Positions 1 to 64,000 are shown, counted from the first letter of the stretch. The stretch: DNA of 64,000 nucleotides from Candidatus Eremiobacteria bacterium (GCA_963737065.1 CAVTRC010000001.1:2272001-2336000); one strand, 5' to 3'. Program-made: numbers and translations. The notes: generated from the sequence alone by a model not told the origin.

Positions 1-1149
1 ATGTAGAGACGCCACACACGGTACGCCGCAACGCCGCCCTGTGTTTCGGCGGCATCGCGGTTTCTTTCGATGTTGGAAACCCAGGCCCGTAAGGTTTGTG
101 CGTAGTGCTCGCGCAGATTCTCGACGTCGCGCACTTCGAAGCCGTCGCGTTCGGCGATGCCGAGGATATCGCCGATGCACTGCAGATCGCCGTCTGGGAA
201 AACGTAGCGATCGATAAAGCCGTTGTGCTGCGCTTTGCGTCCGGGACTCTGTTCCGTAATGCCGTGATTCAAAAAGAGTCCGGCCGGACGCAGCGCCGCA
301 AACGCGCAGGAGAAATACTCCGGAAGTTGCGTTCGGCCGACGTGTTCCACCATGCCGACGCTCGCAATACAATCGAAGACGGCGTTGCCGAGTTCCCGAT
401 AGTCGCGCAGCTCGACGCGCGCGCGGTCCGTTAAGCCGAGCTTCTTCGATTCGCCGGTTCGCGGTTTCGCATTGCACGCGGCTGAGCGTGATGCCGAGCG
501 CCTGCGCCCCGCGTTGCGCGGCGCGAATAACGAGCGATCCCCACCCGCAGCCGATGTCGAGAAACGCCATCCCGGCCTGCAAACGGACCTTGCGCAGGAC
601 GTGATCGAGCTTCGCCGACTGCGCGGAATCCAAGTCGCTGATCCCGTCGTCGAAGTACGCGCATGAATAGACGAGATCGCGATCGAGAAACGACCGGTAG
701 AAATCCACCGGATGATCGTAGTGATACGAGATCGCCGCTTGGTCGCGTTCACGCGAGTGACGTTTTCCGTTCAGATGCGCGTGTGGCGGCGCAGGACGCG
801 ATTCGCGGGGAAGCTGCGCGAGGAGAAGGCCGATGTGCGCGGTGCGGAGGGCCGAACGGTCGCTATTTATCGAATTCATCAGGGCAATCGCCGCACAGAG
901 ATCGCCTTCGATCTCGAGCGAACCGTCGACAAACGCCGTGCCGGCGTTTAAATCAACCGGCGGCGTAAACGCATTGCGCAATGCGCCTGGTGAATTGATG
1001 CAGAGGACGAAGTTGCGCTGAGTCGTTTTACTCGGTGCGACGGTGCCGTCCCAGAGGCGCACGTCAAAATCGTGGAGATACCGTTCGCCGAAGACCGCTT
1101 CGAGAACGCGGAGCGTGCGGGAACTTGCGGCAGTATCCTCGCGTATCAT
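1..1149 (-). CDS. cfa: Cyclopropane-fatty-acyl-phospholipid synthase family methyltransferase (3' end outside window; 1-bp frameshift at ~441)
   Basis: Manual minus-strand translation from ATG 1149 gives FLDIGCGWG (SAM binding). After a +1 shift at ~441 it continues with SVGMVEHVG, FIDRYVFPDG, VENLREHYAQTL and YRVWRLY. Missing from the ORF track because it runs off the window. Confidence 0.9.
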   Translation of the reverse strand, partial: MIREDTAASSRTLRVLEAVFGERYLHDFDVRLWDGTVAPSKTTQRNFVLCINSPGALRNAFTPPVDLNAGTAFVDGSLEIEGDLCAAIALMNSINSDRSALRTAHIGLLLAQLPRESRPAPPHAHLNGKRHSRERDQAAISYHYDHPVDFYRSFLDRDLVYSCAYFDDGISDLDSAQSAKLDHVLRKVRLQAGMAFLDIGCGWGSLVIRAAQRGAQALGITLSRVQCETANRRIEEARLNGPRARRAARLSGTRQRRLRLYCERRHGGTRRPNATSGVFLLRVCGAASGRTLFESRHYGTESRTQSAAQRLYRSLRFPRRRSAVHRRYPRHRRTRRLRSARRRESARALRTNLTGLGFQHRKKPRCRRNTGRRCGVPCVASLH

Positions 1150-1320
1150 ATCCCGCGCCCCTATAACGCGCTCGATGCATGGCGCATCGACATCTTCACA
1201 TCGACTTTCTTCGGACTGTGTTGTCGTTCTTCGGTCACGAAGCAGTGGCTTCGCTCCCTCATCGCTCCTACCATTCGAATAAAAGTCGACGCGAAGGAGT
1301 AGTGACACGCATCACTGCGC

Positions 1321-2472
1321 TCATGAGGCGAGAGTCTTCGTTCCCTCGTGCATACCGTAGACGACGTTGCCGCCGACCATCGTCCCGATGATGCCGTACT
1401 CATCGTCCCAGAGCGAGAGATCGGCGCGCATGCCGGGAGCGATGCGTCCCATTTCGTTCTCCACGCCGAGGAGTTTCGCCGGCGCGTGCGTCGCGGCCAT
1501 GACGGCTTGCGCGAAGGACGTCTCGGTATACGACATATAGTTGCGTACGGCTTGATCGATGCGCAGCGCGCTGCCGGCAATTGTGCCGTTTGCGTCGCGC
1601 ATAACGCCCCCCTCGATATGATAACTAGAGTCCGCGGGCGGCATGTTGTCGGTGCAAAGCACGACGCGGTCGCCGACCGTGCGATAGAGAATATCGACCA
1701 TAACCGGTGAAACGTGGTATCCGTCGCTGATCAATTGCACGAGCGTACGACGGTCTTGAATGAACGCGGCAAGAATCGACGGATCGCGATGAATGAGCGG
1801 CGGCATGCCGTTGAACGCGTGCGTCAGCGACCGGAAGCCGAGCCCGATCGCGAGCATGCCTTCACGATAGCGGGCTGCAGTATGTCCGGCGGAGCAAATC
1901 ACGCCGTGCTCCAAGAATACGCGCATCGCATCAGCGGCGCCATCGATTTCCGGAGCCATCGTCACCAGCAGGCAGCCGCCCTTGCACGCATCGATCATCT
2001 CTTTTGCGCGCGACGCCGATGCCGGAAGCAACCATTCGGGACGATGCACGCCGCGGAACTTCGAATTAAGAAATGGTCCTTCGAACTGCACGCCGAGACA
2101 GCGCGCACCGCGCGGAGCGTCTTCCTCTAAATCGTGCGCAGCATCAACGATTTGCGATGCAGCATGCAGCATCGACTCGAATGGTGCGGTCATCACGCCC
2201 GCGACAAACGCCGTTGCACCCATGCGGGCGTATTCCGTTGCGGCGACCGCAACGGCGTTCCCTTGATCGCGATTGAAGAGCATATCGGCGGCGCCGTTGG
2301 TATGTACGTCGATCAATCCCGGCGCGATGCTCGTGCCGTTAGGAAGTGGACGATCACTCGGCCCATCGGCGGGAAGAACCGCCACAACGCGTCCGTTTTC
2401 GATCTCAACGCGTCCGTACGTAGACGTACCGTCACCGACCGCAAGCAGGGCTGGTCCAAGCGTGATGCTCAT
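1321..2472 (-). CDS. nagA: N-acetylglucosamine-6-phosphate deacetylase
   Basis: Motifs PGLIDVHTNG, EGPF, APE, GHT, THAFNGM, DGYH, TD. Start moved to ATG 2472 (MSITLGP) because the longer ORF overlaps the dynamin gene. Confidence 0.9.
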   Translation of the reverse strand: MSITLGPALLAVGDGTSTYGRVEIENGRVVAVLPADGPSDRPLPNGTSIAPGLIDVHTNGAADMLFNRDQGNAVAVAATEYARMGATAFVAGVMTAPFESMLHAASQIVDAAHDLEEDAPRGARCLGVQFEGPFLNSKFRGVHRPEWLLPASASRAKEMIDACKGGCLLVTMAPEIDGAADAMRVFLEHGVICSAGHTAARYREGMLAIGLGFRSLTHAFNGMPPLIHRDPSILAAFIQDRRTLVQLISDGYHVSPVMVDILYRTVGDRVVLCTDNMPPADSSYHIEGGVMRDANGTIAGSALRIDQAVRNYMSYTETSFAQAVMAATHAPAKLLGVENEMGRIAPGMRADLSLWDDEYGIIGTMVGGNVVYGMHEGTKTLAS

Positions 2473-2503
2473 TGCCGGAAGCCGGGGTTCGACGCCGCGG
2501 TTC

Positions 2504-5210
2504 TCACCGCCCCTTGCCGAACAGCCTCGAGAAGAAGTGACCTTTGGTTTCGTTTGTCGCAGGCTCCGCCGACGGTAATGGTTGCTCTTGCGCGGCGCGT
2601 GCAAGACGCGCGAGGCGCGCCATGTGTGTTTCGCCATGAGCGTCAAGCGTCGAACGTAACGCTTCGAGTTCGTTCCATCCCGCAGGCGCGCGTTTCTCGC
2701 GTTTGGCGTCGTCGTATTCGTGTGCCGAAATAACGAAAACACGTTCGGCTGGTATGTTGCGTTCGCGTAAGTACTGCTGCGCCAATTCAACGACGTGCCG
2801 CCGTTCGCTCGGCGCTTCGTTATCCGCGATCGTGTGTGCGAAGAGCATAGGCTTATGGAATTCAGCGGCACGTTCGTAGAGCGCGAGTTCGCGTTCGGAG
2901 AGCTGGCGCGAAAACAAGCAGAGGATTTCGCTCGCGTGTGAGGCGACGACGACGTTCACGTCTTCCGCGGACGGGTCGCCCGAATCAAACGCGGGCGCGT
3001 GCACGAGAACCAGTTCGCGGGGCAGCGACCATGGAACGAGCACGAGCACCGGTGACTGCGCCGCGCGTTGCGCAGCAGACTCGAACGGCACTTCGTGCCA
3101 CTGGGCGTCGTCGCCGAGACAGTACGCTGTTTCACGTTCGCCATATCGCACGTGAATCGGAAAGCGCGCGCTGCCGGCCACGTCGTCGGTTAGGATCGTG
3201 CGGCCCGCGAAGCTGTTGATGAGACTGGTTTTTCCTCGGCGAAGCGCGCCGAGGACGGCTATGCGCCAGCGCGACGGGCGCAATCCTTGATCGTAGAGCG
3301 CGGCATCAAACGTCGCGGTTCCATCACCGTCGGCATGCGCCAGGCGAACGACGTGCGAGCCCGGGTCCGCGGGCGCAATCTCTTCTTCATGCTCCATGAA
3401 GCCTGCAACGATGTGCGCAACGGCTGCGCGTTCGCGTTCGAGCGCGTCATGCTGGTCGCGAAGTTTGTTTTGCACGACGTCGTGCTCGTGCAATCGGTGC
3501 GCCGCCAGCGCGCGATCGATGCTGCCGACGTCCGCGTCGCGCTTTGCGACAACCGCTCCCGCCAGGCGTTGTCCGAGATCGTCGAACACTTCTCCGAGCC
3601 GCTCGCCGACGCGATCGGCGAACGCGAGCACTTCCGTCGCAAAGCGTGGGAAGATCTCCGAACGCAGATCTGCGGTCAATTCGCGCTTCATGTACGCGCC
3701 TTGCGCATGTGCGGCAAAGCGCGTTGCGATATCGTGAACCAGGCCGATCGCCGGTCCGCCGATTGCTCCGAGCACAATCGTCGCCGCGATCGCGGATGCC
3801 AGGTCTCCGCTCCATAAGCTCGTCCCTGGTTCGGCGCCGAGGGCGCGCGCGGCCGCATCGTTACTCGAGAATCGGAACGGAACGATGTCTTGCGTGCGCG
3901 CAAGCGCGCCGTTGAGGCGGTTGACGACGCGCGTCGCGACGCCTCGTGCGAATTCATCGACGACGCTCGTGAAGACGCGGTCGACGATAATATGCAGACG
4001 TGCGCGATCGCGCAGTCGCGCGACGTCCGCCGTGTCGAACGCTTGCGACAGTGCGCGCTCGAGATCGCCGGCGAGCTCCGTGCCGCGCTCGTGAGTCGCC
4101 GTGCGGGCTCGGATCGCCGCTTCGAGTAACGCGTTGCGTTCGCGCGCCGCACGTTCGTCGAGCGTTTGTAACTGGGGAACGATGGCCGCGCGCCGCGCAT
4201 TGAGCGCCGTTTCGTCGAGGGCTAACATCGCTTCATCCGCCGCGATTTGCGCGAGAGCATCGTCGATGGCGACCGAGACGCGCTCGCGCGCGCGCCGCAA
4301 TCGCGCGCGTCCCGTGCGCCGGATCAACGACGCATCGAGCGCCGCGAGGAACCTCGGGAAACGGCTCTGTTCGATCGCCTGCGCATCGTGCGCGAGCATT
4401 CCCTCGACATACTCGCGTGCCGAAACTGCGTAGACGTACGTCCCGGGAGCGTGAATCGCGGCCATAGTTGCAATGCGGTCGTAGGCATGCTCCCACGCCG
4501 GACGTCCGTCAGTCTGCGGTGTTTCCCACAAATCGATCTTCGTCTGCACGATGAAGATCGAATCGATATGTTGCCGCACGATTCCCAAAAACGATGCGTC
4601 GCCTTCCGTGAACGGTTGCTGGGTGTCGATTAGATAGAGGACCGCATCGGCCGTCGGCAAGAACTGCAGCGTTGCGCGCCTGTGCGCGGGATTGATCGAT
4701 GCAAGTCCCGGCGTATCCGCAACGACGAAGCCGCGCTGTAGGAACGGCGAGTTCGTCTTCACGACGACGCGGGCCGGCGCTTCGCTCTGATCCTTCGTCG
4801 CGTCGTGGATCGTTCCGATATCGCCGCTGCCGACGGCAATAAAGCGATTGAGGCGGTCGAGCGGGATGCGTTCTATTCGGCCGTTTTCGTAGACCGCGTT
4901 CGCTTCATCTTGCGCGCCGTAGTCGAGCACGGTAATCGTCGCGGTCGACGGATTGATATCCGTCGCGAGCAATCCGACGAGTTGGTGCGTGCCTCCCGTG
5001 CTCTGCTCGTAACGAAATTTTCCGAGCAGCGCGTTGAGCAAGAACGATTTCCCGCTCGAGAACTCACCGACGACCGCGAGCACGAACTTTCCGCGCTCCA
5101 GTCGCTCGCGCACGCGCGTGACGGGCGGCGTGTCGATTACCACCGAGAAGATCCTCGATGACGAGCAGACGCGCGACCAAACGGTCGCGCGTCTCTTCGT
5201 ACCGACGCAT
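2504..5210 (-). CDS. Bacterial dynamin-like protein with two tandem GTPase-like domains (probable 1-bp frameshift near 5130)
   Basis: Domain 1 has GEFSSGKS, NPST, DTPG and TKID. A helical stalk follows. Domain 2 has GALRRGKT with degenerate HAPAFD/HTIAD. The N-terminal helix MRRYEETRDRLVARLL (ATG 5210) lies in an adjacent frame. Confidence 0.85.
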
Positions 5211-5248
5211 CGCATCCGTGTCTACCCTGGACACTGTTCGGAAAGCCC

Positions 5249-6598
5249 TTATCCTCTGATGATCGCGAGCGCTTCGTCGCGGTGACGCTCCATCAACGCT
5301 TTTGTGTCGCCTTCGACGTTCAAACGCAGCAGCGGTTCCGTGTTCGACGGACGCACGTTGAGCCACCAATCGGGATATTCAATCGTCACGCCGTCGAGGT
5401 GGTCGATCTTGGCATCCTTGTAGTGATCTTGCAGACGTTGAAGGGTGCCCGCGACATCGTCGACATGCGTGTTGATTTCGCCCGAGCGAAAACGCGTGTC
5501 GATCGGCGCGATGATTTCGCTTACCGGCTTATCGGATTCGCTGAACACCTCGAGACACTCCATGAGCGCGATCATTCCGGAATCGGCGTACCAATTGTCT
5601 TTGAAATAAAAATGTCCCGAATGTTCGCCGCCGAAAACGATGTCTTGCTCGCGCATCGTCTTCTTGATGATCGAGTGTCCGACTTTTGAGCGAATCGGAA
5701 TGCCGCCGGCCGCCTTGATCTGCTCCGGCACGCTGCGGCTGTTGATCAAGTTGTAGAGAATTTTCGCGCCCGGGTGTTTTTTCAGCGTGTTGAGGGCAAC
5801 AAGCAGCGTCACGGTGCTGCCGTCGATCAGGTCGCCCTTTTCGTCGACGATGAACATACGATCCGCATCACCGTCGAAGGCCGCGCCGAGATCGCATCCG
5901 TGCTTGCGCACCGCGGCCTGCAGATCGATCATATTCTCGGCTTCGATCGGGCTTGCCGGATGATTCGGGAACGTTCCGTCGAGTTCGAAATACAGCGGGA
6001 TCACTTCGCAGGGAAGCGCTTTGAAAACGTGCGGGACGGTTTCGCCGGCCATGCCGTTCCCTGCGTCGATCGCGATCTTGAACGGTTTGATCTTCGTGCG
6101 ATCGACAAACGAGAGGCAATGCTCCGCGAAATCATCGAGGACGTTTTTCTCGGTAATCGACCCGGGCTTGGTCGCCGCGGGCGGCAGTTCGCCCGAGACG
6201 ATGCGATCGCGAATGGTCGCGAGACCGGTTTCGAGCGAGATCGCTTCCGCGTTGGCCCGCGTAAACTTCATCCCGTTATATTCCGCCGGATTGTGCGATG
6301 CCGTGATCATGACGCCGCCGTCGAATCCGTATTGTCCGACCGCGAAATATAAGGCGTCGGTGGAAACCATGCCGATATAGGTAACGTCGGCCCCAGATTC
6401 CGTGGCGCCGCGCGCTAAAGCTTGGCACAGTTTCTCACCGGAGGGCCGCATATCGCGTCCCACGACGATGCGTTTTCCGTTGACGAGCGGGACGAAGTAG
6501 CGTCCGATGCGGTACGCGATGTCGTCATTGAGCTCTGACGGATAAATTCCACGGACGTCGTAGGACTTGAATAGGCCCGGATTTATCTGCATCTGCAT
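5249..6598 (-). CDS. Phosphomannomutase/phosphoglucomutase
   Basis: FKSYDVRG, TASHNP (phosphoserine), FDGDADR (metal loop), GEHSGH, VRPSNTEP. Confidence 0.93.
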   Translation of the reverse strand: MQMQINPGLFKSYDVRGIYPSELNDDIAYRIGRYFVPLVNGKRIVVGRDMRPSGEKLCQALARGATESGADVTYIGMVSTDALYFAVGQYGFDGGVMITASHNPAEYNGMKFTRANAEAISLETGLATIRDRIVSGELPPAATKPGSITEKNVLDDFAEHCLSFVDRTKIKPFKIAIDAGNGMAGETVPHVFKALPCEVIPLYFELDGTFPNHPASPIEAENMIDLQAAVRKHGCDLGAAFDGDADRMFIVDEKGDLIDGSTVTLLVALNTLKKHPGAKILYNLINSRSVPEQIKAAGGIPIRSKVGHSIIKKTMREQDIVFGGEHSGHFYFKDNWYADSGMIALMECLEVFSESDKPVSEIIAPIDTRFRSGEINTHVDDVAGTLQRLQDHYKDAKIDHLDGVTIEYPDWWLNVRPSNTEPLLRLNVEGDTKALMERHRDEALAIIRG

Positions 6599-6677
6599 GG
6601 CTCTTATCGCTTTCGAAAGGCTGAATGTCCTTACCTACGCTCGTATCCGCAGCGATCGCGCTGCGACGTAGGTCGGT

Positions 6678-8063
6678 TTGGTGAAGACGCGGAGGTCGCT
6701 CTTCCAGATACCGGCCTCGTTCGTTTTGACCGCGTTTCTTGTAATCGCGGTCGTCGTTTCCGTTCAGGGGGCGTTCGCCACGCGCGCGAGTCTCGCGCAG
6801 ACGTTCGCGCGACAGTCTGATATCGTTCAGACGCAGCTTGCCTTGGAAGAGATGCGCCGCCTGCAGATCGATGCCGAAAGTTCGGTGCGCGGCTATTCGC
6901 TCACGCGTGACCCGTTCTACGTCCAGCAGTACGCGCACGTCGAGTCGCAGTTCGATCAGTACGCGTCGTCGGTACGCGCCACATTGTCGGGCGTGGGCCT
7001 CACGGGCGCCGTGCGCTCGTTGGATGATTACATTGCACTGCAGCGGAATTGGCGGACGAAAATCGCCGTTCCGCTGCTCGCGCACCCGGGCAAAGATATT
7101 CCGCTCATCGACAAGCGTAACAAAGCCTTTACCGACGTTGAAAACCGTAGCGTTCAATTGATCCGTAACGCGCTTGCCGATGCAAACGACCGGTTGGCTA
7201 GGACGGCGCAAGAGCAGGTGAACGTCAATGCCTACTCACGCGCCTTTTGGCTGATCGTGTTGGGATTGCTGGCGATCTTGCTCAACGGGTTCCGTTCGCG
7301 GCTCGCCACCGAATTGGTAGAAGAGCGCACGACGACCGAAACGCTGCAGCGCGCGTTTCGTAGTGAAGCCGCGCCGTTGCCGAACTGCGAAGTGGGAAGT
7401 GCGTATCTTTCGGCAAGCAGCCACCTGGCGGTCGGCGGCGACGTCTTCGACGTCTACCGCCTTTCGGACACGCTGGCGTTGATCTTTATCGCGGATGTGA
7501 GCGGTAAAGGCGTCGACGCTGCCGTTCTTACCGCGTTCATCAAGTTCACGATCCGCGGTATCGCGCTTCGCCGCCGCGATCCGGGTGCGATGCTTGCCGA
7601 ATTCAACACGGCGTTTTCGCAAACGGTAGAGAATCCGTATCTCTTCGTGTCGATGTTTGTGGGCGTGTTGGACACGGAAACCCTCGCATTGCGATATGCA
7701 AGCGCCGGGCACGATTCGGCGTTCATGCGACGTTCATCAGGCGTGATGCAGCAGCTCGCGGTAACGGGTCCGGTTCTCGGCGTGATGGAAGAGCCGTTCG
7801 AAACAAAGACGCTGCACCTCGAGGACATGGATACGCTCGTCCTGGCAACTGACGGGCTGACGGAGGCGCGCGATCGCAACGGCCGTGAACTCCAAGAAGC
7901 GGGAGCGATGCGCCTCATCGCCGCGAGCAATGCGCAGCCGCAGTTGCTCGCCGACGAACTCGTTGCGAAAGTCCGGACGCTCGGCGGAAATCAGCTGCGC
8001 GATGATTTGGCCGTGTTGGCGATTCGCGTACACGAAGCAGAGGTCATCGATGAAGGCGTGTAG
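6678..8063 (+). CDS. Membrane PP2C/SpoIIE-type (RsbU-like) phosphatase with CHASE3-like sensor
   Basis: Two TM segments flank a DAESSVRGYSLTRD CHASE3-like region. Phosphatase motifs VGGDVFD, IADVSGKG, SAGH, TDGLTEA, DDLA. Confidence 0.88.
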   Translation: MVKTRRSLFQIPASFVLTAFLVIAVVVSVQGAFATRASLAQTFARQSDIVQTQLALEEMRRLQIDAESSVRGYSLTRDPFYVQQYAHVESQFDQYASSVRATLSGVGLTGAVRSLDDYIALQRNWRTKIAVPLLAHPGKDIPLIDKRNKAFTDVENRSVQLIRNALADANDRLARTAQEQVNVNAYSRAFWLIVLGLLAILLNGFRSRLATELVEERTTTETLQRAFRSEAAPLPNCEVGSAYLSASSHLAVGGDVFDVYRLSDTLALIFIADVSGKGVDAAVLTAFIKFTIRGIALRRRDPGAMLAEFNTAFSQTVENPYLFVSMFVGVLDTETLALRYASAGHDSAFMRRSSGVMQQLAVTGPVLGVMEEPFETKTLHLEDMDTLVLATDGLTEARDRNGRELQEAGAMRLIAASNAQPQLLADELVAKVRTLGGNQLRDDLAVLAIRVHEAEVIDEGV

Positions 8064-8439
8064 CGCGATCTTCGCGATGCTCTTGTTGGCAGCCGCGTTG
8101 TCGCCGCGCATCGTGCATGCCGACTGCCGGTTGCGCATGGGCGACAAGATCGTGCTGTACGGAACGAGCGACGATCCGGACGTGTTCCTCTGGGACTCGC
8201 GCTTCCGGCTGCGCGATTATGAAGGCGGGTCGTTCGATCAGATGAACGCGCTTTTGCCGCATGCCGTGCTCGCGCGCCCCGGCACGCGGGCCGTCGTTGA
8301 AACGTGCGTCAAAGATTTCGTGCAGTCGAAGTATTTCACGAGCCCCGATGATGCCGTCGGCGTGCGCATTGTGGGCGGGCCGCTCAACGGCCAACGGGGG
8401 TGGGTGCTCGGTTCGAGCACACGCGACATCCGGCCATAG
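8050..8439 (+). CDS. Hypothetical secreted protein
   Basis: ATG 8050, signal peptide ending VHA, overlaps the end of the phosphatase gene. Confidence 0.65.
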   Translation: MKACSAIFAMLLLAAALSPRIVHADCRLRMGDKIVLYGTSDDPDVFLWDSRFRLRDYEGGSFDQMNALLPHAVLARPGTRAVVETCVKDFVQSKYFTSPDDAVGVRIVGGPLNGQRGWVLGSSTRDIRP

Positions 8440-8454
8440 GAAAGAAAGTGGACG

Positions 8455-9228
8455 TCATGCACGAGCGATTGACGCAAAGACGCGTGGTCCGGCTGTCGTA
8501 TCGATTCGTTCCACCGCAATTCCATATGCCGACTCGATAAGCGCCGGTGTCATAACGGCGGCAGGTGCGTCGAACGCAAGCATTTGTTCGCAGCCGAGCA
8601 GCATCAGACGGTCCGCGTATGCGGCGGCATCATTCAAGTCGTGGAGCACGCAGATGACCGCGCGTTCGTGATGTGCAAGATCGCGCAGCAGCGCAAGAAT
8701 TTCGTGCGCGACACGCACGTCGAGATGGCTCGTCGGTTCATCGAGCAGAAGGATCGGTGTTTCTTGCGCAAGTCCCATCGCGATCCAAACGCGCTGGCGT
8801 TCGCCGCTCGAAAGCGTCGTGAAGAGCCGGTCGGCCAATTCGCGCATGTGGACTGCATCGAGTGCTGCATCGACCGCCGACTCATCGTCTTCGGTCGATC
8901 TCCACTGCCACCAGGCATGATGCGGAAAACGCCCGATCGACACGACGTCGCGCACGCGCAGCGTCTCGCTCATCACGTCGTCGCTCGTGACGAACGCGAT
9001 CTTTCTAGCGCGTTCCATCGAGGAACGTTGATGAACGCGTGTGCCGTCTACCGTAACGGAGCCCGCCGCCGGCGCTATGAGACCCGCGAGCACGCGCAGC
9101 AACGTCGTCTTTCCAACGCCGTTCGGTCCGAGGATGCCGACGAATTCGCCCGTGCGCATCTGCGCGTCGATATCGCGAACCAGCGCGCGTCCGCCCGCGG
9201 CGATCGTCAATCGTTGCAGCTCGATCAC
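8455..9228 (-). CDS. btuD: Cobalamin/iron-chelate ABC transporter ATPase
   Basis: GPNGVGKT, LSSGERQRV, LLLDEPTSHLD, LHDLN. In the operon behind the cobalamin riboswitch. Confidence 0.88.
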   Translation of the reverse strand: MIELQRLTIAAGGRALVRDIDAQMRTGEFVGILGPNGVGKTTLLRVLAGLIAPAAGSVTVDGTRVHQRSSMERARKIAFVTSDDVMSETLRVRDVVSIGRFPHHAWWQWRSTEDDESAVDAALDAVHMRELADRLFTTLSSGERQRVWIAMGLAQETPILLLDEPTSHLDVRVAHEILALLRDLAHHERAVICVLHDLNDAAAYADRLMLLGCEQMLAFDAPAAVMTPALIESAYGIAVERIDTTAGPRVFASIARA

Positions 9229-10208
9229 GCCGGCTGCTCCGTGGGGCGCGAATAGAGGTAAAGAAACGCCGGCACACCGATAAAGGCGAGGAGTACGCCG
9301 ATCGGTAATTCGGAGGGTGCTATCACGCTGCGCGCGACGGCGTCAGCGACGCTGCAGAGCGCGGCGCCGAGCAGCACGCACGCGGGCAGCATCATGCGCG
9401 CATCGGAACCGACGAAACGGCGCGACATATGCGGAACGATCAGGCCGATGAACCCGACCATTCCGGCGAGCGTGACGCTCGCCGCCGCGAGAAGCGCGCT
9501 GCTCGCGAGCAGTATCCATTGCGCGCGCTCGACGTTCAATCCGATCGTTCGCGCGCGAACGTCGCCGATGCGAAGCGCGTTGAGCGCAGGAATTGAAACG
9601 GCGGCGAGCATCAGTCCGGCACCGAGATAGGGAAGCGCGAACGCGAGATCGCTCCATACGCGGCCGGCCATCGAACCCGCAAGCCAGGCAAGTATCTGTT
9701 GCGCCGCGTCGAGCGACGTCGAGCGCGCAATCGCAAAGGCGATGACCGCCGAGAAAAAAGCCGACACTGAAACGCCCGCCAGAATCAACCGGTACGCATC
9801 GAGGCCGCTGCCGCGACGCGCAAGGGCCGCTACCACCAGTGCCGTTGCAAGGCCGGCCAAGAATCCGAGCGCGGGCAGCACGGGCGCCGCAATGCCGGCT
9901 AGAATCGCAAGCGCAATCGCGGCCGCTGCACCGGCGCTTACGCCGGTGAGGTACGGATCGACGAGCGGATTACGCAACATGCCTTGCATCAACGCACCGG
10001 CGATCGATAGTGCGGCGCCGACGGCCGCGGCGATGACGACGCGCGGCATGCGCAGTTGCCATACGATCGTTGTCACGTCGCTGCCGGAATGCGGATGCAC
10101 CAGGGCGCTCGCAACGCTTGACGCATCGAGAGATGAACCGCCGGCAAACAGACTCGTAGCGCACGCGACAAGCGCGAGCACCGCAAGCGCTGCGAACCGA
10201 ATCAACAT
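9225..10208 (-). CDS. btuC: FecCD/BtuC-family ABC permease
   Basis: RMPR, QGMLRNPLVDPYLTGVSAGA, GFIGLIVPH, ELPIG. Confidence 0.9.
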   Translation of the reverse strand: MLIRFAALAVLALVACATSLFAGGSSLDASSVASALVHPHSGSDVTTIVWQLRMPRVVIAAAVGAALSIAGALMQGMLRNPLVDPYLTGVSAGAAAAIALAILAGIAAPVLPALGFLAGLATALVVAALARRGSGLDAYRLILAGVSVSAFFSAVIAFAIARSTSLDAAQQILAWLAGSMAGRVWSDLAFALPYLGAGLMLAAVSIPALNALRIGDVRARTIGLNVERAQWILLASSALLAAASVTLAGMVGFIGLIVPHMSRRFVGSDARMMLPACVLLGAALCSVADAVARSVIAPSELPIGVLLAFIGVPAFLYLYSRPTEQPA

Positions 10209-12029
10209 CAGTGCGTCGTAAGCTCGATGGTAAAGGTGCGTCCCGGCATCGGATAGCCGCTGACTTCAGCGTACCGCTCGTTCCCGACGTTATACGCGTG
10301 CAACGCCAAGAGCGCACGCGGCATCACGCGCAAGCGCACGAATGCGTCGCTGGTCGTGTAGCCGGCCGATTGCGCAAAGGGCGGAAGGGCCGCATCGAAC
10401 GGTTGACGTTGGCCCGCGGTGCGAATCGAAATGCCGCCGTCAGCGAACAGTCCGCGTTCGCGTCCGTGGAACGCAACAAGCGTGTTAACGCTCAGCACCG
10501 GATCGTTCGGAAGGCGCGTTGCGAGGAAGACGTCTTGTGCGCGATAGAGATCCGTAATGTTGAACGCGACCGTGATGCCGTGCATCGGACGCGTACGCGT
10601 CTCGATCGTAAATCCTTGCATGCGCGCCTGCGCCACGTTCTCGGGCGCGAAATTATCCTGCGGATTCGCAATGATCAGATCGTGCGTGTAGTTCGTGAAC
10701 CACGTGATCGCCGTACCGCCCAGTACGTCGTCGAAACGAAGGCTTGCGTCTCCTACGGCGGCGCGTTCCGATGCCAGGTTCGGATTGCCGTATCCCGGGA
10801 AATAGAGTTCGCTCGCGTTCGGCGCACGGAACGCGGATGCCGCATTGAGGCGCAACGATGTGCCGTTGCCCAATTCCGTTCGGAACCCGAAGGACGGTGA
10901 GATCTCTCCGCCAAGCGAACCGTCACGCTCGCCGCGCATGCCGGCATACAGATCGCCCGCGCGGAGCGCCCAGTTTCCTTGCGCGTACGCCGCCGTTTGC
11001 GCCATCGCATTGTACGAGATGCCGGACGGCGTTCCGTCGCCGGCGTCGCTGCGAACCGTGCCTCGCGAGAGATCGACGCCGTAAATCAACCGTGAAGACG
11101 CACCCGAGACGCTATTGCGGAATGCGAGGTCGCTCCGCGTTTCGCTGCTGACCGCTTGCGTCGTATAAAAACAGTTCGGATCGATGCCCGACGCGTCGCA
11201 GCCGAACGCGATACTTTGACGCGAAGCGCCGATCTGCAGCGTCGGTGCCGAGTGCGCGCCGGGTAGCGAGAATGTGAGCGAGCCGATGTTGTTGGTATCG
11301 GCTTCGCGGCTCGTCGTCGATTCGAATCCGTACGGACCGGGCGCGCCGATATGGTCGCTTTCGAGCGTACCGCGAAATGCTACGCCGACGATCCCCAGTT
11401 TCCGATCGAATCCGAGCCGCGCCGTCGTTTCTGCATAATCGTCGTCGACGCGATAGTTGTTGGCGGCGACGACGCGTTCGAGCGAAAAGCCTTTGCCTTG
11501 CGCGCGCAGTTGGGTGTCATTGAACGTTCCGTACAATATGCGTTGCGGCCGGTGCGGCATTCTGTGCGTCGGTAATGATATTGATGATGCCGCCGATCGC
11601 GCCGGTCCCATAAAGCGTCGAGCCGCCGCCTTCGACCACCTCGATCCGGCGCACGCCGCTGGTCGAAATCGTGCCGAACTGCACCGAGTTCGTGAACTCC
11701 CCCGGCGCGGGAAGACCGTCGACGAGCACGAGCACTTGCGTCGAGCTGCTGCCGCGTATGCCATAGGAGATATTCGAGCCGATCGCGCCGTAGCGGCTAA
11801 TTTCGACGCCGGGAATATCGGCGAGCGCATCTCCGACCGTGCGATAGCCGCGCGTGGCGATGTCTGCAGCGGTTACGACATACGTCGTGCGCGTCGTGGA
11901 ACGCAGTGTCTCGTCGGCGCGATCGCTCGTGACGACGTGCGTGATCTCCGGCGGCGCCGACGGTGTGGGCGAAGGTGAAGCAACGGCAACGGCTGCGGCA
12001 ATGACGCGCAGCGCATCGAAAACGTACAT
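10208..12029 (-). CDS. btuB: TonB-dependent receptor, BtuB-like (split by a 1-bp frameshift at ~11540)
   Basis: Plug motifs IRGSSSTQVLVLVDG and RIEVVEGGGSTLYG are in ORF 11517-12206 (start ATG 12029). Barrel motifs FRAPNASELY, GNPNLASE and YPMPGRTF are in ORF 10208-11830. Confidence 0.88.
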
Positions 12030-12067
12030 GATCCTGTCTTCCTTTTCGCGAGGAACGTGATGCTGCC

Positions 12068-12210
12068 GTCTGTGTCGGTATCCTGACTCGCGGATCGTTG
12101 CCGTCGTGCTCCAAGTCTTCCGACTCCTATAGGAGTTGTGACGATGGAGCGGCTTCCCGCATACAGTGGCGCGACCGTGCCGGCATCTCACCGGCTTCCC
12201 GCGCACAGAC
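12068..12210 (-). ncRNA. Cobalamin riboswitch
   Basis: Minus strand reads GUCUGUG-cgc-GGGAAGCCGGUGAGAUGCCGGCACGGUCGCGCCACUGUA...GGAAG...GAGUCAGGAUACC-ga-CACAGAC (B12 box, 7-bp P1). Directly upstream of btuB. Confidence 0.93.
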
Positions 12211-12291
12211 CACGGTTTGCGCGTTTAGTGCAAACCCATCCGCGCATCTTTGGCACAGGCGCGCGCTTCACCCTGCCGGAAAGAGCCGCGC

Positions 12292-13116
12292 ATGGTCCGC
12301 ATTCTCGCCGTGGCCCTCGCGATCGTATGTTGTATTGGCGCAGCACCGCGCTCACCGCGCATCGTCGCGCTCGTCCCGTCATTGGCTGAAGACGCATTTG
12401 CCGTCGGCGCGCACGTCGTCGCGGTGTCGAAGTTCACCGGCGATTCACCGCAAGCGCGCGGTTTGCCGGTCGTTGCAGATTCTCAGAGCGTCGACGCCGA
12501 GACGATTTTGCGCCTGCATCCCGATGCCGTCATCGGCATTCCCGCGCAAGCCCGTCTCACCGAACCGCTTCGCCGCGCGGGGCTGCGCGTCGTGTTGACA
12601 CCCGACGATTCGTATGATGACATCTTTCGCGATATACAGATCGTCGGAGCAGTAGCCGACCGAACGCCGCAGGCGCTTCGCGTGATCGCGCAGTTGCATC
12701 GCGAAACCGCACGGCTACACGCGAAGGCGTCGCGCGTATATCATCCGTCGGTGTTCTTCGCGCTCGGCACCGGTCCGATTTGGACTGTCGGTTCGCATTC
12801 GTATCTTGCAACCCTCATCGAACTCGCAGGCGGGCGCAATGCCGCGGACGATCTCACGACGGCGTACGGACAGTACAGTGCAGAAGCGCTCTTACGCGCG
12901 CAACCCGACGCGATCGTTGCGGGTCAAGAAACCGATATACGAGGCGTGATCGGGCGGGAACCATGGCGCAGCTTACACGCGGTTCGTGAAGGACACGTTT
13001 TCACCATAACCGACGAGCGTATCGCCAATGCGCTCTATCGTCCGGGACCACACTATACCGAGGGACTCCGCTGGCTGATCGAACGATTGTCGTCGCTGTC
13101 GACACCGAAGACGTAA
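12292..13116 (+). CDS. btuF: Periplasmic cobalamin-binding protein (helical-backbone class)
   Basis: Signal peptide, RIVALVPSLAE, ETILRLHPDAVI, LIELAGGRN, LYRPGP. Divergent from btuB. Confidence 0.85.
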   Translation: MVRILAVALAIVCCIGAAPRSPRIVALVPSLAEDAFAVGAHVVAVSKFTGDSPQARGLPVVADSQSVDAETILRLHPDAVIGIPAQARLTEPLRRAGLRVVLTPDDSYDDIFRDIQIVGAVADRTPQALRVIAQLHRETARLHAKASRVYHPSVFFALGTGPIWTVGSHSYLATLIELAGGRNAADDLTTAYGQYSAEALLRAQPDAIVAGQETDIRGVIGREPWRSLHAVREGHVFTITDERIANALYRPGPHYTEGLRWLIERLSSLSTPKT

Positions 13117-14126
13117 AGCGACCGCTCGAACCCGAACTGATCGAGCTTGAAGCGCTGGCGGAAGCCGCGGGTGCGTTGGTCGTCGATCGCGTCGTGCAGA
13201 AACGGGCGCACGTCGATCCCGCCACGCTCGTCGGGTCTGGCAAGGCACGTGAGATTGCCGACCTCGTACGCGAGCGCCACGCCGCGCTCGTGCTCGTGCT
13301 CAACGATCTGCGACCGCGGCAACGAAAGAATCTCGAAAAGATCATCAGCGTGCCGATCGTCGATCGCACGATGCTGATTCTCGACGTCTTCGCGCGCCAC
13401 GCACGCAGCGGCGAAGGCAAGCTGCAAGTGGAGCTCGCGCAGTTGCGCTACCGTCAATCGAACTTGATCGGGGCCGGCGCGGATCTCTCACGGCTGGCCG
13501 GTGGTATCGGCACGCGTGGCCCGGGTGAAACCAAACTCGAAGTCGACCGTCGCCGGATCCAATCGCGCATCAGCGTTTTGCGCCGTCAACTCGAAACCGT
13601 CGAACGGCGGCGAGGCACTCGGCGCTCGGCTCCCCATCGTGACCCGTTGGTTGCGCTCGTGGGCTATACCAACGTCGGAAAGTCATCACTGCTCAACGCG
13701 CTCGCGCGCAGCGACGCGTACGTTGCGGATCAACCCTTTGCAACGCTCGACCCGACGATACGCCGTGTCTTCCTGGGTGACGGCCGATACGTACGGCTTG
13801 CCGATACCGTCGGCTTCATCACCGATTTACCGCGCGACCTCGTGAACGCGTTTCGCGCAACACTGGAAGAGTTGCGAGAAGCCGAATTGCTCGTGCACGT
13901 CCTCGACGCATCAAATCCCGACTGGGCGCGTCAACAGGAAGCCGTCGATACGATTCTTCATGAGTTACAACTCGATGCCGCCCCACGTATCGTCGTCTTC
14001 AATAAGATCGATGCGGTGCCGCAACGCGCCGCACCGAACGGCGCGCTCGGGGTGAGCGCTACGACCGGCCAGGGGCTCGACCTTCTACGCGCCGCCGTGG
14101 CCGAGCGGACCGCTACCTCGGCATAG
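13071..14126 (+). CDS. hflX: Ribosome-splitting GTPase HflX (probable CTG start)
   Basis: ELEALAEAAG, GSGKARE, DRTMLILDVFA, EGKLQVELAQL, GPGETKLEVDRR, GYTNVGKS, DTVGF, NKID. The conserved N-terminus extends upstream of the TTG at 13176 to CTG 13071, which follows GAGGGA. Confidence 0.92.
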   Translation: MADRTIVVAVDTEDVKRPLEPELIELEALAEAAGALVVDRVVQKRAHVDPATLVGSGKAREIADLVRERHAALVLVLNDLRPRQRKNLEKIISVPIVDRTMLILDVFARHARSGEGKLQVELAQLRYRQSNLIGAGADLSRLAGGIGTRGPGETKLEVDRRRIQSRISVLRRQLETVERRRGTRRSAPHRDPLVALVGYTNVGKSSLLNALARSDAYVADQPFATLDPTIRRVFLGDGRYVRLADTVGFITDLPRDLVNAFRATLEELREAELLVHVLDASNPDWARQQEAVDTILHELQLDAAPRIVVFNKIDAVPQRAAPNGALGVSATTGQGLDLLRAAVAERTATSA

Positions 14127-14146
14127 CGAACTCGCGACCTGCTCCC

Positions 14147-14848
14147 ATGCCTCGAATCGCGCTCGCGCTCGTTTGCGCGCTTACGTTTTTCACGTCCGCA
14201 TGTGCCGCCCGTTATCCCGACGACCGGTATGTGAACGCGGTGCATGCCGTGCGTCCGTCGGTCGTGTTGCTCACGATGAAAGTTCCGCCTGAGAAAAAAG
14301 AAGACAAATTCGACGACGAGTATGCAACCGGTGTCGTCGTCGCAAGCGGAACTTGGGGTGCCGACATTCTAAGCGTGTCTCACGCCGTGCAAGGCGCATG
14401 GGATATTCAGGCAACCATCGCCAACAAAACGCGCGTTCCCGTAAGCATCGTCGCGCGCGACAAAGATCTCGACGTCGCGCTGCTGCGCACGAAACACGCG
14501 GGACTTCCCGTGCTTGCGCTTGGATCGTCGCGAAACCTCAATTCGCAACTCGGCCGCGAAGTCGGACTTGTCGGGTACCCTATCCCCGACGAATTCGAAG
14601 ACGAAGATCTTGGGCTCGCGGCATCGTTCAACAGCGGCCACCTCTCATCGCTGCGCAAGCATGCCTTGGAGGTGTCGCTGCCGATCGTCCCCGGTGAAAG
14701 CGGCGCACCGATCTTCTTGATCGATACCGGCGCCGTCGTCGGCATCGCCGAATCACGCTTCGATGACGAACATTCGATCGGCTTCGCGCTTCCGATCGAC
14801 GACGCGAAGAAGTTTTTGCATACGTACGACGCGGCGCACGGATTCTAG
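14147..14848 (+). CDS. Secreted trypsin-like (S1C/HtrA-type, no PDZ) serine protease
   Basis: Signal/lipoprotein-like N-terminus. Catalytic triad contexts SVSHAV, DVALL, PGESGAP. Confidence 0.8.
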   Translation: MPRIALALVCALTFFTSACAARYPDDRYVNAVHAVRPSVVLLTMKVPPEKKEDKFDDEYATGVVVASGTWGADILSVSHAVQGAWDIQATIANKTRVPVSIVARDKDLDVALLRTKHAGLPVLALGSSRNLNSQLGREVGLVGYPIPDEFEDEDLGLAASFNSGHLSSLRKHALEVSLPIVPGESGAPIFLIDTGAVVGIAESRFDDEHSIGFALPIDDAKKFLHTYDAAHGF

Positions 14849-14862
14849 TCCGGCGCAACGCT

Positions 14863-15336
14863 TCATTTCGTGCAAAGAGAATTAACGGCGGCTATTGCGT
14901 TTCTGTCCGGTTCACTCCCATCAGCATGCGCGTAGACGGCGCGGTAAGAACCGCCGTCGTTGCCGACCAGCGTTTCGTAGACGCGTTCGGTATTGTCGTC
15001 GACGTAATGATGATACGTCAGAACCCAGCCTCGGTCGTTGCCGCAGATCGTCTGTTCGTGATCTACGTCGATCACCGCATCGGGTACGTCGTGCTTGATG
15101 CGTTCGACCTCCAGGTACGCATAGTCGCCGATCGAGAGCCCGTGCAATGGGCCGCGACTGATCTCGATCGATTCGGGACCGCTTGCCGACTGGAACGAAT
15201 ACGTTTTTAGCAAGACCCAGCCGCCGTGCTGCTTCTGCTGCATCGACGCAGACGTCCACGCGGCAGGCGTCGTAACCGTGAAGTTCTCAGCAGGAAGTCT
15301 GGTAGCCGCAAGTAGTGCACCGAAAAGGAACATCAC
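14863..15336 (-). CDS. Hypothetical secreted protein (possibly PsbP/Mog1-like fold)
   Basis: Hydrophobic N-terminus, FTVTTPAAW motif, two Cys. Fold is a guess from pattern only. Confidence 0.55.
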   Translation of the reverse strand: MMFLFGALLAATRLPAENFTVTTPAAWTSASMQQKQHGGWVLLKTYSFQSASGPESIEISRGPLHGLSIGDYAYLEVERIKHDVPDAVIDVDHEQTICGNDRGWVLTYHHYVDDNTERVYETLVGNDGGSYRAVYAHADGSEPDRNAIAAVNSLCTK

Positions 15337-15557
15337 CCCATCCTTTTACTGCGATTGCGCACAACGCGTTAGGAGATTATGCGAGGTCGTTCAACGTTCA
15401 CCCCGCGAAGGCATGCGTTATGCCGGTAAACAACACACGCGGGATCGCTTGCCGGGGCGAACGCACCAGGCCCCGCATCCGCGCGGGTCTTTCGTGACGT
15501 TCTAGGACGCATGAAACAGCGGCTCGCCCGTGCCCGCGCGCTCGGCATACCGGTCGA

Positions 15558-17150
15558 ATGAGTTCAGCGCTGCTTCTGGTGGTGCTGCTCTGCGCCACGG
15601 TCGCGGCAGCGATACTCGCAAAGCGCATCAACGTTCCGTATCCGATCGCGTTCGTGATCGGCGGAATTTTGTTGTCGTTCGTTCCGCATCTTCCCGAACC
15701 GCATATCGATCCACAGCTCATCTTCTTATTAGTGTTACCTCCGCTGCTCCACGCCGGCGGCTGGTCGACGGATCTCGAGGAGCTCAAGCGTAACGTTCGC
15801 CCCGTCGCGCTGCTCGCAATCGGCCTCGTACTTTTCAGCACGGTGATTACGGCGCTCATCGCGCATGCAACCCTCGGTCTGAATTGGGCAATGGCGTTCG
15901 TTCTCGGCGCGATTGTGTCACCGCCGGATGCGATTGCCGCGGAAGCGACGTTCGAACGCATGCACGTTCCGCGCCGTGTCGTAGCGGTACTCACCGGCGA
16001 AGCGCTTCTCAATGACGCGACGGCATTGCTTTTGTATCGCTTCGCGGTCATCGCGGCCGTTTCCGGAGCGTTTTCGTTCGTTGCAGCGCTTGTGTCGTTT
16101 CCGGCCGTTACGATCGGCGGCGTGCTGATCGGACTGCTTGTCGGGTTCCTCATCGAAAACGCGCTGCGACTGCTGCTGCGCGGTGATCTGCAAGACCCGG
16201 CGATCGGCAATGTCATCGTTCTTATCGCACCCTATGCGTCGTATCTACCGGCGGATGCGCTCGGCGCGTCCGGTGTGCTGGCCGCCGTTACGACGGGCAT
16301 TTATCTGAACCGGCGCGCGACGCGATTCATGACGTCTGAAGGGCGGGTCGGCGGCCTCGCGCTTTGGAACATGATGATCTTTTTGCTCAATGCGCTCGTC
16401 TTTCTGCTCATTGGACTCGAGCTTCCCTATATCATCAGTTCGCTCGGGAATTCGTTCACGCGTTTCCTCGTCGACGGGTTCGTCATCAGCATCGCAGTCG
16501 TCATCATCCGCATCGTGTGGGTCTTTCCGGCGGTATGGTTGCCGCGCGCACTTTCGAAACGAATACGCGAACGCGATCCGATGCCGCCGTGGGCCTGGGT
16601 GGCCGTCATTGCATGGAGCGGAATGCGAGGAATCGTTTCGCTTGCAGCAGCGCTGGCATTACCGTATCGCGACGCGGCGCATCATCCGCTGAGCGGACGA
16701 GCCGAGATCATTTTCATCACGTTGTGCGTCATCGTCGTTACGCTCGTCTTCCAAGGTCTTTCGCTCGGGCCGCTCATCTCGTGGCTCGGGATCAGTGAAA
16801 CGGCTGACCCGCAGCGGCGTGAAACGACGCTGCGCATCTGCGCGCTGGAGGCCGGCATGAAGCGATTGCACGACCTCGAGCCGACGTTTCACACCGCGGT
16901 GGAATGGGAGATTGCGGGCCGCGTACTCAGCGAGTACGAAAGGCGAATCGAGCATCTACGCGGTCACCTCAAAGATCAGGCGGAGCAAGACGAACGACTC
17001 GAAAACGCGACGGATCGCCGCCTGCAGCAGGAAGCGCTCGACGCCGAACGTCACGAGATTGCGCAGCTGCGGCGCGCCGGGCAGATTCCCGACGACGTCT
17101 TTCGCTCGATCGCCTACGACCTCGATTTAGCCGAACTACGGCTGCGGTGA
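15558..17150 (+). CDS. Na+/H+ antiporter, CPA1 (NhaP/YjcE) family
   Basis: LPPLL, SPPDAIA, GEALLNDATAL, SGVLAAV, GMRGIVSLAAAL. About 12 TM helices plus a helical C-terminal tail. Confidence 0.92.
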   Translation: MSSALLLVVLLCATVAAAILAKRINVPYPIAFVIGGILLSFVPHLPEPHIDPQLIFLLVLPPLLHAGGWSTDLEELKRNVRPVALLAIGLVLFSTVITALIAHATLGLNWAMAFVLGAIVSPPDAIAAEATFERMHVPRRVVAVLTGEALLNDATALLLYRFAVIAAVSGAFSFVAALVSFPAVTIGGVLIGLLVGFLIENALRLLLRGDLQDPAIGNVIVLIAPYASYLPADALGASGVLAAVTTGIYLNRRATRFMTSEGRVGGLALWNMMIFLLNALVFLLIGLELPYIISSLGNSFTRFLVDGFVISIAVVIIRIVWVFPAVWLPRALSKRIRERDPMPPWAWVAVIAWSGMRGIVSLAAALALPYRDAAHHPLSGRAEIIFITLCVIVVTLVFQGLSLGPLISWLGISETADPQRRETTLRICALEAGMKRLHDLEPTFHTAVEWEIAGRVLSEYERRIEHLRGHLKDQAEQDERLENATDRRLQQEALDAERHEIAQLRRAGQIPDDVFRSIAYDLDLAELRLR

Positions 17151-17633
17151 CGTGCCGGGAACCGGCGTCACGCCCGCGGTTGGCGACGGCGCCGCAGCCG
17201 GACTGGCGCTCGGAGGCGGCGCCTCCGGATTATAGGTTGGAATCACGGTCGCTTGGGGCGTCGGTGTCGGCGGCGGCGGAAGCGTCGCAACGGACGCCGG
17301 TTTCGTAATCGGCACCAAGCGCAGATATCCGACCTGTGACGTTTCATTCTTGCGTACGCGAATGGGAGCCGAATCCGTCGAGAACCCCGGCATGCGCGCC
17401 GAGACGGTCTGCTGTCCGATCGGAATGCGCCCGAGAGTGAATGCACCGTTCGCGTCGGCGGTTGCAGTGTAGAGCGATCCGACCGAGATGATTGCGTTTG
17501 CAATCGGCCGGTTCGTCATCGCGTCGAGCACGCGTCCGGCCACCTGGCCGTAATCTTGCACGCCCACGACGCCGTTGTTACAGCTGTCGGCAACCGTCAA
17601 AAGAAAAACGAAGGCGAGAAGCAGTCTGCGCAT
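17136..17633 (-). CDS. Putative lipoprotein with carboxypeptidase-regulatory-like domain and Pro-rich tail
   Basis: Lipobox-like VADSC, GRVLDAMTNRPIANA...ADANGAF...PGF. Confidence 0.75.
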   Translation of the reverse strand: MRRLLLAFVFLLTVADSCNNGVVGVQDYGQVAGRVLDAMTNRPIANAIISVGSLYTATADANGAFTLGRIPIGQQTVSARMPGFSTDSAPIRVRKNETSQVGYLRLVPITKPASVATLPPPPTPTPQATVIPTYNPEAPPPSASPAAAPSPTAGVTPVPGTSPQP

Positions 17634-17721
17634 GTGTTAACGATAGCAGACTCATCCAATCGCTAGCGAGCAACCCGCCAAAACGCCGAATTGGCTGGGC
17701 AATTACCCAGGTAAATGCAGG

Positions 17722-17745
17722 CGCTTGTGAAAAATTTCACAAGCG
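17722..17745. promoter_or_regulatory. Palindromic operator matching the Rex consensus upstream of nuoA
   Basis: CGC-TTGTGAA-AAAT-TTCACAA-GCG. Exact TTGTGAA-N4-TTCACAA at 17725-17742. It also contains the CRP-type TGTGA-N6-TCACA. Confidence 0.8.
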
Positions 17746-18099
17746 ATGAACCCGTATGGACCGGTAGGAATTTATCTCGTCGTCGCGCTCGCGGCGGCAC
17801 TGCTCTTCACGTTTTTGCCCGGATTGCTCGGGCGCGCGAAACCGAATCCGCAGAAACAAGACGCGTACGAGTGCGGCGTCGAGCCGACCTCGGCGGTCGC
17901 CGGACGGTTCCCCGTGCGCTTCTATCTTATCGCGATGCTTTTTGTAATCTTCGATGTCGAAGCCGCGTCGTTCTATCCTTGGGCGGTTCAGATGCACGCG
18001 TTACGAGTCTTCGGCTTGGTCGAGATGGTCGTTTTCGTCATCGTGCTCGCGATTGGGTATGCGTATGTGTGGAAGAAGGGCGGCTTTGAGTGGAGATAG
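17746..18099 (+). CDS. nuoA: NADH-quinone oxidoreductase subunit A
   Basis: [23 protein letters not shown]. Confidence 0.95.
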
Positions 18100-18569
18100 G
18101 TCCGGGGCAATTTTTACTCGCGCGATTGGACGACGTCGCGCGTTGGGCGCAGAGTTCGTCGGTGTGGCCGCTCACCATGGGCTTGGCGTGCTGCGCGATC
18201 GAGATGATGTCGGTCACCTCCGCCGAGTACGATATCGCGCGCTTGGGTTCCGAAGTGTTTCGTAGTTCGCCGCGTCAAGCGGATCTGATGATCGTCTCCG
18301 GTCGAGTTGCGCAAAAGATGGCGCCGGTCGTCAAGCGTCTCTACGATCAGATGGCGGACCCGAAATGGGTGATATCGATGGGCGCATGCGCAAGTTCGGG
18401 CGGCGTTTTCGATAATTACGCGGTCATCCAAGGCATTGATACGATCGTTCCCGTCGACGTTTACGTTCCGGGATGCCCGCCGACGCCGGACGGCTTGCTG
18501 TACGCCGTCAATTTAATTCAGCAGCAAATCCGAGAAGGTGGCCGCGGCGGCATCTTAGTCCGGTCATAA
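18090..18569 (+). CDS. nuoB: NADH-quinone oxidoreductase subunit B
   Basis: [31 protein letters not shown]. Confidence 0.96.
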
Positions 18570-18579
18570 GGAAAACGCG

Positions 18580-19232
18580 ATGCCTAGTACACAATCACCG
18601 CCGATCGCGGGTGCCGCGATCGATCCTCCGAGCGTGCGCCCGGCGATCGATGACGCCGTCATCGAACGCGTCGAAGTGCAAGCGCTGCGCGCGCGGCTGG
18701 AAGCGCTCGAAGCCGAAGGATATACGATGCTGCTCGATCTCGCGGCGGTCGACTATTTGCCGCGCGACCCTCGGTTCGACGTCGTCTATCATCTCTTGAA
18801 GATGCCGGTGCAAGGACCGCTGAGCGTCGATCGCGTCGGCAAACCGCAACGCTGCCGTATCCTCTGCGGAGTTCGGGATGGCGAGCACGTTCCCAGCGTG
18901 ATGGATCGTTGGAAGAGCGCCGACTGGGCGGAACGCGAAATTTTCGATCTCTTCGGTATCGTTTTCGACGGCCATCCCGATCTGCGCCGGATTCAAATGC
19001 CGTACGACTGGGTCGGCCACCCGCTGCGTAAGGATTATCCGCTGCGTGGGCCCGCGCGCGAACGTTCACCGCGCCCCACGTTCGCGCTGAAAAGCAACGT
19101 ACAAGCCGGTACGCCGCCCTCGGGCCGCACGCTCGAAGCGCTGCAAGAGCAGATAAAACAAGCTCGGCAATCGAATCTGCGGATCGGCCGGAGGCCGAGC
19201 GTCACGGATTCGCCGGAGGCGAATCCAGATGA
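18580..19232 (+). CDS. nuoC: NADH-quinone oxidoreductase subunit C (1-bp deletion near 19172 removes the native stop)
   Basis: [44 protein letters not shown]. The shifted frame ends at TGA 19230-19232, overlapping the nuoD ATG (ATGA). Confidence 0.9.
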
Positions 19233-20449
19233 GTATGTCGACGACTCCGCTCACCCCGGAGATCGTTTCGCAAGAAGGCAACTCGATGGTCCTTTCGATG
19301 GGGCCGCAGCATCCCTCGACGCACGGCGTGCTGCAAATCATGCTCGAGATCGAGGGCGAGTCGATCGTCAAAGCGGAGCCCGAGATCGGCTACCTGCATA
19401 CCGGCATCGAGAAGAACATGGAGAACCTGTTTTGGTCGCAAGCGCAGACCAATGCGGAGCGCATGGACTATCTCGCTCCATCTTCCAACGCGCTCTGCTA
19501 TGCGCTCGCCGTCGAGAAGCTTCTCGGCATTACGGACCGCATTCCGCCGCGCGCCCAACATATTCGCGTGTTGCAAGCGGAACTGACGCGCGTCGCCTCG
19601 CACTGTGTCTGGCTCGGAACACACGGCATCGACCTCGGCGCGATCTCCGTCTTCTTTTATTGCTTCGATCTGCGCGAGAACATTCTCGATCTGCAAGAAG
19701 CATCGGGCGGCGCGCGCATGCATCCGAATTACGTGCGCGTCGGCGGCCTCAACGGCGATTTACCGGACGGCTACATCGGCAAGCTCGACGCGTTGATCGA
19801 AAAATTTCCCGGCCGCATGAGAGAATTGCGCGGCCTCTTGCAAGCGAATCCGATCTTTCAAGACCGCACGATCGACGTCGGTGTGATATCTACCCAAGAA
19901 GCCGTGCAGTGGGGTGTGACCGGTCCGTCGCTGCGCGCCAGCGGCATCGCATATGATGTACGCAGAGCCTACCCGTACACGGGATACGAGCGCTACGAGT
20001 TCGATGTGCCGACACGTACGGAAGGCGACGCATACGCGCGCTTTCTCGTGCGCTTGGACGAGATGGAAGAGTCGATGCGCATCATTCGGCAAGTGCGCGA
20101 GGATCTCGATACGCCGGGTCCGGTCGCGATCGACGATCCGAAGATCTTCGCGCCGCCGAAAGAGACGATCGCGCTTTCGATGGAAGCGTTGATCCATCAC
20201 TTCAAGATCGTGAGCGAGGGGTTCCGCGTTCCGCCGGGCGACGTGTATTCGCCGATCGAAGGACCGCGCGGCGAAGTAGCGTTTTACATCGTCAGCAATG
20301 GTGAGAACCGCCCGTATCGCGCGCGCTTGCGCCCGCCGAGCCTCTATAACTTACAGTGCCTCAAAGGCATGGCGCCGGGAAATCTGATCGCGGACTTGGT
20401 CGTGATGATCGGTTCGCTCGACCCGGTATTCGGCGAGGTCGATCGCTGA
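19229..20449 (+). CDS. nuoD: NADH-quinone oxidoreductase subunit D
   Basis: [37 protein letters not shown]. Confidence 0.97.
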
Positions 20450-21333
20450 TGCATGATATCGAACCGACGGGCGCGGACTTGCACGAAGACGGCTCGTTCG
20501 CGAGCCTCTACCATGCATTGCGTCCGCAGTGCGAAGCGCTGATCGCGCAGTATCCGGAGAAACGGTCGGCCCTTTTGCCGTTGATGCACCTCTTTCAAGA
20601 ACATGAGGGATACGTCTCGCAGAACGCAATGCGCGCCGCCGCGGAAATGCTCGACATCTCGCCGGCGGTCGTCGAATCGACCGTGTCGTTCTACACGTTG
20701 TTCTTCCGCAAGCCCGTCGGCAAGTACATGCTGCAAGTTTGCCGTGGATTGATGTGCGAACTGCGCGACGCGGACGATATCATGGCATACGTTCGTGAGA
20801 AGCTCGGCATTGGCCATCTCGAGACGACGGACGACGGGATTTTCTCATACGAAGAAGTCGAATGCCTTGCCGCCTGCGATCGGGCGACGTGCATGCAGGT
20901 CAACTTGGAATTCGTTTACGATCTGACGCCGCAGATGATCGACGATATGATCGCGGCCATGCGCGCGGGCACGTACAAAACGAAGTCGATGGCGCAAACC
21001 GCCAAGCCGCAACGCACGTGGAAGGTTGCGCAGGACGCGCAGATCAGTACGGGACGCAAATCGCCCGGGACGCTGAATTCGAGCGAACCGAATAATGCGG
21101 GCGGAATCGGCGATCCGAGCGGCATCATCATGCTCGACCGCTTCGTCACGCGCGACGTCTCCTTCACGGGGCGCACGAAAGAGCGCACGGTTCGCGATGC
21201 GCGCGGCGTGTATGAAATTGCTGAAGACGAAGCGGCGCCCGATGAGGCGCGCGCAGCCGAAGGCGCAGCGCCTGTTGAACCACCGGGGTCCCTAGCCGAC
21301 GTAGATCGATTGGGTGAGTATGCCGGTCACTAA
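20449..21333 (+). CDS. nuoE: NADH-quinone oxidoreductase subunit E with long C-terminal extension
   Basis: RSALLPLMH, VSFYTLF, VCRGLMC...ECLAAC (2Fe-2S N1a). Start ATG 20449 overlaps the nuoD stop. Confidence 0.92.
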   Translation: MHDIEPTGADLHEDGSFASLYHALRPQCEALIAQYPEKRSALLPLMHLFQEHEGYVSQNAMRAAAEMLDISPAVVESTVSFYTLFFRKPVGKYMLQVCRGLMCELRDADDIMAYVREKLGIGHLETTDDGIFSYEEVECLAACDRATCMQVNLEFVYDLTPQMIDDMIAAMRAGTYKTKSMAQTAKPQRTWKVAQDAQISTGRKSPGTLNSSEPNNAGGIGDPSGIIMLDRFVTRDVSFTGRTKERTVRDARGVYEIAEDEAAPDEARAAEGAAPVEPPGSLADVDRLGEYAGH

Positions 21334-22582
21334 AGTGCTCACCGCGGGAATCGGCGAGGCGAATTTGCGCGATATAGACGTGTATCGCGCGCGCGGCGGA
21401 TATCGGCAGTGGGAACGCGCCGTGCGCGATCTCACGCCTGCGGCCGTGATGGAAGCATGCGATAAATCAGGATTGCGCGGACGCGGCGGCGCGGGCTTCC
21501 CGACCGGGCGCAAGTGGCAGTTTTTGCCGAACAACGGCAAGACGCGTTACATGGTGTGCAACTGCGACGAAGCTGAGCCCGGTACGTTCAAAGACCACAT
21601 GCTGCTCGAGCAGACGCCGCATCTGGTGCTCGAGGGCATCTTGATCGGTGCATACGGCATCGGTTGCAGCCATGCGTTCATCTATATCCGCGGTGAGTTC
21701 AAGGAAGGGTACGAAATCTTTATGCGCGCGGTCGCTGAAGCGCGCGCTGCGGGATTGATCGGCCGGAATCTCTTCGGAACGCAGTACGGCGTTGAGATTA
21801 CCGTGCACCGCGGCGCGGGCGCATATATTTGCGGCGAAGAAACCGCGCTGCTCAACTCGCTCGAGGGCAAGCGCGGTGAGCCGCGTCTGAAGCCGCCCTT
21901 CCCCGCCGTTGCGGGCCTGTATGGGATGCCGACCGTCGTAAACAACGTTGAGACGCTCGCGTATTTGGTCCCCATTCTGCAGAACGGTTGGGAGTGGTTC
22001 GCATCGGTCGGAACGGAGCGCAGTAAGGGTTACAAGATCGTTTCCGTTTCCGGTCACGTGCAGAAGCCGGGCAACTACGAAGTACCGCTCGGAACGCCCG
22101 TGCGCGAGATCATCGAGATTGCCGGCGGACTGCTGCCGGGACGCACATTCATGGCCGTGCAGCCCGGCGGCCAATCGTCGGCGTGCATTTTCGAAGAGCA
22201 TCTCGATTTTCCGTACGACTATGAGTCGATGGCGAAGGCAGGTTCGATGCTGGGTTCCGGAGCCTTTACCGTGTTCGACGACACGACCGATTGGGTGAAA
22301 GCCGCCCGTAACTCGATCCGTTTCTACGCGCACGAATCGTGCGGCCAATGCACGCCGTGCCGTGAAGGCGGACACTGGCTCGAACGCGTGCTCGACCGTT
22401 TCGTCGAAGGTTACGGTATACGCGGCGATCTCGACATGATCCGGCGCGTCAGCACGACGATTACCGGATTGAATCTCTGCGCGCTCGGCGATTCCATCGA
22501 GCCGTTTTTGATGTCCGTCTTCAAGCGCTTCCCCGAAGCGTTCGAAGCGCGCGTACGTAATGAAGAAGCAGTAGGAGTATGA
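21314..22582 (+). CDS. nuoF: NADH-quinone oxidoreductase subunit F
   Basis: SGLRGRGGAGFPTG, DEAEPGTFKD, GAGAYICGEETAL, ESCGQCTPCREG. Confidence 0.97.
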   Translation: MSMPVTKVLTAGIGEANLRDIDVYRARGGYRQWERAVRDLTPAAVMEACDKSGLRGRGGAGFPTGRKWQFLPNNGKTRYMVCNCDEAEPGTFKDHMLLEQTPHLVLEGILIGAYGIGCSHAFIYIRGEFKEGYEIFMRAVAEARAAGLIGRNLFGTQYGVEITVHRGAGAYICGEETALLNSLEGKRGEPRLKPPFPAVAGLYGMPTVVNNVETLAYLVPILQNGWEWFASVGTERSKGYKIVSVSGHVQKPGNYEVPLGTPVREIIEIAGGLLPGRTFMAVQPGGQSSACIFEEHLDFPYDYESMAKAGSMLGSGAFTVFDDTTDWVKAARNSIRFYAHESCGQCTPCREGGHWLERVLDRFVEGYGIRGDLDMIRRVSTTITGLNLCALGDSIEPFLMSVFKRFPEAFEARVRNEEAVGV

Positions 22583-24573
22583 ACCGGCCCGAACAACTGG
22601 TGTCGCTGACGATCGATGGTGTGCCGTTGCAAGTTCCGAAGGGAACGTTGCTGGTCGAAGCGGCCAAGAACATCAAGCAAGAGATTCCGGTCTATTGCTA
22701 TCACACGAAGCTTGGTCCGGCCGGGCTGTGTCGTGTGTGTTTGGTCGAAATCGAAGGGATGCCGAAGCTGCAGATCGCGTGCAACACGCCGGTCGCCGAC
22801 GGCATGGTCGTGCACACGCAAAACGACAAGGTAAATGCGGGCCGCGGCATGATCCTCGAACTGTTGCTCGTGAATCATCCGTTGGATTGCCCGATCTGCG
22901 ATAAAGGGGGCGAATGCGATCTGCAGGACTACGCGATGGCGTACGGCCGCGGCGCGTCCGACCTTGCCGATCCGAAGCTCGCGAAGCCGAAAGGAGTCGA
23001 TCTCGGCCCGACGATCGTTTTAGACGAGGAGCGCTGCGTCGTGTGTCAGCGTTGCGTGCGCTTCGACGACATCATCGCCGCCGAGCATCAACTCGTCGTC
23101 AAGGACCGCGGCCATCACGACATCATCGCTACATCGACGGGCGATCCGTATCGTCACAATTTCACCGGAAACGTCACCGAACTTTGTCCCGTCGGTGCAC
23201 TGACGTCCAAGACGTATCGCTTTAAATCGCGTCCGTGGGATCTCAATCGCGTGCAGACGAGCTGTCAGCAATGCGCGGTCGGATGCCAGCAATTCGTCGA
23301 TTCGCGTGCGGGCAGCATCCTGCGCACGATGATCGTCGAGACCGACGACAAGATCTCCGACGGATGGCTCTGCGATCGCGGACGCTACAACATCGGGTTC
23401 TATACGTCGCCCGATCGTATTTTGCAGCCGCTCTACCGGGATCCGCGCGGAGCCGAATTCATGCAGATCGGCTGGGACGACGCCTTCACGTTATGGGCGA
23501 AAGCGATCGGCGATGCGAAATCCGCCAACCAAGGAGTCGGTGCGATCGGCGGCGGGCGCTTATTGAACGAAGAAGCGTATCTTCTGCAGCTCGTATTCCG
23601 TTCGCTCGGCAGCGAAAATCTCGATTGGCGCGGCGGACGCCAGCGGGTCGCAACACCCGTACGGAGCGCTTCGTACGAAGATATCGAAAAAGCGGCGGCG
23701 ATCATTATCGCCGGTGAAACACCCGAGGAACGCGCGCCCGTTATGTGGCTGCGCGTCGTCAAAGCCGTAACGCGCAACAACGCGAAACTCGTTCGCTTGA
23801 CGTCGCTCGATCGCGCGCCGAACCTGCCGTTCGTCGACGCCGCAAGCATCGATGACGCCCTCCGTGCGCTGCCGCCTGAAGGGAACGTCGTCGTCATTTG
23901 GGACGGCATCGATACGCAACTCGGCGACGGCCTGCGCAGCATGCTCACCTCGCGCAACGGCGGCGCGCTTATTGCGAGCGAACAGCCCAACGCGCGCGGT
24001 GCCGAAGCGATGGGAATGCTGCCGCAGAACGGCGGCATGGATTCGCTCGCAATGTTTGAGGCCGCACGGCGCGGTGAGATCGGCGTGCTCTCGCTCTTCG
24101 GCGTGAATCCCGCGCGCAACGGAATCGATACGGCCGCCGTACGTGAAGCGCTGCAGAAAACGCCGCTCGTTGTGGTCAGCGAGCTGTTCATGACCGAGAC
24201 CGCCGAACTCGCGACCCTCGTGCTTCCCGCGCGCGCGGCGTTTGAGAAGAGCGGAACGTCGATCGATATCGCGGGCGATTTGATTCCGGTCAATGGGCCC
24301 GTGCAAGGCCCCGTCGGCACGTTGAGCGATTTCGAGATGCTGATCGGTCTCGCGCAGCACCTCAACGTACCGTTGCCGACGACCGAAGAACTCGAACGGA
24401 CGGTGCTTTCGCGCACCGCCCAGCATGTCGGCTCGCCGTCCGGCGATGCCGTTCGCGTCGAAGGACGCCCGGCGCGCAGCATCTGGGACGGCGGCGGCAC
24501 CGCCGCGCACGACGAACGCATTGCGGCGCTGCGCGCCGATCGTATCGTGCCGACGGAGTTGGTGGAAGCGTAA
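22579..24573 (+). CDS. nuoG: NADH-quinone oxidoreductase subunit G
   Basis: YCY...CRVCLV...AC, HPLDCPICDKGGECDLQ, CVVCQRCVRF, CPVGAL, N7-type CQQCAVGC...C. Confidence 0.95.
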   Translation: MNRPEQLVSLTIDGVPLQVPKGTLLVEAAKNIKQEIPVYCYHTKLGPAGLCRVCLVEIEGMPKLQIACNTPVADGMVVHTQNDKVNAGRGMILELLLVNHPLDCPICDKGGECDLQDYAMAYGRGASDLADPKLAKPKGVDLGPTIVLDEERCVVCQRCVRFDDIIAAEHQLVVKDRGHHDIIATSTGDPYRHNFTGNVTELCPVGALTSKTYRFKSRPWDLNRVQTSCQQCAVGCQQFVDSRAGSILRTMIVETDDKISDGWLCDRGRYNIGFYTSPDRILQPLYRDPRGAEFMQIGWDDAFTLWAKAIGDAKSANQGVGAIGGGRLLNEEAYLLQLVFRSLGSENLDWRGGRQRVATPVRSASYEDIEKAAAIIIAGETPEERAPVMWLRVVKAVTRNNAKLVRLTSLDRAPNLPFVDAASIDDALRALPPEGNVVVIWDGIDTQLGDGLRSMLTSRNGGALIASEQPNARGAEAMGMLPQNGGMDSLAMFEAARRGEIGVLSLFGVNPARNGIDTAAVREALQKTPLVVVSELFMTETAELATLVLPARAAFEKSGTSIDIAGDLIPVNGPVQGPVGTLSDFEMLIGLAQHLNVPLPTTEELERTVLSRTAQHVGSPSGDAVRVEGRPARSIWDGGGTAAHDERIAALRADRIVPTELVEA

Positions 24574-25559
24574 TGCCCGATTGGGTCATCGTTCTCATCA
24601 AGTCCGCGATACTGCTCTTCGTGGTCGTCACGACGTTCGCGTACGCGATGCTCGCGGAGCGCAAGGTGCTAGGCTGGATGCAATTGCGTCCTGGTCCAAA
24701 CCGCGTCGGTCCGTGGGGTATGCTCCAACCTGCAGCCGATGCAGCGAAGCTCATTCTGAAAGAAGATCTCACGCCTCGCACGGCCGATCCGCTGATCTAC
24801 CGCCTTGCGCCATTCATCTCGCTGCTGACGGCATTTTCGGTCTACGCGATCATCCCGTTCGGCGCGAGCAGCGCCGGCACGTGGGCAATCGGGAACGTGA
24901 ACGCCGGGATTTTGTTCTTGCTCGCGATTACGTCGATCGGCGTCTACGGCATCACGCTCGGCGGCTGGGCATCGGGATCGAAGTATCCGTTGCTTGGCAG
25001 CGTGCGCGCCACCGCGCAGATGATCAGCTACGAACTCGGGATGTCGCTCTCGTTCATCGGCGTCTTGATTCTCGCCGGTACGACGTCGCTCGACGGTATC
25101 GTGAACGCGCAGACGAAGTGGTGGTTCATTTTGCCGCAGTTCGTCGGCTTCATCGTCTACATCATCACGGCCGTCGCGGAAACCAATCGCGTGCCGTTCG
25201 ATCTCGTCGAAGCGGAGACCGAACTCGTCGCCGGATTTCATACGGAGTACTCGGGCTTGCGCTTCGGATTATTCTTCATCGCCGAGTACGTGAATATGCT
25301 CACCGTGTCGTGCATCGCGTCGTTGCTGTTCCTCGGCGGCTGGAACGCACCGTTCGGCCTCGAGAACCTACACGTTCCGGGCATCGTCTGGTTCATCATC
25401 AAGGTCGCGTTCTTCATGTTCTTCTACATGTGGCTGCGCGCGACGCTACCGCGCTTCCGCTACGACCGCCTCATGGCGTTCGGCTGGAAGTTTCTGCTTC
25501 CGCTCGCCACGCTGAATCTCGTCGTAACGGCGATCGTCGTCGCGTACGTGGGACACTGA
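24573..25559 (+). CDS. nuoH: NADH-quinone oxidoreductase subunit H
   Basis: ERKVLGWMQLRPGPNRVG, AQMISYE, AETNRVPFDLVEAETELVAG, PRFRYD. Confidence 0.97.
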   Translation: MPDWVIVLIKSAILLFVVVTTFAYAMLAERKVLGWMQLRPGPNRVGPWGMLQPAADAAKLILKEDLTPRTADPLIYRLAPFISLLTAFSVYAIIPFGASSAGTWAIGNVNAGILFLLAITSIGVYGITLGGWASGSKYPLLGSVRATAQMISYELGMSLSFIGVLILAGTTSLDGIVNAQTKWWFILPQFVGFIVYIITAVAETNRVPFDLVEAETELVAGFHTEYSGLRFGLFFIAEYVNMLTVSCIASLLFLGGWNAPFGLENLHVPGIVWFIIKVAFFMFFYMWLRATLPRFRYDRLMAFGWKFLLPLATLNLVVTAIVVAYVGH

Positions 25560-25620
25560 GGATGCCTCCAATGAACTGCTTCAACCGATCGTTTGTGACG
25601 ATTTCATCGGAGGCCTCCTA

Positions 25621-26232
25621 ATGCGCAAGCATCTCTACAACGTCGGCGCGATCTTGAAGGGACTCTCGATTACGTTCAAGTTCATGTTTGCGAAACGTCC
25701 GACGATCGAATACCCGTCGGTGAAAAAGCAGCACGCGCCGCGTTTTCACGGCCTGCACGAACTGCGCCGCTATGCGGACGGTAAGGAACGCTGCATCGGC
25801 TGCGAGCTTTGTTCGAGCGCATGTCCCGCAAACGCAATCACCGTTATCGGTGCCGAGAACACGCCCGAAGACCGTAAGTCGCCGGGCGAACGTCACGCCG
25901 CGCGCTACGAGATCGACGAGCTACGCTGCATCTTCTGCGGGATGTGTGAAGAGGCGTGTCCGACCGATGCAATCGTGTTGACGCCGCGCTTCGAGATGTC
26001 CGACTATCGCCGCGGCGCGCTGATCTATTCGAAAGATCGGCTGCTCGTGCCGGCCGAGTCGGGTGTCGGCGCAGCTCCGGACGAACGTCCGAACGGCATT
26101 CCCGCCGACCTCGGTCGCGTTGCCGAGATCAAGTCGACCGTCGACGTCGACACGGGTTACGATGCGACGCACCGCGGCGAAGTGCTGAAGGTTCAACGCA
26201 AGGGCCTCGCGATGCTGAAGAGGGACGACTGA
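25621..26232 (+). CDS. nuoI: NADH-quinone oxidoreductase subunit I
   Basis: Two 4Fe-4S motifs, CIGCELCSSACP and CIFCGMCEEACP. Confidence 0.96.
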   Translation: MRKHLYNVGAILKGLSITFKFMFAKRPTIEYPSVKKQHAPRFHGLHELRRYADGKERCIGCELCSSACPANAITVIGAENTPEDRKSPGERHAARYEIDELRCIFCGMCEEACPTDAIVLTPRFEMSDYRRGALIYSKDRLLVPAESGVGAAPDERPNGIPADLGRVAEIKSTVDVDTGYDATHRGEVLKVQRKGLAMLKRDD

Positions 26233-26834
26233 TGCTCGCGTTCTGGATTCTCGGCATTATCATGATCGGCTCGGCGATGTGGTGCATCGCGAACATCAAG
26301 CCGGTGTATAGCGTCGTCGCGCTGCTGTTGAACTTTGCTGCGCTCGCGGCGATGTATTTAACGCTCAATGCCGAGTTTCTCGCCGTCATTCAAATGATCG
26401 TGTACTCCGGCGCGATTCTCATTCTGTTCCTCTTCGTCATCGCGCTACTCTCGAGCGGTGTGAGGCCGTTCTCGGTTGGCCCGAACAGGCTGCCGAAAAT
26501 CGGAATTCCGGCGGTCGTTGTGCTGCTGATCGCGCTCGGCTTTTTGACTTATGCAGTGGGCTCGAAGGCGTTCACCATGCCGGCCGGCACGATCGCGAGT
26601 TCGCCCATCGGTCCGGTGGGAAGCGCCAATGTGTTCGGTTCGGTTAGTGATTTCGGCAAGGCGCTCTTTACAACGTACTTGCTCCCGTTTGAGATCACGG
26701 CACTTGTGCTGATGGTTGCGGTCATCGGCGTCATTCTGCTCGCCGGCGACCAAACGCCGTACGTTGCAACGAAGGCACGGGCCGAAGAAGTGCGGCGCGA
26801 GATGCGCGAAGCGATTTTACGGAGCGGCGAATAA
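26232..26834 (+). CDS. nuoJ: NADH-quinone oxidoreductase subunit J
   Basis: AEFLAVIQMIVYSGAILILFLF, YLLPFE. ATG overlaps the nuoI stop. Confidence 0.94.
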   Translation: MLAFWILGIIMIGSAMWCIANIKPVYSVVALLLNFAALAAMYLTLNAEFLAVIQMIVYSGAILILFLFVIALLSSGVRPFSVGPNRLPKIGIPAVVVLLIALGFLTYAVGSKAFTMPAGTIASSPIGPVGSANVFGSVSDFGKALFTTYLLPFEITALVLMVAVIGVILLAGDQTPYVATKARAEEVRREMREAILRSGE

Positions 26835-27154
26835 TGGTTCTCCCGAACATGACCGTTCCCATTGCGGACTATGTTGCGCTTTCCGCCGTGATCTTTTTCA
26901 TCGGCGTCGCCGGCGTGGTCGTGCGGCGCAACCCACTCATCATGCTGATGGCAATCGAGCTGATGTTCAATGCCGCCAATCTGCTCTTCATCGCGTTTTC
27001 GCGAGCGTGGCTGCATAACGCGGGCCACATCTTCGCCTTCTTGGTTATCACGGTCGCCGCGGCGGAAGCCGCGATCGGTCTCGCGATCGTCGTGACCGTG
27101 TTCCGCACTGCGCGACACGTCGACGTCGACGACATCGCCTTGATGAAAGGATAG
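26834..27154 (+). CDS. nuoK: NADH-quinone oxidoreductase subunit K
   Basis: RRNPLIMLMAIELMFNAANL, VAAAEAAIGLAI. Confidence 0.96.
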   Translation: MVLPNMTVPIADYVALSAVIFFIGVAGVVVRRNPLIMLMAIELMFNAANLLFIAFSRAWLHNAGHIFAFLVITVAAAEAAIGLAIVVTVFRTARHVDVDDIALMKG

Positions 27155-27157
27155 GTC

Positions 27158-29182
27158 GTGGGTTCCGTTCATCACGTGATGGGCAACGAGGGGACGTATC
27201 CGTACCTGATTGCTCTCTGGCTCTTGCCGCTCGTCGGTGCGATTCTGAACTGGGCGTTCGGGCCGCAGTTGAAGCGGGCGGCAGGAGCGCTCGGGTCGGC
27301 GGTGATCGGTGTTGCGTTCATCGCTACGGTGCTGATGTGGGGGGCAGCCACGCAAAGCGTCTCGGCCGGCGGCGTCAATCTCGTCGGCGCGCACCAAACG
27401 CTGTTCAGCTGGCTCCCGGGATGGGATTTCGGACTGTTGATCGATCCGCTCTCACTTTTGTGGGCGTTGATCATCACAGGCGTCGGATTCCTCATTCATG
27501 TCTACTCGATGGGATATATGGACGGCGATGACGCGTTCGCGCGGTTTTTCGCGTACATGAACTTCTTCGTGTTTGCGATGCTGACGCTCGTGCTCTCCGA
27601 CAATTTCGTCGGATTGCTCGTCGGCTGGGGCCTCGTCGGGCTCGCGTCGTATTTCTTGATCGGATTTTGGTTCTTCAAACCGAGTGCCGTCGCCGCGGCG
27701 CGCAAAGCCTTTGTCATCAACGTCGTAGGCGACGTCGCGATCATGTTCGCGATCTTCGCGATTTTCGCGTCGGTGCACTCGATTACGTTCGGCGATGCGT
27801 TCGCCTTTGCGGGGTCGTACAACACCGGCTGGCTGTTCGTCATCTGCCTTGCTCTTTTCATCGGCGCGGCCGCGAAGTCGGCGCAAGTCCCGCTGCATAC
27901 GTGGCTTCCCGACGCGATGGAAGGCCCCACGCCGGTCTCGGCGCTCATTCATGCTGCGACGATGGTGACCGCGGGGGTCTATCTCGTCGCGCGCTGCGCG
28001 CCGCTATGGAGTCAGAACGGAAACGCGCAGATGCTGGTCGGCATCATCGGTGCGCTCACCGCGCTTCTCGGCGCGATCTTAGGCTGCGCGCAGTGGGACA
28101 TCAAACGCATCCTCGCCTATTCGACGATGTCGCAGATCGGCTACATGATCATGGGCGTCGGCGTCGGCGCATACGAAGGCGGCGTCGCGCACTTCTTCAC
28201 GCACGCATTCTTCAAAGCACAACTCTTCCTCGGTTCCGGCATCATCATTCACGCGCTCGGTAACGAACAAGACGTGCGACGCATGGGCGGACTCATCAAA
28301 ACCATGCCGTTTGCGTTTGTCGCAATGCTCACCGGCGTCATCGCGATCTCCGGCATTCCATTCATCGGTTCCGGCTACTTCAGCAAGGATCTCGTGATTC
28401 AAGGCGCGCTCGATCACGGACATCCGATCATGTACGCCGTTGCGCTCGTCACGGCCGGCATTACCGCCTACTACATGTGCCGGATGCTCTTCGTCACGTT
28501 CCTTGGCCAGTATCGCGGGAACGTCGATCCGTCGGAGCTCGGCATCCGGCATCCGGAACTGGCCGGTCTGCCGTCACATGCGGAAGACCAGGATTCGACA
28601 GACTCAGAACACGCGCACGATCCGCACGCACCGGCATGGCTGATGAATCTTCCCGTTGCGATTTTGATCGTGCCGACCGTGTTGATCGGTTGGCTGATGT
28701 TCGGCGGCGAAACTTCGCCGTGGTCGCACTTTTTCGCGCAGCAGTTTCCTCGCCCGGCGCTTCCCGCCGCACCGATCAGCGAGACGCTTACGGCCGTTAT
28801 TGCGTTCGTCGCCGTGCTGATCGGCATCGGAATTGCATGGATGCGCTACGGCGTCGCGCCCGCACGGCAGAATTCGGTGGAGCGTCTACGCCGGGAGTCG
28901 ATACGCATGCCCGCGCTGCTCGCGAATGCGTTCTATTTCGATTACGCCCTCGATCTGCTGTTTGTGCGCACCGCGCAACTGTTCGGAACGCTCTTCGGCC
29001 GCTTCCTCGATCCGCAGCTCATCGATGGTGCGGTACGCGAAACGGCGTTCTCGGCGCAATGGCTCGGCACGCTCGTGCGTTCGTTCCAGACGGGACTCCT
29101 GCGCACGTACGCGTTCTTGCTCGTCATCGGGGCGACGTGTTTCATGATCTACTACGCCGTCGCCATGGGAGCAATGAAGTAA
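27158..29182 (+). CDS. nuoL: NADH-quinone oxidoreductase subunit L
   Basis: KSAQVPLHTWLPDAMEGPTPVSALIHAATMV, AYSTMSQIGY, THAFFKA. Confidence 0.97.
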   Translation: MGSVHHVMGNEGTYPYLIALWLLPLVGAILNWAFGPQLKRAAGALGSAVIGVAFIATVLMWGAATQSVSAGGVNLVGAHQTLFSWLPGWDFGLLIDPLSLLWALIITGVGFLIHVYSMGYMDGDDAFARFFAYMNFFVFAMLTLVLSDNFVGLLVGWGLVGLASYFLIGFWFFKPSAVAAARKAFVINVVGDVAIMFAIFAIFASVHSITFGDAFAFAGSYNTGWLFVICLALFIGAAAKSAQVPLHTWLPDAMEGPTPVSALIHAATMVTAGVYLVARCAPLWSQNGNAQMLVGIIGALTALLGAILGCAQWDIKRILAYSTMSQIGYMIMGVGVGAYEGGVAHFFTHAFFKAQLFLGSGIIIHALGNEQDVRRMGGLIKTMPFAFVAMLTGVIAISGIPFIGSGYFSKDLVIQGALDHGHPIMYAVALVTAGITAYYMCRMLFVTFLGQYRGNVDPSELGIRHPELAGLPSHAEDQDSTDSEHAHDPHAPAWLMNLPVAILIVPTVLIGWLMFGGETSPWSHFFAQQFPRPALPAAPISETLTAVIAFVAVLIGIGIAWMRYGVAPARQNSVERLRRESIRMPALLANAFYFDYALDLLFVRTAQLFGTLFGRFLDPQLIDGAVRETAFSAQWLGTLVRSFQTGLLRTYAFLLVIGATCFMIYYAVAMGAMK

Positions 29183-29183
29183 A

Positions 29184-30611
29184 GTGGTTGTCATCGCACT
29201 GATCCTGCTCCCGATCGTCGCCGGCATTATTGCGCTTGCGCTTCCGGTGCGCGAAGAGCATCCGCTGCTCGCCAAGAGCATTGGTACGGTTGTCGCATCG
29301 ATCGAGTTCGTGCTTGCCATCGGTTCGCGCAACTCGGAGTTTAGTTTGCGCCCGTGGCTCTCGCGTCCGTTCGAATCATCGTTCCACTTTGGTTCGACCG
29401 GCATTTCGTTCTGGATCGTGCTGCTGCTCGCCATCTGCACTTTCTCGGCGATTCTCGCGATGAGCGTGCCGCGTCAACGGCAATTCGTCGGCCACATGCT
29501 GATTCTCGAAGGCACGATGATGGGCGTGTTTCTTGCAAAGGATTTACTCGTCTTTGCGCTCTTCTGGGATCTCATGCTCTTGCCGGTGTTCTTCGGTCTC
29601 CTGGGCTGGGGCGAGCACCCGGCGACTGCGTGGCGGTACTTCATCTATAACTTCGCCGGCGGTTTGACGCTATTGCTTGCAACAGCGGCGTTTGGCGTGC
29701 TGTTCGGTTCGACGGACGTCATCGGGCGCGGCGACGTCCACGTCGTCGGTGCGTGGGTGCCGTGGATCTTTATCGGCTTCGCCTTCGCATTCTTGGTGAA
29801 GACGCCGGTGTGGCCGCTCCATACGTGGATGCCGCTGACGTATACCAATCTGCCGGCACCGATGGTGGCCGTCGTAAGCTCGGTGCAGTCGAAGGCGGGT
29901 CTCTACGGGTTGATCGTCGTCTGCATGGCCTTCATGCCGGACTACCTGAAAGCATACGCGATCGTCCTGATCGTGCTCGGCGTCATTTCGCTGCTCTACG
30001 GCGCGGTCGTCGCGCTCGTGCAAAACGATTCGAAGCGCATCGTCGCGTATTCATCGCTGTCGCACTTGGGACTCATCGTGGCGGCGATTTGCTCGTTCAA
30101 TCCCGTTGCGCTCCAAGGCGCCATCATTTACATCATCGCGCACGGCCTCTTCTCCGCGGCGTTATTCCTTACGCTCGGATACGTCGAAGCGCGCGAGGAC
30201 ACGCGTTCGCTGGTTCGCCTCGGTGGGCTCGGTGCCGCGAATCCGAAGCTCGCCGGCGCATTGTGCATCGCTTCGCTTGCCGCGCTCGGACTTCCGGGGC
30301 TTGCGGGATTCGTCGGCGAGATCGTTATTCTAACCGGCCTCTTCCAATCCGGACTGATCTGGGTGGCGATCGTCGCGCTCATCCCGATCGTGATCGCGGC
30401 CGCGTACATGCTGCGCTTATTCCAAGGCATCATGAATGGCGCGGAAGTTGAAGATCTGCCGGTGCGGCGCGACTTGAGTTGGGTCGAGGGCATAGCGCTC
30501 GCGCCGCTCGTGGTTGCGCTCGTGGTGCTCGGCGTAAATCCGCATGCGCTTACGACGTTCGATCCGGCGCACTACAACGCGACGCGCGTTGCGCAAGGAC
30601 TGACCCGATGA
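29184..30611 (+). CDS. nuoM: NADH-quinone oxidoreductase subunit M
   Basis: VKTPVWPLHTW, VAYSSLSHLG, AHGL, GLPGLAGFVGE. Confidence 0.95.
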   Translation: MVVIALILLPIVAGIIALALPVREEHPLLAKSIGTVVASIEFVLAIGSRNSEFSLRPWLSRPFESSFHFGSTGISFWIVLLLAICTFSAILAMSVPRQRQFVGHMLILEGTMMGVFLAKDLLVFALFWDLMLLPVFFGLLGWGEHPATAWRYFIYNFAGGLTLLLATAAFGVLFGSTDVIGRGDVHVVGAWVPWIFIGFAFAFLVKTPVWPLHTWMPLTYTNLPAPMVAVVSSVQSKAGLYGLIVVCMAFMPDYLKAYAIVLIVLGVISLLYGAVVALVQNDSKRIVAYSSLSHLGLIVAAICSFNPVALQGAIIYIIAHGLFSAALFLTLGYVEAREDTRSLVRLGGLGAANPKLAGALCIASLAALGLPGLAGFVGEIVILTGLFQSGLIWVAIVALIPIVIAAAYMLRLFQGIMNGAEVEDLPVRRDLSWVEGIALAPLVVALVVLGVNPHALTTFDPAHYNATRVAQGLTR

Positions 30612-32044
30612 TCGTCAATGTAACCAACGCCGATTGGAGCGCGATCGCACCGCTCTCGATCGTCGCAGTAACGGCGCTCGTCGTCCTCGTCGCGGACCTG
30701 CTCGCGCGCACACATATCAACCGCTATGCCGCAATCGTCATTGCCGCGATCGGGATCATTGTTGCCGGCATCGTGGCGTACGATCAATTCCGTAGCGGCG
30801 TGAATTACGGCGCCTTCGGCGGCGCGTTCATCCTCGGTGGGTTCAGCACCGTCTTCGAAGAGATCATTCTGATCGCCGCCCTCGGCTCCGTCGTGCTCTA
30901 CAGCGCAATCGGACGCGACGATCGCATAGCCGGCGCAATCTCGCTCGTGCTTTGGTCGACGAATGGCGCCATGTTGATGGCGGGTGCGGGGAACTTGATG
31001 ATAATCTTCCTCGGCCTCGAATTGCTTTCGCTTGCCCTTTACTGTTTGTGCGGTCTCGCCGATCGTCCGACGGCGCGCGAGTCGGCGCTCAAGTATCTGA
31101 TTTTGAGCTCGATGGCGTCGGGGTTTTTGGTGTACGGCATGGCCCTGCTCTTCGGCGCGAGCGGAAGCGTGGCACTTGCAGATCTCACGCAACCTGCAAT
31201 GGCAACGAACCCAATGTTTTGGATGGGAGCCGGCATGTTCTTCGTCGGTCTCGCATTCAAACTGAGCCTCGTACCGTTCCATGCATGGTCCCCGGACGTG
31301 TACGAAGGCGCTCCGCTGCCGGTCACCTCGTTCATGAGCGTGGCAACGAAAGCAGGAACGCTTGCCGTACTTGCGCGTTTCGTGTACGCCGCGATTCCGT
31401 CAGGCACCGGCGATACGCTGCTTCTTCCGATTTGGATCGTCGCCGCGATTTCAATGATCGCGGGAAACGTCGGCATGCTCGCGCAGCACGATCTCAAGCG
31501 CCTGATCGCGTACTCCGGTATCGCGCAGGTCGGCTACATTTTGACCGCGCTTGCGGGCGGCACGCCGCTCGGATTACGCTACGCGATCTACTACTTGGCG
31601 GCGTACACGTTCATGAATCTTGGGGCGTTCGCTGTGGCTGCGTTGATTTCGAGCGATCGTGAAGAAGGTTCGCGTCTCGCGAACTACCGCGGACTGGGAC
31701 GCCGCCATCCGGCGGGTGCGGCTTTCATGACGTTCTTCCTGCTCGCGATGGCGGGTCTGCCGCCCACCGCCGGATTTCTCGGCAAAATTCTCATTCTGTC
31801 GACGAGCGTCAGCGCCGGATATGCGTGGCTCGGCGCTGTTTTGATCGTCGGTACGGCGATCTCGCTCTACGCATATGCGAAGGTCATCCGTCTGATGTAC
31901 CAGCGCGACGATCACGCGCACGTTCACGAGGCGCAGCCGACCGTTCCGCTCGCGTGGGCGAGCGCGGTCGTGTGCTTCGTGCTCATCATCGCGATGACGT
32001 TCTATCCGCTCACGCCAAGCAACGTACTGCCGCTTGTGAAATGA
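30608..32044 (+). CDS. nuoN: NADH-quinone oxidoreductase subunit N
   Basis: ESALKY, FKLSLVPFHAWSPDVYEGAP, KRLIAYSGIA, AGLPPTAGFLGK. ATGA overlap with nuoM. Confidence 0.96.
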   Translation: MIVNVTNADWSAIAPLSIVAVTALVVLVADLLARTHINRYAAIVIAAIGIIVAGIVAYDQFRSGVNYGAFGGAFILGGFSTVFEEIILIAALGSVVLYSAIGRDDRIAGAISLVLWSTNGAMLMAGAGNLMIIFLGLELLSLALYCLCGLADRPTARESALKYLILSSMASGFLVYGMALLFGASGSVALADLTQPAMATNPMFWMGAGMFFVGLAFKLSLVPFHAWSPDVYEGAPLPVTSFMSVATKAGTLAVLARFVYAAIPSGTGDTLLLPIWIVAAISMIAGNVGMLAQHDLKRLIAYSGIAQVGYILTALAGGTPLGLRYAIYYLAAYTFMNLGAFAVAALISSDREEGSRLANYRGLGRRHPAGAAFMTFFLLAMAGLPPTAGFLGKILILSTSVSAGYAWLGAVLIVGTAISLYAYAKVIRLMYQRDDHAHVHEAQPTVPLAWASAVVCFVLIIAMTFYPLTPSNVLPLVK

Positions 32045-32484
32045 CACGTCAGCCCGACGTCTTTGCGTCGATCGGTGCGACCGTTCGAGCCGTGCGCGGG
32101 CGGCTAGACCGCTCGTTGCAAGATGCGGGGCTGCGACTGGGGCAGTACCAGCTCTTGCGTGTGCTGTGGGAGCAAGACGGGTTGACGCCGCGCGAACTTG
32201 CGGAGCGTCTCGACGTCGAGATGCCGACGGTGACGCGGACGGTTCAGCGTCTGCTGCGCGACGGCTTCGTACGCCGCGAGGCGCATCCCGCCGACGCGCG
32301 CTCCGTTCGTATCTACGTCACGCAGCGCGGCCGGGAGCAACGCGAACGCGTCTTCCGGATTCTCGACCGCGAGACCGAGCACGCATTGAACGGCTTCACA
32401 CAGTCCGAGCGCGAGAACCTGGTCGCGCTCATGGAGCGCATCGCGGAGAACCTCCGTCACGACCGCGACATTCCGCGCGCTTGA
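32041..32484 (+). CDS. MarR-family transcriptional regulator
   Basis: QYQLLRVLWEQDGLTPRELA...PTVTRTVQRL...GFVRREAHPADARS winged-helix. ATGA overlap with nuoN. Confidence 0.9.
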   Translation: MTRQPDVFASIGATVRAVRGRLDRSLQDAGLRLGQYQLLRVLWEQDGLTPRELAERLDVEMPTVTRTVQRLLRDGFVRREAHPADARSVRIYVTQRGREQRERVFRILDRETEHALNGFTQSERENLVALMERIAENLRHDRDIPRA

Positions 32485-32524
32485 AATAGGAGTAGAATAG
32501 AAACGTCAGCACGGAGGGCCACCG

Positions 32525-33742
32525 ATGGGTCGCGGGTTTATTGTCGCTTGGGCTGCATTCGCCGTTATGGGAGCGGCGATTTGGGCTATCCCGGCTCACG
32601 CGCAGCTCAATCCCGTACCGATGGTTACGGCCGACCCCGAACATCTCAATCCCGGCTTCGCCTCCGACCCGATGGGCGCGATCACGAGCACGCGAGAGCT
32701 CATCGCCGAGGGCAAGATGGACGAGGCGATCAAGCACCTCGAAACGTACGTGGTCGCGCATCCGATGGAGCCCGCGCCGCGTCGTTTTCTAGGCGACCTC
32801 TACTTCCGTACCGGCCAACTGAGCCGCGCGAAGTTTACTTACGAAGAGTTGCTGCGCCAAAACCCGGCGGATAAGGAAACGCATAACCGTCTCGGCACCG
32901 TGCTTGCCGTGCAGAATCACGTCGATGCGGCGATCGATCAGTTCAATAAGGCGCTCCCCGGTACCGATTCCGTTGACGACCTCGTCGCGTTACACACGCG
33001 CAGAGGCGATCTCGCGAGCTACCTCGACGAAATCCATCGTCTCTCGAAGCAATATCCGACCGATCCCGCGATCCAAGGCGAAGTCGGTCAAGTCTTCAAT
33101 GCGTTGCGTCAGCCGTACGAGGCGAGCGTGCACTTTCGTCAAGCGCTCGATGAAGACCCGAAGAACCTCACCGCGATCAACGGTCTCGGATTGTCGCTGC
33201 TCATGATGCACGAGTACGCCGACGCCGAGCAGCAATTCGTCAATTGCATCGGCCTCGATCCATACACGTATCAGTGCGAAAACAACCTCGCGGCAGCCGA
33301 ACTCGAAGCACATCACCTCGACAAAGCGAGAGTCGCGTTGGACAAAGCGTTCCACCTCGCTCCCGAACGCGCGGAGACCTTCGTCAACTACGGTTTCCTG
33401 GCCGACGTTGAAGGCGATTGGCAGAAGGCGGTTTCGTACTACGCGAAATCGATTCAGATGTTCCCTTATCTGCGCGAATCGTACATCGATCTCGCGATCG
33501 CATACGAAGAACACAAGATGTATCCGCTGGCGCAAGCGGCGTTGATCAAGGGCATCGCTTCGGTCAACGATGACGGACGCATGCACTTCCTTTTAGGCAA
33601 AGCGTACGAAGCGCAAGGCGACCGCCGCGACGCAATGGCCCAATACAAACTCGCCGCCGCCGGCACCGACCCCGATGCCGCCCGCATCGCCAAGCTTCAA
33701 GTAAACGACATCAGCAGCAACGGCAAACAACCACAAGAGTAG
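32525..33742 (+). CDS. Secreted tetratricopeptide-repeat protein
   Basis: Signal peptide ending AHA, many TPR-like repeats (LGDLY, HNRLG, NGLG, NNLA, LLGKAY), SD GGAGG. Confidence 0.85.
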   Translation: MGRGFIVAWAAFAVMGAAIWAIPAHAQLNPVPMVTADPEHLNPGFASDPMGAITSTRELIAEGKMDEAIKHLETYVVAHPMEPAPRRFLGDLYFRTGQLSRAKFTYEELLRQNPADKETHNRLGTVLAVQNHVDAAIDQFNKALPGTDSVDDLVALHTRRGDLASYLDEIHRLSKQYPTDPAIQGEVGQVFNALRQPYEASVHFRQALDEDPKNLTAINGLGLSLLMMHEYADAEQQFVNCIGLDPYTYQCENNLAAAELEAHHLDKARVALDKAFHLAPERAETFVNYGFLADVEGDWQKAVSYYAKSIQMFPYLRESYIDLAIAYEEHKMYPLAQAALIKGIASVNDDGRMHFLLGKAYEAQGDRRDAMAQYKLAAAGTDPDAARIAKLQVNDISSNGKQPQE

Positions 33743-33784
33743 CCGTTCATACCGATCCTTCGGACACGTTCCGGATGGGACGCG

Positions 33785-34171
33785 TTACGATGGCGTGTTG
33801 ACGTTGGGCGGCTTGAACAATAGGCCGTCGATTTTGTTGTCGGCGTCGAGATGAATGAGTATGTCGTCGGTTCCCTTGTCGAAGTGTGCGATGAATCTTG
33901 CGGGAGTGAATTCAATGCGTTGGTACTTGCCGAGCGAATCGGTGAGCGAAGCCAGAATCGCGTCGACTTTACTTGCGGGAACTTGCGCAAGAAACGAATC
34001 GCTGAACCATGACGGATCGGCATGCCCTGTGCGCAGCATCGTATCGACGCGCTCCGTTGCGATTGCGATGGGCGACGGTGATGCGGCGGGTGCCGGCGTA
34101 GGATCCGTGCGGCCGGCGGTTGCCGAACAGATAAAAAGCAACGCCAGCATAACGCCTATATATGTACGCAT
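33785..34171 (-). CDS. Small secreted protein resembling the Cpe/LpqF (ORF12 N-terminal-like) domain
   Basis: Signal peptide and Pro linker, then WFSDSFLAQVP...LGKY...DADNKIDGLLF. Confidence 0.65.
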   Translation of the reverse strand: MRTYIGVMLALLFICSATAGRTDPTPAPAASPSPIAIATERVDTMLRTGHADPSWFSDSFLAQVPASKVDAILASLTDSLGKYQRIEFTPARFIAHFDKGTDDILIHLDADNKIDGLLFKPPNVNTPS

Positions 34172-34400
34172 GGTGCGCGCGCTTCCGCGCTCGCGCGTGC
34201 CTTCCTCTGCGATACCAGCGAAGTCTCGCGCCTGAGCGGAATCCATAACGGCGTGGGCTGCGTCGAGGACCCGGTAACGAACAGCGGGTGCAGCAAGAAC
34301 GGGCGATCGGTACGATGCATTTCGCAAAACGCCTGAAGTCTTGCACGGGCATCGCCATGGCGTACGACGATCGCGTCCGGCGCTCGCGATCACCTCTTGG

Positions 34401-35582
34401 TTACCGGTGCGCGATTCCGTCGGTAAATCGCTCTAGGTCCGCGAGAATCATCGCACGATGCTCGTCGAAAAGCGGCAGCTCGTGCAGCACGCCGCGCGCG
34501 TCCCACGTGCGCTCGATCATCGCTCGGACGTCTCTGCGCACGATCGACATCGGAAGACTTGCCCGGCGCGCGAAGCGGCGTAGCCTATCGTCATCGTAGA
34601 TCGCGCGATCTTTCGATTCACCAAACGATAAGGCAAGGTTATGATCGACGTTCGGATACGGAAGCGTGCTGACGTAGTCGTACGCCGGCGAAACCTGCGG
34701 TGTTCGCGCATCGCGATAGATCAGCGATGAGTTTTTTAAATGCATGTCGCCGTTGCCGATCATGGCATTGAACGTAATCCGGCGGATGAGTTCGCGCGCG
34801 TCGGTGAAGGCACCGCGCTCGTTCGTTAGTCGCACCATATCCGCGTACGTGTAATTTTTATATTTCTCATGCGGAAATTGCCCGAAGGCTTGATTGAAGT
34901 CTTCGGTGTGGACGCGCAGCGTGTCCGAAGCTCGATCGAAGCGTCGAATCGCAAACGCCATGCCTCGCACGTTGAAATCGGCGGGGATGCCGGTAATCTC
35001 GTCAATAGGCACAAGACGTATTTCCGGCACGTCGATTCCGGCAGCTTGCGCGAATCGCAGCATCGAGTATTCGTTCTCCGTGAGGCCCGGATAGTTGCCG
35101 GAGGACAGCTTTACGATCCAGTCGCCGCCGAGACCGTGCACGGGAATCGTCAATGCGTCTGTTTCCGTAAGCAGTGCACTGAGCTTCAATTGGACGCCGG
35201 GAAGGGAGAAGGTCAGCGCATCGCTAGGCGGCGGTGCAACTGGTTGCGATGGCGATAAGACAACCGCTCCGATCAAGTCTGCACCGAGATACGTCAGCAG
35301 CGGAAAGTCCCGCTCCGGCGAGACGTCCAGATGCTTGGCGATGAGGGTGCGAAGGCCACCTTCCGGGAGTAGGTTCGCGAAGAACGGAGGTGCGAGGCGG
35401 TGTGTCCGTCCTGTCGACTCGAGGACGGAGCCGTCATGAGACACGAACGATTGGCTAAGAACGGGACGGTCGTGGTCCGCAACGTACTCCGGCGTAAACG
35501 CGAATACGGTGGAGTCGTCCGGAAGGTTCGTCAGGTGTCCGACGAGCGTGTCGCGTAACGAGACAGCGAGGGTCTGAATCAC
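34401..35582 (-). CDS. hipA: HipA-family kinase toxin
   Basis: PPFFANLLPEG, FSLPGVQLK, WIVK, RRFDR, GNGDMHLKN, SPAYD. GTG start overlaps the antitoxin stop (GTGA). Confidence 0.92.
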   Translation of the reverse strand: MIQTLAVSLRDTLVGHLTNLPDDSTVFAFTPEYVADHDRPVLSQSFVSHDGSVLESTGRTHRLAPPFFANLLPEGGLRTLIAKHLDVSPERDFPLLTYLGADLIGAVVLSPSQPVAPPPSDALTFSLPGVQLKLSALLTETDALTIPVHGLGGDWIVKLSSGNYPGLTENEYSMLRFAQAAGIDVPEIRLVPIDEITGIPADFNVRGMAFAIRRFDRASDTLRVHTEDFNQAFGQFPHEKYKNYTYADMVRLTNERGAFTDARELIRRITFNAMIGNGDMHLKNSSLIYRDARTPQVSPAYDYVSTLPYPNVDHNLALSFGESKDRAIYDDDRLRRFARRASLPMSIVRRDVRAMIERTWDARGVLHELPLFDEHRAMILADLERFTDGIAHR

Positions 35583-35827
35583 ACCGGCATACTTGCAATG
35601 ACCCCTTCGACGAGCCGCGTCGCTCGTTTCGGCACAAGCATCGGCGTCAAGTCCAGCGCCGCGGCCAGTTGGTGAAGGCGCGAGACACGCAGATCGGCGC
35701 CGCGTTCTACTTCGGAAAGCCACGCCTGGGTGACGCCTGCCCGCTCGGCGAGCTGCTTTTGCGTTAACCCAGCCCGTAGACGCGCTGCGCGGATCGCCTC
35801 CCCGCTATACGGAATGGCATATACCAC
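35579..35827 (-). CDS. Xre/HipB-like HTH antitoxin
   Basis: IRAARLRAGLTQKQLAERAGVTQAWLSEVERG. Directly upstream of hipA. Confidence 0.88.
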   Translation of the reverse strand: MVYAIPYSGEAIRAARLRAGLTQKQLAERAGVTQAWLSEVERGADLRVSRLHQLAAALDLTPMLVPKRATRLVEGVIASMPV

Positions 35828-35862
35828 ATATCGAATATACGCTATTGCGTATACCCAAGCAA
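35806..35862 (-). promoter_or_regulatory. Sigma70-type promoter and palindromic operators of the hipBA-like operon
   Basis: TTGCTT(35862-35857)-N17-TATATT(35839-35834). Perfect TATACGC-TATT-GCGTATA at 35836-35853 and a near copy TATAC-N8-ATATA at 35806-35823. Confidence 0.7.
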
Positions 35863-35875
35863 TGTCGTATCCGTT

Positions 35876-36256
35876 TTACTTTCGAGCGATGCAGTCGATT
35901 TCGACTCGGACGCCGCGCGGTAATCCCGCGACGGCAACGGTCGATCGCGCGGGTTTTGCGGCGCCGAAATACTCGCCGTAGACTTCGTTGACGGCTTGGA
36001 AGTCGTTCATGTCGAGCAGAAAGATCGTCGTCTTCACGACGTCGTCGTAGTTGTAACCGGCCGCCGATAACACCGCGCCGAGATTGCGGCAGACTCGGTC
36101 CGTTTGCGCGGCTACGTCCCCTTCGACGACGTTCATCGTGTTCGGATCGAGCGGAATCTGCCCCGAACAGAACAGTTCGCTGCCGTTTTTTATACCTTGG
36201 CTGTACGGTCCAATGGGCGCCGGCGCGTCGTTGGTTTGAACGGCCTCACGGCTCAC
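35876..36256 (-). CDS. ridA: RidA/YjgF-family imine deaminase
   Basis: APAPIGPYSQG, SGQIPLDP, VVKTTIFL, PARSTV, LPRGVRVEID. Confidence 0.93.
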   Translation of the reverse strand: MSREAVQTNDAPAPIGPYSQGIKNGSELFCSGQIPLDPNTMNVVEGDVAAQTDRVCRNLGAVLSAAGYNYDDVVKTTIFLLDMNDFQAVNEVYGEYFGAAKPARSTVAVAGLPRGVRVEIDCIARK

Positions 36257-37287
36257 GCGTTCACCGCGTCGCGCGTCATGACGCCTTTGAATGCCATCGG
36301 CGGTTCGTCGGTGATATCGAAGTTCTTGGCATACAGCTCGTCGATCGTACGCATCTCTTCGTCGGTGAGCTCCGGCGTCTCCGGCGCTTTCGCGAACTCG
36401 ACCAGCTGTTCGCGATCGTAGATGTTCGGCAGGATCGTCATCACGCGCGGCTCGCGCAACAGCCATTGAATCGCCGCTTGTCCGAGCGTGCGGTTCGGAC
36501 GTTCCAAGAAGCGCAGCTGCTCTACTTTTTTGATACCGTTCGTCAGCCAATGACGCGGGCGATGCCTGCGATGGTCGTTCTCAGCGAAAACGGTGTCTTC
36601 CGTATAGTGGCCTTCGAGCATACCGCTCGCATGCGGGACCCGAATCATGTAGCCGGTATCGGCCTTTGCATCATACGCCGCTTTGATCTGCTCGTTGCCG
36701 GGATATTGCTCGAGAATGCTCCAGATGATCTGCAGCGATGAGACGTTGTGTTTCTTCACCGAGTCGACGCCTTCGTACAAGAATCCGATCGCCGGTCCAA
36801 GCGCGATCCCGTACATCCGAATCTTTCCTTCGCGCTTGAGCTCTTCGAGCGTCGTCCACATCTGCTCGTCGTTCACGTGATCCATCTTTGCATTGTGCAC
36901 CTGATAGATATCGACATAATCGGTGCCGAGGCGGCGGAGCGATTCATCGAGTGCCTTGCGAATGTACGCGGGCGAAACGTCTTGCGGTAATTCGTTTTGG
37001 CCGCGGCGCGCGCTCGGATTCGAATAGATATCGTAGCCGAACTTCGTCGCGTAGACGACGTCGGCGCGGCGCGAACCGAAGGCTTCGCGCAGCTGTTCCT
37101 CGCTGCGCCCGTTGCCGTACGTATCCGCCGCGTCGTAGAACGTAATGCCGAGGTCGAACGCTTCGTGCAGCATCTTCACGGCATCATCGTCGCTCATCTC
37201 ACCCCACCATCCGGTCGAGGTAGTCCACATGCCGAAGCCTATTTCGCTGACCGTGACGTCGGAGTTCGGATACGTGCGGTACTTCAT
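36253..37287 (-). CDS. Aldo/keto reductase
   Basis: VSEIGFG, YDAADTYGNGRSE, TKFG, SLRRLGTDYVDIYQVH, EGKIR. Confidence 0.92.
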   Translation of the reverse strand: MKYRTYPNSDVTVSEIGFGMWTTSTGWWGEMSDDDAVKMLHEAFDLGITFYDAADTYGNGRSEEQLREAFGSRRADVVYATKFGYDIYSNPSARRGQNELPQDVSPAYIRKALDESLRRLGTDYVDIYQVHNAKMDHVNDEQMWTTLEELKREGKIRMYGIALGPAIGFLYEGVDSVKKHNVSSLQIIWSILEQYPGNEQIKAAYDAKADTGYMIRVPHASGMLEGHYTEDTVFAENDHRRHRPRHWLTNGIKKVEQLRFLERPNRTLGQAAIQWLLREPRVMTILPNIYDREQLVEFAKAPETPELTDEEMRTIDELYAKNFDITDEPPMAFKGVMTRDAVNA

Positions 37288-37346
37288 CGTGCTTTTGCTC
37301 CTTGGCGGGCGGGCTTCTGAACCGCACGGCGCCAACCCTCACTATT

Positions 37347-38771
37347 GTGGAACAGTCCAGCCTCATTGAAGAAGACTTTTTGCGGGTGAGCCGCTGGATC
37401 GACCAATACTTCCAGCACCCCGAGCGTTATGCCGTCCTGCCGAACGTCCGCCCCGGGGAAATTGCCGCGCAACTGCCCGACCACGCGCCCGAGAGCGGCG
37501 AGCCGTTCGAGCACATCCTCCGCGATTTCGAGCGCATTATTGTGCCCGGCATCACCCATTGGAATCACCCGCGGTTCTTCGCGTATTTCGCCACGAGCGC
37601 CGCGCCGGTCGCGATCATGGCCGAAGCGCTCGCCGCGACGCTCGACGTCAAAGTCATGCTGTGGCGCACGTCGCCCGCGGCCGCCGAACTCGAGTCGGTC
37701 GTGATGCGCTGGCTCGGGCGTTTATTGGGCGTTCCGCCACGCTGGACGGGCATCATTTACGACACGGCGTCGATCGCGGGTTTCACTGCGCTTGCAGCGG
37801 CGCGTGAGTCGCTCGGATTCGCGATCCGGGAGAGCGGCATGACGGGCCGCGATCTTCCCGTGATGCGGATCTACGCAACCGAGCACACGCACTCGCACAT
37901 CGAGAAGGCCGCGATCGCGCTCGGCATCGGACAAGTTAACGTCGTCAAAGTCGACTGCGACGCGCGCTTGCGCATGAGTCCCGCCGCATTGGAAGCAGCA
38001 ATCGAACGCGATCTCAAGCGCGGATTCCGGCCGTGTGCCGTCGTCGCGACGGTCGGGACGACGTCGACGACATCGATCGACCCCGTCGCAAAGATTGCCG
38101 AGGTCACCGAACGCTTCGGCGTGTGGCTGCATGTGGATGCCGCATATGCCGGCGTTGCGGCAATCATTCCCGAACATCGCGATGTGATGGATGGTGTCGA
38201 GCGCGCAGATTCGCTCGTCGTCAATCCGCACAAGTGGCTCTTCGTTCCGATGGATCTTTCGGTGCTGTATTTGAAGGACGAGGCGACCGTGCGCCGCGCG
38301 TTTCGTTTGGTGCCGGAGTACTTGACGACGACCGACGCCGACGTGCGTAACTACATGGATTACGGATTGCAACTCGGCCGCCGCTTCCGTGCGCTCAAAC
38401 TGTGGTTCGTGCTGCGCCATATGGGTGCGTCGGGGATGCGCGAACGCCTTCGCGCGCACATCGCCCTCGCTCAGCTCTTTGCGTCGTGGGTTTCGGCGGA
38501 GCACGACTGGGAAGTCCTCGCGCCTCATCCGTTCTCGGTTGTGTGCTTTCGCTTCCATCCTTCGGGATTCGGCGACGAGGCCGAACTCGAACGGCTCAAC
38601 GCGGCGTTGCTCGATGCGGTGAATGCCACCGGCGAAATGTTCATCTCGCACACGAAAATCGGCGGCCGCTATGCGTTGCGGCTGGCCATCGGGAACCTTC
38701 GGACAGCGGAAGCCGATGTGCGGGCAGCTTGGTCGATTCTGCAGCGCGAAGCAATGAAAGTTCCGGCATGA
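37347..38771 (+). CDS. Group II PLP-dependent (aromatic-amino-acid-type) decarboxylase
   Basis: THWNHPRFFAYF, SPAAAELE, HSHIEKA, GTTSTTSID, LHVDAAYAG, NPHKW, GRRFRALKLW. Start approximate (GTG 37347). Confidence 0.9.
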   Translation: MEQSSLIEEDFLRVSRWIDQYFQHPERYAVLPNVRPGEIAAQLPDHAPESGEPFEHILRDFERIIVPGITHWNHPRFFAYFATSAAPVAIMAEALAATLDVKVMLWRTSPAAAELESVVMRWLGRLLGVPPRWTGIIYDTASIAGFTALAAARESLGFAIRESGMTGRDLPVMRIYATEHTHSHIEKAAIALGIGQVNVVKVDCDARLRMSPAALEAAIERDLKRGFRPCAVVATVGTTSTTSIDPVAKIAEVTERFGVWLHVDAAYAGVAAIIPEHRDVMDGVERADSLVVNPHKWLFVPMDLSVLYLKDEATVRRAFRLVPEYLTTTDADVRNYMDYGLQLGRRFRALKLWFVLRHMGASGMRERLRAHIALAQLFASWVSAEHDWEVLAPHPFSVVCFRFHPSGFGDEAELERLNAALLDAVNATGEMFISHTKIGGRYALRLAIGNLRTAEADVRAAWSILQREAMKVPA

Positions 38772-40033
38772 GCCGCTTGCATGCCCTGATGATTGATGGC
38801 GGCGGCGAAGACGGCACTGAGCGGATCGCGGCGTTGCAACGGGCGGGGGTCGAGGTAACGGTCGCCAGCAGCATTGGTGAAGCGGTTCGTATAGTAGAGC
38901 GGCAAGAGGGCTTGCACGTCGCCTTGTTCGATATCGGGTTGTTCAATACGTTGAGCGCCCGCCTCGCTGCCTCCATCGAAGAACTCCAGCGCCAACGGAT
39001 ATCGGTACTTCAATTGAATCAACTGAAGAACGATCTTATCGCCGTGCTCGCGCATGATATCAAGGGACCGCTGACGTCGATCGTCGGTTTTGCGGAGCTC
39101 CTCGAAGAGGGCTTCCTGGAAGGCGACGCGGCGACGGATGCTGCGCGTACGATTCGCTCGAACGCCCAGCGCCTTGCGACGCTTGCGAACGATGTGCTCG
39201 CGCTTTCGCGCGTGGAGCACGGCGAATTGGAAATCGCCGACGAGCGCGTCGACCTCGTAAAATTGATCCAAGAAGCGATCGACCTTCACGCGAGCGAGCG
39301 CGAGATTACATTTCACCACGACGTTGCGGAGGCATTCGTCCGCGGCGATTCGGAACGCTTGCGCCAAGTGTTCGACAATCTATTGCGCAACGCGATCAAG
39401 TACTCGCCAAACGGAGAGTCTGTTTGCATCCACGTATGCCTCGACGGAGAGTCATACGTTGCGTCGGTCGTCGATCGCGGTATCGGAATACCGGAAGAAG
39501 AACGCGAGCGGCTCTTCGACCGTTTTTCACGCGGATCGAACGCGCGGCGCGCCAAGATTTCAGGAACCGGCATCGGCCTGTTCATCGTCAAGATGATCGT
39601 GGAACGCCACGGCGGTGACGTCAGCATCACCAGCAAGGTAAGTGAAGGAAGCCGCTTCGAGGTGCGTTTGCCCCGCATCGATGCGGCCGACTCCTTGCGT
39701 CCGATGCGCGTCACCTTGCTCACGCATGACGCGACGCTTTCCCGCTTCGCAGCGTATGAGTTGCGCACGCGCGGCTATCGCGTGCGCGAAGCACCATCGC
39801 TCGAACAGGCCGCGAGCAGAGATTTGCGAACGGGAGACGTGCTCGTCGTCGACGACGGGGTCGCGCCGCTCGGCGAACTCCGTGCATCGGTCCGAGACGA
39901 CGTCTCAGTGCGCCTCGTCGGACTGGGAGAACCCGACGACAACGGTTGGGATGCAACGCTGCCCAAGCCGTTCCTCGTGACCGATCTTCTGCGCGCGATC
40001 GATTCGCCGGCGGATCGCCTCGTCCGTCAATAG
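38768..40033 (+). CDS. Cytoplasmic histidine kinase flanked by degenerate receiver-like domains
   Basis: AHDIKGPLTSI (H box), NLLRNAIKYS, DRGIGI, GTGIGL. C-terminal VLVVDD...LPKPF. Confidence 0.88.
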   Translation: MSRLHALMIDGGGEDGTERIAALQRAGVEVTVASSIGEAVRIVERQEGLHVALFDIGLFNTLSARLAASIEELQRQRISVLQLNQLKNDLIAVLAHDIKGPLTSIVGFAELLEEGFLEGDAATDAARTIRSNAQRLATLANDVLALSRVEHGELEIADERVDLVKLIQEAIDLHASEREITFHHDVAEAFVRGDSERLRQVFDNLLRNAIKYSPNGESVCIHVCLDGESYVASVVDRGIGIPEEERERLFDRFSRGSNARRAKISGTGIGLFIVKMIVERHGGDVSITSKVSEGSRFEVRLPRIDAADSLRPMRVTLLTHDATLSRFAAYELRTRGYRVREAPSLEQAASRDLRTGDVLVVDDGVAPLGELRASVRDDVSVRLVGLGEPDDNGWDATLPKPFLVTDLLRAIDSPADRLVRQ

Positions 40034-41301
40034 AGACGCAGGTACGCGCGGTGCTCCCAGGGGTGAACGGCGCGCCGGTACTGTTCGTATTCCTCGAGCT
40101 TGGCATCGCGAAATGCGTGATACAAATGATCGCCGAGCGCCGCGCGAACGACGGCGTCCTCGTCTAAATCGCTAATCGCTTGACGTAGCGATTTCGGCAA
40201 GGTTCCGATCCCGCGTTCTCTGCGCTCGCGATCGTTCAACTCGTACGTCGAGCCGGCAAGCGAACCGCCCGGAAGAAGGGAGCGCTCAACGCCGTCCGCC
40301 GCGGCACCGAGCAGCACGGCGAGCGCGAGATACGGATTGCACGCGGGATCAGGGCTGCGCATCTCGATGTGACGCGGCCGCTCTGCGGGCGGCACGCGCA
40401 CGAGCGCGTTTGCGCTGCGCTCGGACCATACGGTGTAAATTGGTGCATCCCACGCGGCAACGAGGCGCTTGTACGAGTTGACCGTCGGATTGCAGATTGC
40501 GGTCGTTGCTGCTGCATGTTCGAGCAACCCGCCGACGACATAGAGCATCGTCTGCTCGTCCGCGCCACCGCCGAGGAGCAATTCGACGTGCAGTCCGCTG
40601 CCGGCGCGGTCTTGCAGCGGTTTCGGCATGAACGTTGCATCCAAGCCGAAACTTGCGGCGACATGCTTCGAAAGCGTGCGCAGCGTCAACATGTTGTCTG
40701 CTGCCGCGAGCGAATCGCCGTAGGCGAAGTCGATTTCGTGTTGACCGGGACCGTGTTCGTGATGGGCCGATGCAACACGGATACCCATGCTTTGTAGTGC
40801 CGCGACGATTGCATTGCGCGCATCTTCGCCGCGATCGTTCGCCGAGAAATCGAAATACGATCCGACGTCGGCCGTTTCGGTCGCCCTTTCGAACAGATAA
40901 AACTCGGCTTCGAGTGCAATCTGCAATCCGGGCAGCACGTCGTTTGCGCGTTCCACGGCGCGTTTGAGCGTCGTGCGCGGACAGCCTTCGAACGGCGAAC
41001 CGTCCGGCATTTCGATATCGCAGAGCAAGCGCGCTTCGGCGCCGTCACTACCCGACCACGGATACAACGCGAAGGTCGCCGGATCGGGCCGCAGCACCAT
41101 ATCGAGCTCTTCGCCGCGGACGAAGCCGTCGATCGAACCGCCGTCGAACGTGACGCGTCCGGCAAGCGCCGCTTCCAGTTCCGAGACCGGAATTGAAACA
41201 TTCTTGCTAACGCCGAAAATGTCGGCAAAGACGAGACGCACGAAACGCACGTTTTGATCTTTGGCGAGCTTGATGATATCGCGTTTATGTGTGGAGTGCA
41301 T
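40027..41301 (-). CDS. Glutamine synthetase-like protein (possible gamma-glutamyl-amine ligase)
   Basis: FDGGSIDG, EAEFYLF, HHEHGPGQHEI, ATFMPKP, GSGLH, NSYKRL, EMRSPDPACNPYL. Confidence 0.85.
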   Translation of the reverse strand: MHSTHKRDIIKLAKDQNVRFVRLVFADIFGVSKNVSIPVSELEAALAGRVTFDGGSIDGFVRGEELDMVLRPDPATFALYPWSGSDGAEARLLCDIEMPDGSPFEGCPRTTLKRAVERANDVLPGLQIALEAEFYLFERATETADVGSYFDFSANDRGEDARNAIVAALQSMGIRVASAHHEHGPGQHEIDFAYGDSLAAADNMLTLRTLSKHVAASFGLDATFMPKPLQDRAGSGLHVELLLGGGADEQTMLYVVGGLLEHAAATTAICNPTVNSYKRLVAAWDAPIYTVWSERSANALVRVPPAERPRHIEMRSPDPACNPYLALAVLLGAAADGVERSLLPGGSLAGSTYELNDRERRERGIGTLPKSLRQAISDLDEDAVVRAALGDHLYHAFRDAKLEEYEQYRRAVHPWEHRAYLRLY

Positions 41302-42412
41302 CGATCGCAATCGCTAGACGAAGAGTGAGTTGGTCGTGTGCGCTCTCGAGCGTCCGTCCCGAGATCTCGCTGATTTGGCGAAGGCGGTAGAACACGGTGT
41401 GCCGGTGAACGTTCAACTCTGCTGCCGCCGTTTTGACGTTTTGCCCGGTTGCGAAATAGACGCGCAACGTGCGCTCGAGTTCCGTTTGATGTTTCTCATC
41501 GTACGCGCGCAGCGGCGCGAGCGTTGTTTGCGCGAATGCGCGCAGCGCGTCTGCATCGGCGCCCCCGTGCAGCAGCGGATACGCTCCGAGGTCCTCATAC
41601 GAAGCGATCCGGTCGCCGCCGTAAATCCGCCGAGCAATCGCAAGCGATGCTTCGGCATCCGCGACGCCGCGCGCAACGTCGAGCAATGCAACGACGCCGC
41701 TGATGCCGCCGCTCAGTCGCAGCTTCAGCTGCCGCTTTGCAGCGGTCTTCGGAAGCAGCATAGCGGCCGTTTTGGCGTTCTCCGCATCGACTTCGCGCGC
41801 AGCCGGAACGATAGCGACGAGCGCAGCGCCGCGATCGATCAAGCCAAGTTCACCTTCGGAAAAGCGAAACGCTTCCGTCAACGCGCGCAGCGTATCCGCG
41901 GCGTTCGGCAGTAAGTCGTCCGGGTCGGCTTCGAGCGCGACGCAGACGTAGTGATTGACGATCGTCACTCCCCGCGCCGCCGCGTCCTCGCGCGCTGCGG
42001 TCGTGTCGGGATATGCGCGTGCGACGAGACGCTCCCAAAATGCGCGCTTGCGCCCGCGTCCGCCCGTTGCATCGCGCGCGAGTTCGACCGCGATCGCGCC
42101 GGCAGCGAGGCGCAGCATGGGAAGCAACGCGTCGTAGTTCGTGTCGCGCTTCCCGATGAGCGATAGCCACCCATACGCTGCATCGCCCGCCGCAATTGGA
42201 AGCGTCCGCGCGCGTTCGCCGTTGAGACCGCGCGCGCTCGCGGGCAGCGATCCTTTCCCGGCCGTCGCTACCGGTCGCCAATCGACGTCTTCGACCAGCA
42301 CGCCGGTCCCCGTACGCTGCGCGAGCAGTGCCGCAAGCGCCTTCGCCCCGCCGCCCGAAGCGGCGACGCGCGCCAATGCTTCCGCGAACTCGACGATCAG
42401 CTCGGGAGTCAT
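41285..42412 (-). CDS. PucR/CdaR-family transcriptional regulator
   Basis: YEDLGAYPLL, LAPLRAYD, TLRVYF, AAAELNVHRHTVFYRLRQI. Confidence 0.9.
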   Translation of the reverse strand: MTPELIVEFAEALARVAASGGGAKALAALLAQRTGTGVLVEDVDWRPVATAGKGSLPASARGLNGERARTLPIAAGDAAYGWLSLIGKRDTNYDALLPMLRLAAGAIAVELARDATGGRGRKRAFWERLVARAYPDTTAAREDAAARGVTIVNHYVCVALEADPDDLLPNAADTLRALTEAFRFSEGELGLIDRGAALVAIVPAAREVDAENAKTAAMLLPKTAAKRQLKLRLSGGISGVVALLDVARGVADAEASLAIARRIYGGDRIASYEDLGAYPLLHGGADADALRAFAQTTLAPLRAYDEKHQTELERTLRVYFATGQNVKTAAAELNVHRHTVFYRLRQISEISGRTLESAHDQLTLRLAIAIDALHT

Positions 42413-42451
42413 GCCGCGCCCTTTCGGCGAACGTGCCGATGGTTCTTGGAA

Positions 42452-44251
42452 ATGGACGCAGCGGTTCTTCGTGAGGCCGTCGCCTCGCTATACGCCGATA
42501 CACCCGACGCGGTCGTGCTCTATGATCGCGCCGGCGTTGCGATTGCCGCAAATGAAGCTGCCGAAGTTCTGACCGGCTACGCGCCGCGGGAATTCCTTGG
42601 GACATCGTTCGATACGCATGTCTCGTCGCGGGACGCCGACCGCATCAACGTCGCCGTGCGAACTGCGCTGGCGGGAAGCACCGACCACTTCGATACGAGC
42701 GCGAAGCATAAAAACGGCTCCGTCATCCCGGTCGAGTGCTATGTCTTTCCGGCGCGCTTCAATGACGAAATCGTGGGCGTTTTTGCACAAGCGCGCGATA
42801 TCGTTGCACTTCGCTCGGCGGAACGCTCGCTGACGATCAATCAGGAAAAATTCCGCTCGCTCTTCGAATACCATCCCGACGGCATCATGGAGATCAAAGG
42901 CGACCGGACGATCTCGCGTGTCAACGTCGCGCTCGAAAGTGAGACCGGGTATTACAGCGAGCAACTGGTCGGGAAACCGTGGACGGAGCTCGTCGCACCG
43001 GAATTGCGCGGTGACGCCGAAGAGCTTTTGCGCTCCGCGATGCGCGGCGAAGCAATGGAGAACGACTCGCTATTGCTCGACCGTCTCGGCAACCGTCTCG
43101 ACGTCCAGTTGAAACTGGTTCCGCTGCGCGTCGGCGATGACATTCTCGGCGGGTACGCAGTTTTCAAGAACGTTACCGCGCAGAAGAACGCGGAACGCGC
43201 AATCGCCGCGCATGGCGAACAGATTCGCCGGCTCTATATGGTTGCGGCTGCGCGGGGTGAGTCACTGGACCAACAAATCGACGGCGCGTTGCAGCTCGGG
43301 ATCGAACTTTTTGGCTGGGATCAGGCATACGTTGCCCATGTGGAAGATGAGCGCGTGCGCGTGCTCAACGTTTACGGCGAGCCGTCGGGAACGAAGGGAT
43401 CGTCATATCCGCTCGCAACCAGCGTGACGAGCTACCTGCTGCGCGGAGCCAATCCGCTCTTTATCGGCGACATCGAGTCCGAACCGTGGCGAAACGACGC
43501 CATGCGCGATATGGCGGCATGGCGTTCATATTTTGCGGTTAGCCTCAGTGTGTTCGACGAGTTTTACGGCGGACTCGTTTTCGCAGGGCTCGCGCCGCGT
43601 ACCGAAGGTCTGTCCTCAAACGAACGCGATATGGCGCAACTGATGGGGCTGTTCATATCAACCGCGCTCGAACGCGCCGCGCAGAGCGAGCGTATCGAGC
43701 AACTGGCGTTCAACGACTCGCTCACCGGTCTTCCGAACCGCGTGCTCTTCAGTGACCGTATCGAGCGAACGATTGCGACGGCGCGCCGTTACGAACGCGG
43801 GTTTGCGGTCATGTACGTCGACGTCGACAAATTCAAGCACATCAACGATACCTACGGTCATGCGATCGGCGACGAGGTGCTCAAAGAAGTCGCGAAGCGC
43901 TTGCGCGACTCGACGCGCGAAAGCGATACCGTAGCGCGGTTCGGCGGCGACGAGTTCGTCATACTGCAGCCGGTCGTCGACGGCGCGAGCGACGCCGCCG
44001 ATCTCGCGCGCAAACTGAACGTTGCGATGCAAGAGCCGATCATCGTGGACGGGGTCAAGCACGCCGTGCACGTCAGTATCGGGATCGCGCTCTATCCGGC
44101 CGACGCGCAGACGATCGATGCGTTGATGCGGGCCTCGGATCGCGCGCTCTATCGGGCGAAAAAACAAGGCCGCAACCGGTGGTGCTTCGCGAACGCGGAC
44201 GTCGCGCGGCGTGACCTGCAGGCGACGCCTAGCCGCCAAGCTGCGGAATAA
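42452..44251 (+). CDS. Diguanylate cyclase, PAS-PAS-GAF-GGDEF
   Basis: DSLTGLPNR, DVDKFKHINDTYGH, RESD I-site, RFGGDEF, ALYRAK. Two PAS-like and one GAF-like segment. Confidence 0.92.
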   Translation: MDAAVLREAVASLYADTPDAVVLYDRAGVAIAANEAAEVLTGYAPREFLGTSFDTHVSSRDADRINVAVRTALAGSTDHFDTSAKHKNGSVIPVECYVFPARFNDEIVGVFAQARDIVALRSAERSLTINQEKFRSLFEYHPDGIMEIKGDRTISRVNVALESETGYYSEQLVGKPWTELVAPELRGDAEELLRSAMRGEAMENDSLLLDRLGNRLDVQLKLVPLRVGDDILGGYAVFKNVTAQKNAERAIAAHGEQIRRLYMVAAARGESLDQQIDGALQLGIELFGWDQAYVAHVEDERVRVLNVYGEPSGTKGSSYPLATSVTSYLLRGANPLFIGDIESEPWRNDAMRDMAAWRSYFAVSLSVFDEFYGGLVFAGLAPRTEGLSSNERDMAQLMGLFISTALERAAQSERIEQLAFNDSLTGLPNRVLFSDRIERTIATARRYERGFAVMYVDVDKFKHINDTYGHAIGDEVLKEVAKRLRDSTRESDTVARFGGDEFVILQPVVDGASDAADLARKLNVAMQEPIIVDGVKHAVHVSIGIALYPADAQTIDALMRASDRALYRAKKQGRNRWCFANADVARRDLQATPSRQAAE

Positions 44252-45533
44252 ACGGCGTCAGCACCGAAAGAATCGATAGCGCCCCGATCGCGATCGCGGT
44301 TATCCAGGCGATCGTATTAGCAACAGGGCCGTTCGTATACGCGCCCATCACCGATGTACGGTTGATAATGATCAACATGAGGATCAGTTCGAACGGCAGG
44401 AGCGCGCCTTCGAGCGCTTGCGCGAAGAGGATCATTTTGAGCAGCGGCAGTCCCGGAAGCAAGACGAATCCCGCGCCGATGATTAGCCCGGCCGCAAAAA
44501 GCGTGAAGAACACCGGTGCTTCCGAAAAGCTGCGGTCGACCGCAGCTTCGAAGCCGAGCGCTTCGCAAATGATGTAGCTCGTCGAGAGCGGCAAAACGGT
44601 CGCGGTGAACAATCCCGCATTGAGGATTCCGAGCGCGAAGATCGTGGACGCGGCCTCGCCGGCGAGCGGCTTGAGCGCGACCGCGAAATCCATCGCTTGC
44701 TGTGGGTTGAGTTTCGCGCCGTGCTCGTTCGCGAAAAAGATCGTCGCCGCGTTCGCGATGATCATGAAGCCCGCGAGAGCGATCGCTAGAACCGAGCCGT
44801 TGACCACGTCAGCGCGCGCGAGCGGCAATTCTTCGGCGCGCGAGCCTTTCTCAACCACTTGCGATTGTAGAAAGAACTGCATATACGGCGAGATCGTCGT
44901 GCCGATGATCGTGACGACCATGACGACCCAGCCCGGTGTCGCCCACTGAACGTGCGGTACGAGCGTTCCGGTTGCGACGTGATGCCAATCGGGACGCGCC
45001 AGCACGGCCGACACGATGTAGGTAACGTAGATTAATGAAAAAACGACAAACGTACGCTCGACGATCTTATTGTTGAAGCGTAAGACGAAGAAGAAGACGC
45101 ACACGAGCGCGATCGGTACGGCGATGTAGCGCGAGATACCCCAATTTTCCGATGCGGCCGCGATACCGGCGAATTCGGTGGACGTGATCAACGTGTTGAT
45201 CAAGAACAAGACGAGCATCGCGAAGACGGAGATCTTGACGCCGAAGTTCTCGCGAATGAGCGCAGCAAGACCTTTTCGGGTAACGCAGCCCATGCGCGCC
45301 GACATCTCTTGCACGACGATCAACGCGACTGCGAGCGGCACCATCACCCATAAGATGTCGTAACCGAACTGCGCCCCGGCCGACGAATACGTCGCAATGC
45401 CGCCGACGTCGTTCCCGGCCGACGCGGTAACGAACCCGGGACCGAGAACCGCAGCGAGAAGAAGCAGCGACCGCCACAGCGATCGCCGCCGGGCGGGCTG
45501 CTCCACGGCCTGTTCAGTTGCCGACGCCTGCAT
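44229..45533 (-). CDS. NRAMP-related divalent cation (probably Mg2+) transporter
   Basis: LGPG...AGNDVGGIATYS, QEMSARMG, GTTISPY. About 11 TM helices. Start uncertain (45533 or GTG 45506). Confidence 0.87.
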   Translation of the reverse strand: MQASATEQAVEQPARRRSLWRSLLLLAAVLGPGFVTASAGNDVGGIATYSSAGAQFGYDILWVMVPLAVALIVVQEMSARMGCVTRKGLAALIRENFGVKISVFAMLVLFLINTLITSTEFAGIAAASENWGISRYIAVPIALVCVFFFVLRFNNKIVERTFVVFSLIYVTYIVSAVLARPDWHHVATGTLVPHVQWATPGWVVMVVTIIGTTISPYMQFFLQSQVVEKGSRAEELPLARADVVNGSVLAIALAGFMIIANAATIFFANEHGAKLNPQQAMDFAVALKPLAGEAASTIFALGILNAGLFTATVLPLSTSYIICEALGFEAAVDRSFSEAPVFFTLFAAGLIIGAGFVLLPGLPLLKMILFAQALEGALLPFELILMLIIINRTSVMGAYTNGPVANTIAWITAIAIGALSILSVLTPFIPQLGG

Positions 45534-46821
45534 GCTGCGGGTGCCGGGACGCTGTGCGGTGCGCAGTAAACTTTGGCAGACGTTTCGCCATATCTTCCGG
45601 CATGATCGCATCGATCGCGTCATCGACCGTTACGATGCCGAGCATCTTTCCGGCTTCATCGACGATCGGCACGGCGAGCAAGTCGTAGCGCGCAATCGTC
45701 GCCGCAACTTCCTCCGCTTCCGTATCGGGACGAAGCGTCACAAGATCCGTGTCCATGATCGCTTCGATCGATTCTTGCGGATCGGCGAGCAGCAGCCTGC
45801 GCAACGATAACGCGCCGAGCAGCATATCTTGCTTGTCGACGACGTAGAGATAGTAAATGAACTCCGACGCCGGCGCGATCTCGCGGATTTTGCGAATCGT
45901 CGCTTCCGCCGTACGATGCGGATAGATCCACGTGTAGTCCGTGGTCATCAAACCGCCCGCCGTATCTTCGGCGTATTTGACGAGTTCGCGCAACTCGCTT
46001 GCCGTGTATTCGTTCATCTCCGCGAGCAGCTCTTGTTGTTGCTCCTCATCGAGTTCGGCGAGCAGGTCGGCGGCGTCGTCGGCGTCCATTTCTTCGATGA
46101 TGTCGGCCGCGCGCTCCGTACCGATATCTTCGATCAGCGAGCGCTGCGTGTCCGCATCGAGGTGCTCGAATGCGTCCGCTGCGGTCTCGTCGTCCAGCTG
46201 ACTGACGACTGCGGCGGCTTCACGCGCCGAAAGATCTTCGATGATGTCCGCAAGCTCTGAAGGGTGCAGCCGCGATAGCTTGCTCTCGGCCACGGAAAGG
46301 CTCACTTGTGACGGATTGGTCTCGCGAATCGGCGATACGGAATCCCACGCGATCATCGAGCGCGGAATCGAACGATAAATTCCCGGCGTAAACCGCTTGC
46401 CGAACGACTTGAGACCGAGACGGCGCAGCAAGCCGCCGACGCCGACGTCAGCCGCAACGACGCGCATCGCATCGCCGGCTTTTGCGATCTCGATGTCGTT
46501 GATGCGCACGACTTTGCGGCCGTCGACGTCGACGATCTGCTTGTCGAGCAAATCGGCGATGAGGTAGAGCGCGTCGCGTTCCGGCGGCGCCGGCTCCTTC
46601 GGCGTGAGGCTGAGCGCGATCTCGCCGTCGTCGATATCGGAGACCGTGTCAATCGGCGCAAAGCGCGGACCTTGCGTCGTCTTGATCACCAGTCCGTCGA
46701 TCTTCGGAAAGACGTCCTCGGGCTTATTGACGAGAAAGTCGCTGACTTTGCCGATCGGTATCTGATTGACGGTCGCTTTGCGCCCGACCAATTCCGAAAC
46801 AAACCCCTCGGTAAATGCCAT
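45514..46821 (-). CDS. MgtE cytosolic-domain protein (PRC-like + MgtE-N + CBS pair, no membrane domain)
   Basis: LLDKQIVDVDGRKVVRIND, LHPSELADIIE, MDADDAAD, YAEDTAGGLMT, YDLLAVPIVD, GIVTVDD. Ends without TM helices. Confidence 0.88.
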   Translation of the reverse strand: MAFTEGFVSELVGRKATVNQIPIGKVSDFLVNKPEDVFPKIDGLVIKTTQGPRFAPIDTVSDIDDGEIALSLTPKEPAPPERDALYLIADLLDKQIVDVDGRKVVRINDIEIAKAGDAMRVVAADVGVGGLLRRLGLKSFGKRFTPGIYRSIPRSMIAWDSVSPIRETNPSQVSLSVAESKLSRLHPSELADIIEDLSAREAAAVVSQLDDETAADAFEHLDADTQRSLIEDIGTERAADIIEEMDADDAADLLAELDEEQQQELLAEMNEYTASELRELVKYAEDTAGGLMTTDYTWIYPHRTAEATIRKIREIAPASEFIYYLYVVDKQDMLLGALSLRRLLLADPQESIEAIMDTDLVTLRPDTEAEEVAATIARYDLLAVPIVDEAGKMLGIVTVDDAIDAIMPEDMAKRLPKFTAHRTASRHPQHAGVGN

Positions 46822-46849
46822 CGCGCCTCACCCCCTCTCTCTTCATAGG

Positions 46850-47021
46850 CGACGCACGCTGCGCGTCGCCTGGCACTCCGCAACGCTTCCGCCACTTCGC
46901 GGCGGAAACGTAGCTGCGCGCCCCCACCGCGACTATCGCGGTGGGCCCCCCAACGACGCACGCTGCGCGTCGCCTGGCACTCCGCAACGCTTCCGCCACT
47001 TCGCGGCGGAAACGTAGCTGC
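46850..47021. repeat. Two identical 68-bp direct repeats (46850-46917, 46954-47021) separated by a 36-bp palindromic spacer
   Basis: Unit CGACGCACGCTGCGCGTCGCCTGGCACTCCGCAACGCTTCCGCCACTTCGCGGCGGAAACGTAGCTGC. Spacer contains CCCACCGCGA-CTA-TCGCGGTGGG. Confidence 0.92.
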
Positions 47022-47023
47022 CG

Positions 47024-47061
47024 AAAAACAAATAAACCGTCCGCCTCGCCGGCGGCCGGTT
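47024..47061 (-). terminator. Intrinsic terminator of the M-box expression platform
   Basis: Minus strand AACCG-g-CCGCC-ggcga-GGCGG-a-CGGTT followed by TATTTGTTTTT. Confidence 0.75.
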
Positions 47062-47090
47062 CGAATGGGCGCAAGGAACAAGTCCGACGC

Positions 47091-47253
47091 TACCTCATTC
47101 GCATCCGAGCTTTGGCACCACGCGCCGTACCCCAAGAGGGAGCCGCGTTAGACACCGCCTTGTATCGGCGTAGTCTGGTCTACCCACTTGGCGTCTCTCG
47201 ACGTTTCGGGGCAGCGGCTTGTGTATCGCGTGGACGCCTCACCTAGCGAGGTA
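47091..47253 (-). ncRNA. M-box (ykoK) Mg2+ riboswitch
   Basis: Minus strand UACCUCGCUAGGUGAGGCGUCC...GCCGCUGCCCCGAAACGUCGAGAGACGCCAAGUGGGUAGACCAG...AAGGCGG...UAACGCGGCU...GUGCCAAAGCUC...GAGGUA. Upstream of MgtE/NRAMP genes, with a TATACT -10 at 47268-47263. Confidence 0.93.
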
Positions 47254-47330
47254 TCCGTTCTAAGTATACGGCACATGTCGAGGCCCCGCATAATCGCGAG
47301 GCCTCGTTGCTTTTTGCATGCGACGCGGAG

Positions 47331-48008
47331 CTATTGCGCAGTTGGTACGGGATCGACCGTATCGAGATAGTTCGCAACGTAGAATTCGTAGAAGTGTCCG
47401 TTTTTGAACGACTGCGGATTCACAAGCGGCGGGAACTGCCACTGCGTCGCGGTGACTTGCGCCGGGCCTGCAATTGCTCCGACCTCGATACCGCTCCACG
47501 ATACGTCGATTCGTACGATATACAAATCGCCGGTCGATCCGCCGGGCGTTGACGTCGGACTGGGCGTTGGCGTCGGCGGAACCGTTTGAAATGCCATCGG
47601 CTTCAACGCGTCGGGTTCGTCGTTACGGCCGTCATGCAGCGTGCACGCGGGCAGTACGCTCGTGAGGTTCTGCAGCGAAAACGGCGCGTCCGAGTAGTAC
47701 CATGGGCCGAGCAGTGCCGTAGTCGGGTAGCACCTCGTGTACCAGCTCACGACCGCGAACGTTCCGTCGTTTGCAATGGTGAGCGGATCGTAGAAGTCCC
47801 AGCGCGGACGGCCGTCCCGATCCATGGATATGCGCGAGTTCGAGAGCGCCGGTATCGACGGCGCACTGGTCTGCGGCTTCAGATGGTGAACGGCCGGTGC
47901 AACGTTCCCGCTGCTGCCCGACATCGATGAAGTGCTGCCGCCGCAAGCGGCCAAAACCGCGAACGCTAATGCAGCAGACGAGAAGAGACGCGCGCGTTCG
48001 AGAAACAT
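47331..48008 (-). CDS. Lipoprotein of unknown function (paralog B)
   Basis: Lipobox LAAC after ATG 48008 with GGAAGGA upstream. Extensive identity to the neighbouring gene. Confidence 0.8.
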   Translation of the reverse strand: MFLERARLFSSAALAFAVLAACGGSTSSMSGSSGNVAPAVHHLKPQTSAPSIPALSNSRISMDRDGRPRWDFYDPLTIANDGTFAVVSWYTRCYPTTALLGPWYYSDAPFSLQNLTSVLPACTLHDGRNDEPDALKPMAFQTVPPTPTPSPTSTPGGSTGDLYIVRIDVSWSGIEVGAIAGPAQVTATQWQFPPLVNPQSFKNGHFYEFYVANYLDTVDPVPTAQ

Positions 48009-48122
48009 ATGTATCCTTCCACGGAGCGCCGTTCTGGTTATCGACCTGGCGGATGTAAGCCTGCTCCGTAAACCGGCGCGCATCAAAAGAAACGGTAAAG
48101 GAGCCGTGTTAAATGTAAACGC

Positions 48123-48812
48123 TCAGCGTGCGAGCGGCACCGGGTCGTTCGTGTCGAGATACTTCGCGACGTAGAATTCGTAATAGTGACCGCTCGTAAA
48201 CAGCTCGCGATTGACGAGCGACGGAAATTCAAACGTTGTTGCGCTCACGTTTGCCGGACCGGCGATCGCCGCGACCTCAACGGAGCGCAACGTCATGTCG
48301 ACGCACACGATGTACACGTTCTCCGGAGATTCTGTCGGAATCGGGATCGGCGCTACGGTCGGCGTCGCTGTTGGAACGGGCGTCGGTGGAACGGTTTGGA
48401 AGCGCATCGGCAGACGCGCCTCGCTCTCCGGGATAACGGGGGTCGCATACAACGCACATCGTGCGAGTGTCGTGATCGCCGGGTTGGCCAATGACGATGT
48501 TCCATACGCCAAATACCAGGGGCCATTGAGACCTGACGTCGGATAGCAGGCGGCATAGGAAAAGGTCACGGCCAACGTGCCGTCGCTCGCGAAAGTCAAC
48601 GGCTGATAGAACCTCCAGCGAGGCGTCCCGTTCGGGCCGTTCGATAGCGCTGATGCCGTGAGCAAACCGGATCGCGGCGCGGCAATGGCGACGAGGCCCC
48701 CCTCCTGCGTGATGCGGGGCGCATCGGGCGCGGAAACATTACGGGCGCATGCGGCGAGAATCGCTGCAGCGAGCATCACAAAGACGGCGACACGTAACGG
48801 AACGGCTGACAT
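48123..48812 (-). CDS. Lipoprotein of unknown function (paralog A)
   Basis: Lipobox LAAC, SD GGAGG. Shares PRWxFYxPLT, CYPT, GPWY, FQTVPPTP, AIAGPA and YEFYVAxYLDT with paralog B. Confidence 0.8.
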   Translation of the reverse strand: MSAVPLRVAVFVMLAAAILAACARNVSAPDAPRITQEGGLVAIAAPRSGLLTASALSNGPNGTPRWRFYQPLTFASDGTLAVTFSYAACYPTSGLNGPWYLAYGTSSLANPAITTLARCALYATPVIPESEARLPMRFQTVPPTPVPTATPTVAPIPIPTESPENVYIVCVDMTLRSVEVAAIAGPANVSATTFEFPSLVNRELFTSGHYYEFYVAKYLDTNDPVPLAR

Positions 48813-48930
48813 AGGCGATGGCCTCCACAGGAAGCGCCAACTACTCTATCGGCCGGGCGGAAACGCTATCGTGTGCGATATGCCCGCGTCGAATCGAAAG
48901 AAATCGTAAAGACTCTGTATCGCACGCCGC

Positions 48931-50271
48931 TTATGCGATGAGTGCTTGGATCATGAGCGCCGCGACCTCACGCGAGTCGAGTTCGTACTGAGAGAGAACG
49001 CTCGTCGCTACTTGCGTGAGGATTTGTTCGCGCGTGAATGCCGTCACGGCTGAGCCGACATTCAAATCGCGGATAGAAGACTCCGATGACGTCAGATTCA
49101 CCGCCGCGACATTGTCGCTGTTCGAATCTTCTTGCGTGGACACCATCTGCGCACCGATCTGAGCGCGCACTTGCGAAATCTGGTCGAGTGCGTTTTGCAC
49201 GCGTAACTGCGCGTCCATCGCTGCCCATTGGTTGCTCGAATCGACCCCTTGCGTGTTGTCAAACTGGTCGACCATCGTCGGACGCAAGACGGAGATGTCG
49301 CTGACCTGCAACGCGTTCGTCGAGAGCGTCGGCAACGAAATTGCAACCGTGCCACCCTCGGTACCGGAGTCGTTGATATTGATCGCCGTGCCGCCGCCCG
49401 TTGCCCGGGGATCGAGGATGAAGATCCCTTCCGCAACTCCACCTGCGTCTTGCGGCGACAAATTCGCGAGGTTCACGGTCAAACCGTATCCTGAGGGCAT
49501 TGAAATATTGACGGGGCTTCCACCGCCCCCGAGATTCGGGCCGGCATTGACCGGCACTCCCGGTTGAACTTGTATGGATTCCGTCCCGTTGTTTGCGAAC
49601 GACGGATCGGTGCTGTACATGTCTTGTTCGAACGTCAGTGAACCGGTCGCTGCATCGTAGTTTTCGAGCTTAAACACGAAGACGCCGGTGAAGTGTTGGC
49701 CGGGCGCCTCGATCGTTTGCGAGTTCGGGTCGAACATGAGAGGACTCGATAGCTGCGAATTCGCGACGTCCGGAGTCGCTGCGTTACCGTCTGGTGCTTG
49801 ACCGGGATTGATCAGTTGCACGACGACGGGCGCGTTTGGCGCGGCAACATACGTGTCATGCGATCCGTCGAACAGTTTTACGCCGTTAAAATTCGCACTC
49901 GAAGAGATGTGGTTGATCTCTTTGAGCATCTGATCGATTTCAGTCTGAATCGCACTGAGCTGTTCGTTGGAATTGATGTCGGAGTTTGATTCGATGACTA
50001 GCGAATTCACGCGTTGCAGAATCTGCTGGATCTGCGCCGCGGCGCCGTCGGCAACCGCCAGAAGGTTTCCACCGGTTTGGACGTTTTCGACCGCTTGTTG
50101 CAGGCCGCTAACGCGCGTTTGCAAGCTCTCTGAGATTGCAAGGCCACTCGGATCGTCGGCGGCATTTTCAATCCGTAAACCGCTCGAGAGTTTGCTCGTG
50201 AGCGAAGACAGATTGTCCTGGTGCTGGCCGAGGTTGTAGAGGATGTTATCCATTCCGTTCGTGATGTTCAT
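48931..50271 (-). CDS. fliC: Flagellin (divergent termini)
   Basis: KLSSGLRIENAADDPSGLAIS, QILQRV, IQTEIDQM, FNGVKL. C-terminal RAQIGAQM, ESSIRDLNV, QILTQ. Confidence 0.88.
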   Translation of the reverse strand: MNITNGMDNILYNLGQHQDNLSSLTSKLSSGLRIENAADDPSGLAISESLQTRVSGLQQAVENVQTGGNLLAVADGAAAQIQQILQRVNSLVIESNSDINSNEQLSAIQTEIDQMLKEINHISSSANFNGVKLFDGSHDTYVAAPNAPVVVQLINPGQAPDGNAATPDVANSQLSSPLMFDPNSQTIEAPGQHFTGVFVFKLENYDAATGSLTFEQDMYSTDPSFANNGTESIQVQPGVPVNAGPNLGGGGSPVNISMPSGYGLTVNLANLSPQDAGGVAEGIFILDPRATGGGTAININDSGTEGGTVAISLPTLSTNALQVSDISVLRPTMVDQFDNTQGVDSSNQWAAMDAQLRVQNALDQISQVRAQIGAQMVSTQEDSNSDNVAAVNLTSSESSIRDLNVGSAVTAFTREQILTQVATSVLSQYELDSREVAALMIQALIA

Positions 50272-50504
50272 CGGCGCAAGCCTCCCGAGCGTGCGCGAGC
50301 GCGGTCCGAACGGTAGAGTCCGCGAACGCGAGCAGACTCAGTCGAGCGCGTGTGCTGGAGACGCTCGACGGTGACGTACGCATTCACCGGGCTGATGGAA
50401 ACGGATGAGAGAACGGTGCTGGGCGACGGAACAGCAGAAAACACGCGTACACTATCGCGATACGCGCGTTCAAACCGTCCTTGATTTATTCCCAGCACAT
50501 CCAT
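50268..50504 (-). CDS. Small hypothetical protein (78 aa) translationally coupled to flagellin
   Basis: GGGAGG SD upstream, ATGA overlap with the flagellin start, downstream of a sigma28-like promoter. Confidence 0.55.
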   Translation of the reverse strand: MDVLGINQGRFERAYRDSVRVFSAVPSPSTVLSSVSISPVNAYVTVERLQHTRSTESARVRGLYRSDRARARSGGLRR

Positions 50505-50517
50505 GACCGAGGTCTGT

Positions 50518-50574
50518 TTCCTCCCTGAAACGTCCCTGTAGTATTCCTATCGGCTAAACCCGCCGAAAAGTTTC
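50518..50574 (-). promoter_or_regulatory. Sigma28-like promoter plus two CsrA-type sites
   Basis: GAAACTTT-N12-GCCGATAG (50574-50547). Leader contains ACAGGGACGU and UCAGGGAGGA, both matching CANGGANG. Confidence 0.65.
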
Positions 50575-50619
50575 CGCTAACCGCGCGGTTCCCCGTAAAA
50601 ACGCCGTTATCCCGAGACG

Positions 50620-53600
50620 ATGACGTTTAAGTACGTCATGAGGCGCTTCTCGAGCGAACGCGCGTTCGGCCGCGTTATCCAACTCTTCGGGCTCGCGCTG
50701 ATGGTCGTTTCGGCGACGGCGTTTTTTGCCACGCGCAATGTGCGCGCGGAAACGATCGAAACTGTCCTTCGGCAATCGGCGCAAGCGATGCACGCCGCAC
50801 TCGACGTGGCCGCGGCCCCTTCACCGTCGCCTTCGCCTACGCCAGAATCCGCTGCGATGGAAGACATCGGCGAACATTCCGGACTGATCGCCACGCCTGG
50901 TCCAAGCACGCCGCCGGTCATCTCGCACGGTGGGCGTCTTGAATACACTATTAATGGAAGCCTCAGCCTCGGGAACCGGTCGTCGGGAAGCACGCGGCTC
51001 GATGGGACGGGCGAAACGCTCGTTTCCAACGTGGCGGAAACCGACGGCTCCGTCGGGATGAATCTCGAGCTGCGCCGCCGCACCGCGATGACGACCACGG
51101 ATCTTCAGATTCCGCTCGGGATCTCGACGCAAGGCGCGCAGTACGGGTACGGCAATCTTTCGTATTCGACGCCAAAGTATACGCTGGGTTATGCCTCCAT
51201 TCCGATCGCGTTGCTCGGTCAACTGACGCTCGGTGCAACGCAGCGCGGTCCGTACATGACGGTGCCGTACGGAACGGGCGACATCTCGATGTTCGAGGGG
51301 TTCACGACCGGCGTCGATCAGGAAGGCCTACATTTATATGGTATGCGAGCCCGCCGGCTCTATGGACGGACGCTCATGGAGCTCGGCTACGTCTATAATC
51401 CGCAAGCGCCGCAAACGGGATCGGCCGGCACGGCATTTGTCGGGGTCGCGTATGCAAAGAACGCGTTGTCGGCGATTCTCGAAACAGCGGAACAACATCG
51501 CGAAACTCCGACCGGCGATCTTTCGCTGTTTTCGTCGCAGCTTCGCCTAGACGATGGACTGCAGCAGGGAACGTACTCGCTGACGCTTCGGGACATTCCG
51601 GAGCGGCTGCTGTCCTACAATGCCGGCGAACTCTCCGGCGACAAGCTCGCCGATTTTTCGTATCGTTCGAATGGCCGCGGTGCATTGGGGCTCGACTTCG
51701 CGCTCGAGAAGAGCAGCTATCTCGGCCAAGTTTCGTCGCAGGAGCGCTCGCTGCTCAACTATGATTTCACGACGGGCGCGATCGGCTACAGCGTCGGGTT
51801 ACAGAATCAGCGCATCGCGGGCAGTCCGACCGAGTGGTCGGGGCTCGGCTCGCTGCAGCTGTCGTTTCCGATTCGAAACGGTTACGGCGTCGCGAGCGCA
51901 CAGTTTGGTCGAACGACGGAAGACGGAACCGGTCCGGTTGGGACAGCGCTCTATAACGTTGCTCTCTCCCGGCAGTTCGGCTCGTACGTCGTCGGCGGCT
52001 CGTTGACGCGGCAAAACCAATCGAGTACGACGACGGGCTTTTCACGTCAGAGCACGGCCGCCGTATCGTTTCAACGCACGTTTGGCAAAACGTCGATCGG
52101 CTACCAATATCAACTTTCGCGAACGCAGTCGCCCGTCAGCGATGCGTTGCAGAGCTTTCCCGCGTTCATCGTGCAGCGGCAGATTTCGCCCGTCATCTCG
52201 GTTCAAGCGCAGTACAGCATCCAACACCTAAGCGACCCGATCAATCCGGGATCGAACGGAACGTCGCGAAACTTCAGCATTCAGTTGAATGCACCGTTTG
52301 CCGTCGGAAATACGAACGTCGAAGGACGAACGGATCCGCGCTTGCCCGCGATGATCGAAGGGCGCATCACGGCGGATCTAGGCAACAACAACGCGCTCGC
52401 GGGCCTTTTAACCGGCGGACTGGGCAATATCGTCGTCGTTCTCGACAACACGCAAATTCAACGCACCGACTTGCAAGGCAATTTTCAGTTTTCGTACGTG
52501 CGTCCCGGCTCGCATCAATTACGCGTCGAGACGGCGTCGCTTCCGCGCGGCTATACCGTCGATCAACCGATCGTTACGCTGAACCTCGACGGCGGACAGA
52601 CCGCGCAAGTATATCTTCGCGTCGGCGATTTCGGCGGTATCGTCGGTCACGTGTTCGGCACCGATGCGAACGGCCAACGCATTCCGCTCGCCGGAGTAAA
52701 GCTGCGGATCGACGGCGGCCAGTACGCGCAGACGGATCAGCAAGGCATCTACGGCTTTGGGCGCCTTCTCTCCGGCAGCCACACGATCGAGATCATCGAG
52801 AACACCGTACCGGCCTTTGCGTCGTTCGACGAAAAATCCGTGAAACGGGACGTTAGCGTTCAGCGCGGTTCAACGGCAACGCTCGACTTCGTCGGCGAAC
52901 AGCTGGGATCGATTACCGGCAAAGTCGTCTATGATGCGACGCTCGCGCCCAATTACACGGGTCCGGTCATGAATGCATACGTCGTTGCAGAACCGGGAGA
53001 GCACGCAGCGATTACCAACGACGACGGCACGTTTTTGATCGACGACCTTCCCCCGGGTGACTACACCGTGTCGGTTGATCCGGAAACGGTTCCGGAGGAA
53101 ACGGGACAGCTCGGCGATCCTCTTTCCGTTGTGTTAAAGGGCAACGATAATTATCGCGGCGCGCTCTTCCTCGTCGGCCACGCCGTAAAGAAGGTCGTCT
53201 TCAGCCTTCTCTCTGGCGGTGCGGTGCCGGCAAGTCTCCACGTAAGTGAAGGCCGGTTGCCGCCGGGTGGTGCGACTGATGTTAGCGTTACTGCTCCCGC
53301 GGACGCTCACACCGTCACCGTATCGGGGCTCGGCGACGACGTCGACTTGAGCTTTGATGCAAAACGAAAGGAATGGACCGGCACGGTTCTCGTTCCATCG
53401 AAGGCGGCCGCCGGCACCGTCACGTTGACCGCTTCGGTCAGGCAGACGTCGGGCTCGATTGCGACCGCGACGGCAAAGGTCGTAATCGATCCGAAGTTGC
53501 CGATCGCGATCGTTCAATTGATTCCAGCGAATGCGGCGATCGGATCGTTCGCCGCCGCGCGTGCACGATTTCTGGTTGACGCGCGTCCCGGCGACAAGAT

Positions 53601-53742
53601 CGACTGGGAGGACGGACAGGAAACGGTTCTGGGCAAGCCCGTCGTCGGGCGCATCTTTACGTTCAGCCTGCGTCTTTCTTTACGCCCTCTGCATGGAGTG
53701 CTCCTAACCAAGACTGCTCGCTTGCCGATAAGCATTATGTAA
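50620..53742 (+). CDS. Putative outer-membrane usher-like protein (beta-barrel followed by repeated Ig/SdrD-B/carboxypeptidase-regulatory-like domains)
   Basis: Signal peptide, then several hundred residues of alternating amphipathic strands. Three GxIxG...TDxxGx(F/Y)xF...PG-type modules follow. Operon context with chaperone and pilin-like genes. Confidence 0.72.
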   Translation: MTFKYVMRRFSSERAFGRVIQLFGLALMVVSATAFFATRNVRAETIETVLRQSAQAMHAALDVAAAPSPSPSPTPESAAMEDIGEHSGLIATPGPSTPPVISHGGRLEYTINGSLSLGNRSSGSTRLDGTGETLVSNVAETDGSVGMNLELRRRTAMTTTDLQIPLGISTQGAQYGYGNLSYSTPKYTLGYASIPIALLGQLTLGATQRGPYMTVPYGTGDISMFEGFTTGVDQEGLHLYGMRARRLYGRTLMELGYVYNPQAPQTGSAGTAFVGVAYAKNALSAILETAEQHRETPTGDLSLFSSQLRLDDGLQQGTYSLTLRDIPERLLSYNAGELSGDKLADFSYRSNGRGALGLDFALEKSSYLGQVSSQERSLLNYDFTTGAIGYSVGLQNQRIAGSPTEWSGLGSLQLSFPIRNGYGVASAQFGRTTEDGTGPVGTALYNVALSRQFGSYVVGGSLTRQNQSSTTTGFSRQSTAAVSFQRTFGKTSIGYQYQLSRTQSPVSDALQSFPAFIVQRQISPVISVQAQYSIQHLSDPINPGSNGTSRNFSIQLNAPFAVGNTNVEGRTDPRLPAMIEGRITADLGNNNALAGLLTGGLGNIVVVLDNTQIQRTDLQGNFQFSYVRPGSHQLRVETASLPRGYTVDQPIVTLNLDGGQTAQVYLRVGDFGGIVGHVFGTDANGQRIPLAGVKLRIDGGQYAQTDQQGIYGFGRLLSGSHTIEIIENTVPAFASFDEKSVKRDVSVQRGSTATLDFVGEQLGSITGKVVYDATLAPNYTGPVMNAYVVAEPGEHAAITNDDGTFLIDDLPPGDYTVSVDPETVPEETGQLGDPLSVVLKGNDNYRGALFLVGHAVKKVVFSLLSGGAVPASLHVSEGRLPPGGATDVSVTAPADAHTVTVSGLGDDVDLSFDAKRKEWTGTVLVPSKAAAGTVTLTASVRQTSGSIATATAKVVIDPKLPIAIVQLIPANAAIGSFAAARARFLVDARPGDKIDWEDGQETVLGKPVVGRIFTFSLRLSLRPLHGVLLTKTARLPISIM

Positions 53743-53772
53743 CTCGCTTACCCGCTTATGCCACGGAGGGCA
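53705..53772 (+). promoter_or_regulatory. Internal sigma28-like promoter and CsrA-type hairpin for the major subunit gene
   Basis: TAAC(53705-53708)-N15-GCCGATAA(53724-53731). TGCC-ACGGAG-GGCA hairpin at 53759-53772. Confidence 0.6.
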
Positions 53773-53795
53773 ATCTTGCGCATGGTGAAAGGTCG

Positions 53796-54476
53796 ATGAA
53801 CCAAAAACGTATTGCAGGGCTCGCGCTAATCGCGTCCCTTTTCGCGCTGGCGGCCCCCGCAAATGCGGCGACCGTCAATAAAACGATCACGGTCAAGTGG
53901 AACACGCAGGCAACGGCCACGCTGAACGTCCATACGAACTACGCTGCATCCGGTCTGTCGAACAGCCCTGGCACGGCCGGTTCGATTCTAGCCCACGGCG
54001 CCGGCGCTTGTACCGCAGCCGACCCGACGAATTCGGACGGTACAAACGACTTCGGTCAAGTATCGCCTGACGGCGGCGGCGGCATGCAGGACTGCCTGTA
54101 CAAAAACGCAGCCAATGCGATCGTCGCGACAAACTCGACGAACTGGAATCTCACGGCAGCGACGGCCACGAACCCGACGACACTCGGCGCTGAGCTTTGC
54201 GCATTGGCGAACGGTGTCGCGAACTTCCCGTTCAGCGCGGCCGCGCTGCCGGTTACGCAAACGGTTCGTGCGGCAGCACTTTCCAGCGCATCGACGGCGA
54301 GCTGCGTGTCCGGCAGCGTGCTGAACAACACCGCTCTGACGCTTGCGAACGAAACGAACGCGTTCACCGGTGCCAGCCCGGCGAATATCGGGTTCGATCT
54401 CGATCTCGTTCTCGGACCAACCGCGAACACCGGTAACCAGTCGGAAGTCGTGACGTTCACGCTCACGGCGAACTAG
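53796..54476 (+). CDS. Putative major fimbrial subunit
   Basis: Signal peptide ending ANA, alternating N-terminal strand TVNKTITVKW, DFG motif, four Cys, C-terminal GNQSEVVTFTLTAN. Confidence 0.7.
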   Translation: MNQKRIAGLALIASLFALAAPANAATVNKTITVKWNTQATATLNVHTNYAASGLSNSPGTAGSILAHGAGACTAADPTNSDGTNDFGQVSPDGGGGMQDCLYKNAANAIVATNSTNWNLTAATATNPTTLGAELCALANGVANFPFSAAALPVTQTVRAAALSSASTASCVSGSVLNNTALTLANETNAFTGASPANIGFDLDLVLGPTANTGNQSEVVTFTLTAN

Positions 54477-54500
54477 TTCGTAAAGGTTACACTCTTTACT

Positions 54501-54540
54501 CGCTTCGCCGCGGGACGCGCAGTGCATTCGCGGCGAAGTG
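54501..54540 (+). other. Strong intergenic stem-loop after the major subunit gene
   Basis: CGCTTCGCCGCGG / TCGCGGCGAAGTG, a 13-bp stem with G-U pairs and no long U tract. Confidence 0.7.
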
Positions 54541-54551
54541 TTCGGGTCACA

Positions 54552-55349
54552 ATGCAAAATCGACGAATCGCACTCTTTGCGTTCATCTTTGCGGCGGTAC
54601 TTGTCGTGCCAAACCGGGTCAGTTCGGAAGGCCTCGGCATCGAAGTCACGCCGGCAAAACTCGAAGTGCAAATTGGACCGGCCGCAAGTTATAACATCCC
54701 GGTTACGGTTCGCAACTCTTCCAGTGATTCGACCCACGTACAGGCCACGATGGTGGACTTCGGCGTGTCGACGAACGGAAGCTACGAGTTTGGACGCGTC
54801 GGAGCGCGGCCGTTCTCGCTGATGAAATACGCAGCGATCCGCCCTCGTGAATTCGACTTGCCCGCGGGAACCACGCAACAGGTTCAACTCACGATCGTGA
54901 TGCCGAACGATTCAAAGCTTTCTGGTGAATACGCCGGAATCGTCTTCTTCCAAACGCGGCCGATTCGGCGCGCCGGTTCGAACGTGGCGTTTTCCGCCCG
55001 CGTCGCATCGAAGATTTACGAAGCAATTCCGGGCAGCGTCAAAATCGACGGTGCAATCACCAAGATGGTCAGTGCAAAGAGTGGACGCGGCCAAGTGTAT
55101 CGCGTGAGCTTTAAAAACACCGGGAACGTTCACGTCTATCTCCGTGGGCAAGTAACTATCCAGAAGAGCGGCCAAGTCGTCGATCAAGTTGCAATGGAAA
55201 ACGGCATGCTCGTCGAGCGCGGCGGAGACCGCATCGTCGAGGTGACGGGAAAGAAACTTCCTCCGGGACAGTATCAAGCGATTGCGACAATGGACTACGG
55301 TGGCCAAACAGAAACCGGCGGCGAGATTCAGTTTAGCGTTGAACGATAA
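54552..55349 (+). CDS. Putative periplasmic pilus chaperone (PapD-like/DUF916-like two-Ig-domain protein)
   Basis: GIEVTPAKLE, VTVRNSS, PREFDLPAGTTQQVQLTIVMP, GEYAGIVFF, FKNTGNVH, LPPGQY. Confidence 0.75.
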   Translation: MQNRRIALFAFIFAAVLVVPNRVSSEGLGIEVTPAKLEVQIGPAASYNIPVTVRNSSSDSTHVQATMVDFGVSTNGSYEFGRVGARPFSLMKYAAIRPREFDLPAGTTQQVQLTIVMPNDSKLSGEYAGIVFFQTRPIRRAGSNVAFSARVASKIYEAIPGSVKIDGAITKMVSAKSGRGQVYRVSFKNTGNVHVYLRGQVTIQKSGQVVDQVAMENGMLVERGGDRIVEVTGKKLPPGQYQAIATMDYGGQTETGGEIQFSVER

Positions 55350-55452
55350 CGCCGGCTTCTAAACAACCTAGATCGCTACGGTCTGCGCTAAGGGAAGTGC
55401 GCAGAGCCTCTTGGAGAGCACAAGGATCGTGTACGCAGCGCTTGTCAGAAGG

Positions 55453-56106
55453 ATGGTGTACGGAATCGTTGCGTTTGCAACGGCGGCGCTAAGCCTTGCG
55501 CCAGCGTTTGCATCGACCGCAATGGACGTCACTAAGGTCAAATGGAGCGCGATGCCGATCGTGCACTTCACGCTAACGCCGAACTATGCGTCCGGATTCG
55601 GCTCGGTCAAGGCGACCTTTGGAACGCAACCCGCGCCAACGCATGGTCCCGATGCACTTCAAAACAATGGAGCGGTCGATTTCGGTTCGGTCCTCGGTGG
55701 AACGACGTACCTTTACAAGTACGCCGCGCACGTTAACGTGACGACGAACGACCCAATGGGTTTCTTCGTGTACGCCGAAGGCGCCGCGGACTTTTTTAAC
55801 ACCGCTGATAGCTCGACGCAGCCGCTGAATTCGACGCTCTACTATCTTCAGTCGACGAGCGGTTCACCGCCGGACCCGAACACGGGATTTTCGGCGGCGC
55901 TTCCCTTCTATCGCACGGGTTCCGTCGTCACCGGCGGCAGCCAGTTCACTGCACCGACGATTTCCTACACGACGTATCCCGCACCGGTCGCAACCGCGAT
56001 GAGCGCAAACGGCGACTACTACTTCGACTATCAACTGCGCGTGCCGGGTGCAGCCACGCGCGGTCTCTATTACGTTTGGATCGTCTATACGGTGGTGGCG
56101 CGGTGA
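55453..56106 (+). CDS. Putative minor fimbrial subunit, paralog of the major subunit
   Basis: Signal peptide ending AFA. Shares VKW, NYA, GxxDFGxV, LYKxAA, VxTN and the terminal G...YTVVAR. Confidence 0.7.
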   Translation: MVYGIVAFATAALSLAPAFASTAMDVTKVKWSAMPIVHFTLTPNYASGFGSVKATFGTQPAPTHGPDALQNNGAVDFGSVLGGTTYLYKYAAHVNVTTNDPMGFFVYAEGAADFFNTADSSTQPLNSTLYYLQSTSGSPPDPNTGFSAALPFYRTGSVVTGGSQFTAPTISYTTYPAPVATAMSANGDYYFDYQLRVPGAATRGLYYVWIVYTVVAR

Positions 56107-56822
56107 AAAAGCTTCGCTACCTCTTTTTGATCTTCGCATTCCTAGCGGCCGCGCCGATCGTCGTTGAAGCCGCGCTGCAAAGTCAGCAGGCGCAGATCGC
56201 CGTTACGATCATCGTGAACGTGACTCCCAACCCACTCGGCTACACTGGAAAACCGGCGATCGCCGGCAACCAAATCGTGGCAACAGCGAAGCTGCGGGGA
56301 GCGCCTCCCGAGATCGAGCGCGTATTCGAAGCGCAGCAGCTCCATTTCGTTCCGAAAGGCGCTGAAATTGTCGCACAGGCGCAAGTTCAGCATGCGATAA
56401 AAGTTGAGGCCGAGGTCACTCCAAATCCGAATGCAACGCTTCTGACGTCCGATGCTTCCGGATATCAAGTGATCTTGAATGCGGAAGCCGGTACCCCGAC
56501 GTCGGTTCCGTGTGCGTATCATGTCCAGGTTAAGACGACGAAGACCGGATGGACGCTCAAGCATGGTCTTGCCGGAAACTTCAGCAATGGCGGAAGCGAC
56601 TCGTTCGTGGGCTCTAGCCTGGCGAATAACTCCCACGTCGGACCAACGCCGTTACCGACTGCAACGCCGTTCGTTGTTTATTCTACCGACGGCGGCGTGT
56701 GGGCAGTGCTTCAAACGAACAGCGGTACGCAAACGTATTGCGTCGATCTGACGCTCAACATGCCGATCACAACTGCTCAAGGAACGTATAGTTCGAATGC
56801 GATCTATACGTTGTACTACTAA
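56103..56822 (+). CDS. Putative minor fimbrial subunit/adaptor
   Basis: GTGA overlap, signal peptide ending VEA, Cys pair, C-terminal DLTLNMP...QGTYSSNAIYTLYY. Confidence 0.68.
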   Translation: MKKLRYLFLIFAFLAAAPIVVEAALQSQQAQIAVTIIVNVTPNPLGYTGKPAIAGNQIVATAKLRGAPPEIERVFEAQQLHFVPKGAEIVAQAQVQHAIKVEAEVTPNPNATLLTSDASGYQVILNAEAGTPTSVPCAYHVQVKTTKTGWTLKHGLAGNFSNGGSDSFVGSSLANNSHVGPTPLPTATPFVVYSTDGGVWAVLQTNSGTQTYCVDLTLNMPITTAQGTYSSNAIYTLYY

Positions 56823-59800
56823 TGTTTGCACGGAAGCTGCGCGGCGTTGTTGCGGGTGTATCGATCTTTCTTGCCGCGATATCGATCGGTCTTGCGCAAG
56901 TGCGGCCGCCGAGTCCGGTAGTTCACGGCGGGCAGCGGACCGTTCCGCGCCCGCTGATCACGGCATTGCCGCTTCCGGGTGCGACACCGGCTCCGGGCGC
57001 GACATCAACTCCCGCCTCGCATTTCGGTGCTCCGCTAAAAGGGTCGGGACGCGAGTATCCGGCTGGGACACGCGTCCCGCTTGCGGACCTTCCACGTCTG
57101 CCGATGAAAGCGTTGATTCCGACGATCAAAGCAAAATCGTATAGACAGCGGCATCCCTTCGCGCAGACCGGTGTAACGATCAACATCGTTTCGAGTACAT
57201 GCGCGAATCTCGTCGGCGATCTGTTCCCGACCGGCTGTAATCTGACGTTCAAAGCGGCAAGTTTGGCCGCCGGGAAGTACCAAGACTACGAGATCGCCCC
57301 GAACGCGACAACAGCGACGGCGGTCGGCGCTTCCTATACCAACACCGATTCGAATCGTACGATCGCTCTTACGAACGCCGGAGTCTACACGCTCGGCGTC
57401 TATGACGTAAACAATAACGATTGGGTCGCAGTCGTGTACGTCAACGCCGGAAACCCGGTGTTGCTGAAGGTCTATCAAGATCCGTACTTCTCGGAAGAGA
57501 CGTACCAATTCGATGCGTCGAGCAGCGGTGACGCGTACGTTCACATGACGAATCTTTCGGCGAACGATCTCTACGTCGTCGACATTGAATCGACATCGGT
57601 CCATCCGACGTGTGTTTTTTCCGCGCCGGCGCAAACGTCGATGCCGGCAAACACCCTGTGCAACCCGGGTAATTCGGCGGGAGAAACTGCACCCGGCGGC
57701 GTGCTCTCCGTTGCATGGCCGATCACATCCGCGCTCGGCGCGGGAACGTATTCGATCACGCTGTACGATAAATCCGTATCGCCGGCTCCCGGTCAGCGAA
57801 TCGCGCAAGTGCAGGTTTCGCTGACTGGTTCGAACGGCATCACGATGACGCTCAACGGTAACACGAACGGTTCGAACACGACGGTCAATCCGTCGCCGGC
57901 ACCCGCGGTGGTGCCGCAAGCGGCAACGGTATTCGCGTGGGACGATTCAAGCGAACAGTCCGTGTCCGGCGTTACGCTGGGTGTCGGAAGTTTGAGCGGC
58001 GACAAATATATTTGGTCGATCAACGATCCGACCGGTTATACGGCCGGTAAAGTCGGTCCGGTTACCTTGAATGGCATTGCGAGTCAAGGATTCACGTTCG
58101 GGACGATGGGCATCTACGGCCCGGGCGACTATCCCTCGCGAATCTTCACGGCGGGAATCTACGATTCGACCAGTCAGTCGATGTACGCCTCGCAGTCGTT
58201 CAAGGTCGTCGGCTACAACGCTGAAACCGCGTTCCATACGACGTCGGACGCATCGTCGCTGAGCGTCGCGCAGGGTTCGAACGCGACCGCAACGTTGAAG
58301 TTCACGAATTCCAGCGACCTCAACTACGGCGTTGGAAATGGCGACTCACTGGCCGGCATCGCGTACACGACCGGCCCCGACTTTACACCGCAGTCGGGTG
58401 GGTCCGGCACGGGTGTCGGTGTCATGATGGCGCTGGCCGGGAAGACGCTCGCGCAGTGTGTGATCCCCTCGGGATGCTCGACCACCGTAACGGATCCGAC
58501 GACCGGGTACGTGTGGAGCGTCAACGACTATTGCAGCGACAGCACCGTAACCACCACCGGCGAATGTTACCTGGTGATGTTGCCGCAGAGCAACGGCGTT
58601 TCATTACCGGTCGGTGACACGCTCACGATCCCGAACGTCACGTTTTATAATGCGACCGGCAGCGGTTGCAGCACGCAGTGCCAAGGATCGACGTCGATCT
58701 TGCCCTCGCACGGTGTCAAATGGTCGCGCATCGACACGCAGGAAGCGTTCTTTCCGACGTACTTCCAAAACGGCGCAACCACCTTAACCGGCACCGCGCA
58801 TCTGGCACTCGTGGGCTATCAAAACATCGGCGGCAGCAACAACCGCTTCACGTCGCCCGGCGTGCCGGAAGCGCATCTTTATCAGACACGCACGGTTCAC
58901 GCGACCTATGGATATCACAGTCCTTACGGGCTGACCAGCCAGGACTACATCATCTACGGTCTGACGGTCAATAACGGTGCATCATCTCAAACGATCAAGA
59001 CGGTTGCCGTGGCGCAACCCGGTCCGTTCTCAGGCGCCAACACGTTGAACAACGTCGCCGTCGACTCCAGCTCCAGCGGCAATAACGGCTGGGGTCTCGT
59101 CATCGGCGGACAGGCGCCATGTCAGAACCTCACGGCGGAATACTTCTGCGTCTACGCCAAGGGGACGAACCCTGGCGTCAAGGCGGGCAATTCGGCGACG
59201 ATCTACATCGATCAGAACGTCGCGCCGTTCAATTACGGTTACACCGACTGGGTCGTCTCGTCTGTGAATCCGAACTTCTCGATTACGGCAGACGGTACGA
59301 CGACGGTTCCGGTGAACAGTCCGTCGTTGTCGATCGATACGCTCGCGTTCGCGCAATACGCGCTCGACAGCTCGTCGATGTCGGCTTCGTTCGCACCGGG
59401 CACGGCCGGTCAAGGTGCGACGTCTACCGAAAATATCGTCGTCAGCAATGCATCGACGTCGAGCGATCCCAACCCCGACTACGTCGACGCCATTCTGATC
59501 GGTGTGCCGAACGGCGCGCCCCTCGTGAACGGAAATCCGACCACGTCGAGCACCGGCTGGTCGTACCTCGGGTCGTATAACGCCGGCAGCACGATCTACT
59601 ACTGGTTCGGCGTTTGTCCCAGTCAGTACACGAACGCGAACACGTATCTGCCGCCCGCGGCCACACCGAACACGTCGGTTCAAAACGCGCTGCCTCAATG
59701 TACGGCCGCACAGGAGAACAACTCGCTCGCGCCCGGCGGGACGTTCACCGGCACAATGGTGCTCAGCAACTTAAATAGCCCAAGCGTTAGCGTGCAGATG

Positions 59801-60889
59801 TGGGCGCACGGCGCCAACGGCGACGGCTGGTCGGCGCCGAAGACGATGACGTTGCCGGTATCGACCGTTACCGCGAGCGCCGGCTTCTCGAATGCCGGTA
59901 AATATGGCTCGCCGCCCGCGGTTGCGTCGAACACGGTGCCCACGATTGGCGGCAACAGCGACCCGTTGAACGGCAACTCGTACGTCTACACCGTGAAAAA
60001 CACCACGCAGGCGACGAACATTACGTCCTTCCGCGTACGCATCCCGGGTGTCGACGTCAGCGGAAACAACGCCTACGACGGCTCGAATGCCTGGCACGTG
60101 ACCAATGCAATTCCCACGCTCGGCGGAAACGTCGACGGCTGTACGATCACGAACGCGATTGCTGCGATGGCAGCTACGGCCGCTGGAGCAGACGGTGAAA
60201 TCGACGTCGGAGGAGCGAGCTGCAAATTGAAAGCGGGCGATACGATCACGTTGAGCTTCAGCGCGATCGGGCCCGAAGCGCAATCGGATTCCTATCCGTT
60301 CGATACCTACTGCTTGAACAATACGGCGGGTACGTGCACGGTGACGAACGGTTCGAATGCCGGCGAAAATTGGCTGGGCGACACGCGGGTTCAGGTGCAG
60401 TTGACGATCGGCTTGAACGTCGTGGTGGATCCCAGTAATCCGGGCCCAGGCAGCTCGACACCGGTCATCAGTTGTCCCGGATGTTCGTTCTCCGGTACGA
60501 CGGTCGACGTCGGAACGATTGGATCGAACTCGACGGGCGCGTTTACCGACATCGTTCGCGCGTCGATTTATATCCAGTCGAACACCACGGTGAACTACAC
60601 CCTCTCGGTGTCGGCGAATCAGAATCCGGCGAACAGCACCGGAACGCCGACGAACGAGTTGTTGACCGCGGTCGATCCGTCGAACTCAACGAGCGGTGCC
60701 GGCATCAACTTCGATCAAACCTCGTACGCCGTTGTTCCGACCGCGACTACGATGCAGGTGGCTCACGGTGCGAGCATCACGACGAGGAGCTTGCCGTACG
60801 ACGTTCTGCAAGACTTCCAAGTGTCGATCGGCAACGAATCGATTATGCCGCAGGCGTCGGTCGTTACGTATACGTTGATCGCGAACTAA
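56822..60889 (+). CDS. Large secreted adhesin-like protein (1355 aa) with C-terminal pilin-like domain
   Basis: Signal peptide, S/T/G/N-rich beta modules, 20 Cys in 10 local pairs. Ends GTTVDVGTI...DFQVSI...QASVVTYTLIAN, like the major subunit. Confidence 0.75.
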   Translation: MFARKLRGVVAGVSIFLAAISIGLAQVRPPSPVVHGGQRTVPRPLITALPLPGATPAPGATSTPASHFGAPLKGSGREYPAGTRVPLADLPRLPMKALIPTIKAKSYRQRHPFAQTGVTINIVSSTCANLVGDLFPTGCNLTFKAASLAAGKYQDYEIAPNATTATAVGASYTNTDSNRTIALTNAGVYTLGVYDVNNNDWVAVVYVNAGNPVLLKVYQDPYFSEETYQFDASSSGDAYVHMTNLSANDLYVVDIESTSVHPTCVFSAPAQTSMPANTLCNPGNSAGETAPGGVLSVAWPITSALGAGTYSITLYDKSVSPAPGQRIAQVQVSLTGSNGITMTLNGNTNGSNTTVNPSPAPAVVPQAATVFAWDDSSEQSVSGVTLGVGSLSGDKYIWSINDPTGYTAGKVGPVTLNGIASQGFTFGTMGIYGPGDYPSRIFTAGIYDSTSQSMYASQSFKVVGYNAETAFHTTSDASSLSVAQGSNATATLKFTNSSDLNYGVGNGDSLAGIAYTTGPDFTPQSGGSGTGVGVMMALAGKTLAQCVIPSGCSTTVTDPTTGYVWSVNDYCSDSTVTTTGECYLVMLPQSNGVSLPVGDTLTIPNVTFYNATGSGCSTQCQGSTSILPSHGVKWSRIDTQEAFFPTYFQNGATTLTGTAHLALVGYQNIGGSNNRFTSPGVPEAHLYQTRTVHATYGYHSPYGLTSQDYIIYGLTVNNGASSQTIKTVAVAQPGPFSGANTLNNVAVDSSSSGNNGWGLVIGGQAPCQNLTAEYFCVYAKGTNPGVKAGNSATIYIDQNVAPFNYGYTDWVVSSVNPNFSITADGTTTVPVNSPSLSIDTLAFAQYALDSSSMSASFAPGTAGQGATSTENIVVSNASTSSDPNPDYVDAILIGVPNGAPLVNGNPTTSSTGWSYLGSYNAGSTIYYWFGVCPSQYTNANTYLPPAATPNTSVQNALPQCTAAQENNSLAPGGTFTGTMVLSNLNSPSVSVQMWAHGANGDGWSAPKTMTLPVSTVTASAGFSNAGKYGSPPAVASNTVPTIGGNSDPLNGNSYVYTVKNTTQATNITSFRVRIPGVDVSGNNAYDGSNAWHVTNAIPTLGGNVDGCTITNAIAAMAATAAGADGEIDVGGASCKLKAGDTITLSFSAIGPEAQSDSYPFDTYCLNNTAGTCTVTNGSNAGENWLGDTRVQVQLTIGLNVVVDPSNPGPGSSTPVISCPGCSFSGTTVDVGTIGSNSTGAFTDIVRASIYIQSNTTVNYTLSVSANQNPANSTGTPTNELLTAVDPSNSTSGAGINFDQTSYAVVPTATTMQVAHGASITTRSLPYDVLQDFQVSIGNESIMPQASVVTYTLIAN

Positions 60890-60945
60890 CTGCTGCGCGG
60901 GGCGAGCGAAAGGAACGGGAAGCCGGCCATCGCACAGCAAGAGTC

Positions 60946-61737
60946 GTGAGCGATTCTCCGATCCGCCGCCCCGACCCGTTGACGGTCGCGCTTGACGCCG
61001 CGCGCGAAGCGGCAGCCGTGCTGCTCGATCATGCGCATCGTCCGCTGGAAATTGAAGAGAAAGGCCGTCGCGCGGACATCGTCACCGCAGCGGATCGCGC
61101 AAGCGAAGCGGTGATTTTGCGAACGCTTCGCGCGGCGTTTCCAAACGCGAGCGTCCTTGCTGAAGAGAGTGGCCGGTACGAAGGCACATCGGATGAACGA
61201 TGGGTCGTCGATCCGCTCGACGGCACGACGAACTACGCGCACGGCTATCCGCTCTATTGCGTCTCGATCGGGTTCGAACGCGCCGGCGAACTCCTTGCGG
61301 CGGTCGTATACGTGCCGACGACGAACGAGTGTTTTACTGCTGAACGCGGCGCCGGCGCGCGCCTGAACGACGCGCCTATCTCGGTATCCGACATCGACAA
61401 CGTTGCGCACGCGATGGTGTGCACGGGCTTTCATCCATCGGATTACCCGCGCAACGGCAAGTACTTCGAGGAAATGTCTTTCCATGCGCAGGCCGTGCGT
61501 CGCGACGGCTCGGCCGCGCTCGACTTGGCGAATACGGCGTGCGGAAGATTCGACGGCTTTTGGGAGTGGGATCTCAACCCATGGGACGTTGCTGCGGGGA
61601 CGTTGCTCATCACGGAAGCGGGCGGACGGGTCACGCGTATCGACGGAACGCCCGCGGCGCTCGACGCGCGTTCGATTCTTGCAACGAATGCAAGGATTCA
61701 TGCAGAGATGCAGGGCGTTCTTGCGGCCGTACAGTAA
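60946..61737 (+). CDS. suhB: Inositol monophosphatase family protein
   Basis: DIVTAAD, AEES, WVVDPLDGTTNY, GSAALDL, WDVAAG. GTG start at 60946. Confidence 0.92.
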   Translation: MSDSPIRRPDPLTVALDAAREAAAVLLDHAHRPLEIEEKGRRADIVTAADRASEAVILRTLRAAFPNASVLAEESGRYEGTSDERWVVDPLDGTTNYAHGYPLYCVSIGFERAGELLAAVVYVPTTNECFTAERGAGARLNDAPISVSDIDNVAHAMVCTGFHPSDYPRNGKYFEEMSFHAQAVRRDGSAALDLANTACGRFDGFWEWDLNPWDVAAGTLLITEAGGRVTRIDGTPAALDARSILATNARIHAEMQGVLAAVQ

Positions 61738-61746
61738 GGCTCGAGC

Positions 61747-62179
61747 ATGAACGCACCCACGCTTGCGCGTATCCTAGGGTCGCTCTTTTTCGTTGCCGGA
61801 ATCGCCGGATTTCTTCCGTGGACCGCAGTTGCGGCGCCGCCGGACGCGCCGGTAATTTCGCTCGACGTGCTCTATCGCTTCATCGGCGGAGTGTTGCCGG
61901 TCAATGCTGCAGTGGACGCGTTGTACCTGATCTTTGGCGTGTGGGGAGCGATCGCGGCGATTCGTTTTGGATCTGCCGTCGCATATTGCCGCATCGTAAC
62001 GTGGTTCTATCTTCCTCTCGTCGTACTCGGTGCATTGCCCGTCTTTGCGTTCTACACGCTCTTCGGTGCGGCGCCGATCTTCGGCTGGGACGTTGCGCTG
62101 CACGCATCGCATTGTTGTCGTTGCCGCGTATGGCGGCTACGGTCGTGCTTCGATACCCCTCGAAGCTACGCCGCAATAG
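61747..62179 (+). CDS. DUF4383-like membrane protein (1-bp frameshift at ~62110)
   Basis: GIAGFLP, GVLPVN, GWDVALH. The shifted frame continues IVVVAAYGGYGR to TAG 62177-62179. Confidence 0.65.
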
Positions 62180-63521
62180 GTTCGCGTTCACTCCAGCCGC
62201 CGTCGCGAATCTTCAGCGCGGTTAGCGCGGCGCGCGCGCTCCATGCCATGATCCACGCGACCGGCACGCTGAAGAGCGCGAGATGAAGCCGCTCGATTCC
62301 GAGCCATGTCAACGGTAGAACGAACAGTCCGCATACGATTCCGACCGCCATCGAGAATCTCGTGTCGCCCGCCGCGCGGATTGGTGCGATGCCCACCATC
62401 GCCCACCCTTTGATCGGCATCGTAAGCATGTGCACGGCGAGCGGCAGCGCCGCAACGCTCGCGACGGCTGCATTCATCGTAAACAGAAATGACAGCGGCC
62501 AGGCGCAGACAGCGACGACCGCGCCGGTGAGCGTCGTGACGAGCAGCGTCGTGCGCAGCGCACGGTGCAGAAACATCGTCGCGCCTTCGGCGTCGCGGGC
62601 GCCCAGGCGCTGGCCGATGACCGTCTGCGTAGCGCTTTGCAATGGACCGGGAACGACGAACGTAAGGTCGGATACGACGTTGAGCGCGCGAAACGCGGCG
62701 ATGTAGATTGCGCCGAGCGGGGCGAGCATTGCGACGACCGCCATGTCGGGGCCGACGACCGCGAATCCGAAGACGCTTTCCGGAACGCCGAGCCACGCGC
62801 AACGCAACGCCAAGCGCCAGTCGATGGTAAACTGCGAGAACACCCGGTAGATTGGCTTGCGCGCAACGTAGATCACTGCAACGACCGCGGCGATCGTTTC
62901 CGAAATCAGCGTCGACACACCGGCGCCGACGATGCCATACGGGTGGCCCGTCAGCCACCCGAGCGCGAGCACAAGCACGAGCGGGATGTGAATGATGTTG
63001 ATGATCCCGAGCAAATACGCGCCGAGCTTTCGGTTTCCGGCCGCGCCAAGCCCGACGATCAACGTTGACGAGACATTGAACGGTATCAGTGATGCGCAAC
63101 GAACGATCAAATAGCCGGCGCTCGCATGGACCGAAGCGATGTGCGGCAGCATCAGCGTCAGTAGCGGGCGCGCACCGAAGAACGCAACGATCGTCACCGC
63201 AATAGAAGCGATCATCGGCACAGCGAATCCCGAACGTACCGTGCGTCCGAACCCATCGACGTCATGCGCACCGATGCGCTGAGCGGCGATGATACCGACA
63301 CCGCTCCACAAACCGCCGATCGTCATGATGATCGTGAACGTGACCGTAGTCGCAGCGGTGACGCCGGCGAGCGCAATGGTGCCTAGGTAGCCGATGGCGA
63401 TCGTGTCGACAACGCCGAGAACTTGGTCGCCGAGCATCTGTACGGCAAGCGGAACAGAAAGGCGCCGGAATGCGGCGCCTACTTTCGTGTGATCGACGAC
63501 CATGGAAGAAGCGGGCGTCAT
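62166..63521 (-). CDS. MATE-family efflux transporter
   Basis: VDTIAIGYLG, AQRIGA, GIVGAGVST, IGQRLGA, RAAGDT. About 12 TM helices. Confidence 0.9.
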   Translation of the reverse strand: MTPASSMVVDHTKVGAAFRRLSVPLAVQMLGDQVLGVVDTIAIGYLGTIALAGVTAATTVTFTIIMTIGGLWSGVGIIAAQRIGAHDVDGFGRTVRSGFAVPMIASIAVTIVAFFGARPLLTLMLPHIASVHASAGYLIVRCASLIPFNVSSTLIVGLGAAGNRKLGAYLLGIINIIHIPLVLVLALGWLTGHPYGIVGAGVSTLISETIAAVVAVIYVARKPIYRVFSQFTIDWRLALRCAWLGVPESVFGFAVVGPDMAVVAMLAPLGAIYIAAFRALNVVSDLTFVVPGPLQSATQTVIGQRLGARDAEGATMFLHRALRTTLLVTTLTGAVVAVCAWPLSFLFTMNAAVASVAALPLAVHMLTMPIKGWAMVGIAPIRAAGDTRFSMAVGIVCGLFVLPLTWLGIERLHLALFSVPVAWIMAWSARAALTALKIRDGGWSEREPIAA

Positions 63522-64000
63522 CGCAATCGGTCGAGCACCGCAAAAAAGCGGTCGATCTCCTCATCGGTGGTGTAGAAGTGGGGGCTGACGCGAATTCCGC
63601 AGCCCGGGCGATAGTCCACAAAAACCCGGTCCGCAATCAGTTGGTGGCAAACTCGCTCGGAATCTTCAAAATCGATTCCAATCCAGCCGGTTCGTTTCGC
63701 CGGATCGAGCGGTGAATTTACCGTGAGGTGACGCTCGAGTGCCATGTCGGCGAGCTTCGTCGTTAAACGCACGTTGTGTTCGCGAATATGTGCAACGCCG
63801 ATGCTGCGAATGAGGTCGTGGCCCGGCTTCGCTACGAGATACCCGGGAATCGTCGGCGTGCCGGTTCCGAAGCGATACATTGAAGATGCATATCGAATCG
63901 GCGCGTCTTCGAACGCAAACGGTGCGGCATGCGCCATCCAGCCGGTGACGGCTGGACGGAATCGTTCGAGCAGCGGCGGCTTCACATAAATCCAACCGCA
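63518..64000 (-). CDS. Class V aminotransferase/kynureninase-like protein (5' part outside window)
   Basis: GWIYV, PAVTGWMAH, RFGTGTP, DYRPGCGIRVSPHFYTT. Confidence 0.8.
   Translation of the reverse strand, partial: CGWIYVKPPLLERFRPAVTGWMAHAAPFAFEDAPIRYASSMYRFGTGTPTIPGYLVAKPGHDLIRSIGVAHIREHNVRLTTKLADMALERHLTVNSPLDPAKRTGWIGIDFEDSERVCHQLIADRVFVDYRPGCGIRVSPHFYTTDEEIDRFFAVLDRLR

Follow-up and report, generated by a model that had tools for sequence, protein, structure and literature searches.

A probable donor-strand pilus operon with a putative DUF916-type chaperone and outer-membrane barrel in an uncultured Eremiobacterota bacterium

A six-gene operon of an uncultured soil-type bacterium of the phylum Eremiobacterota probably encodes an adhesive surface fibre, a donor-strand pilus of diderm type, in which a chaperone and an outer-membrane barrel assemble subunits that swap strands with one another. 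Judged from sequences and models, the system would work like a chaperone-usher pilus, with a chaperone of the family that serves WxL pili and a barrel that is not recognisable as an usher. A preliminary description of this DNA had proposed a donor-strand-assembled pilus, and the in silico results support that reading: a barrel is modelled, subunit B is not modelled as closed, and no product matches a described fimbrial family over its full length. The six genes for secreted proteins, A to F, lie on the + strand of the window, the 64,000-nucleotide stretch of DNA that was analysed, as follows.

Gene A, 50620-53742, + strand: 1040 aa; putative outer-membrane assembly/secretion platform, usher analogue
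Gene B, 53796-54476, + strand: 226 aa; pilin-like, candidate major subunit
Gene C, 54522-55349, + strand: 275 aa; putative soluble periplasmic chaperone, DUF916/WxLIP_PGBD superfamily
Gene D, 55411-56106, + strand: 231 aa; B paralogue, candidate minor or adaptor subunit
Gene E, 56076-56822, + strand: 248 aa; third small secreted protein
Gene F, 56822-60889, + strand: 1355 aa; candidate tip adhesin

An ORF check recovered all six of the co-oriented reading frames reported previously, at the coordinates listed above. The D stop codon overlaps the E GTG as GTGA, the E stop overlaps the F ATG as TAATG, and the remaining intergenic gaps are 45–61 nt, so that the junctions are those expected of an operon. 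E probably begins at the GTG at 56103 and C at the ATG at 54552, which would give C a product of 265 aa. Each of the six products has a single N-terminal hydrophobic segment, which we read as the signal peptide claimed for all of them; no C-terminal hydrophobic 19-mer, LPXTG motif or lipobox was found in any of the six. Eremiobacterota are abundant in soils and have almost no cultured members. Omp85/BamA and LpxC are both encoded in the genome to which the window belongs (95% complete).

The AF2 model of A (pLDDT 80 overall) contains two large regions.

Gene A residues 103-563, 50926-52308, + strand: large antiparallel beta-barrel, ~24-26 DSSP strands, short loops (AF2 model, pLDDT ~90)
Gene A residues 577-1040, 52348-53739, + strand: five beta-sandwich domains, three CarboxypepD_reg/SdrD_B-like and then two more (Pfam and model)

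A membrane beta-barrel had been expected for 50620-53742, and the modelled barrel closes with a beta-signal-like sequence, ...NFSIQLNAPF. The more specific expectation was an usher barrel of ~24 strands with a plug; neither a plug-sized insertion nor an usher-like N-terminal domain is seen in the model. The extra SdrD-B-like modules ascribed to this protein correspond to Pfam matches at residues ~600-840 (CarboxypepD_reg, 1.3e-12; SpaA; SdrD_B, 9.7e-8). The last ~170 residues are strongly conserved, and the beta-sandwich domains may be periplasmic docking domains.

Two segments of the candidate subunits and adhesin bear on how a fibre might be built.

Gene B residues 25-40, 53868-53915, + strand: N-terminal extension, candidate donor strand, consensus T-G-T-V-T-V-K-W-N
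Gene F residues ~1222-1355, 60485-60886, + strand: C-terminal pilin-like domain, homologous to B 78-226

B is the most variable component of the operon (28–53% identity among orthologues) and has four invariant or nearly invariant cysteines. Its N-terminal extension has no secondary structure in the monomer model, and W35 and N36 are found in 26/26 B sequences; this segment is a candidate donor strand. An incomplete subunit fold had been anticipated, and B is indeed not modelled as a closed, self-sufficient unit. Profile comparison relates B to D over the full length (99.1% probability, E 6.9e-19), and D has the same N-terminal motif as B, in the form T-G-S-V-T-V-K-W. E has only its last ~30 residues in common with the others, and weakly so (4% against B, 55% against D), and its N-terminus alternates in hydrophobicity as Q-I-x-V-x-I-x-V-x-V. 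No Pfam family was found in F, which has 20 cysteines and whose last ~135 residues align with B 78-226 (hhalign 94%, E 9.5e-8). Four C-terminal signature strings noted previously are present verbatim and kept in orthologues, with the conserved endings ...TYTLTAN in B, ...VWIVYTVV.. in D, ...SNAVYTLYY in E and ...TYTLI.N in F. A GxxD(F/V)G motif said to be shared by three proteins was located in B, D and F. Almost no variation at F86/G87 is seen across 26 B sequences, all 27 D sequences carry D90/F91/G92, and F135/G136 are conserved residues in the 13 C-termini of F that were aligned.

Complex prediction, which had been put forward as a check on chaperone-subunit complementation, places two strands of C against the first and last strands of B, with an ipSAE of 0.87 versus 0.34 for the best control.

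Gene C residues 147-162, 54960-55007, + strand: strand predicted parallel to the B C-terminal strand (G1-like donor strand)
Gene C residues 36-50, 54627-54671, + strand: N-terminal strand predicted antiparallel to the B first strand (A1-like)

Of 157 solved complexes 116 attained that mark, as did 2 of 215 mismatched pairs; the calibration is only rough because our own alignments were used and memory of solved chaperone-pilin complexes in the model may inflate the score. Three C:B runs had at least 83% of contacts in common, with a partner pLDDT of at least 84. In the predicted contacts C156-162 pairs in register and in parallel with B218-224, and C41-43 runs antiparallel to B41-43; a nearly invariant T145-R146-P147-x-R149 precedes the donor-strand candidate of C. 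A chaperone strand lying parallel to a subunit's C-terminal strand is a criterion for chaperone-usher systems, found here in the C:B prediction only, and the predicted pairing would be a mechanism in common with those systems, not proof of ancestry.

In the mechanism that we propose, all six products would be exported by Sec, as their signal-like N-termini suggest, and C would cap each subunit in the periplasm, as predicted for C:B and presumed for D, E and F. Capping would set C 147-162 parallel to the subunit C-terminal strand and the N-terminal strand of C against the subunit first strand. The beta-sandwich domains of A, in the periplasm, may serve as the docking site for chaperone-subunit complexes, and the fibre would exit through the barrel of ~24–26 strands of the same protein. 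Polymerisation would follow once an incoming subunit ousts the chaperone strand with its own N-terminal extension (T-G-T-V-T-V-K-W, in B and D), a step that we infer from the motif in the extension, from how well it is conserved and from its lack of order in the monomer model. F, with its large Cys-rich N-terminal part and C-terminal pilin-like domain, would enter the fibre first and form its adhesive tip; the main subunit is likely to be B, while D and E may be minor, adaptor or terminator subunits.

We consider it unlikely that C instead assists the display of non-polymeric surface proteins, stabilising B, D, E and F while A exports or anchors single adhesins or a surface layer with no strand exchange. 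Such a system would be in keeping with C:B being the only interaction actually predicted, with the weakness of the structural matches of B (chaperone-usher pilins are among the best), and with the five extra beta-sandwich domains of A, which are unlike ushers. However, the conserved, unstructured extension of B would have no obvious role absent exchange, and the B-like domain at the end of F gives it the layout of a tip adhesin. Moreover, according to the available text of a recent preprint, the related chaperone ElrE (DUF916/DUF3324) has been shown by experiment to be a donor-strand chaperone, and it nucleates a donor-strand polymer (10.64898/2026.10.17.759780).

The claim that the chaperone is closer to DUF916/WxL partner proteins than to PapD is upheld by its relatives. 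C is a two-domain protein with a weak WxLIP_PGBD/DUF916 match (1.3e-5; 25.6 bits versus a 27.3-bit cut-off), and PF06030 is matched at E <= 0.01 by 28 of 39 C orthologues (best 2.1e-7), whereas PapD_N is matched at that threshold by 0/39; the second domain, PF11797, is likewise found in 0/39. Among the 120 nearest cluster representatives PF06030 occurs in 52 and PF11797 in four. There is no hydrophobic 19-mer outside the signal region of C, and so no C-terminal membrane helix, and none of the 149 nearest representatives has such a 19-mer in its last 60 residues. These comparisons place C with the DUF916/WxLIP_PGBD superfamily and not with PapD, as a putative soluble chaperone of the periplasm. 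We note that JGI and NCBI automatic labels on some C orthologues read PapD or 'fimbrial biogenesis chaperone'.

In our judgement it is very unlikely that the operon is a genuine chaperone-usher system, classical or archaic, that has diverged to an extreme degree, A having descended from an usher, C from a chaperone of PapD type and B/D from pilins of Csu/SCPU type, with the sequence signal erased. The usher of these systems combines a 24-strand barrel and its internal plug with one domain at the N-terminus and two at the C-terminus. FimD (E 3.9e-15) and PapC (E 4.3e-12) are the top Foldseek PDB matches of A, over 770–860 aligned columns, and this reading could also draw on the pilins among the matches of B, on the labels just mentioned, and on PapD_N, which is touched at E <= 0.001 by 2/120 nearest relatives of C and found in 27% of the members of one ESM-Atlas neighbour cluster. 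The similarity of the A barrel to ushers is, however, tied by unrelated barrels, with porins scoring as high. A has no PF00577 (Usher) match at E <= 1 in a Pfam scan, neither PF00577 nor PapD_N is matched anywhere in the 95%-complete genome, and PapD_N is absent from C itself as from its 39 orthologues. The B (26) and D (27) families show no consistent Pfam match at E <= 1, Fimbrial (PF00419) and SCPU (PF05229) included, and neither a plug nor an usher N-terminal domain is seen in the model of A. A new clade of chaperone-usher type had been suggested at the outset; since the usher plug was not seen, the operon is best described as analogous to the chaperone-usher family rather than as a demonstrated clade of it.

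Of the 20 loci that were fetched, 17 have homologues of A, C and F within one stretch of 19–20 kb and 13 have homologues of all six genes together; four gene orders are represented (ABCDEF, AFBCDE, BCDEAF and ABCFDE). Among the 201 genomes sampled from the phylum, 43 carry C and 36 carry the A barrel; every barrel-positive genome has C as well (36/36), and no C-negative genome has the barrel (0/158). On a Candidatus Deferrimicrobium contig three ~200-aa proteins, one of them ending ...VTYTLTAN, are followed by a DUF916-like protein and then by a 749-aa protein that has a barrel-like N-terminal part and SdrD_B domains and matches the A profile (97%, E 5.6e-11, 536 columns). A putative cluster resembling the A–F operon thus occurs in Deferrimicrobiota. 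The least probable alternative is that these genes are neighbours lacking a common machine, A acting as an independent adhesin, as a porin or as a barrel for polysaccharide export and B–F being unrelated secreted Ig-like proteins, as might be argued from the level scores of porins and ushers and from a PEP-CTERM-associated outer-membrane protein family among the nearest language-model neighbours of the A barrel (score 0.92). Against it stand the restriction of A to C-positive genomes, its adjacency to C in four different gene orders, the recurrence of the A/C pairing in Deferrimicrobiota, and the start/stop codon overlaps at the D/E and E/F junctions.

The pilus reading, if confirmed, would give Eremiobacterota its first candidate for an adhesin or fibre and would supply a second, independent way of passing a folded fibre across the outer membrane. 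A broader and rather doubtful scenario, which we offer tentatively, is that of an ancient, widespread and unnamed diderm pilus pathway, in which a soluble DUF916-type chaperone works with a barrel that became an 'usher' independently of FimD/PapC, and of which the membrane-anchored WxL machinery of Bacillota would be a monoderm derivative that arose once the outer membrane was lost. At 50% identity the C family comprises 15,412 clusters (E <= 0.001), or 6,408 at E <= 1e-10, with named members in Eremiobacterota, Deferrimicrobiota, Acidobacteriota, Aerophobetes and Abditibacteriaceae, so that in this scenario such fibres could be common in uncultured lineages. Family names are currently lacking for the A barrel, for the B/D subunits and for F, all of which are targets for annotation.

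With all products, searches of Pfam, NCBIfam and PDB sequences returned no full-length match to a described fimbrial family, consistent with the novelty first proposed, and by sequence the operon is not a member of the chaperone-usher, WxL (Bacillota) or Pam (CPR) pili. With chaperone-usher systems (Fim, Pap, Csu/CupE) it would share a periplasmic two-domain chaperone with donor-strand complementation (predicted here), an usher-sized barrel in the outer membrane with beta-sandwich domains C-terminal to it, several paralogous pilins and a tip adhesin made of two parts. Unlike those systems, its products fall outside the Usher, PapD_N, Fimbrial and SCPU families, and the A model shows no plug or N-terminal recruitment domain and has five C-terminal domains instead of two.

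The WxL (Elr) pilus of Enterococcus faecalis and other Bacillota (Sleutel et al., bioRxiv 2026; 10.64898/2026.10.17.759780) is, as far as the available text describes it, similar in several respects. Both systems have a chaperone of the DUF916/WxLIP_PGBD superfamily, with a donor strand that ends the first chaperone domain (ElrE 141-152; C 147-162 here) and runs parallel to the subunit C-terminal strand (predicted here); both have subunits of ~200 aa with an N-terminal alternating donor motif closing in an aromatic residue, and a pilin-type domain at the C-terminus of a large tip adhesin. In contrast, 96.7% of WxL chaperones in that preprint have a C-terminal membrane helix, which is absent from C. 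The WxL definition, PF06030 plus PF11797 above gathering thresholds, excludes C, which has no detectable PF11797, although superfamily kinship is supported. Nothing in B, D, E and F, or in 26 B and 27 D orthologues, matches the WxL domain PF13731 at E <= 1, and there is no LPXTG anchor, the LP.[TSA]G motif being absent from all six products. Moreover, the operon belongs to a host with an outer membrane and encodes an additional large barrel protein. The same preprint reports the WxL system in Bacillota only, from a screen at Pfam gathering thresholds (10.64898/2026.10.17.759780); C falls below the PF06030 gathering threshold, the type of cut-off used there, and if our reading is confirmed the DUF916 chaperone lineage would not be confined to Bacillota, contrary to that screen.

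The Pam pilus of Candidate Phyla Radiation bacteria (Troman et al., bioRxiv 2026; PMC13278184) also comes from a poorly studied lineage; unlike the operon, its chaperones are membrane-anchored, and the available text proposes no trans-envelope machine. The sole sequence link to Pam is a match of E to NF058581 (E 0.039; 14 bits versus a 55-bit cut-off), and a Pam-type pilin C-terminal domain was rejected for E as this match is sub-threshold. For the environmental fibrils TLP-1a/b (CryoSeek), the donor is protomer n+4, and the producer and assembly genes are given as not known in the accessible part of the report (PMC11494351). No sequence similarity to TLP-1a/b was detected with B or D profiles; in the broader scenario above, fibrils like TLP-1 could possibly belong among such fibres.

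Donor-strand pili have long been seen as Proteobacteria-centred and built on one usher family and one chaperone family. Chaperone-guided pili with no usher are described in the available texts of two 2026 preprints, WxL in Bacillota (10.64898/2026.10.17.759780) and Pam in CPR (PMC13278184). The locus described here would sit between these systems, combining a free periplasmic chaperone of WxL type (DUF916) with an outer-membrane barrel in an LPS-making bacterium.

The six genes A to F most likely build a donor-strand fibre by means of a free periplasmic DUF916-type chaperone (C) and a novel outer-membrane barrel (A), with B, D and E as candidate small subunits and F as a candidate tip adhesin. 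We regard this mechanism as fairly probable overall; the binding of B by C, as modelled, is held with greater confidence, and the function of A as a translocation pore and the parts proposed for D, E and F in the fibre with less. The donor-strand pilus proposed in the preliminary description is supported in silico, and the six co-oriented open reading frames that it claimed are all present:

50620-53742, + strand: A, open reading frame of 1040 aa
53796-54476, + strand: B, open reading frame of 226 aa
54522-55349, + strand: C, open reading frame of 275 aa
55411-56106, + strand: D, open reading frame of 231 aa
56076-56822, + strand: E, open reading frame of 248 aa
56822-60889, + strand: F, open reading frame of 1355 aa

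Each product has a single N-terminal hydrophobic segment of the signal-peptide type, in agreement with the signal peptides claimed for all six, and C-terminal hydrophobic helices, LPXTG motifs and lipoboxes are absent throughout. We rejected a Type V pilus of the kind found in Bacteroidota because all six lack a lipobox. The stop codon of E overlaps the start of F (TAATG), and that of D shares bases with a GTG in frame with E (GTGA, 56103-56106); read from the GTG at 56103, E has an N-terminus resembling those of its orthologues. The other intergenic gaps are 45-61 nt. A scan of 50000-61500 for consensus promoters and terminators was uninformative, with one promoter-like and 14 terminator-like sites, not above shuffled sequences (means of 3.4 and 13.7).

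The operon is flanked by unrelated genes, an inositol monophosphatase gene downstream and a divergent flagellin gene upstream (48931-50271, - strand), the latter encoding Flagellin_N, a central region of ~220 residues and Flagellin_C. Beyond it lie tandem paralogues (47331-48086 and 48123-48812, both - strand) with secreted-looking products of 251 and 229 aa that have no Pfam matches and have in common the motifs ...RW.FY.PLT... and ...YYEFYVA.YLDT.DPVP.... These are followed by a gene (45514-46821, - strand) whose 435-aa product combines PRC-barrel, MgtE_N and CBS domains and gives weak FliG_M/FliG_N hits; the MgtE membrane domain is unmatched, and the product resembles a soluble protein of the MgtE-N type more than a transporter.

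The resemblance of C to DUF916 chaperones, noted in the preliminary description, is borne out by its orthologues, 28 of 39 of which match WxLIP_PGBD (DUF916, PF06030) at E <= 0.01 and none of which matches PapD_N. C itself matches PF06030 over residues 49-143 (1.3e-5), just under the Pfam threshold. Annotation pipelines already call some orthologues 'PapD' or 'fimbrial biogenesis chaperone', so that the chaperone reading is not entirely without precedent in the databases. An exhaustive profile search gave 15,412 clusters in the C family at E <= 0.001, 6,408 at <= 1e-10 and 306 at <= 1e-30. Among the 149 nearest representatives (the best hits without the first-listed, P0020), 75 are ~260 aa and 58 are tandem duplications of ~500-600 aa, and none has a C-terminal hydrophobic helix. 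PF06030 was found in 52, PF11797 in four and PapD_N in two of the 120 that were scanned. Named family members come from Eremiobacterota, Candidatus Deferrimicrobium, Acidobacteriota, Aerophobetes and Abditibacteriaceae, and relatives of C also carry the names Candidatus Eremiobacteraeota, Vulcanimicrobiaceae and Baltobacteraceae. We note that the 58 tandem-duplicated chaperone-like proteins (450-620 aa, among P0144-P0285) match the C profile twice, and that one of their clusters carries the name Candidatus Aerophobetes.

Prediction of a complex between mature C (residues 36-275) and mature B (residues 25-226), each supplied as an alignment, supports binding of B by C. The complex scored 0.87, against 0.34 for the best control, although prior exposure of the model to solved chaperone-pilin complexes may account for part of this score; 116 of 157 solved complexes reach that mark, as do 2 of 215 mismatched pairs. 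At least 83% of contacts were common to three runs, and partner pLDDT was at least 84. The most confident predicted contacts are between C156-162 and B218-224, in register and parallel to the last strand of B; C41-43 and B41-43 pair antiparallel, and B43 is additionally contacted by C159-161. Two adjacent strands of the first domain of C are thereby predicted between and alongside the first and last strands of B, a geometry that is that of donor-strand complementation, as in chaperone-usher (CU) chaperones and, in the WxL-pilus preprint (10.64898/2026.10.17.759780), the WxL-pilus chaperone ElrE.

The subunits are related to each other to different degrees. Homology between B and D extends from end to end (hhalign 99.1%, E 6.9e-19), that between F and B covers the final ~135 residues of F and residues 78-226 of B (hhalign 94%, E 9.5e-8), and E has only its C-terminal ~30 residues in common with the other subunits. 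The C-terminal motif reported earlier does close all four proteins (B, D, E and F) and is kept in their orthologues. In B and D the signal peptide gives way to a conserved extension, with consensus T-G-T-V-T-V-K-W-N in B (W35 and N36 in 26/26 sequences) and T-G-S-V-T-V-K-W in D (W in 25/27). In the preprint (10.64898/2026.10.17.759780), the WxL pilin donor strand has the consensus [S/T]-x-[G/A]-x-[V/I]-x-F, which is like the B and D extensions in its alternation and terminal aromatic residue, although the register is not identical. B also has four invariant or near-invariant cysteines. Neither the B set (26 sequences) nor the D set (27) matched any Pfam family consistently at E <= 1, and sequence profile searches of the PDB gave nothing significant (best E 0.052 for C, 0.23 for B and 0.61 for D); the subunits thus belong to a sequence family that has no name and is pilin-like in fold. 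Foldseek comparison of the B model with the PDB gave nothing at E <= 0.001.

Of 201 genomes sampled from the phylum, 43 have a C homologue; within the same family the figure is 37 of 113. Each of the six proteins was compared with 20 loci around C matches. A, C and F have homologues lying together in 17 of these loci, and all six proteins have them in 13, some in pieces; one locus is truncated by a contig end, and two (L048 and L049) have only a distant C paralogue. The gene orders are ABCDEF (eight loci), AFBCDE (two), BCDEAF (two) and ABCFDE (one), a variation that favours selection for keeping the genes linked over simple descent of a single arrangement. The A barrel (residues 100-575) was found in 36 of the 201 genomes, all within the 43 with C, and in none of the 158 without it, a co-occurrence that is a pattern rather than a statistical test since the genomes are mutually related. 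Word-filtered homology searches yielded 16 proteins for A (only 7,999 candidates scored) and 40 for B, numbers that say little about the true range of either. Two adjacent C genes, each beside its own B- or D-like gene, are seen in L045 and L046-L047 (genomes G129 and G164), and G129 has six C-like matches genome-wide. In four few-contig genomes the match to the A orthologue is broken into two to four segments that lie in different frames, with an internal TAA in one, which may reflect pseudogenisation or assembly frameshift errors:

G198:C1:472648-474075, fragmented A orthologue
G195:C4:193463-194805, fragmented A orthologue
G115:C3:146045-147584, fragmented A orthologue
G147:C2:284738-286055, fragmented A orthologue

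An AF2 model of A (29 sequences, pLDDT 80) begins with a signal-like helix and a disordered Pro/Ser-rich linker, followed between residues 107 and 563 by long antiparallel strands, about 24-26 in number and joined by short loops (pLDDT about 90). The barrel ends in ...NFSIQLNAPF, which looks like a beta-signal, and five beta-sandwich domains follow, three of them CarboxypepD_reg/SdrD_B-like. Neither a plug-sized insert nor a usher-type N-terminal domain is present in the model, and A is therefore best called a usher analogue. Its putative role is assigned from size, modelled architecture (a barrel, then periplasmic sandwich domains) and strict linkage to C rather than from homology. Inverse-autotransporter adhesins also combine an N-terminal barrel with an Ig-like passenger, but their barrels have ~12 strands; we rejected this identity because of the ~24-26 strands of A and its strict linkage to C.

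Genes for an Omp85/BamA protein and for LpxC are present in the genome (3.08 Mb, two contigs, 95% complete), and the bacterium is accordingly expected to have an outer membrane with LPS. The genome contains no match to Usher (PF00577) or PapD_N (PF00345).

A single distant C relative, P0204, used as the query for related loci, gave two. One, on a Candidatus Deferrimicrobium contig (L054), encodes in one direction proteins of 224, 230 and 193 aa, followed by a 395-aa DUF916-like protein (PF06030, 6.8e-7) and then a 749-aa protein; the second small protein ends in ...LVTYTLTAN. The 749-aa protein has SdrD_B/CarboxypepD_reg domains behind an N-terminal region that looks barrel-like, and it matches the A profile (97%, E 5.6e-11) over 536 columns including the barrel, although the shared C-terminal domains must give much of this score. 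This one full locus, together with the names of cluster members, suggests that the system type may be widespread. More distant clusters within the phylum, L048 (6848-18019) and L049 (7948-12079), have one or two C-like genes, small proteins of ~200 aa ending in ...ITLTAN or ...ATATAN, a 1056-aa protein ending in ...LLLSAT, a Big_2-rich 864-aa protein, and proteins of 719-756 aa without Pfam families. The 719-aa protein aligns to A in one C-terminal domain only (72%), and we therefore do not count these clusters as the same system; they could represent a second variety of this machinery.

In the titles and abstract openings of the listed literature on DUF916, WxLIP and PF06030, work on bacterial surface proteins is all on Gram-positives and no diderm system is described; among the results listed for Eremiobacterota and pili, nothing was relevant. 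The WxL preprint (10.64898/2026.10.17.759780) shows ElrE (DUF916/DUF3324) to be a membrane-anchored donor-strand chaperone and reports the system in Bacillota only, from a screen that covered 4,698 genera and applied Pfam gathering thresholds; C of the window scores below the relevant one. The Pam pilus of CPR bacteria, in the available portion of its description (PMC13278184), has membrane-anchored PapD-like chaperones and no trans-envelope machine. Operon A-F falls outside the sequence definitions of both the WxL and the Pam pili, and, although it also falls outside that of CU pili, it is like them in its working.
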